Source: an uncultured Gammaproteobacteria bacterium (lineage in GTDB: Bacteria > Patescibacteriota > Patescibacteriia > Patescibacteriales > UBA12465). Taken from it: a stretch of DNA of 54,283 bases. The translations under genes and the position numbers were made by a program. Position 1 is the stretch's first letter, and each line of letters opens with the position of its first letter. The notes beneath the pieces are model-generated. The model did not search any database, was not told where the DNA came from, and worked only from the letters and a program-made list of their open reading frames with translations. The DNA lies in NCBI GenBank assembly GCA_964440365.1, contig CAYTRX010000001.1:12180-66462 (forward strand). Reading direction: 5' to 3'. This document shows, piece after piece, positions 1 through 54,283 of this stretch.

Positions 1-333
1 TTGTTTAATAACATACTTAATGCCTTCTACCCAAGGATTGTTAGTATCTTCTTCCTTTAAGGTGCTAATAGCCATTTTTAAATTTTCATATACCGGCAAT
101 ATTTCTAAGAAAAATTCAGATAAAGAATATTTTATAAATTCAGCTTTTTCAGCAATAACATTTTTATTTAAATTTTGATAATCAGCCAAGGCTCTTTTTA
201 AGCGTTTTTCTAAATCCTCATTTTCTTCTTCTAGTTTTTTAATTTTTTCTTCTAGGGCATTTTCAGCTTTTTTTTCTTTTTTTGTTTCTTTTTTATTCTT
301 ATCTTTTTTCTTGTGATCGCTATTATTATCCAT
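1..333 (-). CDS. grpE: GrpE nucleotide-exchange factor, N-terminal part (gene runs off the left edge)
   Basis: My own minus-strand translation from the ATG at 331-333 gives MDNNSDHKKKDKNKKETKKEKKAENALEEKIKKLEEENEDLEKRLKRALADYQNLNKNVIAEKAEFIKYSL... It has a Lys-rich tail, a coiled coil and an R..AD..N motif typical of GrpE. It starts 5 nt after the hrcA stop, as in hrcA-grpE operons. Confidence 0.8.
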   Translation of the reverse strand, partial: MDNNSDHKKKDKNKKETKKEKKAENALEEKIKKLEEENEDLEKRLKRALADYQNLNKNVIAEKAEFIKYSLSEFFLEILPVYENLKMAISTLKEEDTNNPWVEGIKYVIKQ

Positions 334-338
334 ACTTT

Positions 339-1022
339 TTATAATTTATTTTTTAAAAACTTAATAATATTTAAATTTTTCTCATAATCCATACGCAGTG
401 GCCCCAATAATCCCAATACTCCAATTTTTCCATTTTTTTTATATTTCAAAACAATCGAACTCAAAAAATTACCAAAAGGATTATCGCTACCAATAAAAAT
501 CGTTTCCCCCATCTTAATATCATCAAAAACATCAGCAATTATTTCTTCCATTTGATCAATGATCAGTGAAATATCACACAAAACTTCACTAGCCTTAAAT
601 TCTGGTTGAATAAATAAATTAGAAACGCCAGTGTAATAAAGATCATTTTTATGAAAAGCCCAAAAAACAGCACTATTAGAAAGCTCAGTTATTACTTTAG
701 CGGCCTTCTTAAAATCTTCTTCGTTAGAAAAAGCTAAGTTTTCCAAATTAGAAAAAGTTTTTACTAAATTATCTTGGTCCAATAAATATTTTTTTACATA
801 ATAACGATAAGCTTTTTCTGTTGGAATTCGTCCGGCTGAAGTGTGGGGTTGAAAAATATATCCCAAATCTTCTAGTTCAGCCATATCATTTCTTGCTGTT
901 GCTGAAGAAATGCCCAATTTATATTTATCTACCAAAAAAGAAGAACTTAGTGGTTGAGCACCCTTAATATACTCATTGATCAAGGATAATAATATTTTTT
1001 CTTGTCGTGAACTAATATCCAT
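339..1022 (-). CDS. hrcA: Heat-inducible transcription repressor HrcA (short form, about 227 aa from the internal Met)
   Basis: The ORF track gives 339..1052. The N-terminal winged-helix region SRQEKILLSLINEYIKGAQPLSSSFLVDKYKLGISSATARNDMAELEDLGYIFQPHTSAGRIPTEKAYRYYV is classic HrcA. I prefer the start at MDISS (ATG 1020-1022). A CIRCE operator lies 40 bp upstream. Confidence 0.85.
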   Translation of the reverse strand: MDISSRQEKILLSLINEYIKGAQPLSSSFLVDKYKLGISSATARNDMAELEDLGYIFQPHTSAGRIPTEKAYRYYVKKYLLDQDNLVKTFSNLENLAFSNEEDFKKAAKVITELSNSAVFWAFHKNDLYYTGVSNLFIQPEFKASEVLCDISLIIDQMEEIIADVFDDIKMGETIFIGSDNPFGNFLSSIVLKYKKNGKIGVLGLLGPLRMDYEKNLNIIKFLKNKL

Positions 1023-1061
1023 AAAAATAAAAATTATCTCTCTAATTTTCATTATATAAAA

Positions 1062-1088
1062 TTAGCACTCCTATGTCAAGAGTGCTAA
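1062..1088. promoter_or_regulatory. CIRCE operator (HrcA binding site), perfect inverted repeat
   Basis: TTAGCACTC (1062-1070), 9 nt ctatgtcaa, then GAGTGCTAA (1080-1088). This matches the CIRCE consensus TTAGCACTC-N9-GAGTGCTAA exactly and sits directly upstream of hrcA. Confidence 0.9.
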
Positions 1089-1122
1089 TTAATATCTTAT
1101 TTACTTTATTTTATAGGGTCTT

Positions 1123-2430
1123 TTACTTTTTGATCTTATTACGTAAAAAAGCCGGAACATCTAAATCATCGTCTTCATCGTCTAAACTTTTTTGAGAATC
1201 TTTAATTTTGTTTCTTAAAAAAGCAGGGGTATCAAGGGCGCTGTCATCATCTTGATCAGAGCCAGAAATCTTTTCTTTGTTAAAAAGATTTTTGGTAGAA
1301 GGAAAATTAAAAATTGATTTTTTATTATCTCGAGATTCGTCAATATTATCTTTTTTACTATCACTACCTTTAGCAAAATTATCCATAATATTAAATTCTT
1401 TTTTACTACTAGCAAAAAAATCACTATTTACTTTCTTTTCGTTTTCTTTTTTAATGGCTGGATTTATTTTAGCATTTTTATCATCAAAACCAGTTGCTAC
1501 TACCGTAACCTTTAATTCATCGCCTAAGCTCTCATCAATAACTGCTCCAAAAATAATTTTAGCATCCTTATGGGCTAAAGAGTTTATCATTTTGGCCGCA
1601 TCAGAAACATCTGACATACTTAAATCAGAGCCACCAGTAATTGTAAAAACTATTCCCTTAGCTCCATCAATTGAGGTCTCTAGCAAAGCCGAATTAACCG
1701 CCGCTTTAACTGCTTCGGTTGCCTTGTTTTCTCCTGAAGCTGAGCCCACCCCCATCAAAGCTGTTCCGGTACCAGACATAATTGCTCGAACATCAGCAAA
1801 ATCAGCATTTATAATTCCGGGAACCGTAATAATTTCAGAAATACCCTGAACTCCTTGACGCAAAACATTATCAGCCATTTTAAATGAATCAATAAAGGTT
1901 GTTCGTTTATCAATAATTTCTAATAACTTCTCGTTAGATACAGTGATAATAGTATCAACCTTGCTTGCTAAATTATAATAACCCTCTTCGGCCACCTTCT
2001 GTCTAAGACTGCCTTCAAAAAAGAACGGCTTAGTTACTACAGCGATTGTTAAAGCACCTAAATCTCTAGCTATTTCTGCCACAACTGGAGAAGCTCCAGT
2101 TCCGGTTCCGCCACCTAAACCACAGGCTATAAAAACCATATCAGCTCCTTTCAACATTTCTCTAATTTCATTTTGTGACTCTTCAGCTGCTTTTCGTCCC
2201 AACTCCGGATCCATACCAGCTCCTAAACCACGGGTAATATTTTTACCAATATTTAATTTATAACTAGCTCTATTATTTTGTAAAGCTTGAATATCAGTAT
2301 TGATAGCAATAAACTCCACACCCCTAATACCTGCTTCAATCATTCGATTAACGGCATTACCGCCACCGCCACCAACTCCAACCACTTTGATTTTAGCTGA
2401 TGTTTCAATATTTGGTTTAATTTCTGCCAT
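1123..2430 (-). CDS. ftsZ: Cell division GTPase FtsZ
   Basis: Contains the tubulin signature GGGTGTG, VGVGGGGGNAVNRM, a long disordered linker and C-terminal LD.PAFLRNKIK peptides. Confidence 0.95.
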   Translation of the reverse strand: MAEIKPNIETSAKIKVVGVGGGGGNAVNRMIEAGIRGVEFIAINTDIQALQNNRASYKLNIGKNITRGLGAGMDPELGRKAAEESQNEIREMLKGADMVFIACGLGGGTGTGASPVVAEIARDLGALTIAVVTKPFFFEGSLRQKVAEEGYYNLASKVDTIITVSNEKLLEIIDKRTTFIDSFKMADNVLRQGVQGISEIITVPGIINADFADVRAIMSGTGTALMGVGSASGENKATEAVKAAVNSALLETSIDGAKGIVFTITGGSDLSMSDVSDAAKMINSLAHKDAKIIFGAVIDESLGDELKVTVVATGFDDKNAKINPAIKKENEKKVNSDFFASSKKEFNIMDNFAKGSDSKKDNIDESRDNKKSIFNFPSTKNLFNKEKISGSDQDDDSALDTPAFLRNKIKDSQKSLDDEDDDLDVPAFLRNKIKK

Positions 2431-2448
2431 ATTATTATATTTAATATA

Positions 2449-3708
2449 TTACTTTGGCATTATCTTCTTAAAAAATCCACCGAACTTGCCAAATAAATTT
2501 TTAAAATTTTCTTTAAAAGCACTATCTTTATATGGTCCATCGGAATACGAACCAAAGATCGCTAAGGCTAAAGCTGAAGCAAAATCAGGCCGAGAAGCTT
2601 TATCAACCTCTATCTTTACATAACTAGGTTCAATAAAAGAAACCGGTAAAGACAAAACTCTTTTAGCAACCTTATTAACATTTTTTAATAATGAACCACC
2701 ACCACTTAAAAAAACTCCAACTGGTAAAATTTTAGAGCGATTTACCTTTTTTAATTCCTCATCAATTAATAAAAAAATTTCTTCAGTTCGAGCTTCAATT
2801 ATTTCATTAAGATATTTTTGTGAAACCACAGAACTCTCATCATCAATCTTTTCTTCTTTTAATAAATGTGAAATATCAAAATCTTCTTTGTCAGAAGTAT
2901 CAGAAGCATCAGCATTACCAAACTCTAATTTTATTTTTTCAGCTAAGGTGATTGGGCACTTTAAACCAAGGGCAATATCTGCGGTAATATATTCTGAACC
3001 AATTGGCAAGGTATTAAAATGAAGTAAGACGCCATCTTCATAGACAGCCAAAGAAGTAGTAGTCGCTCCAATATCAACCACTGCTACACCTAACTCCAAT
3101 TGCTTACTGCTTAAAAAAACCTCGGCCATAGTAATAGAAGGAATTAAAATATCTTCAATTCCTAAACCAACTCGCTGAACGATTTTAATTAAATTATTTA
3201 ATTGACTAGTTAAAACTAAGGGTACCAAAACCTCAACTTCTAATCTAATTCCGCGCATCCCAATCGGATCCTTAACATCTTCATTATTATCAATATTATA
3301 TTTAACTGGAATAGTTTTAAAAATCTCATAATTATTGGGGGCGGGGAAAGATTTAGCTGAATCAATCGCTCGATCAACATCGCTCTGATCTATTTCTCCA
3401 TCATTTTTACTAATAATAGCAACTCCTTTTACTCTTTCATAACGAACTCGAGCATGATTAAAAGCAAGATAAACTGAAGAAATTGGAATGCCAATCAAGC
3501 GCTCTGCCTTCTCTAAACAAGCTGAAAGCGCCGAAACAGCATCCTCAATACTATTGATGGTGCCATTTTTTCCAATACCAGCACTCGGATGAGAAACAGC
3601 TCCAATAATATGAAGTTTTTCTTCGTTAAATTCTTGCTTTTTCTGAGCTATTAATAATTTTATACTATTTGACCCTAAATCAAGACCAACGATGATATCG
3701 TTTTTCAT
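2449..3708 (-). CDS. ftsA: Cell division protein FtsA (actin-like ATPase)
   Basis: N-terminal VGLDLGSNSIKLLIA phosphate-1 motif, VVDIGATTTSLAVY, and GGGSLL near the C-terminus. It lies immediately upstream of ftsZ. Confidence 0.9.
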   Translation of the reverse strand: MKNDIIVGLDLGSNSIKLLIAQKKQEFNEEKLHIIGAVSHPSAGIGKNGTINSIEDAVSALSACLEKAERLIGIPISSVYLAFNHARVRYERVKGVAIISKNDGEIDQSDVDRAIDSAKSFPAPNNYEIFKTIPVKYNIDNNEDVKDPIGMRGIRLEVEVLVPLVLTSQLNNLIKIVQRVGLGIEDILIPSITMAEVFLSSKQLELGVAVVDIGATTTSLAVYEDGVLLHFNTLPIGSEYITADIALGLKCPITLAEKIKLEFGNADASDTSDKEDFDISHLLKEEKIDDESSVVSQKYLNEIIEARTEEIFLLIDEELKKVNRSKILPVGVFLSGGGSLLKNVNKVAKRVLSLPVSFIEPSYVKIEVDKASRPDFASALALAIFGSYSDGPYKDSAFKENFKNLFGKFGGFFKKIMPK

Positions 3709-3827
3709 AAATTTTTATTATTTTATCTATATATAGCATTATACTAAATTTCTTAATTTTAAGCAATAAGTTAAAAAACAATTTTTATGGCTTTTATATT
3801 TTAAATATCAAGGACTTTTTAAATAAT

Positions 3828-4580
3828 TTAAAAAAAATAATTAACAATATTTTCCCCAAAAAATAAAGTTATTAAGGCTCCTAAAGAAAGAAAGATTCCT
3901 AAGGGCAGTTTGGTGCCTACTTTCTTTAAATTAAAAATTAATAAAATTGTAGCTATTAATCCTCCAATTATATAGCTTAAAAGAATAACTAAAATAAATT
4001 GTTCTAAATTAGGAAAAGCTATACCCAAAAGACCACCAATCCAAATATCTCCTTCCCCCAAACCTTTCCTCCAAGTAATAAAATATTGTAAAGCAAAAAA
4101 AGATACCCCTAATAAAGTAGTTAAAAATATTTGCCCCAAAGAAAAGCCAAGAAATAAATTTAAAACAAGCAATACTATTGCCGAAAAATAAATACTTTTA
4201 ACCGAGATCATCATCCAACGTAAATCAAAAACAAAAATTACTATCAAAGAGGAAATTAAAAATAAATCAAAGAAAAGTTTAAGTGGAGAAGCGCTTGCCA
4301 AAACATTTAGATCAAAAGCTAAAGCAAAAAGTATAGCACAAGTTAATTCAATAATAGGATATTGCCAAGATATTTTTTTTTGACAATGACGACATTTTCC
4401 TTTAAGAAGAATAAAGCTCAACACTGGAATATTATCATACCAAGAAATCTGATGACGACATTTAGGGCAATAAGAACGGCCCTTAATTGTCTCTTCAGAA
4501 TATAAGCGCCAAATTAAACAATTTAGAAAACTTCCGATTATTAAACCAAAAAGAAAGAAGATTAATAAGAAAATAAACAT
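3828..4580 (-). CDS. pilD: Type IV prepilin peptidase (A24 family, PilD-like)
   Basis: N-terminal Cys box CPKCRHQISWYDNIPVLSFILLKGKCRHCQKKISWQYPIIEL followed by a polytopic membrane domain containing GEGDIWIGG. Confidence 0.85.
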   Translation of the reverse strand: MFIFLLIFFLFGLIIGSFLNCLIWRLYSEETIKGRSYCPKCRHQISWYDNIPVLSFILLKGKCRHCQKKISWQYPIIELTCAILFALAFDLNVLASASPLKLFFDLFLISSLIVIFVFDLRWMMISVKSIYFSAIVLLVLNLFLGFSLGQIFLTTLLGVSFFALQYFITWRKGLGEGDIWIGGLLGIAFPNLEQFILVILLSYIIGGLIATILLIFNLKKVGTKLPLGIFLSLGALITLFFGENIVNYFF

Positions 4581-4610
4581 AAATTTATATTTAAAAATTA
4601 ATAATTTTAA

Positions 4611-6674
4611 TTAATCTAAACTTAATAAATTATTATTAATTAAATTATAATAATAACGCCAAGCTTGTAAATTAATATCACCTTCCACGTTTTTCTCCTC
4701 CGGTAAAAGACTTAGAGCTTTTTTATATTTTTCTCGAGCTAAATCATTATTTTTTTGCCAGCGAGCCAAATGAGCTTCCTTTAAATAAAGATCTGGATAA
4801 AAAGGCGAGGTTTTTTCTAGTTGATAAAATATTTCCCAACTCTCCTCCAAGCGATCTAATAAAGCTAGTGCTTGGGCTTTATAAAAATTATAGAAAAAAC
4901 TATTATTGTCTTTTTGATAATATAACTCTGCGACCATTTTGCTTTTTTCTTGGACAAAGAAAAGGTCAATTCTATCTAAAAAATTAATATGATCAAAAGC
5001 TAGTGAAATAAAATAATCATAATAATTACGAGATAATGGCGCATTTTCTTGGAAATAAGAAAAAAGTTCCATGGCCTGAGGAATCTCATTATTTAAAAAA
5101 CTAATTTGCATTTGAGCAAAATAATAATCAGCTCGCCAATTTTTTATCTCTCGATTTAAACCCCAACAAGCAATTAAAGCCCAAAGCAAAAGCAAAAAAA
5201 ACTTTAAGCTCTTTTGCCAAAAATTACTTTTATTATATATTTTATCTATCTTTTTCAGATCTCTTTTTTCTTCAAGCTCTGCTTTTTCTTCAAGCTCAAT
5301 CTCTTTTTCAAAACTAGATTTTTTTTCTAATTTTAAAAACTCTTTTTCTCTTTTCTTAAAATCCAACGCAAAAATCATAGCAATTATTAAATATAAATAA
5401 ATAATAGTTACTACTGAAATAAAATTAAAAAGAAGCGAAACAAAAAGAGCAAAAATAGCTAAAGCTAAACTCAAAAATAAGCTCCGATCTGCCTCACCAC
5501 CACTAATATTTCTTTTTATAATTTTAAAAATAAAATAATAAAGATAAAGATATATCAACAAGCCAATCAAACCTAAGCATAAGGCCATATCTAAAAAAAC
5601 ATTATGTGCTCGATCAAAAACAACATTAACTTTACTTCTCTGAGCTAGCGAAACCTCATAATAGGGAATTAGGGCTTCTCTTTGGTTTTCCCAACCATAA
5701 CCCATTGGTTTTTTAAAAAAAGCCCGACTTGAACGATCATATAAAAAAGTTCGCACCGAAGAACTTCCCTGACTGAAATCAAAAGCTGCCTTAAACCTTT
5801 GGCTAAAAGAATTATTAGTAAAAAACAAAAGTGAGGCTATAAAACCTAAAAAAATAAGGGAAGCTAAAATAATTTTATAATTTCTTTTTGGTAAAAGAAT
5901 TAATACTAAAACAAGTGCTATCAAGGCCACCCAAGCTCCTCGACTAGCCGAAAATAATAAAGCCAATATTTGACTGGCAAAAACAAGAATTAAAAATAAA
6001 CGTCGATAAATATTTTTTTCTTGTAAGATTAAATAAAAACTAAGAGGTATCACTAAAAGCAAAAAGGATCCTAGAAAATTTGGTTGTCCTAAAGTAGACA
6101 TTGCCCGCTTAGTTTCTTGAGCTGGCTCCTGCCAAAGCAAAAAATCAAAGCCAAAATATTGGCAAATAGCATAAAGAGAAACAAAAAAAGACGAAAGGGT
6201 AGCTAGCCAAAAAATACGACGTAATGCTTTTTTTATATCCGAAGCTAAAATTAAATTTAAACTTATTAAAAATAAAGTGGCGACAAAAAATATTTCATTA
6301 CTAAGAGCTGTCTGACGAAAGAGATTTCCACTCCAAGACCAATTAGCATCAAGAGACCAAATTAAACTTAAAAAAGCAAAACCTAAAGGTAAAAGGAAGA
6401 TTAAAAAATATTTTTTAAAAAAAATTAATATTTTCCTTCCCATCTCCACCTCATCTAAAAAGCGCCATAAAGAAAAAAATAATAAAAACCAAAATAAAGA
6501 ACGAAATAAAATCATCTTACTGGCCTCAAAAGGATCAAAACTGGGAAGAAAAAAATTAAAATAAAGCGGTATTAAAAAAATAATACTTAAATAAGTTATT
6601 TCAGCTAATAAATGACTTGTTTTAATTTTTTCTAATTTAAACGACATAAGCAACAAAATAATAAATAAAATCAA
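4611..6674 (-). CDS. Polytopic membrane protein with an O-antigen ligase/Wzy_C-like domain and a C-terminal TPR-like region
   Basis: About 12 hydrophobic helices. The SASRGAWVALIAL motif is typical of Wzy_C/O-antigen ligase-like proteins. The C-terminal third has a helical-repeat character (YYFAQMQISFLNNEIPQAMELF..., LYLKEAHLARWQKNNDLAREKYKKALSL). Confidence 0.6.
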   Translation of the reverse strand: MILFIILLLMSFKLEKIKTSHLLAEITYLSIIFLIPLYFNFFLPSFDPFEASKMILFRSLFWFLLFFSLWRFLDEVEMGRKILIFFKKYFLIFLLPLGFAFLSLIWSLDANWSWSGNLFRQTALSNEIFFVATLFLISLNLILASDIKKALRRIFWLATLSSFFVSLYAICQYFGFDFLLWQEPAQETKRAMSTLGQPNFLGSFLLLVIPLSFYLILQEKNIYRRLFLILVFASQILALLFSASRGAWVALIALVLVLILLPKRNYKIILASLIFLGFIASLLFFTNNSFSQRFKAAFDFSQGSSSVRTFLYDRSSRAFFKKPMGYGWENQREALIPYYEVSLAQRSKVNVVFDRAHNVFLDMALCLGLIGLLIYLYLYYFIFKIIKRNISGGEADRSLFLSLALAIFALFVSLLFNFISVVTIIYLYLIIAMIFALDFKKREKEFLKLEKKSSFEKEIELEEKAELEEKRDLKKIDKIYNKSNFWQKSLKFFLLLLWALIACWGLNREIKNWRADYYFAQMQISFLNNEIPQAMELFSYFQENAPLSRNYYDYFISLAFDHINFLDRIDLFFVQEKSKMVAELYYQKDNNSFFYNFYKAQALALLDRLEESWEIFYQLEKTSPFYPDLYLKEAHLARWQKNNDLAREKYKKALSLLPEEKNVEGDINLQAWRYYYNLINNNLLSLD

Positions 6675-6795
6675 ATTAAAAACTTAGAGTTTTGTCAATT
6701 TAAACTCTATCTAATAATATTATGTCTATATTATAACACAAAAATAACAGCAAAAAAACAATTTTTTATTAAATTATATAAACAATTTTCTAAAC

Positions 6796-6829
6796 AAAAA
6801 ACCCTGTAAAATTAATAATACAGGGTTTT
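6796..6829 (-). terminator. Rho-independent terminator downstream of secF
   Basis: AACCCTGTA..TACAGGGTT stem (9 bp). It has an A-run on the plus strand, which is a T-run on the minus strand after the stem. Confidence 0.6.
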
Positions 6830-6877
6830 AAAAATATAGAGTTCCAAAACTAAAATATTTAAAAACAATAAATCAAA

Positions 6878-7762
6878 TTATTTCTTCTTATTAAACATTA
6901 TTAGAATAGGGCTAGCAACACAAATTGAACTATAAGTACCAACAAAAATACCAATCGCTAAAACTAAAACAAATTCTCTAATTGAATCACCACCAAAAAC
7001 AATAATTGCTATTAAAACCAAAAGGGTAGTAAAAGAGGTATTAATTGATCTAGTCAAACTTTGATTAAGGCTTCGGCCAACTGTGCCAATAAAATTATCG
7101 GAGCTCTTGGGAAGATTTTCTCTAATTCGGTCAAAAATAACAATGGTATCATTAACACTATAGCCCAAAACCGTTAAAATAGCAGCAATAAAAGGAATAT
7201 TAATTTCAGTGCCATAAAATTTACCCAAAAAAGCAAAAACTCCCAAAACAATAATAATATTATGAGCTAGAGCAATAATAGCGGCAATACCATATTTCCA
7301 AGAAGAAACCGGACGAGAAACCTTACGAAAAACAAAGGCAATATACAAAATAATAATAATTAAAACTATAATAATAGAATTAAAAGACTTGCTTTTTAAA
7401 TCTTTTCCGGCAGCAGGACCAACTACATCATAACGCAACTCTTCAAAAGAATTTTTTTGGGAAAGTTTTTCAATAATGGCGTTATAAGTTTCTCGAGACT
7501 CATCCTTAAAGCGGAAAATGGCCGAATTATCATCAGTAGACTGCACCATTAAACTATTTATATTTAAATCTTGTAATTCTTCACGTAATTCATTGGCACT
7601 TGGGGCTGACTCAGAAAATTTTAATTCCAACAAAGCCCCACCTGTAAAATCAATTCCAAAATTTAATCCCCATAAAAACAAAGCAATGATTGAAACCCCC
7701 ACTAAAACCGCTGAGATACTTAAAAATATTTTTCTCTTTCCAATAATACTTAAATTTGACAT
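6878..7762 (-). CDS. secF: Protein translocase subunit SecF
   Basis: GIDFTGG motif, six predicted TM helices, and SVNDTIVIFDRIREN, the conserved SecF motif. Confidence 0.9.
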   Translation of the reverse strand: MSNLSIIGKRKIFLSISAVLVGVSIIALFLWGLNFGIDFTGGALLELKFSESAPSANELREELQDLNINSLMVQSTDDNSAIFRFKDESRETYNAIIEKLSQKNSFEELRYDVVGPAAGKDLKSKSFNSIIIVLIIIILYIAFVFRKVSRPVSSWKYGIAAIIALAHNIIIVLGVFAFLGKFYGTEINIPFIAAILTVLGYSVNDTIVIFDRIRENLPKSSDNFIGTVGRSLNQSLTRSINTSFTTLLVLIAIIVFGGDSIREFVLVLAIGIFVGTYSSICVASPILIMFNKKK

Positions 7763-7786
7763 ATTTTTATATTTTAATTTTAATTA

Positions 7787-9712
7787 TTATTTTTGATCTT
7801 GATCATTTACAAGCTTCTTATTTAAGCCTAATAAAAATTTTCTTTTCTCCAATCTTTTGCCAAGAAATAAAGTCATCAAATTTCTGGTAACCACAATGGC
7901 GCTAAACATTGAAATTGAAACACCAATAAATAATGTGGTGCCAAAACCTTTCAAAGTTCCGGTACCAAAACCCATTAAAACTAAACAAACTAATAAAGTA
8001 GAAATGTTTCCATCTCTAATTGATGGCCAAGAACGACGAATACTTTTATCAATAGAATCCTTAACACTACGACCAGCCCGAATTTCTTCTTTAAATCTTT
8101 CAAAAATTAAAACATTAGCATCAACAGCCATACCCACAGATAAAATAAAGCCAGCAATTCCAGCTAAAGTTAGAGTAATTGGGTTAATACCAAATACCAA
8201 TAAAATTACCGCGATAATAACAAATAAGATGGTTAAGAGGAGATCTAATAAACGCAGCTCTTCAAAAGTCATTAACATTAAAATCAAAAAGAATAAAGGA
8301 ATAATAATGGCAATCGCTAAAGGCAGGGCCTTAAAAATAGTCAAAGTCATTACTCCATAAAGTAATAAAGAAAAAACTGATATAAGACCTGGAACACGAT
8401 AAACAATTATCATAAACAGCGCCACCAAAATTAAACCAATAAGTCCAGCCCTTAAACTATCAGCAATTGACTGACTACCAAGACTAGCGCCAACTGTCTT
8501 TTGATTGATTAATTCAATTGGAACAGGCAAAGCGCCAGCTTTTAATCTTTGCACTAAGGCTTTTGCTTCAGCTACAGTAAAATTACCACTAATTACTGCT
8601 CGACCATCATTTATTTCTTCATTAACCAAAGGAATACTAATTGGATAATCATCTAAATAAATGGCTACCGGCCTAGAGACATTTCGAGCTGTAATCTCCC
8701 TAAATAATTCAGCTCCCTCAGAATCAAATTCTAGAGAAACTTGAGGTGAATTATCATTTGGATCAAAAACCAAAACCGCTTTCTTTAAATTTTTTCCAGT
8801 TAATTCAGTATTTTTCCAATTTTCTGAAAAATTAGCTAAATCATCTAGGGTCATTTTGGCCAAAAAGATCTCTCTTACTTTATACTCTTTCTTTGTTGGA
8901 TCGGAATTTAATAAAACTCCTTCCATATTTCTAATTTCTTCTACTTTTAAAATAGAGTAGCCATTATTTATTTCCTGAATATCAGAATTTTCTCCGGCCT
9001 TTAAATTTTTTACAATTTCAAAAAACTCTTTATTATTTTCAATATTTATCCAACCTAAATCACCGTCATTTTCGGCTCCCATCATTTGATCAGGAGAAAT
9101 CATTTTAGGAGTGTTATTGCTTATAGCTAATTGAGCAAAATCCTCCCCCGCATTAACTTTTTCTAATAATTCCTGTGCTTTTTCTTTTAAACCATTATTA
9201 TATTCTTCCATTAAGCTTAAATTTTCCTCCGAAATATTTTCTACATTTAGATCCTGTTCTTTAAATTCTAAACGTGGTGTTTCACCAATTTCTTTAATAG
9301 CCTCATCAACACTTTTTATTCCTGCTAACTCAACAATAACTCGATAATCACCATCAATAGATCTATTAACTTGAATAACAGGTTCACTTACTCCAAAAGC
9401 ATCAACTCGTTGTTCAATCACATTTTTAACACCCTCCAAAACATCACCTCGATCAGCTTCGGGCACCTGAGAAACATCAGCCTGATATGTTAACTGTACG
9501 CCCCCCTGCAAATCAAGACCCAAACGAAAAGGCTCTTCTTTTATTTTAGGCAAAACTACAACATCGTTGGTTTTTTGAGCAATAAAATCAACAAATTTAT
9601 TATAATAAACATCAGCACTGCTTATTAACAAAATAAAAAAAAGTATAAGGGTTAAGGTAAAAATAATACCCTTTTTCTTCTTATAAAAAAAACTGTTTTT
9701 TGTGTTAGACAT
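7787..9712 (-). CDS. secD: Protein translocase subunit SecD with an inserted parvulin-like segment
   Basis: LGLDLQGGVQLTY, RVDAFGVSEPVIQ, VAIYLDDYPISIPLVNEEI, GALPVPIEL and AVDANVLIFERFKEE are SecD hallmarks. I prefer the start at MSNTKNSFFYKKKK (ATG 9710-9712) over the TTG-initiated extension to 9832. Confidence 0.9.
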   Translation of the reverse strand: MSNTKNSFFYKKKKGIIFTLTLILFFILLISSADVYYNKFVDFIAQKTNDVVVLPKIKEEPFRLGLDLQGGVQLTYQADVSQVPEADRGDVLEGVKNVIEQRVDAFGVSEPVIQVNRSIDGDYRVIVELAGIKSVDEAIKEIGETPRLEFKEQDLNVENISEENLSLMEEYNNGLKEKAQELLEKVNAGEDFAQLAISNNTPKMISPDQMMGAENDGDLGWINIENNKEFFEIVKNLKAGENSDIQEINNGYSILKVEEIRNMEGVLLNSDPTKKEYKVREIFLAKMTLDDLANFSENWKNTELTGKNLKKAVLVFDPNDNSPQVSLEFDSEGAELFREITARNVSRPVAIYLDDYPISIPLVNEEINDGRAVISGNFTVAEAKALVQRLKAGALPVPIELINQKTVGASLGSQSIADSLRAGLIGLILVALFMIIVYRVPGLISVFSLLLYGVMTLTIFKALPLAIAIIIPLFFLILMLMTFEELRLLDLLLTILFVIIAVILLVFGINPITLTLAGIAGFILSVGMAVDANVLIFERFKEEIRAGRSVKDSIDKSIRRSWPSIRDGNISTLLVCLVLMGFGTGTLKGFGTTLFIGVSISMFSAIVVTRNLMTLFLGKRLEKRKFLLGLNKKLVNDQDQK

Positions 9713-9933
9713 ATAGTTATTATAATTAAATAATATAAAAAGTATAAAAATACGAAAAAACTTACTTTTAAGCTTTAAAGCTAAAAAAGTGAAACTATTT
9801 GTTATATTAAAGCAATTTAAAATAAAAATCAAGCCAGGGCTATTTTTCTTCTTGTGTATTTTTTGGCATAGTTTTCATATACCCTTAGCTTAGCATAAAA
9901 GTGCAATATGTATGTGCACATTACCTTCAACTC

Positions 9934-9962
9934 TTGAAATTTTTATCTAAAAATGCTATAAC
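9934..9962 (+). promoter_or_regulatory. Sigma-70-like promoter for clpP
   Basis: TTGAAA (9934-9939), 17 nt spacer, TATAAC (9957-9962), about 28 nt upstream of the clpP ATG. Confidence 0.4.
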
Positions 9963-9989
9963 AAAATTAATAAAATTAATCAAAAAAAT

Positions 9990-10568
9990 ATGTCTATAAT
10001 TCCAATGGTTATCGAAAAAAGCCAAGGCGGTGAAAGAGCTTACGATATTTATTCACGTCTTCTAAAAGATCGAATTATCTTTTTAGGCGAACCAATAAAT
10101 AACCACACTGCCAACTTAGTAATTGCTCAATTATTATTTTTAGAAGCAGAAGACAAAAACAAGGAAATTAAGTTTTACATTAATTCTCCCGGAGGATCGG
10201 TTTCAGCTGGACTAGCTATCTATGACACTATGCAACATGTTAAGTGTGATGTTTCCACTATTTGTGTCGGTATGGCTGCCTCAATGGCTTCCATTCTTTT
10301 GGCAGCTGGCACTCCTGGAAAAAGGTTTTCCCTGCCAAATAGCGAAATAATGATTCATCAAGTCTTAGGTGGTTATGAGGGACAAGCTAGTGATATTAAA
10401 ATTCATGCTGAACATATTCTAAAAATCAAAGATAAAATGAATAAAATATTGTCTAAGCATACTGGAAAAAAATTAATGGAAGTGGAAAAAGATAGTGATC
10501 GAGATTATTTTATGTCAGCTGAAGATGCTAAAAAATACGGCATTATTGATAAAATTATTAGTAAATAA
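9990..10568 (+). CDS. clpP: ATP-dependent Clp protease proteolytic subunit
   Basis: [19 protein letters not shown], and the catalytic context [19 protein letters not shown]. Confidence 0.95.
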
Positions 10569-10579
10569 AATTCTAAGCA

Positions 10580-10612
10580 AAGACCCTCGTGAATAACGAG
10601 GGTCTTTTTATT
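10580..10612. terminator. Bidirectional rho-independent terminator between the convergent clpP and surface-protein genes
   Basis: AAGACCCTCG (10580-10589), loop tgaataa, CGAGGGTCTT (10597-10606), followed by TTTTATTT. There is an A-rich stretch on the other side. Confidence 0.7.
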
Positions 10613-10659
10613 TATTTTGAAGTTTTTGTTTTAAAATTAAGTTTAGCTCCTAATAAATC

Positions 10660-11841
10660 TTATTTTAAAGTAAATGATTTAATCATCATATTAAAAATAT
10701 TATAAAAAATATTTTCTTGCCCGCTTGGAGTGCTATATAAGATAGTATAAACGTTTTTAAAATTATTATCAGTAAAATAAAAGGCAGTTTTATCAGAACT
10801 ATAAAGACCTTGCCAATTATTATTTTTTATCAAAGCGCCTTCGTCCATAAGCTCAAAAAAACGATTAGCATACCAGGCTCTAATATTTTGTTTTTCCGTA
10901 TTTTCCTCTACCATTACTTGAATATGAGATGATTCGTTAATAGGAAAAACAATAGAAGAGTCGTTACTCAAAGCATTTGCCTCCCAAGCTGAAGGATGTA
11001 AAAAAGAAAAATTTAAATTTTTACTTACAAATTTGGCGATATTAACATTTTCTTCTAACCTACCTTTTCCAGTTGGATTATATAAGTTTTTTAATTCCTC
11101 CAAATCGGAATAGCCATCGCCATCAGAGTCTACATTAAGCTTATCACTGCCTAAAAGCACCTCCTCTTCATCAGATAAGCCATCTCCATCGGAATCTAAA
11201 AATTCAAATACTTTTAACTCTTCGTTAGCTTCATTTTCCAAAGCATCATCACTTTCTACTATATCATCAGTCAAAACCAAATCTTCTTCATCTATAGATA
11301 AAGCCTCCTCATCGTTAAATAAATCTTCATCTAAATTTGGTTTTGAATTATTAATTTCGTCTAAATTATTGTCAATATTGTCATTTATAATATTGGCAAT
11401 ATCTTTTCCGCCCAAACTTTGCTGTTCTAAATTATTTTTATTAGAACCTAAATTGAAAATATTAGTTAAAGAGAAATTGGGATTAACAACATAAGAAATC
11501 ATTATATAAACTAAAAAAGCCAAAAATAATAATCCTAAAAACAAAAGAATAATACCAGTTTTTTTTCTTTTTGGCTGATAATCATAATTTGAAGAAGCTG
11601 AAGAAGATTTTGCCGCAAACATCGATTTTTTTTTGGGCGAAGAGAATTTAGCCTCTTTTTCTAAAGAAGAGATATCAATATTTTTTTTATCAGAAAAACG
11701 ACCAATTTTATAATTTTTTGGCATTTTATAAACTGTAAAAGACAACTCCTCTTCTACACCATTAGTATTATTCTCTTTTTTTGTTTTTTGTGCTTTTTTT
11801 GTTTTTTTAAACATATCTAGTAAGGAATTTAACAAACTCAC
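10660..11841 (-). CDS. Single-pass membrane protein with an acidic linker, thrombospondin-type-3-like Ca-binding repeats and a C-terminal globular domain
   Basis: Lys-rich N-terminus, TM GIILLFLGLLFLAFLVYIMISYV, a D/E/N-rich linker, then DSDGDGLSDEEEVLLGSDKLNVDSDGDGYSDLEELKNLYNP (D.D.DG..D..E loops). Confidence 0.6.
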   Translation of the reverse strand: MSLLNSLLDMFKKTKKAQKTKKENNTNGVEEELSFTVYKMPKNYKIGRFSDKKNIDISSLEKEAKFSSPKKKSMFAAKSSSASSNYDYQPKRKKTGIILLFLGLLFLAFLVYIMISYVVNPNFSLTNIFNLGSNKNNLEQQSLGGKDIANIINDNIDNNLDEINNSKPNLDEDLFNDEEALSIDEEDLVLTDDIVESDDALENEANEELKVFEFLDSDGDGLSDEEEVLLGSDKLNVDSDGDGYSDLEELKNLYNPTGKGRLEENVNIAKFVSKNLNFSFLHPSAWEANALSNDSSIVFPINESSHIQVMVEENTEKQNIRAWYANRFFELMDEGALIKNNNWQGLYSSDKTAFYFTDNNFKNVYTILYSTPSGQENIFYNIFNMMIKSFTLK

Positions 11842-11905
11842 ACCATAAACTTATTATGGATTTATTCTAAACTTTATATTAGATAAGGTAATTATTAAAC
11901 TGTAA

Positions 11906-12739
11906 TTATTGAACTATTTTTTGATAAATAGCTGGAAATCTTTCTGAAAAAAGAGTGATATCCTTGATTTGATCTAATTTTAATCTTCCTTCTCCTAAAG
12001 GACTAAAGCCTGATTCAATTTCTAAGCCATCAGGATAACCATCTGCATCAGAATCTACATTAAGTGGATTAGTGCCAAAAATAAATATTTCATCATAGTC
12101 AGACAAACCATCACCATCACTATCATGATTATTAGGGTCAGTATTATAAACATAAATTTCATCATAATCAGATAAACCATCGTAATCAGAATCCATTTCC
12201 TTTAAAAGATTATCACTATTTTCAGTTAAAGCATCGTCGTTTGTTGTAGTTGAATTAATCATTAGATCTTCAATAATAAAATCATCTTCCTCAATTAAAT
12301 TGATACTTGAAGTAGCATCTTCAGAAGAAGAGTCAAAGTTAAAATCATTTCCAGTTTTATTATCAAGATTTAAATTTATAGAATTGTTTTCTGAATTTGG
12401 AACTTGATTTAAAGTTCGGGGAACTAATATTTTAGCATAAACAATATAAGCCAATAGAGCAATAATAGCTAAAATTAAAATGGTTATTAGCATTTTTTTA
12501 ATAATTTTTCCGCCAACATTAGACCTTGGCTCATCGTCAAAATCAGCTAAACTAGCTGCTTCTTTGGCAGAAATTTGATCAACCTGCTGTTTAATACCAG
12601 GAAGATCAACATTCGGCATCGCTTTGGAAAACGGTGCATTATTTTGAGTTGAAAAAGAAGCTTCATCTTCTATGCGATCAGAATCAGCAAAAATGTCGTC
12701 TACCTTTTCTGACTCTTTGTTGTTAAGATTGTCAAACAT
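11906..12739 (-). CDS. Single-pass membrane protein with thrombospondin-type-3-like Ca-binding repeats (paralogous architecture to 10660..11841)
   Basis: TM ITILILAIIALLAYIVYAKILV, then DSDYDGLSDYDEIYVYNTDPNNHDSDGDGLSDYDEIFIFGTNPLNVDSDADGYPDGLEIESGFSPLG. Confidence 0.6.
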   Translation of the reverse strand: MFDNLNNKESEKVDDIFADSDRIEDEASFSTQNNAPFSKAMPNVDLPGIKQQVDQISAKEAASLADFDDEPRSNVGGKIIKKMLITILILAIIALLAYIVYAKILVPRTLNQVPNSENNSINLNLDNKTGNDFNFDSSSEDATSSINLIEEDDFIIEDLMINSTTTNDDALTENSDNLLKEMDSDYDGLSDYDEIYVYNTDPNNHDSDGDGLSDYDEIFIFGTNPLNVDSDADGYPDGLEIESGFSPLGEGRLKLDQIKDITLFSERFPAIYQKIVQ

Positions 12740-12792
12740 AATTTTAAAATTAAGCTTTATAAATAAATTTGTAAATTATTATTTAATTATTA

Positions 12793-15681
12793 TTAAATAC
12801 CACCGGCTTCAGATGGCCAAAAAGCATCACCATCATCACCTTTAATACAACGAAGTGACATTGCGCTATTGCTAGCACCACTAGTGCTTCTGTTAATACC
12901 TTTTTCACTCACCATAATTTCTCTGTACTGAGAGCTGCCTGATGAAACCTCTTTAGTGCTAATAAAACGACTAGAGCCGTCTACTGAGCTAAAAGAGTTT
13001 TCTCCGACCCCTTTTATAGCATAGCCACCTAAAAGTGCTTTAAAATCATTTATACCAATAAATCTTATTTTTTGCCCAACTCCAACCCCTTCATCACATT
13101 TCCAGCCATCACTTGAAACAGATGCTGTCCGGCAGGGACTAGAAGATGCGTTAAGATAGTTTTCTAAAATCATCCAATCACTGTTTAGGGCGACCCTGAA
13201 TCCAGGAGGGCAAATTCCTCTTTTATTATAATTTATATTGGCCCCCGCCTCTAAGGCCTTAACTGCCTCTGTCCAAGTATATAAACCACCATAAATATCA
13301 CAATTAATACTTTTATCATCCAAACAATATTTTTCAATTATGTCATTATTACTAAAAGCACTCGAAGATGAGGTTATCATAGTGCCAACATTTAAATTAT
13401 CTTGCAACCAGCACTGATCACCAATTAAAGCTGTTTTATAATATCCCCCTTGATTTCTAATTGTTCCATTAGCATTCCAAGGGCCACCAGGATATTTTAC
13501 TAAATATGAACCACAATTACTAATTGAACTTAATTTAAAACTATCTTCTGAGCTTTTTTGATAATCATTAGATGCTTTTACTTTTATTTCTTTTTCATTA
13601 AATATAGATGATATTGTCCCAGTAATTTTGGCTTCCCCCGAAACACTGCCATCAAAAGAAAGGCCAGCTGGCAAATCTGATAATAAAACAAACTTATCGC
13701 CTTCTCCAGGATTAGTAGTTCTGATGGTGCAAGAATAATTATCCCCTAATTCAACTATCTTTAAACAATCAGAAAAATCTATTACTGGATTATTAGCGGT
13801 AACATTTATATTAAACTCTTTCTCAATGACATCGCCATGACAATCCTCAACTTTTAATTTATAATTAAAACGACCTAAATCTGAAGCATTAATAAAACCA
13901 CCAGCGCCTTTAATTATTTGCAAGGACCAATTATTATTAGTACCTATTTTTTTTAATATTGCCTTAAAGCCATTTTTAATATCGCCATATTCCACATTAT
14001 CATTATAAGCGTATTGAGTTTTGTAAGTATTATTTGCCCAACAAGAATCTCTTCCCCAGCAAATAGAAACCAAACGATCATTAGCGCCCGCTCCACACAA
14101 TTCTCCATTTGATTTAATTTTATTAGTAAAATTAATTCCAATATCTTGTTGAAAATCATTTCCATAACTAACATTATGTTCTATATCACCAGCTATAATT
14201 TGTGGAGAAGCTGGAGTAATATTTATAGTTATTCCTTCCTCTCTGGAAGCCCCTAAAATATCTCTTAATCTAATTTTAAACTTATAAAGTCCGGTGGTAT
14301 TAGCTCGACCAGCATTTCGAGCTCTAATTATTTTTTGATTTGGATTATTGGTGTTTTCAATTGTCAAAGGAAGACCCCAGCCATTATTTTGAAAAACAGA
14401 ATCTAAAGGCCCTACTAATTCCCAAAAAATTGGATGATTTTCAGCATCTTTGGCCATTATTGAAGCAGCAAATTCGTTTCCAGCTGACCCGGTCAAGGTT
14501 TTATTACTACTAATATAAGGCGCGGTATTAGTAGCTGAAGCACTAGAACCAATATTAAAATCAGCTCCCAAACTAGCAACTGTACAAGAATTGCTCGACA
14601 TCAAACCGCCATCGGCTAAAGTATAATTATACCCACCTAGAGCTGTTTCCATGGTCGCGCAAAGTTTATAATTAGAGCCTTCAGAATTACCAAGATAAGT
14701 AATAGCATAGCTAGCAGCCGGTAAAATAAAATTGTCGTGATTAACTGGCGCTCCATTATGTGAATCTAAAAAGAAAACATTGTCAACCGCATTCCAGCAA
14801 GTATCTAAATTAAATTTACCTTCCTCATCATAACAAGATCCTAATTTATTGATTGGGTCGGAAACAGAACTAATACCAATTTGATTTAAAAAAGAATTTT
14901 GCCAACTAGGCCAAGTAGAAATTGCAACATGAGGCAAATAAGTACCAGCCCCTAAAATAGGGTATCTCCCATTAACACTATAATAATTTTGAATCTTTTC
15001 TTTTAGTAAAACAATTTTTTCTAAACGATCTAAATCACGTACTATTTTTGCTTTTAAACCCGAACAAAATAAATTAGATGGACAGTCAGAATCTAAAATA
15101 CAAACTGGGGTATCTTTTAAATTTTCTGAATCGCTTTCAGCAATTACACATTTATTAGCTTGTAAACCGGAAAGGTTAGATCCACTATTTCCACAAACAT
15201 ATCCATCCGGACAATCAGAAGAATTTTTACAAGTCTTATCAGAAATTAAACAATGACCAAGTTGATCATTTAATTCAATATTATTATTAAATTTCCAATT
15301 TTTTAAAATTCGACCAAAAATATCAATTGTTTTTTGATCAGCCCGCTGATCATAAGAAATTAAATAAATATTAGTATATAATTTATTATCAATAATATTG
15401 GTAGCAGAAACATAAACTGTTCGACCATCACGTATCGCCTTATAACCATCAACAATCATGCTTTGAGGTGAACCAGTAAAGCCCTGTAGCTGATACCAAC
15501 GTTGAGCACTAAGATGATGGGGATTAGGAATAACTCTAACAGCTAAAGCATCGGGAGAATTATTAGAGGCTTCTTGCGCTAGAACTTTATTGCTTATAGA
15601 AAAAGAAAATAAAACAAATATTATTAAAACTAATAATAAAGAATTGCTGATATATAAAAATTTAAGAGAAATGTTTTTCAT
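12793..15681 (-). CDS. Secreted 962-aa surface protein ending in a FISUMP (Fibrobacter succinogenes major paralogous) domain
   Basis: Signal peptide ending NKVLAQE, Cys-containing and Ig-like middle sections, and a C-terminal YKTALIGDQCWLQDNLNVG...GGLYTWTEAV...GICPPGFRVALNSDWMILENYL...LLGGYA...MSLRCIKG pattern (nt about 12796-13520). Confidence 0.7.
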   Translation of the reverse strand: MKNISLKFLYISNSLLLVLIIFVLFSFSISNKVLAQEASNNSPDALAVRVIPNPHHLSAQRWYQLQGFTGSPQSMIVDGYKAIRDGRTVYVSATNIIDNKLYTNIYLISYDQRADQKTIDIFGRILKNWKFNNNIELNDQLGHCLISDKTCKNSSDCPDGYVCGNSGSNLSGLQANKCVIAESDSENLKDTPVCILDSDCPSNLFCSGLKAKIVRDLDRLEKIVLLKEKIQNYYSVNGRYPILGAGTYLPHVAISTWPSWQNSFLNQIGISSVSDPINKLGSCYDEEGKFNLDTCWNAVDNVFFLDSHNGAPVNHDNFILPAASYAITYLGNSEGSNYKLCATMETALGGYNYTLADGGLMSSNSCTVASLGADFNIGSSASATNTAPYISSNKTLTGSAGNEFAASIMAKDAENHPIFWELVGPLDSVFQNNGWGLPLTIENTNNPNQKIIRARNAGRANTTGLYKFKIRLRDILGASREEGITINITPASPQIIAGDIEHNVSYGNDFQQDIGINFTNKIKSNGELCGAGANDRLVSICWGRDSCWANNTYKTQYAYNDNVEYGDIKNGFKAILKKIGTNNNWSLQIIKGAGGFINASDLGRFNYKLKVEDCHGDVIEKEFNINVTANNPVIDFSDCLKIVELGDNYSCTIRTTNPGEGDKFVLLSDLPAGLSFDGSVSGEAKITGTISSIFNEKEIKVKASNDYQKSSEDSFKLSSISNCGSYLVKYPGGPWNANGTIRNQGGYYKTALIGDQCWLQDNLNVGTMITSSSSAFSNNDIIEKYCLDDKSINCDIYGGLYTWTEAVKALEAGANINYNKRGICPPGFRVALNSDWMILENYLNASSSPCRTASVSSDGWKCDEGVGVGQKIRFIGINDFKALLGGYAIKGVGENSFSSVDGSSRFISTKEVSSGSSQYREIMVSEKGINRSTSGASNSAMSLRCIKGDDGDAFWPSEAGGI

Positions 15682-15730
15682 ATTGTTTTGTTTTATTTTT
15701 TCTATTTGTTTATGTGATTTTTGTGTATTT

Positions 15731-18700
15731 TTAATCTTTTAAGCAACGAATACCATATCCAAATCTTTTTTCTATTTTACCTAAACCATTAATTTGATTT
15801 GTATTATTATTTATATTTAAATAATAAGCATTTTTTCCATCTTCATTAGGATCTTCAGTTGATGTCCATAAATAAGACTGGCTTATTACTTTACTATTTT
15901 TTGTAAACGCATAACCGATAGAAAGAGCATTAAAGCCAGAAGAATTATTATTTTGTAAATTTTTACCTATAGAACAATAAACAGAAGATGTGTTCCAACT
16001 AATATTAGAAGCTAAAGCTTTAGCTAAATAATTGTATTGACCGTCACATTGATATTCTGAATTACTATTTAAATAATCAAATAATTGTTGAAAGTCAGAT
16101 TTTGAAGGAACGTGCCAACCCGGTGGACAAAGGCCTTGAGATCTTTCCTCATTTTCCCCAGCCATAGCTGCACTCCATTGATATAAATAACCGTTATTAC
16201 CACCATAAGCTGTTACACACCATCCAGTATCTTCTCCCAAAACCTCTTGTCTACCAGAACAACCATTATTATACCTTAAATTTTCCGCAAACCAACATTG
16301 TTCACCTATTTTTACTGTGCTATAAGTATATCCTTGATATTCAATACCAGAACAATCACTAGTTCCTCCACTAGCTCTAACCTTAATAATATTTGAATAT
16401 CCTAAAATTTTATTTCCATTACGAGCTTGAATTCTAATAAAATAATCTTTATTATTTGCAAGACCATAAATTGTGGCTTCACAAACATTCTTACCTACAA
16501 AATTTTCGGTATCACAAAAAGATAAATCATAAGCATTTAATCCTGAGCTTATTTTATCAAAATCTAAATTTGAGGCAACAAGATCTTTTTTAATATAATA
16601 TGAAGTAATCCCTGCTTGAGGAGAGTCCCAGGATAAATAAACCTGTCCACCAACCCCTGGATCAACATATGAAACATTAATAAGGTGCTCAAAAGTTACA
16701 GCACTTGAAATCGTAGGAGAAGTCTCTAATAAAGTATTTCCATTATAAACTAACACTTCAAAAGTATAATCAAAACCATCTCTTAAATTAAATATTTCAT
16801 AAGAGCAAGAATATTTATCAGATACTAATGGACACCAAGAAGAGTTTTTATTTATATATAAAGGAGGGTTGTGTCCATGATTATTAGAATGCTTAATAAA
16901 AACCCTTGTAAATTCTTGTTCGGAAGAAACATCAAAAGAAACCTTTACCGCCCCTCCAATACCAAGATCTATAACCTTAAAATTTGTTATTAAAGGAGGA
17001 GCAGTTGGTGTAGCTGAAATTCTTATAGGTCCTTCTAGTTGTATATTATTATTATAAATAGAGAAATCAATATTATAAAGTCTATCATTTATTAAATCCT
17101 GCAAAAGATAGGTGCATAAATATTCACTGCCATCTTCGCTTAAATTACAAACATTGTTTTTTAGGAGATTAGAGGTAGTAAAAGAGCCGCCCTGAGGCTG
17201 TCGAGACAATTCAAATTTTGTAAATTCTAGATAACGATCCGCATTAATCTTCCAAGAAACTTTTAGCGTTCCGCCTTCTGCTGTGTCAATGGCTTTGTAA
17301 TCCCTTAACATCGGAACATAAGGAATGGTTGGAGTGGCTGAAACAATTGGTGAAGTTTCTCTTTTTTCAGCTCCCACAAAAACATCAAGATAAAAATTAT
17401 ATTTTTGATTATTAGTTAAGCCATTAGTAGTATGGGAGCATTGACGTTTATTATTTACTACTGGTCCACAAACACTTGGCTCCAAAGAAACAGTAGTAGC
17501 GCCACTTACTCCAACCGGATCTCGATGTAATAAAAATCTAGTAAATTCTCGATTAGCAGCCATTTCCCAAGTAAGTTTCACTTTTCCACCAGTGCCCACA
17601 TCAACGGCTGAAAAATTTGACAACATCGAAACATAAGTTGGCGTAGCTGAAACACTAGGTGAAACTTCCATTCTTCTGCCATCATGATAAACCTCAAAAT
17701 AAACACTATAATTAACATTATTTTCTAATCCTTGTAAATTATAGGCGCACAAATATTCATTTTCTTTTAATTCACAAATACTTTTTTCTAAAGGCATACT
17801 AGCCAAATTTCCTCCTTGAGCTTGGTAAAATAATTTAAAACCAGAGAAGTCTCGATCTTTATTAATTTTCCAAGAAAGTCTTAAATTTCCTCCGGTTTCA
17901 GTATTAACAGCTTGAAAACCTCTAACCATAGCAACATAAGGAGAAGTTGGAGTGACTGAAACCACCGCAGAGGTGTGAATTATTCTTGCCTCATTTAAAG
18001 TTTCAATATAAAAATCATGTTCTAAATTATCGGTTAAATTATCTAAATCAAGAGAACAAGAATAAACATTATTTGATAAATTACAATTAGCCCCCTCTTT
18101 TGTTCGATAAATCTTTGTTGTTTCACCATTTTTAGGAGTTTGATAAATAGTAAATTTAGTAAAGTCTCGCTCATTACTAGCCTTCCAAGTAAGCTTGACT
18201 TTTCCACCAGTACCTAAATTAGTAGCTACTAAATTTGTTACGATTGGGATTGGTGTATTAGTTGGCATCGCGCTAACAAAACGAGAAAAGCCAAGTTCAG
18301 TGCCAGCAGAAGATAAAGCTGTTACTTTTAAATTATATCGTCGATCTTCTTCTAAATTTCGCAATCTATAATTACATTTATATTTAGTATTATTGGAGAT
18401 TTTTGAACAATCACTTGATTCAGCCTGAATTGTTAAATAATTATTATTAGAGCCCTCTCGTTGATAAAGAACTTTAAAAAATTTAACATTAGAACCTCCG
18501 GAGTTAACGGCTGATTCCCAGTAAAGATCTAATTCATTACCACGCAGAGCATCAGAGGCGGTAAATGGCTCCACAAAAGGAATAAAAGCTGGGGTAACTG
18601 AAGTATAAAAAGACGAACCAAGCTCCATTGAATTGCCATCTAGTGCAGCAACTCTAACATTATAAGAATAATCTGAGCTTAATCCACTTAGGGTATAGGA

Positions 18701-21700
18701 ACAATGATATCTAGAATCTATTGTTGAGCAGTTTGAAATAGGTATTAAATTAGAAAGAATATTATTAGGTGAGCTAGCTATAGCATAATAAACTCTAAAA
18801 TTAGCTATATTATTAGTATCCGAGACCCAAGATAGTCTTACGCTAGATCCGTCGCTATTAGGCAAAGCCTCAAAAGAAGATATAAACCGAGCGCGAGAAG
18901 TTCGGAAAAGATAAGTTTCTTTCAAAAAACTAACGATACATAAAGCATTACCTGGGCAATCACTATTATTAGAGCAACTAATAGTTGGATCATTACTACA
19001 TACTTTAAATAAACTATTACCTTTAATAACCGCTGAATCACTCATAAAGGCTGGCAAGTCATCACTTAGATCGCCATCTCTACCAGCATCTCGACAATAA
19101 TAAAACTCATAATTATAAACACTAGTATTAAAAGAAGGTGAATCTACCCAAGGTGTCCAAGTGCCATCGCTTTTAACCGCTGGCCAAGGATTTTTACAAA
19201 GCAAAACATAAATATTGACTTCTGCATTTTTCCCCTCCCCATCATTAATAATATTATTTTCATCCATCTTTACTGTTGCTCGCAATGAAGATTTGCCATC
19301 TGTGATATTAGGTTTGACTTGAACTAAACGATTAGAAGAATTTTGTGCCCAGGCGACAACATTATCATTAAACTCAATAACATTGGTGTTGCTAATACTC
19401 CAATTATAAGTCCAAGAGTAATTATCATTTGGACCAATGATTTGTCCATCGCTAGTTTTAGCTTTGACAGAAAAAGCCTTATCTTTATCAGGAGCTGAGT
19501 CAAAACTAGCATGACGAGCATCGCTATCATTTTCGTTCAAATCGTTTTTATTGTCCTGAAATAAATACGAACTAGGATTAATTTCTAAATTATCAATAAC
19601 ACAAATTCCCTGTCCGGAAGTATTGCTAGACAAGGTTTCAAAAGACCAACTATAAGAATTTTTATAAGAATTGAAAAAAGTTGAAGGATTAACAACGCCA
19701 TTATTATAAACATTTCCTCCATTCATGGCGATACCAGTAAAAGCCCTTACTCCGCTTCCACTATTTAAATTCTCATCACCCTTAACCACAACAAAATATT
19801 TTGCTGAAGCTTCTAATAATTGTTTGGGTTTAAAATAAACTGTACTTTTATTAACGCCATGATTAATCTCAACACTTCCCATTACTGAGCAGTAAACGGG
19901 ATCACCAGCCGCTATACTTTTCTTAACAAAAATTTTTGCTAACGGCGCCACAACCTTATTTAAAGCTCTTTTTATTTTGGCTAAGAAACCTGATTGATAA
20001 ACAGGCTCCCAATCAGATCTATTTAAACCAGCAATTTTTTGTGTACCACTCGGACAAGTAGCACCACTTTCTTTTTCTTGTATTAATAAAATGTTTCCGT
20101 CTAAAGAAGGGGCGTCCATTCGTTGATCAAAATTTATTTCAATAATAGCGTTGCGACAAATACTATTTTTCGCCGGTTCCGGTAAAACACTAGTAATTGA
20201 AGGTCGAGCATAGCAACAAGAATCAAAACCACAACCAATATTGCTTGGGCTTTGTCCTTCTATTACACAATCATTATCTGAAAAACAACCACAACAAAGA
20301 CCTCGATTAGTACCAGTACAAGCTCCTTTATCAGCTAAACAAGTTAAATTTTCTCCTACTTGCTTACAAACATCTTCGGTAGAAATATTAGTAGGCTTAC
20401 AGCAACAACTACCACAAGTTTCTGGATCAGTTGTTATATTAATAGGTGTATTGCCATCTTCATTTAAACAAGAAAAAATATTACAGAAAATATTACTGCA
20501 GACATTTCCATCATAACAAGTAGTTCCTGCTCCAGCCGGCATAGCCTGACACTTAGTATTACAAGCAGAAAAATTAGTAAAAAGTTTATTATAAAAAGCT
20601 TCGTTGGTAGTAGTAGATTTTAAACAAACATTTCCTGCGGTTTCACAATTATAAAAAGCGCAGAGGCCATAATTATCGTCAGTCGATGAAGTAGAAACAT
20701 CATATTTTGCGCCACCTAAACAGTTCACTAATTCTGTTGTTGTTCCGGTTTCTGTTTTTATTTCTATTATTTTAGGACTATTACTCCAACAACAAGATCC
20801 ATTAGCCTTACAAGCAGCTTCATTTGTAATAGCACCACAATTTGCCCCACAACCAATCCGACAAAGATAATCATTTTTATAAGTTCCACTTTTTTTTGGA
20901 ATAGAAGAACATATTGTTGGATTTTGTGAATCACAATCATAATAAGGACAAAAACCGATATCACTAGATCCCTCTCCCCAGATATCAGCGCCAGAAGCAC
21001 CAGCACGACATTTGCTTTCACTTTCATCCCAACAACAAACAGCACTATGGGCTTTACAAGCCTCTCCTTTTAATTCAGCACAGTCTAAACAAGCACCATT
21101 AGGATAACTTGTATCACAATATTTTCCAGAACTTGTTAAGCAATTACAAGCCAAATCCCTAGCCTCTGTATTATTTCCAGCTACCTTACAACCAGAACAT
21201 AAACCTAAAGTTGAAGAAGTAGCACTAGGACCACAAGTAGAAGCGCAAATTAAAGGATGACAACAATCTGGATTTTGTGGAACTTGATCTGAAGTAGTTG
21301 CGTTTTTACTTTTATCACAACAACATTCACAAGCACCTTCGGTGCTAGTAGCACAAATACCTGGTGAATTAGGGCATTGATACCTCTTATCTAAAGGACA
21401 AAAAAGGAAGTCGGAACAACTTTCGGCATTATTAGGAGGATTAAAAGTAAAATCATTAAGTCCAGTCACAAATCTCCATTGAAAAAATGAACTTTTTGGC
21501 ACATCAGCAAAACAAGCACTTTCATTTTCTACACAAGCCCCCGCATTCGGTGTACCAATTAAACAACAATGAGGGATAGCCCCAGAACAATTTTCATTTT
21601 TTGTACAAGTACCAACTGAAAAATTAAGGCTATTACCAGTTTGGCCACTTCGCTTAACTTTTACTGGTCCGCTTAAAGAATTAGCTGGTACATTAACTGA

Positions 21701-23692
21701 AATTTTACTTGCTCCATTTTCAACACTAGCAGTAGCCGGAGCAGTCTCTTTTTCTTTATAAAAAACAGCCGAAGCACTTTCACCAAAATATTCACCCCAT
21801 AAAGACACATTGGTATTATGCGGACCAAAGCTTGGTGAAATCTTACAAACGCTTGGCATTAAAGGTATTGTTGAGCTAACATTAAACTTACCAAAATTAT
21901 TTGAATCTACTTCATTCCAAGAATCTATTTTTACAACTAAATCATAATTTCCATCTACTATACCGGAAGGAACTTTAACTAAAATTTGACTATCAGACCA
22001 TAAATTATCAGCGCAAACCGCTGGAAAACTAAAGTTAGCTTCGGTTTTATCGCTATTTAATTTAAAATAAACAGAACTATTTCCTCGATATCGACCAAAA
22101 TTAGCCCCCAAAATACTTACATATTGTCCAGCCGAACCAGCACTAGGAGAAAAAGAAGAAATAAAAGGACCAGCTGGCGCATCAGCCTTCTTTAAAAAAC
22201 TTAGACTATTACTATTAATTCCATTTTTTTTAACAAAAGTGCTAGTATCTCCAGCTCTTAAACTAGGAACGGTAGCGGCACCACTAGTGTCATTTGTAAT
22301 TTTATTAGGAGCAAAAGCTAAAACATTATTAAATAAATTACCAAAATAAACTTCAGAATTTTTTAAACCAACACCATAATAATAAATAGCCTCATTGGCC
22401 TCAGCTTCAGTGGGACTAATATTACAAATTCCAGGACGAGAAATATTGTTAATTTTTAAACCTTCTATTTTTGGTCCAAAATCATCTTTACTTCTATCGC
22501 TTTTACCATCTTGAGTAATAACCTCAAGCTCAAAATCATCTCCCACTAATAAACTATTATTTTGCGGAACAGCCATTATAATTTTACTATTAGTCCAAGT
22601 GTTATCACAATTATTATTTAATTCTTGTGGATTTCGTAAAGGAATAATTGTCTCTCCTTTTATTAAATTAACAACTGAAGACTCGCTATAAGTATTAAAA
22701 TTTTGTCCAAAAATACTAATAAGATTACCTTTAGCCGTATTAGCCGTAGTTTTATCGCAAGTAGAGCCAGGGCAATGACTATCTTCTTCACAAAATCTAT
22801 TAATATCATTAACGCAAAAACCTCCAACTGGACTAATGGCTAAAATAAGAGGCTCACCAACACATTTACAGGTTGTAGTATCGCAAGATAATCCATGATG
22901 AGGATTACAAGTGTTTTCAGTTCCGGTACAAGTATCACCCGCATTACAAGGTTCACCTAATTCCGAATAATTGCTTTCATCAGGTAAACAACGACAGGAT
23001 GTTTGGTCACAAAAAGAATTTTCGCCACAATCAACTTCATCATCTATTGTACAAACACCATCAGAAACAGTACCGCAAGGTTTATATTCACAACGACAAG
23101 AATTCAAGCCACAAATTAAGCCATTTTTACATTGAGTATCGTCCGGATCACAGGCATTTGGGTTTGATGAACACCAAGAGTCATGATCTCCAGGCGAACA
23201 AGTAGAGCCAATACAAGGCCCCCAAGAACCATCAGTACAAAAAGATTTTCCATCACAACCACAATTTCGATATTCACCATCTACACAAGGGCCACCAATT
23301 GTTCCTGTCGCCCCTCCCAAACGATTTAAAACAAAAATTGTTATTCCCCAAGAAGCCAAAATAATAAGTAAGCCAATTATCCCAGCCTTTAAAATTCTCT
23401 TGGCTTTATTTACCTTTTCTTCTTCACCCCCTGAGCTCATCCACATAAAACCAGCATAAATCACAATAGCGACAGCAATAACACCCAAAAAACTCATGGC
23501 GATATTTATAATTCGAGCAACCATTGTTCGTGGATCCTTATCCCCCAAAGCAATATCATTGGCGACTACATCAGCTCCAAAAATATCATTAGCCAAAACT
23601 GGTTTAGAGAAATTAAACAAAAAACTCAAGGCTAAAAATAAAAAAACACCTAAAGAAAATAATTTAAAAAATTTATTTTTTTTATTAAACAT
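15731..23692 (-). CDS. Giant 2653-aa membrane-anchored surface protein. Order: TrbC/VirB2-like pilin-type anchor, Cys-rich module, IPT/TIG repeats, Cys-rich module, Ig-like region, 8 FN3-like repeats, FISUMP domain.
   Basis: One uninterrupted ORF. The N-terminus has a signal/TM followed by IINIAMSFLGVIAVAIVIYAGFMWMSSGGEEEKVNKAKRILKAGIIGLLIILASWGITIFVLN, a two-helix pilin-like hairpin. ISP..G...ISI.G.NF-type IPT motifs occur. The C-terminus reads VKIGEQCWFAENL...GYLYQWSAAM...GLCPPGWHVPSKSDFQQL...YLWTSTE...GYGIRCLKD. Confidence 0.85.
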   Translation of the reverse strand: MFNKKNKFFKLFSLGVFLFLALSFLFNFSKPVLANDIFGADVVANDIALGDKDPRTMVARIINIAMSFLGVIAVAIVIYAGFMWMSSGGEEEKVNKAKRILKAGIIGLLIILASWGITIFVLNRLGGATGTIGGPCVDGEYRNCGCDGKSFCTDGSWGPCIGSTCSPGDHDSWCSSNPNACDPDDTQCKNGLICGLNSCRCEYKPCGTVSDGVCTIDDEVDCGENSFCDQTSCRCLPDESNYSELGEPCNAGDTCTGTENTCNPHHGLSCDTTTCKCVGEPLILAISPVGGFCVNDINRFCEEDSHCPGSTCDKTTANTAKGNLISIFGQNFNTYSESSVVNLIKGETIIPLRNPQELNNNCDNTWTNSKIIMAVPQNNSLLVGDDFELEVITQDGKSDRSKDDFGPKIEGLKINNISRPGICNISPTEAEANEAIYYYGVGLKNSEVYFGNLFNNVLAFAPNKITNDTSGAATVPSLRAGDTSTFVKKNGINSNSLSFLKKADAPAGPFISSFSPSAGSAGQYVSILGANFGRYRGNSSVYFKLNSDKTEANFSFPAVCADNLWSDSQILVKVPSGIVDGNYDLVVKIDSWNEVDSNNFGKFNVSSTIPLMPSVCKISPSFGPHNTNVSLWGEYFGESASAVFYKEKETAPATASVENGASKISVNVPANSLSGPVKVKRSGQTGNSLNFSVGTCTKNENCSGAIPHCCLIGTPNAGACVENESACFADVPKSSFFQWRFVTGLNDFTFNPPNNAESCSDFLFCPLDKRYQCPNSPGICATSTEGACECCCDKSKNATTSDQVPQNPDCCHPLICASTCGPSATSSTLGLCSGCKVAGNNTEARDLACNCLTSSGKYCDTSYPNGACLDCAELKGEACKAHSAVCCWDESESKCRAGASGADIWGEGSSDIGFCPYYDCDSQNPTICSSIPKKSGTYKNDYLCRIGCGANCGAITNEAACKANGSCCWSNSPKIIEIKTETGTTTELVNCLGGAKYDVSTSSTDDNYGLCAFYNCETAGNVCLKSTTTNEAFYNKLFTNFSACNTKCQAMPAGAGTTCYDGNVCSNIFCNIFSCLNEDGNTPINITTDPETCGSCCCKPTNISTEDVCKQVGENLTCLADKGACTGTNRGLCCGCFSDNDCVIEGQSPSNIGCGFDSCCYARPSITSVLPEPAKNSICRNAIIEINFDQRMDAPSLDGNILLIQEKESGATCPSGTQKIAGLNRSDWEPVYQSGFLAKIKRALNKVVAPLAKIFVKKSIAAGDPVYCSVMGSVEINHGVNKSTVYFKPKQLLEASAKYFVVVKGDENLNSGSGVRAFTGIAMNGGNVYNNGVVNPSTFFNSYKNSYSWSFETLSSNTSGQGICVIDNLEINPSSYLFQDNKNDLNENDSDARHASFDSAPDKDKAFSVKAKTSDGQIIGPNDNYSWTYNWSISNTNVIEFNDNVVAWAQNSSNRLVQVKPNITDGKSSLRATVKMDENNIINDGEGKNAEVNIYVLLCKNPWPAVKSDGTWTPWVDSPSFNTSVYNYEFYYCRDAGRDGDLSDDLPAFMSDSAVIKGNSLFKVCSNDPTISCSNNSDCPGNALCIVSFLKETYLFRTSRARFISSFEALPNSDGSSVRLSWVSDTNNIANFRVYYAIASSPNNILSNLIPISNCSTIDSRYHCSYTLSGLSSDYSYNVRVAALDGNSMELGSSFYTSVTPAFIPFVEPFTASDALRGNELDLYWESAVNSGGSNVKFFKVLYQREGSNNNYLTIQAESSDCSKISNNTKYKCNYRLRNLEEDRRYNLKVTALSSAGTELGFSRFVSAMPTNTPIPIVTNLVATNLGTGGKVKLTWKASNERDFTKFTIYQTPKNGETTKIYRTKEGANCNLSNNVYSCSLDLDNLTDNLEHDFYIETLNEARIIHTSAVVSVTPTSPYVAMVRGFQAVNTETGGNLRLSWKINKDRDFSGFKLFYQAQGGNLASMPLEKSICELKENEYLCAYNLQGLENNVNYSVYFEVYHDGRRMEVSPSVSATPTYVSMLSNFSAVDVGTGGKVKLTWEMAANREFTRFLLHRDPVGVSGATTVSLEPSVCGPVVNNKRQCSHTTNGLTNNQKYNFYLDVFVGAEKRETSPIVSATPTIPYVPMLRDYKAIDTAEGGTLKVSWKINADRYLEFTKFELSRQPQGGSFTTSNLLKNNVCNLSEDGSEYLCTYLLQDLINDRLYNIDFSIYNNNIQLEGPIRISATPTAPPLITNFKVIDLGIGGAVKVSFDVSSEQEFTRVFIKHSNNHGHNPPLYINKNSSWCPLVSDKYSCSYEIFNLRDGFDYTFEVLVYNGNTLLETSPTISSAVTFEHLINVSYVDPGVGGQVYLSWDSPQAGITSYYIKKDLVASNLDFDKISSGLNAYDLSFCDTENFVGKNVCEATIYGLANNKDYFIRIQARNGNKILGYSNIIKVRASGGTSDCSGIEYQGYTYSTVKIGEQCWFAENLRYNNGCSGRQEVLGEDTGWCVTAYGGNNGYLYQWSAAMAGENEERSQGLCPPGWHVPSKSDFQQLFDYLNSNSEYQCDGQYNYLAKALASNISWNTSSVYCSIGKNLQNNNSSGFNALSIGYAFTKNSKVISQSYLWTSTEDPNEDGKNAYYLNINNNTNQINGLGKIEKRFGYGIRCLKD
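16385..18900 (-). repeat. Array of eight diverged FN3-like repeats of about 100 aa inside the giant gene (approximate boundaries)
   Basis: Each unit shows ..F.A.D.G.GG.VKL.W......F..F.L......, then C-x(7-11)-C-x-Y/H-x-L..L.....Y.F....., ending S..VSATPT. Examples are IVTNLVATNLGTGGKVKLTWKASNERDFTKFTIY and MLSNFSAVDVGTGGKVKLTWEMAANREFTRFLLH. Confidence 0.7.
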
Positions 23693-23781
23693 AGACCTAC
23701 AAAACTAATTGTTTTATTATTAAAATTTTAACACATTTTTACTTTAAAGTAAATGTTTTTTAAGAATGTTTATCAGAAAAA

Positions 23782-24021
23782 CTATTTTTTTCTAAAAATA
23801 TTTACAAAATCTATTTTTTTACTTATTTCATCAAAAAATCGAGAAAGTCTAGTAATAAAATCAATAATATCATTTGCCAAAGGAACCTCACTTAAATCTC
23901 CTTGTTTAAAATTAAAAAAGTAAAAAGAAAAAGCAATTAAAACAAAAAAGGTCACCACCAAAGCTAAGGTGCTGATAAAGGCTTTAATTTTTTTGGTTGT
24001 TATTCTAGAAATAATTTTCAT
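23782..24021 (-). CDS. Small hypothetical membrane protein (79 aa)
   Basis: ORF with one clear TM (AFISTLALVVTFFVLIAFSFYFF). No recognisable family. Confidence 0.35.
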   Translation of the reverse strand: MKIISRITTKKIKAFISTLALVVTFFVLIAFSFYFFNFKQGDLSEVPLANDIIDFITRLSRFFDEISKKIDFVNIFRKK

Positions 24022-24044
24022 CCTAGAAATATAATAAATATGAT

Positions 24045-24791
24045 TTATTTATTTAAATTTTGGGCTTTTTTAGCGTTTTCTAAATCTAAAAAACTATTAA
24101 CCCCTAAGCCCTCCTGAGCATCTATTAAACAATAATTAATAGCCGAACCTTGGTCAAAAGCTATTTTTATTAAATCCGTTAAATAATATTCTTGTTGCTT
24201 ATTATTATTTTTTAGAGCACTGATATTTTCAAACAACCAATTTTTATCAAAACAATAAATAGCCGGATTAACACTTAAAACTTTTTTTACTTCGTCATTA
24301 GCGTCCTTAAACTCAATAATTTCTTTAATTTTATCACCATCCTTTATTATTCGACCCCAACTATTAAAAACATTTCGCCAATCTAAAAAATCATCTAGCT
24401 CTACCACCATCATAGATATTTTATCTTTATGGCTATTGGCCAAACTAACCATAGAACGACTAGAAACAAAAGGATGATCACCATTAAAAACAAAAATTTT
24501 GTCAACATCTGAGGCGACACTATCTCTAGCAACGGAAACAGCATGCCCGGTACCTAATTGCTCTTCTTGAATAACATATTCCACCGGAAAATCTTTTAAG
24601 GCAGTAGCAATTTTTTCTTTATTATCTGGTGAAACAATAATTATTGGATTTTTATCCAAACCACTTTCCAGAACTGAAGAAAGCAAATGTTCAATCATCG
24701 GCTTTCCGTTAATTTCAACTAAAACTTTTGGCACATCCAAGCCCATTCGGGTTCCTTTTCCAGCTGCTAAAATAATAACTTTATTTTTCAT
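24045..24791 (-). CDS. Sugar-1-phosphate nucleotidyltransferase (GlmU N-terminal-domain-like, no acetyltransferase beta-helix)
   Basis: VIILAAGKGTRMGLDVPKVLVEINGKPMIEHLL and QEEQLGTGHAV motifs of the GlmU/RmlA-type pyrophosphorylase fold. At 248 aa it has no room for the LbH domain. Confidence 0.75.
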   Translation of the reverse strand: MKNKVIILAAGKGTRMGLDVPKVLVEINGKPMIEHLLSSVLESGLDKNPIIIVSPDNKEKIATALKDFPVEYVIQEEQLGTGHAVSVARDSVASDVDKIFVFNGDHPFVSSRSMVSLANSHKDKISMMVVELDDFLDWRNVFNSWGRIIKDGDKIKEIIEFKDANDEVKKVLSVNPAIYCFDKNWLFENISALKNNNKQQEYYLTDLIKIAFDQGSAINYCLIDAQEGLGVNSFLDLENAKKAQNLNK

Positions 24792-24800
24792 ACTCTTTAA

Positions 24801-26219
24801 TTAACTATTTATAATACTTGAAATTTTTTGAAATAATTGTTGGGCTAATTTTTTATTAGGAGCTTCAATATATAATCTAATAATTGGCTCAGTATTTGAT
24901 TTTCTTAAATGCACCCAAGAAGCTTCTTGTGGTAAAACAATTTTAAGACCATCAATCGTAATTATTTCTAAATCATTATAGCATTCTTTCAAAGCAGAAA
25001 CAATTTTTTTATAATCAATTTCTTTATTAATAATAATTTTTTCTTTCAACATAAAATAATTGGGCAAATTTTGACGCCATTGAGAAACCTTTATTCCTTT
25101 TTCAGCTAAAGCACCAAGAAATAAAGCAATTCCAACTAAGGCATCTCGTCCATAATGAAGCTCAGGAAAAATTATTCCACCATTACCCTCACCACCGATT
25201 AATGCTTTCACTTTTTTCATCTGGGCCACTACATTTAATTCTCCCACCGCACTAGCAAAATATTTTCCGGAAAACTTCTCGGTAATATCCTTTAAAGCTT
25301 GCGACGAAGAAAGATTAGAAACAGTATTTTTTTGATACTTATTTTTAAAATAAGAAAAGTTTTCTAAAACATATTCAGCCACCGCCACTAAAGTATACTC
25401 CTCACCAATCGGCCGACCATTTTCATCAATAATGGCCAAGCGATCAACATCTGGATCAACAGCAATACCTAAATCAGCTTTATTTTTTTTAACAGCTGTT
25501 GATAATTGACGTAAATTTTTATCAATCGGCTCAGGATTATGGGCAAACTTTCCTTCTAGCTCAGAATTAATAAGAATAATTTTTTTTACTCCTAAACTTT
25601 TTAATAGCCCTGGAATAACAATAGCTCCTACAGAATTAACAGCATCAACCACTACCTTAAAATTAGCCTGAGCAATTTTTGATTTTTTAATTATTTTTAA
25701 TTGTAAAATTTCGGCGATATGTTTCTGTTGATAATTAAAATCGTTTTTTAAATTGCCTAATTTTAATTTTTCCAAATTAGAAAAAGAATTGAGAGCAAAA
25801 TCTTTTTTTTCTAGTTTTTTCATCATCTTTTGTGAAAAATTTTTATCAATAAACTCCCCCTGATGATTTAAAAATTTTAAAGCATTCCAATTCATTGGAT
25901 TATGTGAAGCGGAAATAATTATTCCTCCATCAGCCCGCTCTTTAATCACGGCCATCTCCAGCGTCGGAGTAGTAGCTAAATCTAAATTATAAACATCTAC
26001 CCCCTGAGCTAATAAAACATTAATGGCTAAATTTAAAAACATCTCTCCGCTAATGCGCGCATCTCGACCAACTACAATTTTTAAAGAACTCTTTTTTCGC
26101 TCCTCCCGCAAAACACTAGAAAAAGCTAAAACAAAATTAATAAAATTTATTGGATTTAAATTATCTTCTCCGGAACCCAAAGTTCCTCGAGCTCCGGAAA
26201 TGGAAAATATTAATGACAT
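24801..26219 (-). CDS. Phosphohexomutase (phosphoglucosamine mutase/phosphomannomutase family)
   Basis: Active-site loop ISASHNPMNWNALKF, metal loop AVDPDVDRLAI, GGEGNGG sugar-binding loop. Confidence 0.8.
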   Translation of the reverse strand: MSLIFSISGARGTLGSGEDNLNPINFINFVLAFSSVLREERKKSSLKIVVGRDARISGEMFLNLAINVLLAQGVDVYNLDLATTPTLEMAVIKERADGGIIISASHNPMNWNALKFLNHQGEFIDKNFSQKMMKKLEKKDFALNSFSNLEKLKLGNLKNDFNYQQKHIAEILQLKIIKKSKIAQANFKVVVDAVNSVGAIVIPGLLKSLGVKKIILINSELEGKFAHNPEPIDKNLRQLSTAVKKNKADLGIAVDPDVDRLAIIDENGRPIGEEYTLVAVAEYVLENFSYFKNKYQKNTVSNLSSSQALKDITEKFSGKYFASAVGELNVVAQMKKVKALIGGEGNGGIIFPELHYGRDALVGIALFLGALAEKGIKVSQWRQNLPNYFMLKEKIIINKEIDYKKIVSALKECYNDLEIITIDGLKIVLPQEASWVHLRKSNTEPIIRLYIEAPNKKLAQQLFQKISSIINS

Positions 26220-26223
26220 AAAT

Positions 26224-26934
26224 TTATTTTTTTAAAATATAATAATAGTTAAACTCATCTTCCAAAAATTCTTTTATTTTAAAAGGTGTTTTTTTAATCA
26301 TTCTGTCTAATTCTTTTTTTGAAAAATTATGATAATAACGTAAACGATCTAAATCATTTTTAGCCTCTCCGCCCCACAAAAAAATATAATCACCACGGTC
26401 AATTATTCGTCCTCGTAAAAATTCCCGTATCCAAGTTTTGAAAAAAGAATAAGATTTTTTCTTTTTAAAATTAGACAATTTCCAAACGCTAAAAATAAAA
26501 AATCCTTCTTCTGCCAAAAGATGATAAACTTTTTGTAAAAGTTCTTGACGTAATCTCCTTCCCGGTAAATGATGTAAAACTGCCCAAGAAACAATTAAAT
26601 CAAATTTTTCTTCTTCAAGCTTATCAATATCTAAAATATTTAAAACTTTAAAATTATTATTATAATTTTTTCTAGCTAAACTAATTAATTCCGCACTAGC
26701 ATCTAAACCTAAATAAAAAAAGTCTTTATAATAAAGACTTAAAACAGGTAAAAAACAAGCATTGCCACAACCCAAATCTAAAACACGAAAATTTTGTGGC
26801 AAATTTAAACTCTCAGTAATCTGATACACCATTGGCTTCATTGGCTTCTTCCGACTTTGATCAAAAGCAGAAGCAATATTTTCATAATTTCTGGCTACCA
26901 AATTTAATAAATATTTTTCCGCTCTTTTATTCAT
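26224..26934 (-). CDS. Class I SAM-dependent methyltransferase
   Basis: Motif I VLDLGCGNACF, and post-I LGLDASAELISLA. Confidence 0.7.
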   Translation of the reverse strand: MNKRAEKYLLNLVARNYENIASAFDQSRKKPMKPMVYQITESLNLPQNFRVLDLGCGNACFLPVLSLYYKDFFYLGLDASAELISLARKNYNNNFKVLNILDIDKLEEEKFDLIVSWAVLHHLPGRRLRQELLQKVYHLLAEEGFFIFSVWKLSNFKKKKSYSFFKTWIREFLRGRIIDRGDYIFLWGGEAKNDLDRLRYYHNFSKKELDRMIKKTPFKIKEFLEDEFNYYYILKK

Positions 26935-26958
26935 AATAAAATATTATTAATATACCTA

Positions 26959-28770
26959 TTATATCAAATATTCTCGCTGACGAAAATTCTTTTGTGATCT
27001 ATTTTCCCAATCTTTTTCTTCGTCCGAAAAACCACGTAAACAATTATCACATTTTCCGCAATTTTTAACATCCTCTTCGCCAAAATAACGCAAAATATAA
27101 GACTGACGACAAGCTGAAAAATAAGCATAATTTTCCATCTCGTCTAATTTTTCTTGGGCTTTTTTAAATTTTTCCTCTAAAGCTTTAAAGTCTATTTTTA
27201 AATCCTCGGGCGCCACTCTTTTTAGTATTCTAATTTCTGTTCCACGAAAAGGAGGACGATATTCTAATAAATCTTTTTCTGATAAATTTTTTATTAAACG
27301 CATAAGCGAATCTTTTTTCATTCCAATCGATAAAGCTAAATCCTCTAAAGAAAACTCAAAACCCGCTTCTATTTCTTCCTTATATTTATCATAAATTTTA
27401 TTCAAAACCTCAATTTGAACTTTAGAGCGAGCGCTCAAAGAAGAGAGCAGGGTATTAAAATCAGATCGGCTTTTTAAAAAAGCATTGCCATTTTTTTCAT
27501 TAGGTCTAGACAAATAACCCTCTTTTTCCAATATTTTTAAAGCGGTACCAATAGCCATTTCAGGAACATTTTCTTCTAACTCTTTAGCTAATTCAGAATA
27601 AGTTATTAAAATTAATTTAGCCTGATCGGAAAAATTATTGCTATTTAAATCATCTTCTTTTTCTAATAATTTTTCATAAATTCTTATTATTAATTCTGGT
27701 TCCGGATTATCACCTTTAATAAAAAACTCACGTAAATATCTATCACTTGGAGAATACATCAATAAACAAAGGCTGGGCAAACCATCACGTCCGGCTCGAC
27801 CCGCTTCCTGATAATAAGCTTCAATTGTTCCGGGTATATCATGATGAATAACAAAACGAATATCTTTTTTATTTATTCCCATACCAAAAGCATTGGTAGC
27901 CACTACGACACGGGCTCGATCAGACATAAAATTTTCTTGCACCCAATCACGACTATCATTATCCATGCCAGCATGATAAGCAACCGCCTCAATTCCATTA
28001 TCTAAAAGTTTTTCTAAAATCTCATCAGCTTTAGCTCGAGTTCCAACATAAACAATGCCACTGCCTTCACCAGTACTCAAAATAGCATCAATAATTAAAT
28101 CAATTTTTCGAATATTGGAAGCCGAGATTACACCAAACTGAATATTTGGTCGAGCAAAACCAGTAATTACCATTTCCGGATTTTTTAAATTTAATTGTTT
28201 AACAATATCATTTTTAACCTCTGGAGTAGCTGTCGCTGTCAAAGCTAAAACGGTCGGCTTACCCAAAAACTCAACCGCATTTTTTAATCTTAAATAACTT
28301 GGACGAAAATCATGCCCCCACTGACTAATGCAATGAGCCTCATCAATCGCAAATAGAGAAACCTTAACTTGAGCTAAGGAATCTAAAAAAGATTGATTAT
28401 AAAATCTCTCAGGTGCTACATAAACAATTTTATAAAAACCATTTCTTAATTGCTCTAAACGCTCCTCACTTTCCGCCAAAGAAATTGAAGAATTAATAAA
28501 AGTTGCGGGAATGCCTATCTTTTGTAAAGAATCAACTTGATCCTTCATTAAAGCAATCAGAGGTGAAACCACTATCGTTAAACCATCTAAAACTAAAGCT
28601 GATAATTGAAAAATCAAAGACTTCCCGCCACCAGTTGGCATAATAACTACTGTATTTTTTCCTTCAATAACATTATAAATAGCCTTCTCTTGTCCAAGGC
28701 GAAAAGAAGAATAGCCATAATATTTTTGGCATAATTTTGGTATTTGTTTTTTCCGCTCTTCAATTGTCAT
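26959..28770 (-). CDS. recQ: ATP-dependent DNA helicase RecQ
   Basis: FRLGQEKAI, MPTGGGKSL (Walker A), DEAHCISQWGHDFRPSY (DEAH box), ATNAFGMGINKKDIRFVIH, QEAGRAGRDG, and a Zn-binding C..C..C cluster near the C-terminus. Confidence 0.9.
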   Translation of the reverse strand: MTIEERKKQIPKLCQKYYGYSSFRLGQEKAIYNVIEGKNTVVIMPTGGGKSLIFQLSALVLDGLTIVVSPLIALMKDQVDSLQKIGIPATFINSSISLAESEERLEQLRNGFYKIVYVAPERFYNQSFLDSLAQVKVSLFAIDEAHCISQWGHDFRPSYLRLKNAVEFLGKPTVLALTATATPEVKNDIVKQLNLKNPEMVITGFARPNIQFGVISASNIRKIDLIIDAILSTGEGSGIVYVGTRAKADEILEKLLDNGIEAVAYHAGMDNDSRDWVQENFMSDRARVVVATNAFGMGINKKDIRFVIHHDIPGTIEAYYQEAGRAGRDGLPSLCLLMYSPSDRYLREFFIKGDNPEPELIIRIYEKLLEKEDDLNSNNFSDQAKLILITYSELAKELEENVPEMAIGTALKILEKEGYLSRPNEKNGNAFLKSRSDFNTLLSSLSARSKVQIEVLNKIYDKYKEEIEAGFEFSLEDLALSIGMKKDSLMRLIKNLSEKDLLEYRPPFRGTEIRILKRVAPEDLKIDFKALEEKFKKAQEKLDEMENYAYFSACRQSYILRYFGEEDVKNCGKCDNCLRGFSDEEKDWENRSQKNFRQREYLI

Positions 28771-28884
28771 ATTCTTAAAAAATTTTTAAAACTTATCTTA
28801 CAAAACAAAAATTAAAAAGACCTAGAGTCTTTAATAATTTATTAAAATATTAATTTTATTTTTCTAAAACTATCAAATTAAAAT

Positions 28885-29730
28885 TTATTTTTTATTTAGA
28901 AAAGATAAAATTACATTTTTCAATAAACAGGCAACTGTGATTGGGCCAATACCTCCAGGAACTGGAGTAAAATAACCTTTAAAACCTTTGGTGTCTGCCC
29001 CCCTTAGATCTCCTAAAACTTTTTGCCCCTCTTTACTAATTCCAACATCCAACAAAATCATATCATCACTAAAAAATTTTTTATCAATAAATTCAGCTCG
29101 ACCCATGGCTGAGATTAATAATTTATTAGATCTAACTTTTTCCGCTAAAACATCTAATTCTTTTTTATTAAGATTAAATAATTCTTTAGAACTAATCCCA
29201 GAAAATTTTATTCCCTGCTCTTCCAAAAAACCCTGAACCTCATTCTTAAAAATTTCCGAATTATAAAACAAAAAAGCCTGAGCTCCTTTAAGGTCCTGTT
29301 GACAATCTTCTAAGCTATACTTTAAAGCTAAAATAAGGGGAGAAAAAAACATTTTTTTATCACTTAAAAACCCATCAACATTTTTTTCCGGACTAATAAT
29401 TTTAATAATTTTATCAGTATCAAAATTATCAGGCAAAGGTAGTTGAATTAAAATTCCATCAATACTTTCATCTTGATTTAAGAATTTTATAGTTTCAATA
29501 ATATTTTTTTCACTCTCATCTTTATCAATTAAATAAAGACTAGTATCAACCCCGACCTCCTTAGCCGCTTTTTCCTTTAAAGAAATATAAAGTTTAGAAT
29601 CCACTCGATCACCAACTAAAATAATTGCCAAACCGGGACGACGATTTTTATCGTTTAAAACCGCAAAAACACTAGAAGCTAAGTCATCTTTTATTTTTTC
29701 GGCTATTTTTTTACCATCAATTATTTTCAT
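28885..29730 (-). CDS. folD: Bifunctional methylenetetrahydrofolate dehydrogenase/cyclohydrolase
   Basis: MKIIDGKKIAEKIKDDL..., PGLAIILVGDRVDSKLYISLKEKAAKEVG, LIQLPLP, TPVPGGIGPITVACLL. Confidence 0.85.
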   Translation of the reverse strand: MKIIDGKKIAEKIKDDLASSVFAVLNDKNRRPGLAIILVGDRVDSKLYISLKEKAAKEVGVDTSLYLIDKDESEKNIIETIKFLNQDESIDGILIQLPLPDNFDTDKIIKIISPEKNVDGFLSDKKMFFSPLILALKYSLEDCQQDLKGAQAFLFYNSEIFKNEVQGFLEEQGIKFSGISSKELFNLNKKELDVLAEKVRSNKLLISAMGRAEFIDKKFFSDDMILLDVGISKEGQKVLGDLRGADTKGFKGYFTPVPGGIGPITVACLLKNVILSFLNKK

Positions 29731-29741
29731 TTTTCAAAAAA

Positions 29742-30983
29742 TTATTTATAAATAGGGAAGCGCTGACAAAGATTTTTCACTTTCTTTTTTAATTTTAATA
29801 ACTCAATCTCATTATCTTTATTTAAAAAAGCTTCATTTATTAAATCGCAAATTAACAAAACTTCAGCTTTTTTAAAACCTCTGGTACTAATAGCGGCACT
29901 ACCAATCCGAATTCCCGAAGGCTTCATAGCTGGGGCTGGATCATTAGGAATAGTAGAGCGAGAAACAGAAATTGAAATTTTTTCCAAAATTTGTTCGGCC
30001 GCCAAACCATTTATTCCCTTATTTCTTAAATCAATCACCATTAAATGATTATCGGTGCCCGAAGAAATAATTTTATAACCCAAACTCATCAATCTATTAG
30101 CCATCACTTGAGCATTTTTTATCACTTGCTGACAATATTTTTTAAACTTAGGCTCAAGCGCTTCTTTAAAAGCAAGGGCTTTGGCTGCATTGATATGATT
30201 ATGTGGCCCACCCTGAATACCAGGGAAAACAGCTCGATCAACTTGTTGGGCAAATTCTTTTTTACATAAAATAAAAGCTCCTCGTGGTCCTCGCAAAGTC
30301 TTATGAGTAGTAGCCGAAACAACATCAAAATATGGAACCGGACTGCTTAAAACTCCTCCGGCAATTAATCCAGCAATATGAGAAATGTCAGCAAAAGTAT
30401 AAGCCGAAACCTCATCAGCAATTTCCTTAAATTTTTTCCAATCAAGCTCTCGAGAATAAGCACTAAAACCAGCTACTATCATTTTTGGTTTTTCTCGTTG
30501 AGCTATTTCTCGCACTTGTTCCATGTTAATCAAGCCGTTAGCATCAAGTTCGTATTGAATAAAATTATATAATTTCCCAGAAAAATTAGCTGGATGACCA
30601 TGAGAAAGATGTCCACCATGATCTAATTTTAAACCCAAAACCTTATCTCCTGGTTGTAAAAAAGCCATATAAACAGCCGCGTTAGCGCTTGAACCAGAAA
30701 AAGGCTGCACATTGGCGTGCTCCGCTTTAAATAATTTTTTTAATCTTTTTATTGCTAAATTTTCCAGGTCATCAACCACCACATTACCACCATAATATCT
30801 TTTACCACTATATCCTTCACTATACTTATTAGTAAAAACTGAAGACATCGCCGCTAAAACTGCTGGAGAAACATAATTTTCGGAAGCAATTAAGTTAATT
30901 TCTTCTTCTTGTCTTTTTATTTCTCGCTTAATTAATCTTACCACTTCCGGATCTTTATTATTTAATTGTTTATATGAAATCAT
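29742..30983 (-). CDS. glyA: Serine hydroxymethyltransferase
   Basis: LIASENYVSPAVLAAMSSVFTNKYSEGY..RYYGG, and the PLP-Lys context TTHKTLRGPRG. Confidence 0.95.
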   Translation of the reverse strand: MISYKQLNNKDPEVVRLIKREIKRQEEEINLIASENYVSPAVLAAMSSVFTNKYSEGYSGKRYYGGNVVVDDLENLAIKRLKKLFKAEHANVQPFSGSSANAAVYMAFLQPGDKVLGLKLDHGGHLSHGHPANFSGKLYNFIQYELDANGLINMEQVREIAQREKPKMIVAGFSAYSRELDWKKFKEIADEVSAYTFADISHIAGLIAGGVLSSPVPYFDVVSATTHKTLRGPRGAFILCKKEFAQQVDRAVFPGIQGGPHNHINAAKALAFKEALEPKFKKYCQQVIKNAQVMANRLMSLGYKIISSGTDNHLMVIDLRNKGINGLAAEQILEKISISVSRSTIPNDPAPAMKPSGIRIGSAAISTRGFKKAEVLLICDLINEAFLNKDNEIELLKLKKKVKNLCQRFPIYK

Positions 30984-31032
30984 AGGTAAAAAGAAGCTTT
31001 TTCTTTATTATTATTCATTAAATTATATACTA

Positions 31033-31061
31033 ATAATAAAGGAAAAGAAAAGCCTTGTCAA
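31033..31061 (-). promoter_or_regulatory. Consensus-like sigma-70 promoter for glyA-folD (minus strand)
   Basis: On the minus strand: TTGACA (31056-31061), 17 nt spacer, TATTAT (31033-31038), about 50 nt upstream of the glyA ATG. Confidence 0.45.
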
Positions 31062-31190
31062 AAAACCTTAAAAATATTTTAAAAAGCACTTTTTAAAGAA
31101 AATTCTCTGTATTTTTATAAAAAATTACAATAAAAATAAATGTTTATATAAAATAAATTGTTATCTAAATAAAATATCTTTCAAAAAATC

Positions 31191-32855
31191 TTAAACAGAC
31201 TTTTTGATCAATTTTAAATTTTTTACCATATAAGTATTCTTTAAACGATAACCTAATTTTCGATAATAATTTCGGACTCCCACACCAGAAATCACCGCTA
31301 TTAGATTTGCCCCCTCCTGTTGAGCTATTTCCTCTGCTCGAGCCATTAATTTTTTTCCTAAACCTAAATGCTGTACTCGAGCTGAAGCTCCCACTGGAAC
31401 CAATTGACCATAAACATGAAGCTCTCTAATCAAAGCTGGTGCCACTGGACTAGAAAAATCAATTCGCAAACGACAAAAGCCATACAAAGTTTTCCCGTCT
31501 TTACTATCAAAACTAATAAAATACTCATTTTCTCCTGAAGCCGGATATTTTAAAACATTTAATTTCAAATTGTCTTTTTTAATCTCAGCTTTTTTAACTT
31601 CACGACATCTAATACAATTACACTTAACCCCCTTGTTTTTCATCACTTGTCGCAAATTGGTTATTTTATTTCCAGCCTCAATTGACTCTCCGGGAATATC
31701 CCGAATTAAACGAATTATTCGAGTATAAACTGGAGCCACTTTTTTTGATTCAATAATAACCCTCTCTAATTCTTGATCAGTATAAGGCTGATATTTTCCT
31801 TGCCTCCACCAACGATATAATAAACTATCTTTAACTACCGTTGTTGGATAAAATTTAATTTGATCTGGTTGAAAATCAGCCTGATGATATAAATCATAAA
31901 ACATTGCAATATCTTTATTCGGATTAGATCCAGGTAAAGCTGGCATAAAATGATAAGTAACTTTAAAACCAAATTGCTTTAATTTTTTAGTAGCGGCAAT
32001 AATTTCTTTTACCCCGTGACCTCGTTTATTTAATTTTAAAATATCATCATCAATCGCCTGCACCCCAATTTCTACTCTAGTACAAGCCAATTCGCGCATT
32101 TGTCGCAATTCTTTCTCATCCAGATAATCTGGTCTAGTTTCCAAAGTTAAACCAATAATACTATATTCAGCTTTTTCATTTCTCTTTTGTTCTCGTTGTA
32201 AAACTTTTTTTAATTCTTTTAAACTTTGTTCTTTTTTTATAAAATTAGCCGAAAAGCCTTGTGGCGCAACTGATTTTAAACTTTTAGTAATAATAATCTT
32301 ATGTCTGATTTTTTTATAATCATTAGCAGCTTTAAAACAACTAGCTAAATACCAATATTTATATTTATTATCTAAATAACTCCAAGTACCACCAATAACA
32401 ATCAGCTCGATCTTATTAGGTTCATGTCCATTATTTTCTAAAGCTTTCAAACGAAAAATAGTTTGTAAATAAGGATTATAGTCTAAACGCAAGGCGCGCA
32501 TAACAGCTGGCTCATTAGGTAAATAAGAAACTGGGACATTTGGCTTTTGAGGACAATAAGCACAAGAGCCTGGACAAGGATAAGGTTTAGTTAAAACAGC
32601 TACCGGAGCAATACCAGACAAAGTTCGAACTGCTCGTTTTTTCAATAAGGCTAAAAATTTTTCATTATTTTTTTCTAACCAAGTTGAGCTTATTTTTTTC
32701 TCCTCAATAAAAGAAAAATAATCCCGTAAAATGTCAGAATTTAAAAGAATAGAAAAACCATATTTTTTTGCCAAAGATCTTTTAAAAATATTAAGATCTT
32801 CGCTTGTCTTTATTTTTTCAATATTTTCAATAAGTTCCCAAGTTGCTTCTTTCAT
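31191..32855 (-). CDS. elp3: Bacterial Elp3 homologue (radical-SAM plus GNAT acetyltransferase, tRNA wobble-uridine modification family)
   Basis: Radical-SAM cluster motif CPGSCAYCP, IGGTWSYL, LETRPDYL, VEIGVQAIDD, and a C-terminal GNAT region HLGLGKKLMARAEEIA. Confidence 0.8.
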   Translation of the reverse strand: MKEATWELIENIEKIKTSEDLNIFKRSLAKKYGFSILLNSDILRDYFSFIEEKKISSTWLEKNNEKFLALLKKRAVRTLSGIAPVAVLTKPYPCPGSCAYCPQKPNVPVSYLPNEPAVMRALRLDYNPYLQTIFRLKALENNGHEPNKIELIVIGGTWSYLDNKYKYWYLASCFKAANDYKKIRHKIIITKSLKSVAPQGFSANFIKKEQSLKELKKVLQREQKRNEKAEYSIIGLTLETRPDYLDEKELRQMRELACTRVEIGVQAIDDDILKLNKRGHGVKEIIAATKKLKQFGFKVTYHFMPALPGSNPNKDIAMFYDLYHQADFQPDQIKFYPTTVVKDSLLYRWWRQGKYQPYTDQELERVIIESKKVAPVYTRIIRLIRDIPGESIEAGNKITNLRQVMKNKGVKCNCIRCREVKKAEIKKDNLKLNVLKYPASGENEYFISFDSKDGKTLYGFCRLRIDFSSPVAPALIRELHVYGQLVPVGASARVQHLGLGKKLMARAEEIAQQEGANLIAVISGVGVRNYYRKLGYRLKNTYMVKNLKLIKKSV

Positions 32856-32914
32856 ATTTTTTATTTATAATATAACTATAATAATTATAAATAAAAATTA
32901 AATAAAACAAAAGT

Positions 32915-34054
32915 ATGAAGAAAATATTTTTCTTATCTTTTTTATCTTTGCTTTTTTTATTCCCAGTTGCTACTAAGGCTTATACTATTAAAGCTGACGA
33001 ATTTATTTATATTAGCAAAGATGAAGTAGTAGAAGGTAATCTTTATTTTATGGCCAATAGCATTACTGTTGAAGGCGAAATCTTGGGCGATCTTATTGGT
33101 CTGGCTTCCAATGTTTCAGTTAATGGACATGTTAGTGGCGATTTAATTACCCTTGCCCAAGATATTAAAGTTAATGGGCAAGTTGATGGTAATTTGAGGG
33201 CTTTAGCTAGTTCAGCAACAATTTCCGGAAAAATTAATAAAAACATTAATTATGCTGGAGAAAATTTATTTTTAGAAAATGATTCTAATATTGGCCAAGA
33301 TACTCTAATAGCTGTTGACAGAGCTGAACTAAAAGGAAAAATTAAAGGTAATGCTCACGGTTTAAGCAATAGTCTTTTAATTTTAGGGTCGGTTGATAAA
33401 AACGTAGATTTTGTTTTAGATAAAGTAAAAAGAAAAAAATATCTTAGTACTTTAAAAATCGGTGGGTCAGCTGAAATTGGTGGGGACCTAAATTATCAAG
33501 CTGGCAATGAAGCTTCTATTGAAAGTGAAAATATCAAAGGCAATATTTTGCACAAAGAACCAATAGCAGCCGCCAAAGGAAAAATTAGCATCTCTTCCTT
33601 ACTTTATTCAATATTATCATTATTTATTTTATCTGTAATTTTACGAGCTTTATTTAAAGAGCCTTTAAAAAAAGTAAAGCGACTTATTATTAAAAAAAAT
33701 ATCAGATTAAGTGGTTGGGGGCTCCTCTTTTTATTCGCTACCCCAATCATCGCCTTACTTCTAATGTTTACTATTATCGCCCTACCAATAGCGATTATTA
33801 TTTTAATTATTTGGGGTCTAATTTTATACCTAAGTAAAGCAATATTAGCTATGGCCTTGGGTGATTATATTTTCCGAAAATTAAAAAAAGAAAAAACTCA
33901 TGCTTATTTAAGAATACTACTCGGATTAATAATTGTCTGCCTTTTAACCGCCCTTCCTTATATTGGCTTCATCTTCTCTCTATTAATTATTAGCATTGGA
34001 ATGGGAGCTTTTTACGAATTAAGTTTTAAGAAAAAAAATAGCGCTCAATCCTAG
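32915..34054 (+). CDS. Exported/membrane protein with bactofilin-like (polymer-forming cytoskeletal, beta-helix) repeats and a C-terminal polytopic anchor
   Basis: Signal peptide MKKIFFLSFLSLLFLFPVATKA. It is followed by repetitive G.L..LA..V.V.G.V.GDL units (GDLIGLASNVSVNGHVSGDLITLAQDIKVNGQVDGNLRALASSATISGKI) and 4 or more C-terminal TM helices. Confidence 0.5.
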   Translation: MKKIFFLSFLSLLFLFPVATKAYTIKADEFIYISKDEVVEGNLYFMANSITVEGEILGDLIGLASNVSVNGHVSGDLITLAQDIKVNGQVDGNLRALASSATISGKINKNINYAGENLFLENDSNIGQDTLIAVDRAELKGKIKGNAHGLSNSLLILGSVDKNVDFVLDKVKRKKYLSTLKIGGSAEIGGDLNYQAGNEASIESENIKGNILHKEPIAAAKGKISISSLLYSILSLFILSVILRALFKEPLKKVKRLIIKKNIRLSGWGLLFLFATPIIALLLMFTIIALPIAIIILIIWGLILYLSKAILAMALGDYIFRKLKKEKTHAYLRILLGLIIVCLLTALPYIGFIFSLLIISIGMGAFYELSFKKKNSAQS

Positions 34055-34144
34055 TCGTTTAATCCTAATAAATATTTTTTAACTTAATAAATTACAGTAA
34101 GCAAAGTTAATAATTTTAACTTAAGTAATTTAATTTAAAATAAT

Positions 34145-35512
34145 ATGACAATTTCGCCTTCAATTTTTAAAGCTTACGATATTCGTGGCATCTACAAAAA
34201 AGATTTTGATGAACAATTTGCTTATCAACTAGGCTTAGCTTATATTGAGCTTCGAAAAAAAGATTTAAAAAACAAAAAAAAGAAATTTAAAGTTGTAGTC
34301 GGGGCTGACATGAGATTATCTTCGCCTTCACTAAAAAAATATTTAATTAAAGGACTTTTAGCTGCTGGAGCTGATGTTTGTGATATTGGTCTAACAAGCA
34401 CTCCCACATTTTACTTCGCCGTAGCTAAATATAAATATGACGGAGGGATTATGGTCTCCGCTTCACATAATCCCAAAGAATGGAATGGTTTTAAAATTGT
34501 TCGGGAAAGAGCTGTGCCGGTCAGCGGAGATAGTGGAATTAATTTTCTTAAAGAATTAATTTTAAACAAAGAATTAAAAGCTGAAAATAAACCGGGCAAA
34601 TTAAGTAAACGAACAGACGTCTTAGCTGAACACATTAAACATGATTTAAAATACGCTAAATTAAATAAAATAAAAAAATTAAAAATAGTTTTAGACCCAG
34701 CAAACGCTGTTGGCTCACTTTATTTAAAAGAATTATTTAAATTTGTCCCCGCCCATCTAATTAAAATTAATTTTAAATTAGATGGCAATTTCCCAGCCCA
34801 TGAAGCTGATCCCTTAAAAGAGGAAAATTTAAAAGATATTAAAAAAGCTGTTATAAAAAATAAAGCTGATTTAGGAATTACTACCGATGGTGATGGCGAC
34901 CGTATCTTTTTTATTGATGAAAAAGGTGAATTAATTGATCAATCTATTATCAGAGGTCTTTTAGCTAAACTATTTTTACAAGATAAGCCCAATAGTAAAA
35001 TTGGCTTTGATGTTCGACCAGGAAAAATTACCGAGGATTTAATTTTAGAAAATAAGGGACGTCCAGTAAAGACCAGAGTTGGACATTCTTTAATAAAAGA
35101 ACAAATGCTGAAAGAAGATATTTATTTTTCTGGAGAATCCTCGGGTCATTTTTTTCTTAATATGCCAATTGGCTGTTTTGAAATACCAAATATTGTTATT
35201 TTAAAGCTCTTACAAGAATTCTCTGCTTCTGAATTAGCGATTTCCGAACAAATAAAACCATATCAAAAATATTTTTTATCAGGCGAAATAAATCGAGAAG
35301 TACAAGACAAAGAAAAAATATTTAAAGCCTTGGAAAAAAAATATAAAAATGGTCAAATTAGTAAATTAGACGGTATCAGTGTTACTTTTAAAGATTTTTG
35401 GTTTAATGTTCGCGCATCAAACACCGAAAATAAAATGCGTTTAAATTTAGAGGCTATTGACAAAAAAACATTAAAAGATAAAACTAAAGAAGTCTTGAAT
35501 ATTATTAAATAG
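34145..35512 (+). CDS. Phosphomannomutase/phosphoglucomutase family enzyme (second paralogue in the window)
   Basis: FKAYDIRGIY, active-site VSASHNPKEWNGFKIV, metal loop TTDGDGDRIFFID, GESSGHFF. Confidence 0.85.
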   Translation: MTISPSIFKAYDIRGIYKKDFDEQFAYQLGLAYIELRKKDLKNKKKKFKVVVGADMRLSSPSLKKYLIKGLLAAGADVCDIGLTSTPTFYFAVAKYKYDGGIMVSASHNPKEWNGFKIVRERAVPVSGDSGINFLKELILNKELKAENKPGKLSKRTDVLAEHIKHDLKYAKLNKIKKLKIVLDPANAVGSLYLKELFKFVPAHLIKINFKLDGNFPAHEADPLKEENLKDIKKAVIKNKADLGITTDGDGDRIFFIDEKGELIDQSIIRGLLAKLFLQDKPNSKIGFDVRPGKITEDLILENKGRPVKTRVGHSLIKEQMLKEDIYFSGESSGHFFLNMPIGCFEIPNIVILKLLQEFSASELAISEQIKPYQKYFLSGEINREVQDKEKIFKALEKKYKNGQISKLDGISVTFKDFWFNVRASNTENKMRLNLEAIDKKTLKDKTKEVLNIIK

Positions 35513-35552
35513 AAAATTAACAATTAAAAACTTAACTATAAAAAAATAAAAA

Positions 35553-35825
35553 ATGAGTCCGGAAAAGATTGTTCACTTAGTGTTTCTTCTAACTTCCTGC
35601 TCTGGAGTAATAATTATTGGACTGATTTTTAAAATTTTAAAATCTCTCTTTAAACTCCATAAATTAAGCTCCTCTCACTTGTTTCTTTTATCCTTAATAA
35701 TTTTATTTATTCTTAAAATAATTATTGGAATAAATTTTAATATTATCTTTTGGGGATTTATTGGATTGGTTATTGGAGTAGGGATAGTTAGCTTCTTCTT
35801 TTTTGAAGAAGGTTTAAAAAAATAA
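35553..35825 (+). CDS. Small hypothetical membrane protein (90 aa)
   Basis: Three hydrophobic segments. It is followed by a terminator. No recognisable family. Confidence 0.35.
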   Translation: MSPEKIVHLVFLLTSCSGVIIIGLIFKILKSLFKLHKLSSSHLFLLSLIILFILKIIIGINFNIIFWGFIGLVIGVGIVSFFFFEEGLKK

Positions 35826-35844
35826 AAATAAATTTAAAAAACCA

Positions 35845-35870
35845 AAGCACCAAATACGGTGCTTTTTTAT
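35845..35870 (+). terminator. Rho-independent terminator
   Basis: AGCACC (35846-35851), loop aaatac, GGTGCT (35858-35863), followed by TTTTTTATTT. Confidence 0.6.
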
Positions 35871-35978
35871 TTAACAAAAAAAACCGCTTAAAGCGATTTA
35901 GATTTTATTTATTTCTTTTAAAATTAGCTCGTTAACTCGGATTAAATTAGCTCAAATTAATTTATTATTAATCTTAAA

Positions 35979-36689
35979 TTACCATTCGCCAAAATCATAT
36001 TCAATAATCTTTTTCTTTATCGGTCCAAAAAGAAGTACATAAAATGTAGAATACATTAATCTTCTAAACATTTTCCAACAGCCATTTTTTTCAAATCTTC
36101 TATTAGAAAAAATTATTTTTTTTGATTTTAAAATTCGAAAGCGACCAAATTTTTTAAGCTTCTCACAATAAGCCTGGTCCTCACCAATATAAATAGATTC
36201 ATCAAAACCACCAGCTTTTTCGTGACACTTTTTTAAAACAATAATTCCGGCTCCCAAAGCCAAAGGTTTAACATACTGCGCTAAAAAAGCAAAAAAATTA
36301 TAGAAAGCCCGAAAAAATTTATAAAAAAACTTTTTCGAATTAAAAGTTAAATAAAAACCAGCTATTGCTAAATTTCTCGCCTTAAATTCTTCAATAATTT
36401 TTTCTAAAAAATCTTGTCCTTCTATTCTGGTGTCAGCATCCAAAAATAATAAAATATCACCTTGGGCTATTTTAGCTCCAGCATTTCTTTGAATTGATGG
36501 ATGTCGAGCATCTTTGGCTGAAGCCACTAAGCGACAGGCAAAATTTTCGGCTACTTCTTGAGTTCTATCTTCAGAAGAAGCATCAGAAATAATAATTTCA
36601 TAATCAGAAAAACTTTGCTCTCTAATACTGGTGAGTAATTCTGGTAAATACTTCTCCTCATTTAAGGTTGGGATAATAATTGATAACAT
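35979..36689 (-). CDS. Family 2 glycosyltransferase
   Basis: LSIIIPTLNEEKYLPELLTSIREQSFSDYEIIISDASSEDRT and LFLDADT (DxD). Confidence 0.8.
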   Translation of the reverse strand: MLSIIIPTLNEEKYLPELLTSIREQSFSDYEIIISDASSEDRTQEVAENFACRLVASAKDARHPSIQRNAGAKIAQGDILLFLDADTRIEGQDFLEKIIEEFKARNLAIAGFYLTFNSKKFFYKFFRAFYNFFAFLAQYVKPLALGAGIIVLKKCHEKAGGFDESIYIGEDQAYCEKLKKFGRFRILKSKKIIFSNRRFEKNGCWKMFRRLMYSTFYVLLFGPIKKKIIEYDFGEW

Positions 36690-37703
36690 TTATTTAAATA
36701 AGGTTTTAGCAAAATCCCAATATTCAGAATTATTGCCTAAACGATGCTTAAAATACCACCATTCAGCCCCCCATAAATAAGCTTTGGAAAAACCAGTGTT
36801 AATCGCAAATTGAGCATTAGCCTTGAACTGATCAACATTAAAAGACTTTTGATAAGTAGTATCATAAATGTTAGCAATATCTTGTTCTGGGATCCAGGGC
36901 TCAGCCTGTAATTCAATAATAAAAACCTTATCTTTTTCTAAACCAGCCATCTTCGCTTTTTTAGTATAAAAATATGTGGGATAAGGATATCTAATATAAC
37001 CGGTTAAAGAATTATAAACAACCCGATACATAGTGGTGCCAAAAATATCAGCTACCTTAGCTTCTTTTCGCCAAAAACTTAATTCTCCAGTCGCTGTAAT
37101 AATAATTGGCCGATCATCTAAAGTACGAACTAAAGCTATTTCTTTTTTCAAAAAAGAATAGTCTGCTGGCGGGCAAACACCAAAAGAATTTAATAAGGGC
37201 TCATTTTCAATTTGCCAATATTTAATAGATTTATATTTTTTAAAATGAGAAACACTAGCCTCTAACATTTTTAAAGTTTTATCTTGCAAAAGCTCTTTAT
37301 CATTTTTATTTATCCAGGGCGGAATATGACACTCCGGCCACCGAGCTACTCGCATACCAGTATTTAAAATAAATTCTACCCCCCGAGCCTCCCCCTCTTG
37401 AATTAAAAAATCATAATCTGAAAAATCAAAAACACCATTTTGTTTTTCTATTTGATCCCAATAAAGCGGAATACGAACCTGCTTAACATTTAACTCATCT
37501 AAAATATCAAGATAAGTCTCCTGCCAATCAAGTCCAATATTTTCCGCATATTTTTTTGAATAGGTTATGCCAAAAAAATCTTTTTTATAATTTAAATCTA
37601 TGACCGCTGGATAATTTTTAGCGCTCTTTAAAAAATAAGCAATTAAAGCTAAAGGGATAATTAAAAAAACCAACCACCAAAATAATTTTATTGTTTTTAT
37701 CAT
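36690..37703 (-). CDS. TIM-barrel glycoside-hydrolase-like protein (GH5/GH42-like), N-terminally membrane anchored
   Basis: N-terminal TM. VRIPLYWDQIEKQNGVFDFSDYDFLIQEGEARGVEFIL and WQIENEP (NEP catalytic-acid motif). The stop/start abuts the GT2 gene. Confidence 0.45.
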   Translation of the reverse strand: MIKTIKLFWWLVFLIIPLALIAYFLKSAKNYPAVIDLNYKKDFFGITYSKKYAENIGLDWQETYLDILDELNVKQVRIPLYWDQIEKQNGVFDFSDYDFLIQEGEARGVEFILNTGMRVARWPECHIPPWINKNDKELLQDKTLKMLEASVSHFKKYKSIKYWQIENEPLLNSFGVCPPADYSFLKKEIALVRTLDDRPIIITATGELSFWRKEAKVADIFGTTMYRVVYNSLTGYIRYPYPTYFYTKKAKMAGLEKDKVFIIELQAEPWIPEQDIANIYDTTYQKSFNVDQFKANAQFAINTGFSKAYLWGAEWWYFKHRLGNNSEYWDFAKTLFK

Positions 37704-37745
37704 ATATAATTATCTATAAGAAATTTTTAAAATAAAAATCTTATT

Positions 37746-38696
37746 TTAAATAGTGATAAAAAATAGACCTAGACCAATAAACAAAATAGCAATTATTTTT
37801 CTAATTAAAACTGGTCGAGAAATATCTTCTTTTAAAATTTTAGGAAAGAATATTGTAAAAAATATTCCCAGTATTAATAAAAAAGTATACTGAATTCCTT
37901 GTAGGGCATTAATCAGGGCAACCGGACCTAAAAAAACAGCATAATTTTGCATAACAAAACTAATTGATCCTAGAGCTTGATTAAAAACAACAAAACCTTT
38001 ACCAATTTTAGCTGGTGCCTTACTTTTCTTTTTAAAACTTTTAAATATCTCTTCACGGCTATCTCGATCTAATAAGAAAATCAAAACAACTAAGAGCCCG
38101 CCACCCCTAATCCAAATAAAAGCACTCCAAAACTCTTGTTCGGTATAAGCAATCTTGCTAGTAATAAAGGATAGGGAATATAATAAAGAAGAAACAATGG
38201 CCAAAAATATCCATCTTTTTTTATAAGTTCCAGTAAAAACAGTTAAGAGCCTTTTAAAAAAAACTGAGGTTTTTTTACGACGAGAAAGTAAAAATCCAAT
38301 AATAAACATTCCGATCAATAAACAAACAAAACCTAAGTATTGGGTAGCAGTATAAGTCTCTTTAAAAATAATTAAAGAAAAAAGCATACTAAAAATTGGA
38401 ATAATACCACCGATTACCACCACCACTCGCGAAGCTTCACCTCTTTTTAAAGCCTCATACATTGACCAAATAGCAAAAACAAAAAAAGAACCCGAAAGAG
38501 TGTTCAATAAAAATAAATTTAAGCCCGGCCATTTCAAAAACCAAGGAGCTAAAAGAAAAACTAAAGCGGAAAGAACAGTTACAATAAAAGCATAAGCTTT
38601 ACTACTGGGTAATAATTTATCAACCACAAACTTATCACCCAAGTTAACAATAGCCAACATTAAATATGAAATTATAGTTAAATTTAACCAAGTCAT
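37746..38696 (-). CDS. DMT/EamA-like 10-TM membrane protein
   Basis: Two internally similar halves of about 5 TM helices, with no soluble domains. Confidence 0.4.
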   Translation of the reverse strand: MTWLNLTIISYLMLAIVNLGDKFVVDKLLPSSKAYAFIVTVLSALVFLLAPWFLKWPGLNLFLLNTLSGSFFVFAIWSMYEALKRGEASRVVVVIGGIIPIFSMLFSLIIFKETYTATQYLGFVCLLIGMFIIGFLLSRRKKTSVFFKRLLTVFTGTYKKRWIFLAIVSSLLYSLSFITSKIAYTEQEFWSAFIWIRGGGLLVVLIFLLDRDSREEIFKSFKKKSKAPAKIGKGFVVFNQALGSISFVMQNYAVFLGPVALINALQGIQYTFLLILGIFFTIFFPKILKEDISRPVLIRKIIAILFIGLGLFFITI

Positions 38697-38701
38697 AAAA
38701 A

Positions 38702-39583
38702 TTAAAAATATTTTCTTTGCCTAATGGCTTCATATATAATTATAGCAACGCTAACTGAAACATTCAAGGAATCCACGCCACTAATCATTGGAATTTTTAT
38801 CTGCTCCACTTGACCCTTAAGCCATAAATCACTAAGGCCAAAAGCCTCGCTCCCAAAAACAATTGCTGTCCCTAATTTAAAATCAATTTCAAAATGATTT
38901 TTTTCAGCTGACAAAGAAGTAGTTAATATTTTAATATTTTCTTTTTTTAGCCATTTAATGGTATCAGAAACCGAACTTAAAACCAAAGGCATTGAAAAAA
39001 TAAAACCAGTGCTAGAACGAATAACATTGGGGCTATATAAATCTGTTTTTTGATCATTTAAAATAATTAAATCAACACCAGAAGCATAAGCTGTCCTAAT
39101 AATTGCTCCTAAATTACCGGGTTTTTCTACTGATTCCAAAACCACCACTAAAGGATTTTTCTTTAATTTTAAATCAGAAAATTTTTGGTATTTAACTTGA
39201 CTTAAAGCTAAAAAACCATCTGGATTTTTCTTATAAGAAACTTTTTCAAAAGCAGCCGGAGATAAAGAAATAAGATGATTAGCTTTTTCTTTTATTTTAA
39301 CAAAGGCCGAGCGATCTTTTTCTATAATAAATTTTTCACAAAAATAAAATTCATCAATTGACCAAGAATTTTTTAAAGCCTCTTCAATTTCTCGACAACC
39401 ATCAATTACGATAATATTTTCTGTCTGCCGAAACTTAGCATCTTTACTTAATTTAAATAAACGTTTAACTTTTTGATTAGCCAAACTACTAATTTCTTCT
39501 ATTTTTTTCTTAAAAATTTTTTTACTTTTCTTTTCTTCAATAAAAGAAGATTTTGTTTTAAATTTTTTTATATCTTTTTTCAT
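38702..39583 (-). CDS. SpoU/TrmH-family RNA 2'-O-methyltransferase
   Basis: LESVEKPGNLGAIIRTAYASGVDLIIL, IVFGSEAFGLS and IPMISGVDSLNVSVSVAIIIYE motifs. I prefer the start at MKKDIKKF (ATG 39581-39583), which avoids overlap with the upstream gene. Confidence 0.8.
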   Translation of the reverse strand: MKKDIKKFKTKSSFIEEKKSKKIFKKKIEEISSLANQKVKRLFKLSKDAKFRQTENIIVIDGCREIEEALKNSWSIDEFYFCEKFIIEKDRSAFVKIKEKANHLISLSPAAFEKVSYKKNPDGFLALSQVKYQKFSDLKLKKNPLVVVLESVEKPGNLGAIIRTAYASGVDLIILNDQKTDLYSPNVIRSSTGFIFSMPLVLSSVSDTIKWLKKENIKILTTSLSAEKNHFEIDFKLGTAIVFGSEAFGLSDLWLKGQVEQIKIPMISGVDSLNVSVSVAIIIYEAIRQRKYF

Positions 39584-39584
39584 T

Positions 39585-40811
39585 TTAAATATTCTTCTTT
39601 TTGTTTTTATAAGCAAAAAACCAAGATGCAATAAAAGTGCTAAGAGGAACCGATAAAATTAAACCTAAGGAACCGCTCAAAGCTCGAGCAATCTCAGTGC
39701 TGATAGCTTCATTATTTAAAATTTGCTCCACACTAGTAAAAGGATTATCTGGACTAACAAATAAAATTAAAAGGGGCAAAGAAGCACCAGCGTAAGCTAG
39801 AAATAAAGTATTGGTCATTGAGCTAATATGAGAAACACCAATTTTATAAGCTTTAGAAAAAACTTCGCGCCAACTTTGATGGGGATTAGCTTGAAAAAGT
39901 TGTTCCACTGAAGCAATTTGAGAAATAATAACATCATCTAAAACACCCAAAGAACCAATTATCATTCCCGCTAATAACATTCCTTTAAGGTTGAGAGATT
40001 GTTGACCAATATTTATTAAAGCAAAAACATCCTCATTAAAAGCTCCGTTCAATCGAAGTAAAAAAATAAAAAGAGAAGAAATTCCTAAAACCAATAATAA
40101 ACTGATAAACATTGAAAAACTGGCTAAATGAGATTTTAAATTTATTCCTTCAGTTAAATAAACAATTAAAAACAAAATAAATAAGGAGCCTAAAGAACTT
40201 ATTAAAACCGGATTGGCTCCTTTCATAATTTGGGGAATAATAAAAAATATAATAACAATAAAGGTTAAAAATAGTGATAAAATAGATCGCAAACCTTTAA
40301 AGCGTCCCACTAAAAACAAACATATTATAAAAATAAGTGAAATTAAAATTAAATTATTAGTTCGGACATAGTCAGTAATATAATAAGAGAAGGAATCATT
40401 TTCAGAAGATCTAGTTGCTACCACTAAAACTTTATCTCCAGGAGAATATTTTTGTGCTCCAATTAATTCTAAATCAGAAATACCATAAAAAATAAATTCT
40501 TTATTTTTGAACTCAGACTCTAAACCAATCAACTTAAGATTTTGCTGAATTACTTTTTTTCCTGAAGCTTCTTTTTCTTCCTCAACTATTATTTCTAAAA
40601 CCTTCGCTTTAAAAATAATATCTTGACTCTTATCCTGTTCTTCTGTTTTTTTATTAGTATCAATATTGTCCTGATTTATATTATCCTGATTTATATTTTT
40701 CGAAGTCTCCTCTTTCTCAGTATCATTTGAAATAAAATTGGAGGCCAAAGAAATATTTGGTAAAAAAAATAAAGTTAATAATAAAGAAAATAAGGTAAGT
40801 TTTTTAAACAT
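39585..40811 (-). CDS. YibE/F-family membrane protein
   Basis: Signal/TM, then a soluble N-terminal domain, then about 7 TM helices with a GVLDDVIISQIASV-type motif characteristic of YibE/F. Confidence 0.6.
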   Translation of the reverse strand: MFKKLTLFSLLLTLFFLPNISLASNFISNDTEKEETSKNINQDNINQDNIDTNKKTEEQDKSQDIIFKAKVLEIIVEEEKEASGKKVIQQNLKLIGLESEFKNKEFIFYGISDLELIGAQKYSPGDKVLVVATRSSENDSFSYYITDYVRTNNLILISLIFIICLFLVGRFKGLRSILSLFLTFIVIIFFIIPQIMKGANPVLISSLGSLFILFLIVYLTEGINLKSHLASFSMFISLLLVLGISSLFIFLLRLNGAFNEDVFALINIGQQSLNLKGMLLAGMIIGSLGVLDDVIISQIASVEQLFQANPHQSWREVFSKAYKIGVSHISSMTNTLFLAYAGASLPLLILFVSPDNPFTSVEQILNNEAISTEIARALSGSLGLILSVPLSTFIASWFFAYKNKKKNI

Positions 40812-40835
40812 AAATTTTTACTTACATTTCTCTAC

Positions 40836-42179
40836 TTACATGGTCTTAAGATCATCACTCTCCTTAACTTCACCCCGCAAAAGAAGACTCTCAATATTAT
40901 AAGTACCCATTTTTGAAGCATTTAAAAACCCTTGCATCGCTGCTTCAGCTAACCAGCCTGATTCTAAAAAATCAAATAACCACTCAGCTACATATTTTGG
41001 ATTTTTACTATCAATTCCTGCTCCAATTCCTAAAAGCCAACGACGATTATAATGTTCTTGTGAACCAATCGGTTCTGCCATAATAATAGGAAGGCCTAAA
41101 CCACTATAAAAACTTAATTCTGATGGCTTGGTCCACAAAACATCAGTATGACGTAAAGACTGATTAAAATCTTTAAAATATTCTAATTTGCTTTTACTAT
41201 ATATAATTCTAATATTCTCACAATCTTGAAGAGAGGTCTTAACTAAAACTTTTTGAAAAAAATCTCGAACCTCCGGACGTGAACCAGCAATAATATTTAT
41301 TCTCATTTTTCCTTGTTTTATTTTATCCTTTAATCCCTCAACTAAAGTAGCACCTAATTTTTTTTGAGCTCCTGCTCCACCAACCGCAAAAGATAAAGTA
41401 AAAGGACGATCCGCTTCTTTAATATCATCAACCTTACATAAGTATGCATCAATCAATTTTCCATATTTATTTCGATAATGTTTATTTGGATCTAATACGG
41501 CTAATCTTTTAATTAAATCTTCTCTGACAATTTCCTGATTAGCCCCGACATTTTCTTTTGGCAAAGGAAAACCAGTAACATAAATATTTTGTGGCTTCAC
41601 ACCATAAAGCATTAATCTTTCTTTTACTCTCTGGTTCGGTGCTAAATATTTAGTATTACTTTTTTTGGGGTCTATTGGCGCCCAAGAACGAGAAATATCA
41701 GCATCACAAACTACACAATAAATATCCCCTTTATAATTATAATATTCGGCAGCATAAACTGAAACAAAAAAAGTAGTTAAAAGTGGTAATGGTTTTTCGT
41801 TCAATTGTTTAATCAAGTTTTTACTTAAACCATTTTTAACTTTTTTAAAAAAAACTTTTTGTTGTATGGTTGAGCGAGATAAATCTCGACGTGGATAAAA
41901 TGGTAAAATTCTTTGAAAGTAATCCATTGCTGAAAAAACTAAATCACCCAAAACTGGAAAATCTTTAAAACTAGAAATAGCCTCATAAGAAGCTCGATCA
42001 TTTTTCCAAGTACGAACTTCTTTTTTAGTTGCTCCCTGATAATTATTGGCTGTTATAACATCTCCATAGCAAGAATCAAAAAAGGGATAAGCTGCTCTTT
42101 GGTGTCCATATCCCATATCAACAGAAACTAAATAAAAAGTTTTTTCTTTATTATTTTTTTCTAAACTTTCTTTATTCAT
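40836..42179 (-). CDS. GT-B glycosyltransferase, MGDG-synthase/GT28-like
   Basis: N-terminal VSVDMGYGHQRAA (G.GH..AA loop) and C-terminal WTKPSELSFYSGLGLPIIMAEPIGSQEHYNRRWLLGIGAG. The latter resembles the KPGG.T..E....P.....PGQE..N signature. Confidence 0.5.
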   Translation of the reverse strand: MNKESLEKNNKEKTFYLVSVDMGYGHQRAAYPFFDSCYGDVITANNYQGATKKEVRTWKNDRASYEAISSFKDFPVLGDLVFSAMDYFQRILPFYPRRDLSRSTIQQKVFFKKVKNGLSKNLIKQLNEKPLPLLTTFFVSVYAAEYYNYKGDIYCVVCDADISRSWAPIDPKKSNTKYLAPNQRVKERLMLYGVKPQNIYVTGFPLPKENVGANQEIVREDLIKRLAVLDPNKHYRNKYGKLIDAYLCKVDDIKEADRPFTLSFAVGGAGAQKKLGATLVEGLKDKIKQGKMRINIIAGSRPEVRDFFQKVLVKTSLQDCENIRIIYSKSKLEYFKDFNQSLRHTDVLWTKPSELSFYSGLGLPIIMAEPIGSQEHYNRRWLLGIGAGIDSKNPKYVAEWLFDFLESGWLAEAAMQGFLNASKMGTYNIESLLLRGEVKESDDLKTM

Positions 42180-42317
42180 ATATTTAATTTTAATATTTTA
42201 ACAAAGTGTACACAACTTATCCACTATTTTATTTTGGCTAATATTAGCTAAAAACAATACCATAAAAAAGTACTTGTCCACAAATATCTGGACTTATCTT
42301 TGTGGTGGACCTAGTAG

Positions 42318-42391
<74 letters not shown>

Positions 42392-42497
42392 AAAAAATTT
42401 TAATGTTTTTATAAAATAAAAACATTAAAAAATATTTATAGAAAATTTTATAGAGAATTTAAATCCTTATAAAAAAGATAGTTTTAATTAATAAAAA

Positions 42498-42635
42498 TTA
42501 TCTTTCTAATAAAGCAGTAATTATATAAGAAATTGTTTTCCAACAAAAAGAAAAAGCAATTAAAAATCCTAAAATAAAACCAATAACTAATGTTAAAAAA
42601 TCACTACTAATTTTGATACTCTTATTATCTTTCAT
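42498..42635 (-). CDS. Possible 45-aa single-TM micro-protein between the two tRNAs
   Basis: My own translation: MKDNKSIKISSDFLTLVIGFILGFLIAFSFCWKTISYIITALLER. It is below the ORF-track cutoff and has no other support. Confidence 0.25.
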   Translation of the reverse strand: MKDNKSIKISSDFLTLVIGFILGFLIAFSFCWKTISYIITALLER

Positions 42636-42726
42636 AATAAAAAAATATTAATTTTTAATAAAATAATTAAATTATATTACATCACTATTATATATTATTT
42701 TTTATAAAAACACAAATAGAAAAAAG

Positions 42727-42798
42727 TGTCCCCACTACGAATCGAACGTAGATTTAGAACTTAGGAGATTCTCGTTTTATCCATTAAACTATGGGGAC
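42727..42798 (-). tRNA. tRNA-Arg (anticodon CCT)
   Basis: The reverse complement GTCCCCATAGTTTAATGGATAAAACGAGAATCTCCTAAGTTCTAAATCTACGTTCGATTCGTAGTGGGGACA folds as a cloverleaf. The anticodon loop is CTCCTAA. Confidence 0.85.
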
Positions 42799-42956
42799 TA
42801 AAAAATATAATTTTAATAAAAAATAAAAGCTTAAATTTAAATTATAAAAAATTTAAACTAAAAATATGATAAAACAATTTCCCAAAAAATTCAAATATTT
42901 TTAAAATAAAAATTTTAAATTTTAATTATATAAAATTTAATAGAGTAAAAAAATTT

Positions 42957-42985
42957 TTGACAAATATGAAATATTTTTGTAAAAT
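42957..42985 (+). promoter_or_regulatory. Consensus-like sigma-70 promoter for the bactofilin operon
   Basis: TTGACA (42957-42962), 17 nt spacer, TAAAAT (42980-42985). Confidence 0.45.
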
Positions 42986-43060
42986 TATAAATAGAAATAT
43001 AATAAAAATAAAGTAAATTATTATATTTTTAAATTATTATTTAATATTAATTTAAAAAAT

Positions 43061-43489
43061 ATGTTTAAAAAAGAAAGTAATTTAAGTAATTTTAATGAAG
43101 CCGAAACCATTATCGGTGAATCAGTTCAAGTTAAAGGTAATTTTGAAAGTAATGGCAATATTATTGTCAATGGTATATTAAATGGCACTATCAAAACCAA
43201 GGGCTCTATTTTAATTGGCGATAAAGCCAAGGTGTCAGCTAATGTATCAGCTGAAGAAATTAGCGTTAGAGGACAAATTACTGGAAACTTAGATATTAAT
43301 GGCTATATCGCCATTGGTTCATCAGCTAAAATATTCGGTGATATTGAATGTTCTCAAATTTCTGTTGAAAGAGGAGCTGAGATCAACGGAAAAGTTGTTA
43401 TTAATAATTCAAAAAATAATAATCGAAAAGAAAAATTAAGTGAAAAAAATATTGAAAAAATTGAAGAAATCGAGAATATAAATGAATAA
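43061..43489 (+). CDS. Bactofilin (polymer-forming cytoskeletal protein, DUF583 beta-helix)
   Basis: ETIIGESVQVKGNFESNGNIIVNGILNGTIKTKGSILIGDKAKVSANVSAEEISVRGQITGNLDINGYIAIGSSAKIFGDIECSQISVERGAEINGKV is the typical repetitive bactofilin core. Confidence 0.8.
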   Translation: MFKKESNLSNFNEAETIIGESVQVKGNFESNGNIIVNGILNGTIKTKGSILIGDKAKVSANVSAEEISVRGQITGNLDINGYIAIGSSAKIFGDIECSQISVERGAEINGKVVINNSKNNNRKEKLSEKNIEKIEEIENINE

Positions 43490-43491
43490 TT

Positions 43492-44211
43492 ATGAATATA
43501 TTTATTTATGATACCTTCTTAGATAAATATAAAAGAAAAGTTAGATTAGTCGAAGAAAAATTAAATGAACTAAAACTTCAAGGTAAAATTATTTATCTAA
43601 GAGATATTAAAAACCTAAAAGACTCCATTAATAATGAAATGCAGATGGGGGCTAAAACAATTGTTGCTCTAGGAAATAATGAAACAATAAATAAAATTGT
43701 TAATGTTTTGGCTAATATTAGCGAAAAAATACCATTAGCAATTATTCCTATTGGTAAAAATAATTCAATAGCCAAATCTTTAGGTGTGTTAAACGAAAAG
43801 GATGCTTGCTATATTCTTTCTGGTCGTCGAATAGAAAAAGTTAGACTAGCTCAAGCCTCTTCTTCTTTTTTTATTAATAATGCTAGAATAAAAAATAAAA
43901 GGACAAAAATATCGGTTGATAATGCTTATGAAATAAGTTCTAAAAATAATGGAGAATGTTTTATTTTAAATCTTCCACCGCAAAAACAACTTTTTGATTA
44001 TATTAAAATAGATCCGCAAGACGAAATTTTAAATATTTATATTGAATCAGGACCAAAAAGCAAAACTCATTTTTTATCAAAAAATATAAAAATTAAAAAT
44101 GAAAAAGAAAGATTAATATTAGATGACTCTAAAGAAATAGATTGTCCAGTAGAATTATCAGTATCTGATAAAAGTATTAATTTTATAGTAGGAAGGGAAA
44201 GAAAATTTTAA
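43492..44211 (+). CDS. Diacylglycerol-kinase/YegS-like lipid kinase fold protein with a degenerate nucleotide loop
   Basis: IVALGNNETINKIVNVL...PLAIIPIGKNNSIAKSLGV aligns by eye to the GGDGT....V.N.L....PLGIIP.GT.NDFAR.LG pattern, but GGDGT is replaced by GNNET. It starts 3 nt after the bactofilin stop. Confidence 0.5.
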   Translation: MNIFIYDTFLDKYKRKVRLVEEKLNELKLQGKIIYLRDIKNLKDSINNEMQMGAKTIVALGNNETINKIVNVLANISEKIPLAIIPIGKNNSIAKSLGVLNEKDACYILSGRRIEKVRLAQASSSFFINNARIKNKRTKISVDNAYEISSKNNGECFILNLPPQKQLFDYIKIDPQDEILNIYIESGPKSKTHFLSKNIKIKNEKERLILDDSKEIDCPVELSVSDKSINFIVGRERKF

Positions 44212-44243
44212 TAAACCAAAATAATATAGATTTAAATATTAAA

Positions 44244-44273
44244 AAACAATACCTATTAGGAATTGTTTTTTTT
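44244..44273 (+). terminator. Rho-independent terminator after the bactofilin/DAGK-like operon
   Basis: AAACAATACC / GGAATTGTTT stem (one mismatch) followed by an 8-T run. Confidence 0.55.
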
Positions 44274-44316
44274 ATTAATATAAAACATAAAACAAAAAAA
44301 TAAATCAATTAATCAT

Positions 44317-44332
44317 TGTTCTGCGTAGAACA
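44317..44332. repeat. Palindrome copy R1, TGTTCTGCGTAGAACA
   Basis: Read directly from the sequence. It is a member of the 8-copy family with consensus TGTTCTRCGNRGAACA. Confidence 0.9.
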
Positions 44333-44361
44333 TTATTAATTAAATTTATTTTATACTTTAA

Positions 44362-44377
44362 TGTTCTGCGTGGAACA
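44362..44377. repeat. Palindrome copy R2, TGTTCTGCGTGGAACA
   Basis: Read directly. It is followed by a T-run. The left flank TTATTTTATACTTTAA is shared (inverted) with R5. Confidence 0.9.
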
Positions 44378-44537
44378 TTTTTTATTTAATAATTATCACG
44401 GAAAAATAAAGTTGTTTATTTTAAATTGATTAGTCCTGGCTATACTGAACCGGTAGGCATATGGAAAATTAACAACTGATATTTTAAATTTATCGCCGAT
44501 ATGTTATTATAAATTCATAATATCAATTAATAAATCT

Positions 44538-44870
44538 ATGTCTAATAAAAAATTAGAGATCAAAGCTGGTTCAAGAAGAAAGAAAAGCTATACAGCGCAG
44601 TTTAAGCTCGACAGAGCTCTCGATGCTATTAAGGGAAATGTAGCCGAAATAGCTAGAAAATATGATTTGAATGTCAATTTGCTCTATCTTTGGCGTGATC
44701 AGCTTATCGAGAGAGGTCCTCAAGTCTTTGAAACCACCCCTGATCAGGTTGTTGGTGAACTAAAAACTAAAGTAGCCAGACTGGAACAAATGCTTGGTAA
44801 AAAGGAAGTGGAATTAAGTTTGCTAAAAAATTTTTCAGATTTTTACTCATCCCGAAACACGTCATCATAG
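44538..44870 (+). CDS. IS3-family transposase OrfA (HTH DNA-binding part)
   Basis: YTAQFKLDRALDAIKGNVAEIARKYDLNVNLLYLWRDQL (HTH_Tnp_1-like) followed by a leucine-zipper-like coiled coil. Confidence 0.85.
   Translation: MSNKKLEIKAGSRRKKSYTAQFKLDRALDAIKGNVAEIARKYDLNVNLLYLWRDQLIERGPQVFETTPDQVVGELKTKVARLEQMLGKKEVELSLLKNFSDFYSSRNTSS
44825..44831 (+). promoter_or_regulatory. Programmed -1 ribosomal frameshift heptamer A_AAA_AAT
   Basis: In the orfA frame the codons are cta-aaa-aat (L K N). A -1 slip enters the orfB frame, which is open from here to 45763. Confidence 0.6.
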
Positions 44871-45763
44871 AATTTGCCAGGTCTCAAGTTTCTTCTGGTA
44901 TATTTAGTATTAATCGTATTTGTCAGCTCTGTGGAATATCTAAGAATACCTACTACCAGCATAAACACCCCAATGAAAGATTTACTGATAAATTCGAACA
45001 TATCAAAACTAATGTTAAGAAAATAATTATTAATAATAGTGCTTATGGAGTAAAGCGAATAAAACAAGCACTTTTAGATAAATACGGGATAGAAATTGGC
45101 CGAGATACCCTAGGCAGACTGTTAAAGCTATGGAGTTTAGGACTTAGAAGAAAGTTACGCACCTCAAAAAAGAGCGTTATTAAAGAAATTATTGAAGTAT
45201 TGGCCGATAGAGTCAATTTAATGATTAGATTAAGAATTATTACTCCATTTCAGGCGATGACCTCAGATATCACAGAAATAATTTACAATCATGGTCAAAG
45301 CAAGGCATATCTGGCGGTACATAAGGATGTTTTGGGACAAATGGTTTATGGCCATGAAGTTGGTGAAACTATGGAGGCTAAATTGGTTATTAGTTCATTT
45401 AAAAAGGCTGTAATAACTATTAAAAAATTAATTAAAAAAATACCGAATGAATTTTTATGTCATTCAGATCAGGGCTCACAATTTACTAGTTATGAATATG
45501 TTGAAGAAGTTTTAAGGAATAATATTATCCTGTCGTATTCAACACCAGGCACACCCACGGAAAATCCAGGACAAGAATCTTTCTTTGGTCGATTAAAAGA
45601 TGAGTGTAAGGCTGAATTTTTAGAAATGGAAACATTGGATAAACTAAAAAAACTGATTTCCAAAAAAATCAGTTACTACAACAACGAGCGACTTCATACT
45701 AGTCTTAATCTAAAATCACCAAAAAAATATACGTTAAATTTTATTAAAAATTTTTCCAAATAA
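44825..45763 (+). CDS. IS3-family transposase OrfB (DDE catalytic domain), expressed as an OrfAB fusion by -1 frameshift
   Basis: My own translation of the -1 frame from the slippery site has no stops (KKFFRFLLIPKHVIIEFARSQVSSGIFSINRICQLCGISKNTYY...). It joins the track ORF 45200..45763. DDE-type motifs are MTSDITEI, CHSDQGSQFTSYEY and YYNNERLHTSL. Confidence 0.8.
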   Translation, partial: KKFFRFLLIPKHVIIEFARSQVSSGIFSINRICQLCGISKNTYYQHKHPNERFTDKFEHIKTNVKKIIINNSAYGVKRIKQALLDKYGIEIGRDTLGRLLKLWSLGLRRKLRTSKKSVIKEIIEVLADRVNLMIRLRIITPFQAMTSDITEIIYNHGQSKAYLAVHKDVLGQMVYGHEVGETMEAKLVISSFKKAVITIKKLIKKIPNEFLCHSDQGSQFTSYEYVEEVLRNNIILSYSTPGTPTENPGQESFFGRLKDECKAEFLEMETLDKLKKLISKKISYYNNERLHTSLNLKSPKKYTLNFIKNFSK

Positions 45764-45864
45764 TTTGCCGAATAACAGTTCAGTATTTCTAGGGATTGAC
45801 AAAATAAATTTTTTTTTATAAATATTAAGCTTTATTCATTAATATTGTTTTTATCTCCATATAA

Positions 45865-45880
45865 TGTTCTACGTAGAACA
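45865..45880. repeat. Palindrome copy R3, TGTTCTACGTAGAACA
   Basis: Perfect palindrome. It extends to the 20-bp AATGTTCTACGTAGAACATT at 45863-45882. Confidence 0.9.
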
Positions 45881-46158
45881 TTATATAATATTATAAATAT
45901 AATATAAATATAATTATTTAAAATAATAAAAATATAAAATATGATAAGCGTCCAATTTTAATTAATAATTTATAGATTAATAATTAAATTATTTTTTATA
46001 AAAACAATTAAAAAGATTAGTTTTAAAAAAACATTTAAACTTAATAAGAAGAAGAATAATAATATATTATTTATATTTTGCTCAATTATTTAAATGATTA
46101 ATTTAATAAAAAATATATTTTATTAAATTATAAATAACATTTTTTAATAATATAAAAA

Positions 46159-46174
46159 TGTTCTGCGTGGAACA
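46159..46174. repeat. Palindrome copy R4, TGTTCTGCGTGGAACA
   Basis: Identical core to R2, and also followed by a T-run. Confidence 0.9.
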
Positions 46175-46346
46175 ATTTTTATTCAAAAAATTTTTTTACT
46201 TTATTCAAAAAATATTTTATATTTAAAAAATTAATGCTTTAATATATTATTTAATTTAAATATATTAATACAAAAACTATATTAAACAATAAATAATTAA
46301 AATGATAAAATAATTTAAATTTTAGATATATTTTTTAAAACATTAA

Positions 46347-46362
46347 TATTCTACGCAGAACA
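46347..46362. repeat. Palindrome copy R5, TATTCTACGCAGAACA (inverted orientation relative to R1/R2)
   Basis: The reverse complement is TGTTCTGCGTAGAATA. 26 nt (46353-46378) are the exact reverse complement of 44346-44371. Confidence 0.85.
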
Positions 46363-46433
46363 TTAAAGTATAAAATAATTTTGTTAAAAAATAATTAACA
46401 TTAAATAATGATACAAGTTATTTAAATATAAAT

Positions 46434-46449
46434 TGTTCTACGAGGAACA
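46434..46449. repeat. Palindrome copy R6, TGTTCTACGAGGAACA
   Basis: Read directly. The right flank TTAAATTTATTTT is shared with R1/R8. Confidence 0.85.
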
Positions 46450-46527
46450 TTAAATTTATTTTTTAAAAAATAAGCTTTTAACAAACTACTTAATAAAAAA
46501 ATATATATTATTTTATTTACTTATATT

Positions 46528-46543
46528 TGTTCTACGTAGAACA
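46528..46543. repeat. Palindrome copy R7, TGTTCTACGTAGAACA
   Basis: Perfect palindrome. It extends to the 26-bp ATATTTGTTCTACGTAGAACAAATAT at 46523-46548. Confidence 0.9.
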
Positions 46544-46661
46544 AATATGATTTAATATTACTTGTAAGAAACAAATTTATTTAATATTATTTTATTAACT
46601 ATAATTTATAAATTATAAAAGGTGAAAATATTATTTTATAATAAATAAGTTTATTTAATGA

Positions 46662-46677
46662 TGTTCTGCGTAGAACA
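46662..46677. repeat. Palindrome copy R8, TGTTCTGCGTAGAACA
   Basis: Identical core to R1. 19 nt, TGTTCTGCGTAGAACATTA, are shared with R1. Confidence 0.9.
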
Positions 46678-46700
46678 TTAAATTTAAAATTTCTTTAACA

Positions 46701-46733
46701 AAAAATAGACAAGTTTTAATTGTCTATTTTTAT
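46701..46733 (-). terminator. Rho-independent (bidirectional-looking) terminator downstream of yidC
   Basis: AAATAGACAA (46703-46712), loop gtttta, TTGTCTATTT (46720-46729), flanked by an A-run and a T-run. Confidence 0.6.
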
Positions 46734-46785
46734 CTTATATAAATTTATTTTAAATAATTGTTTTAAGTTTATGTTTAGAAAAATA

Positions 46786-47532
46786 TTAATTAACAACCTT
46801 CACAATATTTTCTTTTTCTTTTTTATTAACGCTTTTAAAGACCACAATCTGCTGAATAACTGTAAATAAGGTTGTTAGAAACCAATAAAAAGTTAATCCG
46901 GCTGGAAAGCTCATACCAATAATAATTGTAATTATTGGCATAACGTAAAGCATTTGTTTATTCATGATTGTTAACATTTTTTCATCCTTAGCGCCCTCTG
47001 TTTTAATCTCTGGTTTTTTAGCTTGAAGCATTTTGCTCTGCCAGAATTGAGCTAAACCAGCTAACACTGCTAATACAATACTCTTTTCTGAAAAATCAAT
47101 AAAACCAAGACCAAAAGTATTTATAATACCCCCCTCGGGTATACTAATAAAGGGATAGAGTAAATCTAAATGATTTTGAGCAAAACCATCTTTAAATACT
47201 CTAAAAATTGCGATTAAGAATGGCAATTGAATAAGCAAAGGCAAACAAGAAGAAAAAGGATTAACCTTATTTTCTTTATATAAACTCATTAAAGCTAAAC
47301 TCATTGCTTGTTGATCATCTTTATATTTTACTTTTAGCTCTTCAATTTTTGGTTGAAGGTCCTGCAAAGCTTTTTGTGATTTAATGGATTTACTTGAAAG
47401 GGGCCATAAAATAAGTTTGATTAAAAGAGTAATAACTATTATCGCAACCCCTAAATCACCAAAAATATTATAAATAAAAACTAATAAGTTTAAGATTGGT
47501 TGATAAAAAAAAGTGACAAAAAGTCCGTTCAT
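46786..47532 (-). CDS. yidC: Membrane protein insertase YidC (short type)
   Basis: PILNLLVFIYNIFGDLGVAIIVITLLIKLILWPL, KVNPFSSCLPLLIQLPFLIAIF, and synteny with rnpA-yidD. Confidence 0.9.
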   Translation of the reverse strand: MNGLFVTFFYQPILNLLVFIYNIFGDLGVAIIVITLLIKLILWPLSSKSIKSQKALQDLQPKIEELKVKYKDDQQAMSLALMSLYKENKVNPFSSCLPLLIQLPFLIAIFRVFKDGFAQNHLDLLYPFISIPEGGIINTFGLGFIDFSEKSIVLAVLAGLAQFWQSKMLQAKKPEIKTEGAKDEKMLTIMNKQMLYVMPIITIIIGMSFPAGLTFYWFLTTLFTVIQQIVVFKSVNKKEKENIVKVVN

Positions 47533-47577
47533 ATAATATAAAAAGTTAAATTATAATTAATGTTTTAAATATAAATT

Positions 47578-47850
47578 TTATTTTAAAGGGTCATGACCAC
47601 CCTTATTAAAAGGATTACAACGCAATATCCGCCAAATAGCCTTAAACCAACCTTTAAAGAAACCATATTTTTTAATAGCTTCTATTCCGTATTCGGAACA
47701 AGTTGGCGTAAAGCGACAATAACCATGTGGAAACATCTTTTTTAAAAATCCATGATCTGGTGATAAAGTTTTTTGGTAAACTCTAATAAAAAAAATACTA
47801 AGGTTTTTTGGTAAATTTAAAATAAGTTTTAAATAATCATTAATAGACAT
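47578..47850 (-). CDS. yidD: Membrane protein insertion efficiency factor YidD
   Basis: [10 protein letters not shown]....[38 protein letters not shown] is the YidD signature. Confidence 0.9.
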
Positions 47851-47854
47851 ATTT

Positions 47855-48196
47855 TTATTTTAAAATCTTAGCTATTTTTAAAAGATTTAATAATGACTCT
47901 TCTAATTCTGAAAAATCTTTTTCATCTACCCCCTTTTTACTTATTAGTAAAAAATCAAAACCACTCTTTAAATTGTCTTTTTGGAGATAAAAAATAGATC
48001 TTAATCTTCGTTTTAATTTATTTCTTCTAACCGCTTTTTTGCTAACCTTAGCTGAAATCACAATACAAAATCTATTATTTTCAAGATTATTTTTTTTAAA
48101 TTTTAAAGAAAAATCTGAATTATAAAAAGATTTACTATTTTTTAAAACACTTTCTATTTCCTTATTTTTTCTAAGTCGATTCTCTTTTTTTAACAT
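47855..48196 (-). CDS. rnpA: Ribonuclease P protein component
   Basis: A small basic protein with the RNR-like motif [14 protein letters not shown], placed between rpmH and yidD. Confidence 0.85.
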
Positions 48197-48225
48197 TTTT
48201 AGTGTTTTAATTATTCTTTTTAAAA

Positions 48226-48363
48226 TTATTTACTTAAAACTGCTCTGCCTTTATCACGTCGTCTTTTTAAAATATCTTGTCCGTCTTTAGTTTGCATTCT
48301 TTTCATAAAACCATGTTTTCTTTTAGCTCTTTTAGTATTAGGTTGAAATGTTCTTTTTGGCAT
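48226..48363 (-). CDS. rpmH: 50S ribosomal protein L34
   Basis: My own translation: MPKRTFQPNTKRAKRKHGFMKRMQTKDGQDILKRRRDKGRAVLSK. It is below the ORF-track cutoff but is an unmistakable L34 sequence. Confidence 0.9.
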   Translation of the reverse strand: MPKRTFQPNTKRAKRKHGFMKRMQTKDGQDILKRRRDKGRAVLSK

Positions 48364-48478
48364 ACAAAAAAAATAATTAACAATAATTATTTTAAATAAT
48401 TATAATTTTATTAGTAAGTAAATTATATTTTAATAAGATTTTTTTGTCAACTCAACTCAAAATATTTTAAATTTTAAT

Positions 48479-48904
48479 TTATTTATAACAAGTTTCAGCC
48501 ATTTCTGGGGGAAAATTATATTTTTCTAAAATAGAGCAGTCTGGATCAGAGGCCCCCGACCAAATTACTTCAATTTTTTTATCAAAAATAGCATAAAAAT
48601 AAATATTTCCCTGAGAACTGTCTAAATCTGAACTTAAAAAAATACCATTAATAAATCCCGGAGCTTCTCGAGCAATTAAAACTTCGGCGTTTTTACTATC
48701 AATTAAATATTTTTTAGCTAAAATATCTTTGATAAAATCTTCCCTTTCAGTAAAAGAAGTTTTTTTAAAAAGAGTAGTATTTTGCTGTTGATTATTAGAT
48801 AAATTTTCTACCCCCTTATTTTTAAAACTTAAAAAAACTAATAAAAATAAGATTAAAATTAATAAAAGGCTAAAGATTAAAAAAAATTTTTTTGTATTTT
48901 TCAT
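48479..48904 (-). CDS. Hypothetical N-terminally anchored protein (141 aa)
   Basis: ORF with one N-terminal TM (FFLIFSLLLILILFLLVFLSF). No recognisable family. Confidence 0.4.
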   Translation of the reverse strand: MKNTKKFFLIFSLLLILILFLLVFLSFKNKGVENLSNNQQQNTTLFKKTSFTEREDFIKDILAKKYLIDSKNAEVLIAREAPGFINGIFLSSDLDSSQGNIYFYAIFDKKIEVIWSGASDPDCSILEKYNFPPEMAETCYK

Positions 48905-49173
48905 AAATTATTTTTTTATTTTTATATATTTTATATATTTATTATAACATATTTTTTAAAATATAAAAAATAATTAACTGTCAATTATGTCCCATGGCTT
49001 AAACACTAATTTAAATTTAAAAGGCTTATAAAAAAATTCTTATAGATTTAAATATTAATAATTACATCACCAAGATAATATTAAGATTTCTACCACTTAT
49101 TTGGTTAGTTAATCTATAGTAACATTTTAAATGTCCCAACCGATAGGAGTAAAGTAAGATTATTTATGACCCA

Positions 49174-49251
49174 ATGTGAACTTATTGACAAAAAATAAAT
49201 AAAAATATATTATGTGAACTTATTGACAAAAAATAAATAAAAATATATTAT
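49174..49251 (+). promoter_or_regulatory. Tandem 38-bp duplication carrying two copies of a consensus promoter upstream of rplS
   Basis: ATGTGAACTTATTGACAAAAAATAAATAAAAATATATT occurs twice, with starts at 49174 and 49212. Each copy has TTGACA (49185-49190; 49223-49228), a 17 nt spacer and TATTAT (49208-49213; 49246-49251). Confidence 0.6.
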
Positions 49252-49303
49252 ATGAGGGCAAGAATTTTTCTTGTTTTTAATTATATAATATAAGTGAAAA
49301 AAT

Positions 49304-49657
49304 ATGTCAGAAAATAAAGAAACAAAAGTTATTGAGATGGATCTAAAGCCAGGAATGACTGTTAGAATTTATCAAAAAATCAAAGAATTAAATACTAAAG
49401 GAGAAGAAAAGGAAAGAATCCAATATTTTGAAGGTATGATTATTGCTAAAAAACATGGAAAAGAAAAAGGTGCTAGTATTACTGTTCGAAAAATATCTGA
49501 TGGAATTGGAGTTGAAAAAATATTTCCTTTAAATTTACCAACTATTACCAAAATTGAAATTAAAAAAATTGCTAAAGTTCGTCGAGCTAAATTAAATTTC
49601 TTAAAAAATAATTATAAGAAGAAGTTAAAAGAAAAAGTTGTAAAAGCGGTAAAATAA
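49304..49657 (+). CDS. rplS: 50S ribosomal protein L19
   Basis: GMTVRIYQKIKE...ERIQYFEGMIIAKKHGKEKGASITVRKISDGIGVEKIFPLNLPTITKIEI is the L19 pattern. Confidence 0.9.
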   Translation: MSENKETKVIEMDLKPGMTVRIYQKIKELNTKGEEKERIQYFEGMIIAKKHGKEKGASITVRKISDGIGVEKIFPLNLPTITKIEIKKIAKVRRAKLNFLKNNYKKKLKEKVVKAVK

Positions 49658-49662
49658 TTTTA

Positions 49663-49746
49663 GCCGAGGTGGTGAAATTGGTAGACACGCAAGCTTGAGG
49701 GGCTTGTAGGGGTAGCCCTGTGCAGGTTCAAATCCTGTCCTCGGCA
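49663..49746 (+). tRNA. tRNA-Leu (anticodon GAG), long variable arm
   Basis: GCCGAGGTGGTGAAATTGGTAGACACGCAAGCTTGAGGGGCTTGTAGGGGTAGCCCTGTGCAGGTTCAAATCCTGTCCTCGGCA. The anticodon stem is CAAGC/GCTTG and the loop is TTGAGGG. Confidence 0.9.
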
Positions 49747-49755
49747 CTCAATTTA

Positions 49756-49829
49756 GGGCGCATAGCTCAGTTGGCTAGAGCACTTCGTTTACACCGAAGG
49801 GGTCCAGGGTTCGAGTCCTTGTGCGCCCA
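49756..49829 (+). tRNA. tRNA-Val (anticodon TAC)
   Basis: GGGCGCATAGCTCAGTTGGCTAGAGCACTTCGTTTACACCGAAGGGGTCCAGGGTTCGAGTCCTTGTGCGCCCA. The anticodon loop is TTTACAC. Confidence 0.9.
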
Positions 49830-49838
49830 CAGAAAATT

Positions 49839-49866
49839 TAAACATCCTTTTGGATGTTTTTTTTAA
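49839..49866 (+). terminator. Rho-independent terminator after the rplS-tRNA cluster
   Basis: AACATCC, loop tttt, GGATGTT, followed by an 8-T run. Confidence 0.7.
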
Positions 49867-49914
49867 ATTAAAAAAATGTTAAAATATAAATATAAATTTT
49901 AATTATTTAAAATT

Positions 49915-50682
49915 ATGAAAAAAATAATCAAAAAATTTGTACCTAAAAAAATAATTAATTTAGGTTTAAAAATAATGAATTTTATAAATAAAATAGTGAC
50001 GCTTATAATTATAAAAATATATAAATTAAAATATAAAAATTTAATAATTAGAAAAGGAACAACTGACAGTGCTGTATTTAGAAGTATTTTTTTATTTAAA
50101 GAATTTAAATTACCAATAAAAATAACCCCTAAATTAATAATTGATGCTGGAGCATATACAGGTCTTTCTGCATTATATTATTCCTCAAAATATCCTTCGG
50201 CAAAAATAATTTGTATTGAACCAGAAAATTCTAATTTTGAAATCTTGGAAAATAACACAAAAAATTTACCTAATATAACAAGAATTAAAGCAGCATTATA
50301 TTACAAAAATGCATTTTTAAAAATAAAAGATACAGGAACTGGAAAATGGGGTTTTGTGGTTAAAGAAGTTTTTGAATCAGAAAATTTTGATATTAAAGCA
50401 ATTACTATTGAAGAAATATTAAAAAAATCAGGATATGATAAAATTGACATTCTAAAACTTGATATTGAAGGTTCAGAAAAACAATTATTTTCTAAAAATT
50501 ATCAAACATGGTTAGAAAAAGTTAATATTATAGTGCTTGAATTACATGACAGAATTGTTGATGGTTGTACAAAATCTCTTTATTCTGCAATTAATAAAAA
50601 TGAATGGAAAGAGTTTAAAAAAAATGAGAAAGTGATTTTAATTAAAAAAGATTATTATAAATCTCATTTCAACCAAGTTTAA
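49915..50682 (+). CDS. FkbM-family SAM-dependent methyltransferase
   Basis: IIDAGAYTGLSALYY...IEPENSNFEILENN...DILKLDIEGSEKQLF is the typical FkbM-family pattern. Confidence 0.7.
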   Translation: MKKIIKKFVPKKIINLGLKIMNFINKIVTLIIIKIYKLKYKNLIIRKGTTDSAVFRSIFLFKEFKLPIKITPKLIIDAGAYTGLSALYYSSKYPSAKIICIEPENSNFEILENNTKNLPNITRIKAALYYKNAFLKIKDTGTGKWGFVVKEVFESENFDIKAITIEEILKKSGYDKIDILKLDIEGSEKQLFSKNYQTWLEKVNIIVLELHDRIVDGCTKSLYSAINKNEWKEFKKNEKVILIKKDYYKSHFNQV

Positions 50683-50771
50683 TTTAAAATATATTTATAT
50701 TCTTAAATCTATTATATAGCACCAAAAACAAACTTTTTAATAAAGTTTGTTTTTTATTTTATATCCTAAAA

Positions 50772-50780
50772 TTATCCACA
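50772..50780 (+). promoter_or_regulatory. Perfect DnaA box TTATCCACA upstream of dnaA
   Basis: Exact match to the 9-mer consensus, about 100 nt upstream of the dnaA ATG. Confidence 0.6.
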
Positions 50781-50878
50781 CTTTATAAACAAGTTTTAAA
50801 CAAAAGCAAAATTGTTTTATTTGTTTTTTTAAAGTATAATAAAAATTGATTTTTAAAAAATTATTTATTTTAAAATAT

Positions 50879-52267
50879 ATGACTAATGAGCAAACTTGGC
50901 AAGCCGTTTTGGGTGAATTAGAGATTGGAATATCTCGTGTTAATTTTATAACTTGGTTTAAAAATACTTTTATTTATTCTATTGAAGATGGTGTGGTTAC
51001 TATTTCAGTACCTAATGATTTTACAAAAAAATGGTTGGAGCAAAAATATTATAAAGCAATAAAAAGTTCTATTGAAAAAATTAGTGAAAATAAAATTAAA
51101 GAAATAAATTTTAAAATAAATTTAAAGAAAAACGAAGAAGAAAAAAACTCAGAAAAAATCAGAGAAAAAAAAGAAAATATAAAAATTGATCCGAAAAATA
51201 ATTTTTCCTTAAATGAAAATAATGAAGCTAAAATAAATGTTAGTTGTTTCGGTCTTAATGCTAAATATGCTTTCTCAAATTTTGTTGTTGGAAAATCAAG
51301 TGAATTAGCTTACGCCGCCTGCCAAGCAATTGTTAATAATCCTGGTAAAGCTTATAACCCTTTATTTATTTATGGTGGAGTTGGTTTAGGAAAAACTCAT
51401 CTTTTACAAGCGATGGGAAATGAATTAGTAAAAAATGGTAAAAAAGTTTTATATACTACCAGCGAACAATTTACTAATAATTATATCGAATCTATTCGTA
51501 GTGGAAAAGCTAAAGAATTTAAAAATCAATATCGTAATGTTGATTTACTTTTAGTTGATGATGTTCAGTTCATGGGCGGAAAAGATGGTACCCAAGAAGA
51601 ATTTTTCCATACTTTTAATGAATTACAACAAGGTGATAAACAAATTGTTCTATCTTCTGATCGTCCACCTAAAGCTATTCCTGCTATTGAAAAAAGATTA
51701 ATTTCTCGTTTTGAATCTGGAATGGTAGTTGATGTTGGAAGACCTGATATTGAAACTAAAATAGCTATTTTAGAAAAAAAAGCTAAAGATAGAAACTATA
51801 TTATTGAAGAAGAGATCTTAAATTATATTGCTAATAGTATTCAAAATAATATTAGAGAATTAGAGGGAGCTTTAAATAAAATTATTGCTTATCACGAATT
51901 TCATAATTTAAAACCAAGTCTTAAAGTGGTAAAAAATATTTTAAATGATTTAATAAATAATAATCAAATTAAACCAATCTCCGCTAAAGATGTTATAGAA
52001 ATTGTTTGTCAATTTTATAATATTAACCATAAAGATTTAATTGGTAATAAAAGAAAAAAAGAATTAGTTATTCCTCGTCAAATAGCTATGTATATAATGC
52101 GCGAAGAATTAAAAATATCCTATCCAAGTATTGGAGAAGAATTAGGTGGAAGAGATCATACTACCGCAATGCATGCTTATAATAAAATTCAAAAAGAAAA
52201 AGATTTAGATAATAAAATAAATCAAGATATTCAATCTATTAAACAATTGATTTACGGATCTTTTTAG
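50879..52267 (+). CDS. dnaA: Chromosomal replication initiator DnaA
   Basis: W..VL.EL motif at the N-terminus, Walker A GGVGLGKTHLL, LLVDDVQF, IVLSSDRPP, and a C-terminal DNA-binding domain (RQIAMYIMRE...IGEELGGRDHTTAMHA). I prefer the start at MTNEQTW (ATG 50879). Confidence 0.95.
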   Translation: MTNEQTWQAVLGELEIGISRVNFITWFKNTFIYSIEDGVVTISVPNDFTKKWLEQKYYKAIKSSIEKISENKIKEINFKINLKKNEEEKNSEKIREKKENIKIDPKNNFSLNENNEAKINVSCFGLNAKYAFSNFVVGKSSELAYAACQAIVNNPGKAYNPLFIYGGVGLGKTHLLQAMGNELVKNGKKVLYTTSEQFTNNYIESIRSGKAKEFKNQYRNVDLLLVDDVQFMGGKDGTQEEFFHTFNELQQGDKQIVLSSDRPPKAIPAIEKRLISRFESGMVVDVGRPDIETKIAILEKKAKDRNYIIEEEILNYIANSIQNNIRELEGALNKIIAYHEFHNLKPSLKVVKNILNDLINNNQIKPISAKDVIEIVCQFYNINHKDLIGNKRKKELVIPRQIAMYIMREELKISYPSIGEELGGRDHTTAMHAYNKIQKEKDLDNKINQDIQSIKQLIYGSF

Positions 52268-52547
52268 AAGTGGTGGATATACTATTGATAAATATTTAAT
52301 AAGTTGTGTAGAAGAGTTGTATAAAATTTTATATTTTGTGAATAAAAAATAAAAAGAAAAATATATCCCCAATTTATTTTTTTCTATTCCACTTTTACTC
52401 ACATAATAATCAACAAGAAAAAAAAGATTTTAGATAATTAAAATAAGGAAAAAAATATTTTTTTCAACTTATCAACAAGCCTTATTATTACTATTAATAA
52501 ATATAATTTAAATATATAAAATATAAAATAAAATTAAATTTAAAAAT
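52268..52547. other. Candidate oriC segment in the dnaA-dnaN spacer (AT-rich, several DnaA-box-like 9-mers)
   Basis: 8/9 matches to TTATCCACA are TTATCAACA (52469-52477) and TTATTCACA (reverse complement of 52337-52345). 7/9 matches are at 52272-52280 (reverse complement) and 52407-52415. Long A/T tracts are present. Confidence 0.45.
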
Positions 52548-53675
52548 ATGAAATTTATCGTTTTAAAAGAAAATTTAAAACAAGCTTTAGTAAATACAGC
52601 TCATTTAAGTAATAGAAATATAAATTTAGCAATTCTTAATAATATTTTAATAAAAGCAAGAAAAGATGGGGTTGAAATTATTTCAACTAATTTAGAGCTT
52701 AGTGTTAATAATTTTATTAGAGCTAAAGTGGAAAAAGAAGGAGAATTTACAGTTGATGCAAAGATTATTAATGAATATATAAATTTACTACCAGATGACA
52801 AAATTGAGATTGAATTAAAAGATAATGAACTTTTTATTAAATGTCAAAATTACAAAACAAAAATTAAAGGTCAAGAAGCTAGTGAATTTCCAATTTTACC
52901 TAGTATTAATTCAGATTCTTATTATTCGGTAAATATTTTAGATTTAAAAAATGCCTTATCAAGTGTTGCTTTTTCAGCTTCAAATAATGAAAATCGAATA
53001 GAATTATCTGGTATTTTTTTTGATTTTAATGTTAATAACATTTTAACTTTAGTAGGAACTGATAGTTATAGATTGGCGGAAAAAACTATTAAATATCAAA
53101 AAAAAGGATCTCTTCCGGAAAGGAATTTTATTGTTCCCGCTAGAACGATTCAAGAATTAATAAGAATTTTAAATAATTTTAAAATAGAGGAGCAATTAGG
53201 TTCAGATGATGAGGTTAAAATTTATTTAAATGAATCTCAAATTTTTATATTTTTTAGCTCAATAAGATTAAGTTCAAGATTAATAAGTGGTTCTTATCCT
53301 GATTATAAACAAATTATACCTGATAAGGAAAAAACTATTATTTTAGTCAATAAAAATGATTTAGTAAAAGCTAGTAAGGCTGGAGGTATTTTTTCTAAAA
53401 CCGGAATTAATGATATTGGTATAAAAAATCAAAAAAATAGTTTACACATATATTCTAGTTCTAGTCAGGCTGGAGAAAATTTTGTTGATATTTCTTGTAA
53501 AACTAAAGGTGCTGATAATGAAATTTTTATTAATTATAAATATCTTTTAGAAGGGCTAAATGTAATAAATTCGGAAAATATTATTATTAAAATATTAGAT
53601 AATAATACTCCTTGTGTTGTTTTAGCAGAAAATGATAATTCATTTTTATATTTAGTGATGCCTTTAAAACAATAA
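52548..53675 (+). CDS. dnaN: DNA polymerase III beta sliding clamp
   Basis: MKFIVLKENL start, three-domain length (375 aa), LVGTDSYRLA motif, and a position directly after dnaA. Confidence 0.9.
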   Translation: MKFIVLKENLKQALVNTAHLSNRNINLAILNNILIKARKDGVEIISTNLELSVNNFIRAKVEKEGEFTVDAKIINEYINLLPDDKIEIELKDNELFIKCQNYKTKIKGQEASEFPILPSINSDSYYSVNILDLKNALSSVAFSASNNENRIELSGIFFDFNVNNILTLVGTDSYRLAEKTIKYQKKGSLPERNFIVPARTIQELIRILNNFKIEEQLGSDDEVKIYLNESQIFIFFSSIRLSSRLISGSYPDYKQIIPDKEKTIILVNKNDLVKASKAGGIFSKTGINDIGIKNQKNSLHIYSSSSQAGENFVDISCKTKGADNEIFINYKYLLEGLNVINSENIIIKILDNNTPCVVLAENDNSFLYLVMPLKQ

Positions 53676-53780
53676 AACTAAAAGGTGTAGTGTTTTTATT
53701 TTAAGTTGGTATTATTTAAATATGTATTGTTATTATATATTAATTATTGTAAAATATAGGTATAATAATTAAATATTTTT

Positions 53781-54283
53781 ATGCTTAGAAAAATGTTTAA
53801 AAACAATAAAAAGGCATTTACTATAGTAGAGCTAATTGTAGTAATTTTTATTATATCTATTTTAGCAGGAATAATTATTACCTCTTTAAATAGTAGTAGA
53901 ATAAATTCTCGAGACACTAAAAGAATTACTGATGTTAAACAGTTACAAGCAGCTCTAGAATTATATCAAGCTAAAAATAAAACTTACCCTTTATCTTTGG
54001 ATGAACTATCTCCTAAATATATAACTACTCTTCCAATTGCCCCCACTCCTAATGATGGTAATTGTGGTGATGGTGATAATACTTATACTTATTCTTCGGA
54101 TGGAAAAACTTATTCTATTAGTTTTTGTTTAGGTTTAGCTTTAGCTGGTTATAATAAAGGTTTAAATATAGCTGTACCAACGGGTATAGGTTTTTCTTTA
54201 CCATTACCACCATCACCAATAAATCCAGATCAAGATTATGATGCTATCCATACCCTAACTTTTGATGAGTCTAGTATTGGTCA
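53781..54283 (+). CDS. Type IV pilin / pseudopilin-like protein with a prepilin-type N-terminal methylation motif (runs off the right edge)
   Basis: My own translation: MLRKMFKNNKKAFTIVELIVVIFIISILAGIIITSLNSSRINSRDTKRITDVKQLQAALELYQ... It shows a class III signal (KKA|FTIVEL, Glu at +5) plus a hydrophobic helix. Confidence 0.8.
   Translation, partial: MLRKMFKNNKKAFTIVELIVVIFIISILAGIIITSLNSSRINSRDTKRITDVKQLQAALELYQAKNKTYPLSLDELSPKYITTLPIAPTPNDGNCGDGDNTYTYSSDGKTYSISFCLGLALAGYNKGLNIAVPTGIGFSLPLPPSPINPDQDYDAIHTLTFDESSIG

What the first reader, a model, noticed from the sequence alone, without database searches (positions are those of the whole stretch)
15731..23692. Giant 2653-aa surface protein built on a TrbC/VirB2-like pilin anchor
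A single 7.96-kb ORF encodes the whole protein. After a signal/TM segment it has a two-helix hairpin, IINIAMSFLGVIAVAIVIYAGFMWMSSGGEEEKVNKAKRILKAGIIGLLIILASWGITIFVLN (nt about 23310-23540). This resembles the small T4SS-pilin-like (TrbC/VirB2-type) proteins common in CPR bacteria. Instead of ending there, the protein continues for about 2500 residues. These comprise a Cys-rich module (about 22850-23290), IPT/TIG-type repeats (about 21620-22850), and a second very Cys-dense module with CC and CCC runs (about 20200-21620). Ig-like segments, eight FN3-like repeats and a C-terminal FISUMP domain follow. Fusing a conjugative-pilin-like membrane hairpin to a giant modular adhesin-like ectodomain is not a characterised architecture. 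In an episymbiotic CPR cell it is a prime candidate for a host-attachment or host-recognition fibre.
Basis: partly seen in the sequence, partly recalled or inferred. Interest (0 to 1): 0.7.

Follow-up and report, generated by a model that had tools for sequence, protein, structure and literature searches.

The report
Giant surface fibre on pilin-type anchor
An ultra-small (Patescibacteria/CPR) bacterium encodes a 2653-residue, disulfide-rich surface protein whose membrane anchor is a full copy of the small VirB2-like "T4SS pilin" of these bacteria; the design is real and widespread in this phylum, I found no description of it in the literature I searched, and it could be an attachment fibre or the adhesin not yet found for their secretion-system pili.

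Summary
ORF 15731..23692 (-) encodes 2653 aa. The identical protein was assembled independently from another sequencing run, and 12 variants of 94-100% identity have the same length, so it is not an assembly artefact.

Residues 1-134 align end to end with free-standing 108-144-aa PF18895 "T4SS_pilin" proteins (50-55% identity, E 6e-28). They pass Pfam's cut-off, and a profile aligns weakly with Agrobacterium VirB2. The only three hydrophobic segments lie in residues 1-126. All 128 cysteines come after residue 134.

The rest consists of a Cys-knot module, 4 IPT/Ig domains, a 465-aa Cys module, Big_5/Ig domains, a conserved NPWP-YYCRDAG module, 8 fn3 and a FISUMP end domain.

It is not a one-off: 109 protein clusters (grouped at 90% identity) matched the full-length protein, nearly all with this design. 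In 14 loci the gene heads a conserved four-gene envelope cassette with no T4SS ATPase within 10 kb. The hairpin is the most conserved part; the far end is the most variable.

Best reading: a membrane-anchored, extended surface fibre with a variable binding tip. A real alternative is that it is built into a T4SS pilus. I rate it a new variant of a known kind; its function has not been tested.

The parts
23591..23692 (-). Signal peptide, residues 1-34 (MFNKKNKFFK..., hydrophobic core, PVLA|ND cleavage-type site)
   Evidence: Hydropathy. AF2 helix 6-27. A34 aligns with the xxA site of free pilins.
23312..23590 (-). VirB2-like T4SS_pilin module, residues 35-127: short external N-extension with the DPR motif, helix 54-85, charged loop SSGGEEEKVNKAKRILK, helix 91-127
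   Evidence: PF18895 scores 29.0 bits against a cut-off of 26.6. 50-55% identity, E 6e-28, to free 108-144-aa pilins. hhalign against VirB2 gives 72.6% probability. AF2 predicts a hairpin. It is the most conserved region of the family.
22850..23290 (-). Cys-rich module 1, residues 135-281 (24 Cys, small beta-hairpin knots)
   Evidence: Cys count. Cys are invariant across 39-77 homologues. AF2 pLDDT 57-82. The best Foldseek match of the whole model is the plexin ectodomain.
21608..22849 (-). Four IPT/TIG-type Ig domains, residues 282-695
   Evidence: Pfam TIG, 2 stretches. AF2 shows four beta-sandwich domains at pLDDT about 90. Foldseek matches plexin IPT domains, E 2e-14.
20213..21607 (-). Cys-dense module 2, residues 696-1160 (62 Cys, with CCC and CC runs); no known fold assigned
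   Evidence: Most Cys are invariant or nearly so in the family. AF2 confidence is mixed. The leading Foldseek matches of the model are Ig-domain proteins; which part of the model they cover is not reported.
19253..20212 (-). Big_5 (SbsA-type) Ig domain with an insertion, plus further Ig-like domains, residues 1161-1480
   Evidence: Pfam Big_5 at 1163-1217. AF2 and Foldseek match S-layer protein SbsC (E 3e-6) and PrgB Ig-like domains.
18893..19252 (-). Conserved module with motifs C-x-NPWP ... W-x-PW-x-D ... YNY-x-FYYCRDAG ... DDLP ... LKE-x-Y-x-F, residues 1481-1600. It marks the end of the family-wide conserved core.
   Evidence: Nearly invariant columns in the alignments. BLAST coverage of the query by family members falls off after about residue 1600. 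No Pfam hit.
16343..18892 (-). Eight divergent fn3 repeats, residues 1601-2450 (lineage-variable extender)
   Evidence: Pfam fn3, 8 stretches, E 3e-45. No DNA tandem repeats. Among close variants this region is the most variable, up to 25% of sites in repeats 7-8.
15731..16342 (-). C-terminal FISUMP (Fib_succ_major) domain, residues 2451-2653, plus the stop codon
   Evidence: PF09603 89 bits; TIGR02145 94 bits. 11% of sites vary among close variants.
23785..24021 (-). Conserved 78-aa single-pass membrane ORF directly upstream of the giant gene
   Evidence: 53% and 34% identity to ORFs at the same position in L001 and L003.
12793..15681 (-). Conserved secreted partner, 962 aa (signal peptide, conserved N-terminal about 700 aa, He_PIG-like Ig, FISUMP end)
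   Evidence: Pfam. 35% identity over about 700 aa to the gene downstream of the giant in distant loci. Present in all loci that extend past the end of the giant gene.
11906..12739 (-). Cassette gene 3: single-pass membrane protein with bacterial TSP3 (Ca-binding type) repeats, 277 aa
   Evidence: Pfam TSP3_bac E 3e-14. A homologue sits at the same position in all loci that reach this position.
10660..11841 (-). Cassette gene 4: membrane protein with a TSP3 repeat and a C-terminal domain, 393 aa
   Evidence: Pfam TSP3_bac E 5e-9. A homologue sits at the same position in all loci that reach this position.
10579..10607 (.). Strong terminator-like hairpin (12 bp stem) at the convergent end of the cassette and clpP
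   Evidence: This is a consensus scan only.

Best explanation
The protein is a giant cell-surface fibre held in the cytoplasmic membrane by a VirB2-type pilin hairpin.

Proposed course of events:
1. The Sec pathway exports the precursor and signal peptidase I cuts after PVLA34 (inferred).
2. The two hydrophobic helices (54-85 and 91-127) stay in the membrane. Their short lysine/arginine-rich loop faces the cytoplasm and both ends face outward. This topology is shown by sequence features and the AF2 model, not by experiment.
3. The remaining roughly 2520 residues leave the membrane as one extended, disulfide-stapled chain. Its order is: Cys-knot module, 4 IPT domains, large Cys module, Big_5/Ig domains, the NPWP-YYCRDAG module, 8 fn3, and a distal FISUMP domain. 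This would reach tens of nm, which is an inference from the domain count.
4. The proximal 1600 residues are the conserved stalk. The distal fn3/FISUMP part is the variable, ligand-contacting end.

The protein works together with the three genes that always follow it: a 950-1580-aa secreted partner, which in this lineage carries the same FISUMP end domain, and two TSP3-repeat membrane proteins.

The hairpin is more than a greasy anchor. It keeps the full pilin motif set, so it probably packs side by side with other pilin hairpins in the membrane, or docks to the machinery that handles them.

The likely purpose is contact with, or recognition of, another cell surface or a polymer. This is inferred and untested.
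For: - Pilin homology: PF18895 above cut-off; full-length alignment to free pilins at 50-55% identity, E 6e-28; profile alignment to VirB2 of PDB entry 8cue, probability 72.6%, E 3e-5.
- Topology: the only three hydrophobic segments lie in residues 1-126. There is no Cys in residues 1-134 and 128 after that. The loop is net positive. AF2 predicts a helical hairpin.
- Ectodomain: it consists only of extracellular-type structural modules. Foldseek matches plexin PSI/IPT, SbsC, PrgB Ig domains and the GhpA grappling hook. No enzyme fold appears.
- Family and context: the full-length search matched 109 clusters, nearly all with this design. A four-gene cassette is conserved in 14 loci, and no VirB4-size ATPase lies within 10 kb. 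No other pilin ORF occurs in the 54-kb window.
- Constraint on the hairpin: mean pairwise identity is 0.60, against 0.40-0.48 for the ectodomain modules and 0.29 for the signal peptide. Its conservation profile correlates with that of free pilins (Spearman 0.72; consensus identical at 56 of 72 positions).
- Polarity of variation among 13 close variants: 0-5% variable sites in the signal peptide, hairpin, Cys1 and IPT regions, against 11-25% in distal fn3 and FISUMP.
- The pilin C-terminus is a natural fusion point: concatenated pilins, a short Cys tail, and Big_5, PKD, LamG, Lcl_C and FISUMP tails all occur.
Against: - There are no experimental data of any kind: no expression, localisation or binding results.
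- FISUMP has no known ligand and no solved relative by sequence.
- The strong conservation of the hairpin is more than a passive anchor needs. It fits equally well with extraction into a pilus (rival 1).
- Conserved synteny among housekeeping genes would also fit a constitutive envelope layer rather than an adhesin (rival 2).
- Topology was not run through a dedicated predictor, and AF2 confidence in the hairpin is only 65-77.
Confidence: 0.5

Rival explanations
1. Pilus-borne adhesin. The hairpin is taken out of the membrane by the CPR type IV secretion system and polymerised with the small PF18895 pilins. The protein would then be a minor or tip subunit of a T4SS pilus. Its 2500-residue tail would project from the filament and act as the adhesin not so far found for this secretion system.
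For: - The hairpin matches free pilins at every conserved position and is the most constrained part of the protein.
- The closest free pilins lie in tandem arrays of 5-7 genes, like the essential array of Southlakia (PMC12102498, PMC10633639).
- PMC12102498 reports that no PrgB-type adhesins were detected in CPR. It also says the ABY1 class, to which I assign the Falkowbacteria relatives from general knowledge, is well represented among T4SS-bearing genomes.
- From general knowledge, not tested here: in solved F and T pili both pilin termini face outward, and short C-terminal fusions to F pilin are tolerated. A C-terminal tail would therefore point away from the filament.
- Concatenated 'polypilins' show that hairpins sit next to each other.
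Against: - No virB4, virD4 or free pilin gene occurs in the 54-kb window or within 10 kb in 14 related loci.
- A 2500-aa tail on every subunit cannot fit a helical filament, so the protein would have to be rare in it.
- Nobody has yet seen a T4SS pilus on any CPR cell (PMC12857230).
- The TrbC/VirB2 Pfam model is not matched.
Confidence: 0.25
2. Constitutive envelope scaffold. The protein and its three cassette partners build an S-layer-like or cell-wall-spanning coat that every cell needs. Host contact would be incidental.
For: - The cassette sits among core genes (secDF, clpP, ftsAZ, the dnaA region) with conserved order in the loci examined, whose named relatives are Falkowbacteria and Magasanikbacteria.
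- Big_5 is the SbsA/SbsC S-layer Ig domain, and SbsC is the best structural match of the middle part.
- The TSP3 Ca-binding partners fit a Ca-stabilised lattice.
Against: - The distal third is swapped between lineages: fn3/FISUMP, LamG, vWA, beta-propeller.
- The distal third is also the most variable part within a population. That is typical of a ligand-facing tip and not of a lattice-forming layer.
- From general knowledge: known S-layer proteins are not Cys-rich and are not anchored by pilin hairpins.
Confidence: 0.15
3. The pilin similarity is convergent. Any two-helix membrane hairpin would look like this, and the N-terminus is just a generic anchor.
For: - A profile of the module finds no solved pilin by sequence.
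- The TrbC model fails.
- Hairpins are of low complexity.
Against: - E 6e-28 and 50-55% identity over the whole length to free PF18895 proteins, including non-hydrophobic motifs (DPR, GGxEEK, AKK).
- The Pfam cut-off is passed.
- A profile built from this module finds 22,426 clusters at E<=1e-10.
Confidence: 0.03

Closest known systems
Small VirB2-like pilins of Patescibacteria (Pfam PF18895 T4SS_pilin), e.g. the essential six-gene pilin array in the T4SS locus of Southlakia epibionticum (PMC10633639, PMC12102498)
   Same: The whole pilin is present: signal peptide, DPR motif, two helices, the GFxWMTxGGxEEK...AKK loop and the IGLxIIL helix. Identity to free pilins is 50-55%, and the same positions are conserved.
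   Different: Free pilins end about 10 residues after helix 2. This protein continues for about 2520 residues. It is not in a pilin array or a T4SS locus.
Conjugative pilins VirB2 / TrbC / TraA (Pfam PF04956; T-pilus structures PDB 8cue, 8exh)
   Same: A long leader followed by a two-helix hairpin with a short basic loop. A profile alignment to VirB2 covers 58 columns, including the DP..MV..I...G...A...I..G..WM motif.
   Different: The PF04956 model is not matched (10.4 bits against a cut-off of 27.9), and no sequence hit to solved pilins was found. From general knowledge, VirB2 and TrbC are small and often cyclised head to tail, which a C-terminal fusion excludes.
PrgB-type surface adhesins of Gram-positive conjugation systems (pCF10)
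   Same: A surface protein with a stalk of Ig-like domains that serves cell-cell contact in a monoderm. There is a weak structural match to PrgB Ig domains (8beg, E 1.4e-4, probability 0.47-0.60).
   Different: From general knowledge, PrgB is anchored to the wall by LPXTG/sortase and is encoded in the T4SS operon. This protein ends in ...GIRCLKD without LPXTG, is anchored at its N-terminus by a pilin hairpin, and is encoded away from any T4SS gene.
Giant modular fibre adhesins: the GhpA grappling hook of Aureispira (PDB 9g8b, 9fls, 9flp), RTX ice-binding or biofilm adhesins, and the giant membrane proteins of the CPR predator Vampirococcus (PMC8080830)
   Same: A protein of several thousand residues made of Ig/fn3-type extender domains with a distinct distal domain. 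There are structural matches to GhpA fragments. In Vampirococcus such proteins are proposed to mediate host attachment.
   Different: The anchor and export route differ: a Sec signal peptide plus a pilin hairpin here. No RTX repeats or T1SS signal were found by Pfam. The two large Cys modules are particular to this family.
Type IV pilus minor pilins with large C-terminal domains (tip adhesins)
   Same: The same design logic: a pilin-type membrane or polymerisation module fused to a bulky binding domain. A relative's locus even encodes an N_methyl type IV pilin with a faint FISUMP-type hit (L003:1330-2388).
   Different: There is no homology. Type IV pilins have a single N-terminal helix and are cut by prepilin peptidase, whereas this protein has a VirB2-type hairpin.
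Plexin/semaphorin-type PSI-IPT ectodomains and S-layer protein SbsC
   Same: The best structural matches are alternating small Cys knots and IPT domains (plexin A1, E 2e-14) and SbsA/SbsC-type Ig domains (E 3e-6).
   Different: Only the fold of individual domains is shared. There is no functional or evolutionary implication beyond shared Ig-type modules.

Membership tests
Pfam PF18895 T4SS_pilin (CPR VirB2-like pilins) | Score above the curated Pfam gathering cut-off | tested here: met
   29.0 bits against a cut-off of 26.6, E 1.1e-6, residues 58-118.
Pfam PF18895 T4SS_pilin (CPR VirB2-like pilins) | Homology over the full length of free-standing family members | tested here: met
   50-55% identity, E 6e-28 to 1e-24, with 108-131-aa pilins. 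The alignment runs from the signal-peptide cleavage site to the C-terminus.
Pfam PF18895 T4SS_pilin (CPR VirB2-like pilins) | Signal peptide followed by two hydrophobic helices joined by a short charged loop | tested here: met
   Hydropathy segments at 7-34, 56-89 and 99-126. AF2 helices at 6-27, 54-85 and 91-127.
Pfam PF18895 T4SS_pilin (CPR VirB2-like pilins) | Small size (about 110-150 aa), often in tandem arrays | tested here: not met
   The protein has 2653 aa, and it is the only pilin-like ORF in the 54-kb window.
T4SS pilus subunit (functional class) | Encoded with or near T4SS machinery (virB4, virB6, virD4) | tested here: not met
   No such genes occur in the window. None lies within 10 kb in 14 related loci. 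Presence elsewhere in the genome could not be checked.
T4SS pilus subunit (functional class) | Polymerises into an extracellular filament | not testable with these tools
   This needs microscopy or biochemistry. It has not been shown for any CPR pilin (PMC12857230).
Pfam PF04956 TrbC/VirB2 | Score above the gathering cut-off | tested here: not met
   10.4 bits against a cut-off of 27.9. A related pilin fusion, P0185, reaches 24.4 bits.
Pfam PF04956 TrbC/VirB2 | Profile-level similarity to a solved VirB2 | tested here: inconclusive
   hhalign of profile A1 against VirB2 of 8cue: probability 72.6%, E 3.2e-5, 58 columns. An HMM search of PDB sequences found nothing.
NCBIfam NF045849 Mbov_0395 pilin-like conjugal transfer protein | Score above the curated cut-off | tested here: not met
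   25.9 bits against a cut-off of 40.
FISUMP / Fib_succ_major (PF09603, TIGR02145) | Score above the curated cut-offs, full-length domain | tested here: met
   89.2 bits (cut-off 33.9) and 94.3 bits (cut-off 41.65), residues 2454-2653.
fn3 / TIG / Big_5 repeat-containing surface proteins | Scores above the gathering cut-offs and predicted beta-sandwich folds | tested here: met
   fn3 152.6 bits (8 stretches), TIG 35.9 bits, Big_5 29.3 bits. AF2 domains reach pLDDT about 90.
Sortase-anchored (LPXTG) Gram-positive adhesins | C-terminal LPXTG motif followed by a hydrophobic segment and a basic tail | tested here: not met
   The C-terminus is ...RFGYGIRCLKD, and there is no hydrophobic segment after residue 126.
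RTX / T1SS giant adhesins | RTX nonapeptide repeats and a C-terminal T1SS signal; no N-terminal signal peptide | tested here: not met
   There is no RTX or haemolysin-type Ca-binding hit in Pfam at E<=1. An N-terminal signal peptide is present.

The most novel reading that the evidence does not exclude
The giant protein is a true subunit of the T4SS pilus of Patescibacteria. It would be the first VirB2-family pilin known to carry its own covalently fused adhesin. This would supply the adhesin that surveys of CPR T4SS loci failed to find. It would also explain why a conjugation-type machine is essential for the epibiotic life of these bacteria. Together with the concatenated 'polypilins', it would show that the C-terminus of this pilin family is a general display site on a monoderm T4SS filament.
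Probability: 0.22. Interest if true: 0.85.

Novelty: new variant of a known kind. Interest (0 to 1): 0.6.

Why it matters
Patescibacteria make up a large share of bacterial diversity and are thought to live attached to other cells. How they recognise and hold a host is largely unknown.

Their VirB2-like pilins are among the most abundant and most highly expressed proteins of unknown role in these bacteria (PMC10936435; bioRxiv 10.1101/2025.04.23.650224). In the one species tested by transposon mutagenesis the pilin array is essential (PMC10633639). Yet no adhesin has been linked to the system (PMC12102498).

This finding shows that the same pilin module is routinely used as the base of huge, disulfide-rich surface fibres with variable tips, encoded in a conserved envelope cassette. 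That gives concrete targets for tomography, labelling and knockouts:
- the giant protein,
- its secreted partner,
- the two TSP3-repeat membrane proteins.

It also gives a simple test of whether the 'pilins' are filament subunits or membrane anchors.

Tried and rejected
- **Assembly artefact.** Rejected.
- **Sequence search of PDB chains with the pilin profile.** No pilin was found. The link to VirB2 appeared only in a profile alignment.
- **FISUMP against PDB sequences, as a single sequence and as a profile.** Nothing was found, so no ligand or fold could be assigned.
- **Hidden enzyme or toxin domain in the conserved core.** Not found. The leading Foldseek matches of the residue 690-1620 model are Ig-type folds. 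Cys module 2 and the NPWP module have no Pfam hit or assigned fold.
- **Diversity-generating retroelement acting on the FISUMP tip.** L001 has bAvd and a reverse transcriptase 8 kb upstream. However, no template/variable repeat pair touches the giant or its partner within the locus, and the window has no reverse transcriptase.
- **T4SS genes near the giant.** None in the window or in 14 loci.
- **Promoter scan.** Not above chance (72 sites found against 62.6 expected). Only a candidate at 23753-23725 and the terminator-like hairpin at 10579-10607 are noted.
- **Literature.** Searches for PF18895, VirB2 with CPR, giant proteins, and Vampirococcus found only small pilin arrays and generic 'giant membrane proteins'. 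No paper mentioned the fusion. Papers outside the held library could not be searched.
Full report
**1. The observation**

The window has about 30% G+C and carries ftsA/ftsZ, secD/secF, clpP, yidC, rnpA, dnaA and dnaN. It is therefore a chromosomal, origin-proximal piece of a small low-GC genome. The nearest named relatives of its proteins are Patescibacteria, mostly Falkowbacteria.

ORF 15731..23692 on the minus strand starts with ATG and encodes 2653 residues. Pfam and NCBIfam find the following:
- T4SS_pilin PF18895 at residues 58-118: 29.0 bits, cut-off 26.6.
- Two TIG stretches.
- Big_5 at residues 1163-1217.
- Eight fn3 stretches (E 3e-45).
- A full-length Fib_succ_major/FISUMP domain at residues 2454-2653.

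The long ORF is not an artefact:
- TRF finds no tandem DNA repeats in it.
- The identical protein is assembled from run SRR8925755 and is present on a 66-kb NCBI contig.
- Twelve further variants of 93.7-100% identity, 2651-2656 aa long, come from other assemblies.

**2. The N-terminus is a complete pilin of the CPR type**

Residues 1-134, searched alone, find free-standing proteins of 108-144 aa that all carry PF18895. Identity is 50-55% and E-values reach 6e-28.

The alignment runs from the signal-peptide cleavage site (PVLA|N) to the last residues of the free pilins. The giant protein simply continues where they stop, about ten residues after the second helix.

The nearest free pilins lie in tandem arrays of five to seven pilin genes. 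This is the arrangement described for Patescibacteria by Quinonero-Coronel et al. (PMC12102498) and found essential in Southlakia (PMC10633639).

A profile of the module finds 69,904 clusters (grouped at 50% identity) at E<=1e-3, and 22,426 at E<=1e-10.

The link to classical conjugative pilins is weaker:
- The TrbC/VirB2 Pfam model scores only 10.4 bits.
- An HMM search of PDB sequences finds no pilin.
- A profile alignment with Agrobacterium VirB2 gives 72.6% probability over 58 columns. It lines up the DP..MV..I...G...A...I..G..WM motif directly after the leader. I checked the VirB2 sequence against PDB 8cue/8exh first.

**3. Topology**

Only three hydrophobic segments exist (7-34, 56-89, 99-126), and none follows residue 126. 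The N-terminus (MFNKKNKFFK) and the inter-helix loop (SSGGEEEKVNKAKRILK) carry the positive charges. None of the 128 cysteines lies in residues 1-134.

AlphaFold2, run with 39 homologues, predicts helices at 6-27, 54-85 and 91-127, at pLDDT 65-77 for the hairpin.

By the positive-inside rule, and by analogy with VirB2-type pilins, the mature protein has both ends of the hairpin outside and the large part extracellular. This is inference; no dedicated topology predictor was available.

**4. The ectodomain**

Model 1 (residues 1-700, mean pLDDT 80) shows small beta-hairpin Cys knots at residues 135-281. Four Ig/IPT domains follow at residues 282-695, at pLDDT about 90. Its best structural matches are plexin ectodomains, which alternate PSI Cys knots and IPT domains (E 2e-14). 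Other Ig chains also match, including fragments of the Aureispira grappling-hook protein GhpA.

Model 2 (residues 690-1620, mean pLDDT 75) gives a partly confident Cys-rich region followed by Ig-type domains. The best matches are the S-layer protein SbsC and the Ig-like domains of the conjugation adhesin PrgB. No enzyme fold appears.

Eight divergent fn3 repeats and the FISUMP domain complete the chain. FISUMP has no solved relative detectable by sequence.

**5. It is a family, and it sits in a cassette**

A full-length search matches 109 clusters (grouped at 90% identity). These proteins are 1485-4201 aa long, nearly all carry PF18895 plus TIG, Big_5 or fn3, and they come from Patescibacteria.

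Coverage and alignments show that residues 1 to about 1600 are the conserved core. It has dozens of invariant cysteines and a striking NPWP...YNYxFYYCRDAG...DDLP module. The fn3 array and the end domain are exchanged between lineages: FISUMP, LamG, vWA, beta-propeller, DUF4215-type Cys repeats.

In 14 related loci the giant gene is always followed by three genes, wherever the fetched DNA extends that far:
- A homologue of the 962-aa protein at 12793..15681 (35-56% identity). In this lineage it ends in the same FISUMP domain.
- A homologue of the TSP3-repeat membrane protein at 11906..12739.
- A homologue of the membrane protein at 10660..11841.

In more distant lineages a second pilin fusion (pilin plus Big_5, 744-913 aa, hairpin 52% identical) lies directly upstream. 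In this lineage that position holds a conserved 78-aa membrane ORF instead.

No VirB4-sized ATPase or other T4SS gene lies within 10 kb in any locus. A custom pilin HMM finds no other pilin ORF in the window.

**6. What constrains the hairpin, and where variation sits**

Across 39 family members the hairpin is the most conserved segment. Its mean pairwise identity is 0.60. The ectodomain modules reach 0.40-0.48 and the signal peptide 0.29.

The conservation profile of the hairpin matches that of 57 free pilins (Spearman 0.72), and the consensus residue is identical at 56 of 72 positions. A passive anchor would not be expected to keep the polar motifs DPR, GGxEEK and AKK. I therefore infer that the hairpin performs the same molecular act as in the free pilins, whatever that is: lateral packing, polymerisation, or recognition by a machine.

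Among the 13 close variants the fraction of variable sites rises from base to tip:
- 0-5%: signal peptide, hairpin, Cys1, IPT.
- 9-11%: Cys2, Big_5/Ig.
- 11-25%: FISUMP and fn3 repeats 4, 7 and 8.

This is the polarity expected of a fibre with a fixed base and an exposed, fast-changing far end.

**7. The pilin C-terminus is a general fusion site**

Among the best 150 matches of the pilin profile:
- Many proteins are 'polypilins': one signal peptide followed by 2-17 concatenated hairpins.
- About 15 are single N-terminal pilins with tails of 336-2602 aa carrying Big_5, PKD, TIG, LamG, Lcl_C or FISUMP.
- One (P0121) has only a short Cys-rich tail.

**8. Mechanism**

Best explanation (0.5): a Sec-exported surface fibre, processed by signal peptidase and anchored in the cell membrane by the pilin hairpin. 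It has a conserved disulfide-stapled stalk and a variable binding end, and it acts together with the three cassette partners.

Rival 1 (0.25): the hairpin is polymerised into a T4SS pilus and the tail is the pilus adhesin. The pilin-grade conservation and the reported lack of any CPR T4SS adhesin (PMC12102498) speak for it. The absence of T4SS genes nearby, steric limits, and the fact that no CPR T4SS pilus has yet been observed (PMC12857230) speak against it.

Rival 2 (0.15): a constitutive S-layer-like scaffold. The core-gene context and the SbsC-type domains speak for it. The swapped and variable distal part speaks against it.

Convergence of the hairpin (0.03) is effectively excluded.

**9. 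Comparison with what is known, and novelty**

The literature I could search describes small VirB2-like pilin arrays in CPR (PMC12102498, PMC10633639, PMC12857230). It reports T4SS-pilin genes among the most highly expressed unknowns in Paceibacterales (PMC10936435). It also describes generic 'giant membrane proteins' proposed for host attachment in Vampirococcus (PMC8080830).

None of these papers mentions a pilin hairpin as the base of giant modular proteins, and none mentions this cassette. Database annotation already lists the domains: source names include 'IPT/TIG domain-containing protein', and PF18895 is precomputed on the hits. The architecture is therefore visible but unremarked.

I rate it a new variant of a known kind: a VirB2-type pilin carrying a giant ectodomain. 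Interest is 0.6. The finding is solid, widespread and relevant to how these bacteria contact hosts, but function is untested and the parts are individually familiar.

Noticed in passing
P0122, P0123, P0128, P0139, P0158 and others (sequences): 'Polypilins': single proteins with one signal peptide followed by 2-17 concatenated PF18895 hairpins joined by external linkers of about 25-30 aa. P0122 has 6 hairpins in 552 aa and P0158 has 17 in 1775 aa. They suggest that hairpins sit side by side and that the C-terminus can be extended. I have not seen them described.
   Followed up: partly
L005:7234-9975, L006:7330-9990, L007:7760-9994: A second pilin fusion (PF18895 plus Big_5, 744-913 aa) lies directly upstream of the giant gene in more distant lineages. 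Its hairpin is 52% identical to the giant's (measured for the L006 copy). In this window the position holds only a conserved 78-aa membrane ORF (23785..24021, minus strand).
   Followed up: partly
L003:1330-2388: A type IV pilin (N_methyl motif) with a faint Fib_succ_major hit lies about 8 kb upstream of the giant gene in a relative. If the hit is real, FISUMP-type domains would be displayed on a type IV pilin, a VirB2-type pilin and a plain secreted protein in the same neighbourhood.
   Followed up: no
L001:1-1683: Diversity-generating-retroelement genes (bAvd accessory protein and a reverse transcriptase) lie 8 kb upstream of the giant gene in a relative. No template/variable repeat pair reaching the giant or its partner was found within the locus.
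   Followed up: yes
window 44538-45763 (+): An IS3-type transposase in two ORFs (HTH_Tnp_1, then rve/rve_3). It lies inside the 42-54 kb stretch, which is lower in G+C (0.21-0.27 against about 0.30 elsewhere).
   Followed up: no
window about 42000-54000: Cumulative GC skew reaches its minimum near 40-42 kb. rnpA, yidC, dnaA and dnaN follow at 46.8-53.7 kb. The window therefore spans the replication-origin region, and the cassette lies about 27-40 kb from dnaA. PMC12102498 notes that CPR T4SS genes often sit near dnaA, but none are here.
   Followed up: no
window 12793-15681 (-), residues about 40-400: The N-terminal half of the conserved partner protein is well conserved across lineages. Examples are the motifs AVRIVPNP.H.S..RWY..QGF.GSPQ and NGRYP.L.AGTY. 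It has no Pfam match, so it is an unnamed domain family tied to this cassette.
   Followed up: partly
L014:7764-14845: In one MAG the giant gene is split into two overlapping ORFs (1341 and 1048 aa). This could be a frameshift, a pseudogene or a sequencing error in that assembly.
   Followed up: no
window 32915-34054 (+) and 43061-43489 (+): Two bactofilin-domain genes lie in the window. The first has a long extension beyond the bactofilin domain.
   Followed up: no

Follow-up and report, generated by a model that had tools for sequence, protein, structure and literature searches.

Clustered variant parS-like palindromes near the replication origin as a candidate centromere of a Falkowbacteria-like Patescibacteria genome

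Eight copies of the palindrome TGTTCTRCGNRGAACA, clustered in a gene-free spacer near dnaA, are very probably parS sites and would form the chromosomal centromere of a Falkowbacteria-like Patescibacteria genome, in the variant version TGTTCTACGTAGAACA. This assignment is made from sequence comparison and draws on the clustering of the copies, a half-site one base off canonical TGTTCCAC, conservation in relatives, occurrence of the identical 16-mer beside parAB, the hybrid halves of a Pacebacteria locus, proximity to the origin and an SMC gene in the neighbourhood of a related array. We infer that the genome encodes a ParB that binds the palindromes. Chromosome segregation is essentially unstudied in Patescibacteria (CPR), a large uncultured radiation for which the array is a concrete and easily testable centromere candidate.

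The window, by which we mean the whole stretch of 54,283 bp that was analysed, was scanned with the pattern TGTTCTRCGNRGAACA, up to two mismatches being allowed. All eight starts given by the original prediction were recovered. R1 (44317..44332) and R8 (46662..46677) read TGTTCTGCGTAGAACA, a parS-variant site with 0 mismatches at R1; R2 (44362..44377) and R4 (46159..46174) read TGTTCTGCGTGGAACA; R3 (45865..45880) and R7 (46528..46543) read TGTTCTACGTAGAACA; R5 (46347..46362) is TATTCTACGCAGAACA, whose outer arm TATTCT... bears the single deviating base already noted and makes one mismatch to the pattern; and R6 (46434..46449) is TGTTCTACGAGGAACA. Chance would supply a mean of 0.09 matches to TGTTCTRCGNRGAACA in the window, and none of 100 dinucleotide-preserving shuffles reached the observed number. 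No site beyond the eight lies within two mismatches of TGTTCTRCGNRGAACA in the 54,283 bp, and the sole other parS-like match, at 30517 with three mismatches, is at chance level (1.09 expected). R3 and R7 form the cores of perfect palindromes, that of R7 measuring 26 bp, as proposed, and that of R3 28 bp instead of the proposed 20 bp.

Like the Bacillus subtilis Spo0J-parS site TGTTNCACGTGAAACA and TGTTCCACGTGGAACA, the published Pseudomonas parS, the repeated unit is a 16-bp inverted repeat with TGTT...AACA arms and a CG centre, and it belongs to the tGTTnCAC half-site family. Its core reads CTA-CG-TAG, in contrast to the (T/C)CA-CG-TG(A/G) of classical parS, owing to a symmetric C6-to-T and G11-to-A change; C6 and G11 hardly vary among the parS sites characterised so far, and this departure counts against the parS reading. 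The half-site consensus of the array, TGTTCTAC, is one base off TGTTCCAC, in line with the original prediction, the departure being at C6/G11. A canonical or near-canonical half is present in three of the sites, namely R2 and R4, whose right halves are the complement of TGTTCCAC as had been pointed out, and R6, which contains TGTTCCTC.

The same sequence is found at partition operons of other phyla. A scan of 185,579 species genomes gave 119 tiles of 8 kb among the matches listed, ~97 of which come from outside the clade; in at least 22 of these ~97 the identical 16-mer and soj/parA-parB are no more than about 1.3 kb apart, as against about 0.3 tiles expected by chance. These loci belong to Bdellovibrionota, Terriglobia, Bacillota and Chloroflexia. 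In most of them the 16-mer precedes parA by 30-300 bp; a few sites are as far as about 1.2 kb away, and L093 and L123 each have one between parA and parB. At least 12 of the at least 22 parAB tiles contain TGTTCCACGTGGAACA or a hybrid site in addition, and in several loci (L015, L052, L128 and L054) the 16-mer is the sole parS-like sequence. Pfam searches of three of these loci confirmed ParA and a ParB with ParB_N, HTH_ParB and ParB_C domains. By its genomic company, the 16-mer is a natural parS variant in which C6 is replaced by T and G11 by A. Its use is thereby documented across several phyla, and it should be of value for ParB specificity studies and for parS-prediction matrices; those based on TGTTNCACGTGAAACA place the variant site 2-4 mismatches from consensus.

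The spacer that holds the array (44212..46785) separates the 3' ends of two convergent operons. One is the bactofilin-DAGK_cat-like operon (43061..44211, forward strand), consisting of bactofilin (43061-43489; PF04519) and a DAGK_cat-like gene (43492-44211; PF00781) whose stop codon lies 106 bp upstream of R1; of the other, yidC (46786..47532, reverse strand) is the first gene met across the array, in the order yidC-yidD-rnpA-rpmH. After removal of the sites and of an insertion sequence, the spacer has a G+C content of 8.7%, which bears out the extreme A+T richness first remarked upon, and that of positions 46001-47000 is 15.6%. The absence of ORFs of 60 aa or more from 45802-46785 also held, the sole ORF of at least 40 aa being one of 49 aa at 46720-46869, and neither Rfam RNAs nor tRNAs were found in the spacer. 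The insertion sequence, an intact IS3-family element of ~1375 bp (44427..45801, forward strand; ends approximate), splits the array between R2 and R3; it comprises orfA (44538-44870) and orfB, an open -1 frame that runs from about 44801 to 45763, with the Pfam domains HTH_Tnp_1 and rve/rve_3/rve_2 and imperfect terminal inverted repeats. It is present in the same-strain assemblies L220 and L221 and absent from the relatives L007 and L135; in L220, an independent assembly from another sample, all eight sites are reproduced along with it.

Start-to-start spacings within the array are irregular (45, 1503, 294, 188, 87, 94 and 134 bp), and the second falls to 128 bp when the 1375-bp element is taken out, exactly as originally described. 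Several protein-binding repeats in a short non-coding stretch are also a feature of F sopC, P1 parS and RK2 OB, and a plasmid-style centromere or iteron array had been suggested. Plasmid arrays, however, are usually regularly spaced direct repeats beside their own partition or rep genes, whereas the present units, irregularly spaced at 45-294 bp, are chromosomal parS-type palindromes with no rep or par gene adjoining and in an rpmH-rnpA-yidC / dnaA-dnaN context, and so do not fit the suggestion.

An A/T-rich hairpin followed by a T-run (46701..46731, reverse strand) lies 55-85 bp past the yidC stop codon. Its DNA fold has an energy of -9.0 kcal/mol (z = -5.3), and an equivalent follows yidC in L007; a consensus terminator scan did not call it. 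This hairpin is probably the terminator of the yidC operon, and so bounds the array rather than being part of it. For the palindromes themselves, a terminator or promoter role was considered and rejected, promoter-like matches numbering 27 against 23.8 expected. It is very unlikely that the sites are transcription-factor operators for bactofilin-DAGK_cat and/or yidC-rnpA-rpmH, even if 16-bp palindromes are typical of dimeric helix-turn-helix repressors and L023, L055, L095 and L101 have the array upstream of bactofilin. In the window and most close relatives it is situated between convergent 3' ends, past the yidC terminator hairpin and with no promoter, so that a fixed position relative to a promoter is not seen; up to 8-11 irregularly spaced copies over at most 1 kb do not resemble operator architecture, and the sequence is tied to parAB in other phyla. 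The palindromes do form stable hairpins as folded DNA, a property that would suit a REP/MITE-like dispersed repeat or a mere structural element. Instead of many scattered intergenic copies, every locus read contains one cluster only, confined to a single spacer, and the remainder of the 54-kb window, like that of the relatives' 20-kb loci, is free of sites; the copies have nothing in common beyond the palindrome except a weak A/T bias in their flanks, and the exact sequence is kept across phyla to a degree exceeding mere pairing ability. We consider this explanation scarcely credible.

The location of the array agrees with that of chromosomal parS sites, which are likewise origin-proximal and present in several copies. 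The start of dnaA is 4.2 kb from R8 and 6.6 kb from R1, close to the predicted distance of ~4-6 kb. A probable oriC region is marked by the stretch 50772..52267 (forward strand), which comprises dnaA, with its ATG at 50879, and, immediately upstream, the single perfect DnaA box TTATCCACA of the window (50772-50780); DnaA box-like sites also occur between dnaA and dnaN. GC skew turns within about 42-49 kb, a zone that contains the array, and the arrays of relatives are origin-proximal too. The low G+C content of the spacer outside the sites, the nearby dnaA and the skew turn could be taken to mean that this A/T-rich DNA belongs to oriC and that the palindromes are bound by a replication-control factor. 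This is highly improbable: no DnaA box was found in 44212-46785 even at one mismatch, so the cluster of several TTATCCACA-like 9-mers expected of oriC is missing from the spacer, and the perfect box is found only beside dnaA. Moreover, the spacer shrinks to 211-312 bp in L010 and L135 with the sites kept, and the array can switch to the opposite side of the bactofilin operon in relatives.

Syntenic arrays, which the original prediction proposed to look for beside yidC, are present in about 25 related Patescibacteria genomes. These relatives (YidC 56-79% identical; L007, L010, L135, L217, L222 and L223, plus at least 17 GTDB tiles among the matches listed) have between one and eight copies next to the bactofilin-DAGK_cat operon, in most cases on its yidC side, and synteny identifies this operon as the constant neighbour in all array-bearing relatives. 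In 91 sites from 22 Patescibacteria loci, invariance at the outer positions 1-5 and 12-16 reaches 99-100%; apart from the sites, all that the spacers of relatives share is A/T low-complexity words, and in strain L001 R7 and R8 are exact despite SNPs in their flanks, a pattern of selection on the sites amid drifting non-coding DNA. In the Pacebacteria locus L105, 650 bp hold 11 copies of TGTTCCACGTRGAACA, which mix canonical and variant halves. Taken with the single locus in the DNA read and the 16-mer beside parA-parB in at least 22 genomes, these arrays support the condensed, origin-proximal, parS-like centromere that had been put forward.

The principal weakness of the parS case is that no parB or parA gene was found in the 54-kb window, either by reading all ORFs by eye or by tblastn. 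A ParB profile (E <= 1) run over 34 Patescibacteria loci, which add up to 414 kb of DNA near the origin, gave no match, while recovering ParB in every control locus; likewise, tblastn of all loci with Spo0J, Caulobacter ParB and Soj, used as probes only, detected no Patescibacteria ParB. The tblastn hits checked by Pfam were three ParB and one ParA, none of them from a Patescibacteria locus. The neighbourhoods of DnaN, YidC and bactofilin homologues in relatives also contained no ParB, and in the clade loci read the motif is never beside parAB, unlike in other phyla. When metagenomes were scanned with a ParB alignment, the best 80 ParB loci were found to carry canonical parS only and are probably from outside this clade. 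Full-text literature searches returned nothing on ParB, parS or ParABS in Patescibacteria (CPR), and no paper containing the 16-mer TGTTCTACGTAGAACA. As only about 20 kb was read per genome, the missing parB is weak evidence of absence.

Against this background, the palindromes might be parS look-alikes bound by a clade-specific dimeric protein other than ParB, possibly acting with bactofilin-DAGK_cat to anchor the origin to a cytoskeletal scaffold. Apart from the lack of parB and parA in the DNA searched, which at about 20 kb per genome counts for little, this proposal could appeal to the fact that the array always adjoins bactofilin-DAGK_cat, on either side, and that sites are missing from the 10 kb around yidC and dnaA in L132-L134 and L136, where yidC has no such operon next to it. 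It could also appeal to Myxococcus, in which a bactofilin scaffold (BacNOP-PadC) organises ParB-parS (PMC5703909), and to Bdellovibrio bacteriovorus, in which parA-parB is followed by the bactofilin gene bd3904 (PMC10547168), an order also seen in L074. Nevertheless, parAB operons of several phyla have sites of exactly this 16-mer, which also forms hybrids with canonical parS halves, making convergence by an unrelated protein unlikely. A conserved DNA-binding gene across from the arrays was sought and rejected, only trxB and DUF6938 being present on the far side in relatives' loci; with yidC, these are the neighbours. In addition, L218, the most distant syntenic relative, retains the bactofilin-DAGK_cat-yidC arrangement but has neither the sites nor, as far as could be found there, a substitute repeat; the operon can hence exist without the array. 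An unknown dimeric binding protein, as entertained at the outset, is not needed to explain the array and is retained as an unlikely rival.

A bactofilin gene immediately adjoining a centromere is common to the array, M. xanthus BacNOP-PadC, B. bacteriovorus parA-parB-bd3904 and L074. In M. xanthus and Bdellovibrio, however, bactofilin follows parAB, whereas its partners in the present locus are a DAGK_cat-like gene and the array, with no parAB. A functional coupling of operon and array is conjecture, and their constant adjacency is a lead, not a result. One doubtful possibility is a bactofilin-linked centromere uncoupled from parAB, in which the adjacent bactofilin-DAGK_cat operon would provide a scaffold holding the origin region in ultra-small cells and the parS-like sites would be read by a distant ParB without ParA, or by a non-ParB protein.

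Interpreted as parS, the element most likely represents a familiar type of bacterial centromere whose sequence is slightly unusual. The Myxococcus parS sites, which adjoin parAB-padC-bacNOP, differ from the array in that the latter is packed in one intergenic spacer, with the bactofilin operon adjoining and parAB absent; compared with classical parS in general, a non-coding stretch of about 1.2 kb that holds eight sites, with no parAB nearby, is a further difference besides the core. The original view that chromosomal parS sites are normally dispersed single copies was overstated, since clusters near oriC are documented: origin-proximal parS sites number 22 in Myxococcus xanthus and 4/9 in Pseudomonas aeruginosa (review table, PMC7022226). 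These clusters consist of many near-identical sites beside the origin that act as one centromere (PMC7022226), as those of the array would. Because such clusters are well documented, the array does not represent an undescribed cis-acting system, for which it had been put forward as a candidate.

By analogy with established ParB-parS systems, every palindrome would be a loading site for a dimeric chromosomal ParB, a CTP-dependent clamp that would then slide onto the adjoining A/T-rich DNA, and the ParB on all the sites might together form a single large nucleoprotein complex, located a few kb from oriC. Dense packing would give a high local rate of ParB loading, and many sites in about 1 kb would provide redundancy, leaving the array functional despite the IS insertion. 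The host genome is probably smaller than 1 Mb, judging from relatives, and within fragmented MAGs the array marks the origin region. In the cell, the nucleoprotein complex would be expected to mark the same region for segregation and to load SMC condensin; in the relative L222, an SMC gene lies ~10 kb from its own array.

The eight 16-bp parS-like palindromes, R1-R8, start at 44317, 44362, 45865, 46159, 46347, 46434, 46528 and 46662, exactly as in the original prediction, against a mean of 0.09 chance matches to the TGTTCTRCGNRGAACA pattern in shuffled sequence; no further site with up to two mismatches to this pattern occurs in the 54,283-base window. R3, first described as a perfect palindrome of 20 bp, is in fact perfect over 28 bp. 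The array occupies a spacer (44212-46785; 8.7% G+C outside the palindromes) on which two operons converge with their 3' ends, bactofilin-DAGK_cat (43061-44211, + strand) and yidC-yidD-rnpA-rpmH (46786-48363, − strand). Apart from those of an insertion sequence, no ORF in this spacer reaches 60 aa. The insertion sequence, an apparently intact IS3-family element of 1375 bp (44427-45801) located between R2 and R3, carries orfA (HTH_Tnp_1) and, open in the −1 frame, orfB (rve), with no clean target-site duplication seen at its ends as drawn. In L220, assembled independently for this strain from a different sample, the identical eight sites and the element recur; the element is also found in a further independent assembly of the strain (L221) and is missing from the relatives L007 and L135. 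Its insertion into the array is evidently tolerated.

A search for WTGTTCTRCGYAGAACAW in 185,579 genomes, one per species, returned at least 119 matching 8-kb tiles, and in at least 22 of the about 97 non-Patescibacteria tiles listed the identical 16-mer lies within about 1.3 kb of soj/parA-parB, where about 0.3 would be expected by chance. It usually sits 30-300 bp upstream of parA, or between parA and parB (L093, L123), in hosts that include many Bdellovibrionota as well as Terriglobia, Bacillota, Chloroflexia, UBP3 and others; Pfam searches of the three loci checked support full chromosomal ParB (ParB_N, HTH_ParB, ParB_C) and ParA. In twelve parA-parB loci among the matches listed, the variant adjoins TGTTCCACGTGGAACA, the published Pseudomonas parS, or a hybrid such as TGTTCCACGTAGAACA (the Myxococcus consensus being TGTTCCACGTGGAACG), and at L015, L052, L054 and L128 it is the sole parS-like sequence at the operon. 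From these sequence contexts we conclude that TGTTCTACGTAGAACA is a putative natural parS variant, with C6 replaced by T and G11 by A. The best 80 metagenome matches to a ParB probe alignment carry only TGTTTCACGTGAAACA, TGTTCCACGTGAAACA or TGTTCCACGTGGAACA at their ParB loci, so that the variant is lineage-specific rather than universal. Canonical and variant forms are bridged within one Patescibacteria array on a Pacebacteria contig (L105, 1475-2140), in which 11 copies of TGTTCCACGTRGAACA are packed into about 650 bp beside rbfA. The 8-kb tile contains no parAB, and dense arrays of parS may be general among Patescibacteria.

The same search revealed other arrangements. In Terriglobales/Acidobacteriaceae (L013-L015, L019, L020, L028, L044, L050, L051, L056-L059, L076, L077, L085, L090, L091, L096, L100, L103, L114, L115, L118, L121, L124, L128-L130) each genome has the 16-mer at many distinct loci (9 or more tiles in MAG MFD02248.bin.2.133) in addition to its place upstream of parA; this pattern is dispersed, whereas that of Patescibacteria is a single cluster. 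Seven copies of TGTTCTACGCAGAACA at a Muribaculaceae contig end (L041, 4-336), mostly ~51 bp apart with one interval of 63 bp, form a near-regular, iteron-like array, possibly the centromere of a plasmid or phage. Two small contigs of Zooshikella ganghwensis (L021, L022) each carry two GC-rich forms of the palindrome, TGTTCTGCGCAGAACA and TGTTCCGCGTGGAACA, ~1265 bp apart, which suggests a repeated element flanked by parS-like sites.

A syntenic array, which the original prediction proposed to look for, is found at the same place in all relatives that keep bactofilin-DAGK_cat beside yidC, with the exception of L218, the most distant of them, which has no site within 10 kb. Six copies lie in a 909-bp spacer in L007 and four in 312 bp in L135; Falkowbacteria HGW-1 (L010, L011, L012) has three, of which two lie in 211 bp and one within the DAGK_cat gene, and L217, L223 and L222 have six, four and two, respectively. 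The genome scan added at least 17 Patescibacteria genomes carrying the array, and more distant relatives in which VanW replaces the bactofilin operon beside yidC (L132-L134, L136) have no site within 10 kb of yidC or dnaA. In 91 sites from 22 loci, invariance is 99-100% at positions 1-5 and 12-16; TGTTCTAC is the half-site of 71% and TGTTCTGC of 18%, figures that are somewhat inflated because many of these loci were picked by the motif itself. Once the sites are excluded, A/T low-complexity words are all that the spacers of the various genomes have in common, and a near-identical strain has SNPs in the flanks with R7 and R8 unchanged. The even scatter that would have spoken against parS is not seen in the DNA covered: copies are confined to one cluster in the window and in each relative's 20-kb locus, a distribution that excludes a REP/MITE origin. 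That the array is a transcription operator is unlikely, as in the window it sits between convergent 3' ends, past the probable yidC terminator hairpin; its position relative to genes differs among relatives, being upstream of the bactofilin gene rather than downstream of DAGK_cat in L023, L055, L063, L095 and L101, and promoter-like matches are not enriched.

Homologues of YidC, DnaA and DnaN place the window in Patescibacteria, near Candidatus Falkowbacteria, its YidC sharing 73% identity with the Falkowbacteria HGW-1 protein and 79% with one encoded on an ENA contig of 600 kb. The turn in GC skew falls within about 42-49 kb, and the sole perfect DnaA box of the window (50772) lies directly upstream of dnaA, 4.2-6.6 kb from the array, with weaker boxes in the dnaA-dnaN interval; the array is therefore origin-proximal. 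The spacer itself (44212-46785) has no DnaA boxes, so the array is not a DnaA-box cluster; this, together with spacers as short as 211 bp in relatives, makes it unlikely to be oriC.

Neither parB nor parA was found in the window or in 34 Patescibacteria loci totalling 414 kb (roughly 5% of those genomes), where a ParB profile search gave no match at E ≤ 1; the same profile recovered ParB in every control locus. The motif lies beside parAB in other phyla, but never so in this clade in the loci covered, and nothing on ParABS in Patescibacteria was found in the searchable literature. We therefore leave a small chance that the palindromes are read by a protein other than ParB. The centromere reading of the original prediction is supported by the confinement of the array to a single locus, its conservation in relatives and the presence of the 16-mer beside parAB elsewhere, and the array is probably a chromosomal parS cluster. 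Beyond the DNA evidence, we infer by analogy with characterised systems (reviewed in PMC7022226, PMC10547168) that ParB dimers would load onto every palindrome, form closed clamps with CTP bound and slide out into the flanking DNA, and that the resulting single partition complex would mark the origin region and recruit SMC, eight sites per kb possibly making loading robust. An SMC gene lies about 10 kb from the array in the relative L222.

The premise of the original prediction that chromosomal parS sites are normally isolated is incorrect in view of the origin-proximal clusters of Myxococcus xanthus (22) and Pseudomonas aeruginosa (4/9) (PMC7022226), and with such clusters well known the array is not an undescribed system in kind. 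What it adds is modest: a first described centromere candidate in a Patescibacteria lineage, a variant of the parS sequence with the exact 16-mer absent from all literature searched, an unusual density, and the separation from parAB. Its constant neighbour is bactofilin-DAGK_cat, the second gene encoding a DAGK_cat-like protein of 239 aa, in the window, L007, L010, L135, L217, L222, L223 and at least 17 GTDB tiles, as far off as Uhrbacteria (L046) and with the array on either side of the operon. This adjacency recalls the bactofilin-ParABS link of Myxococcus (PMC5703909) and the parA-parB-bactofilin order of Bdellovibrio (PMC10547168), also present in L074; inherited gene order could equally explain it, and L218 shows that the bactofilin operon can exist without the array.

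Elsewhere in the window, a 38-bp unit (ATGTGAACTTATTGACAAAAAATAAATAAAAATATATT) is perfectly duplicated in tandem at 49174-49249, 55 bp before rplS (L19) on its upstream side; with a TTGACA hexamer in each copy, this may be a duplicated promoter. The gene at 49915-50682, flanked by tRNA-Val on one side and the dnaA promoter/DnaA box on the other, encodes an FkbM-type methyltransferase (PF05050). It is apparently missing from the near-identical strain L001, where the rplS-dnaA gap is only 330 bp, and has a homologue upstream of dnaA in L222; it looks like a strain-variable insertion beside the probable origin. Over 11 kb (12793-23692), the minus strand encodes two very large proteins, secreted or surface, of a type typical of Patescibacteria; they are 962 and 2653 aa long and have Cys-rich repeats as well as related C-terminal domains.
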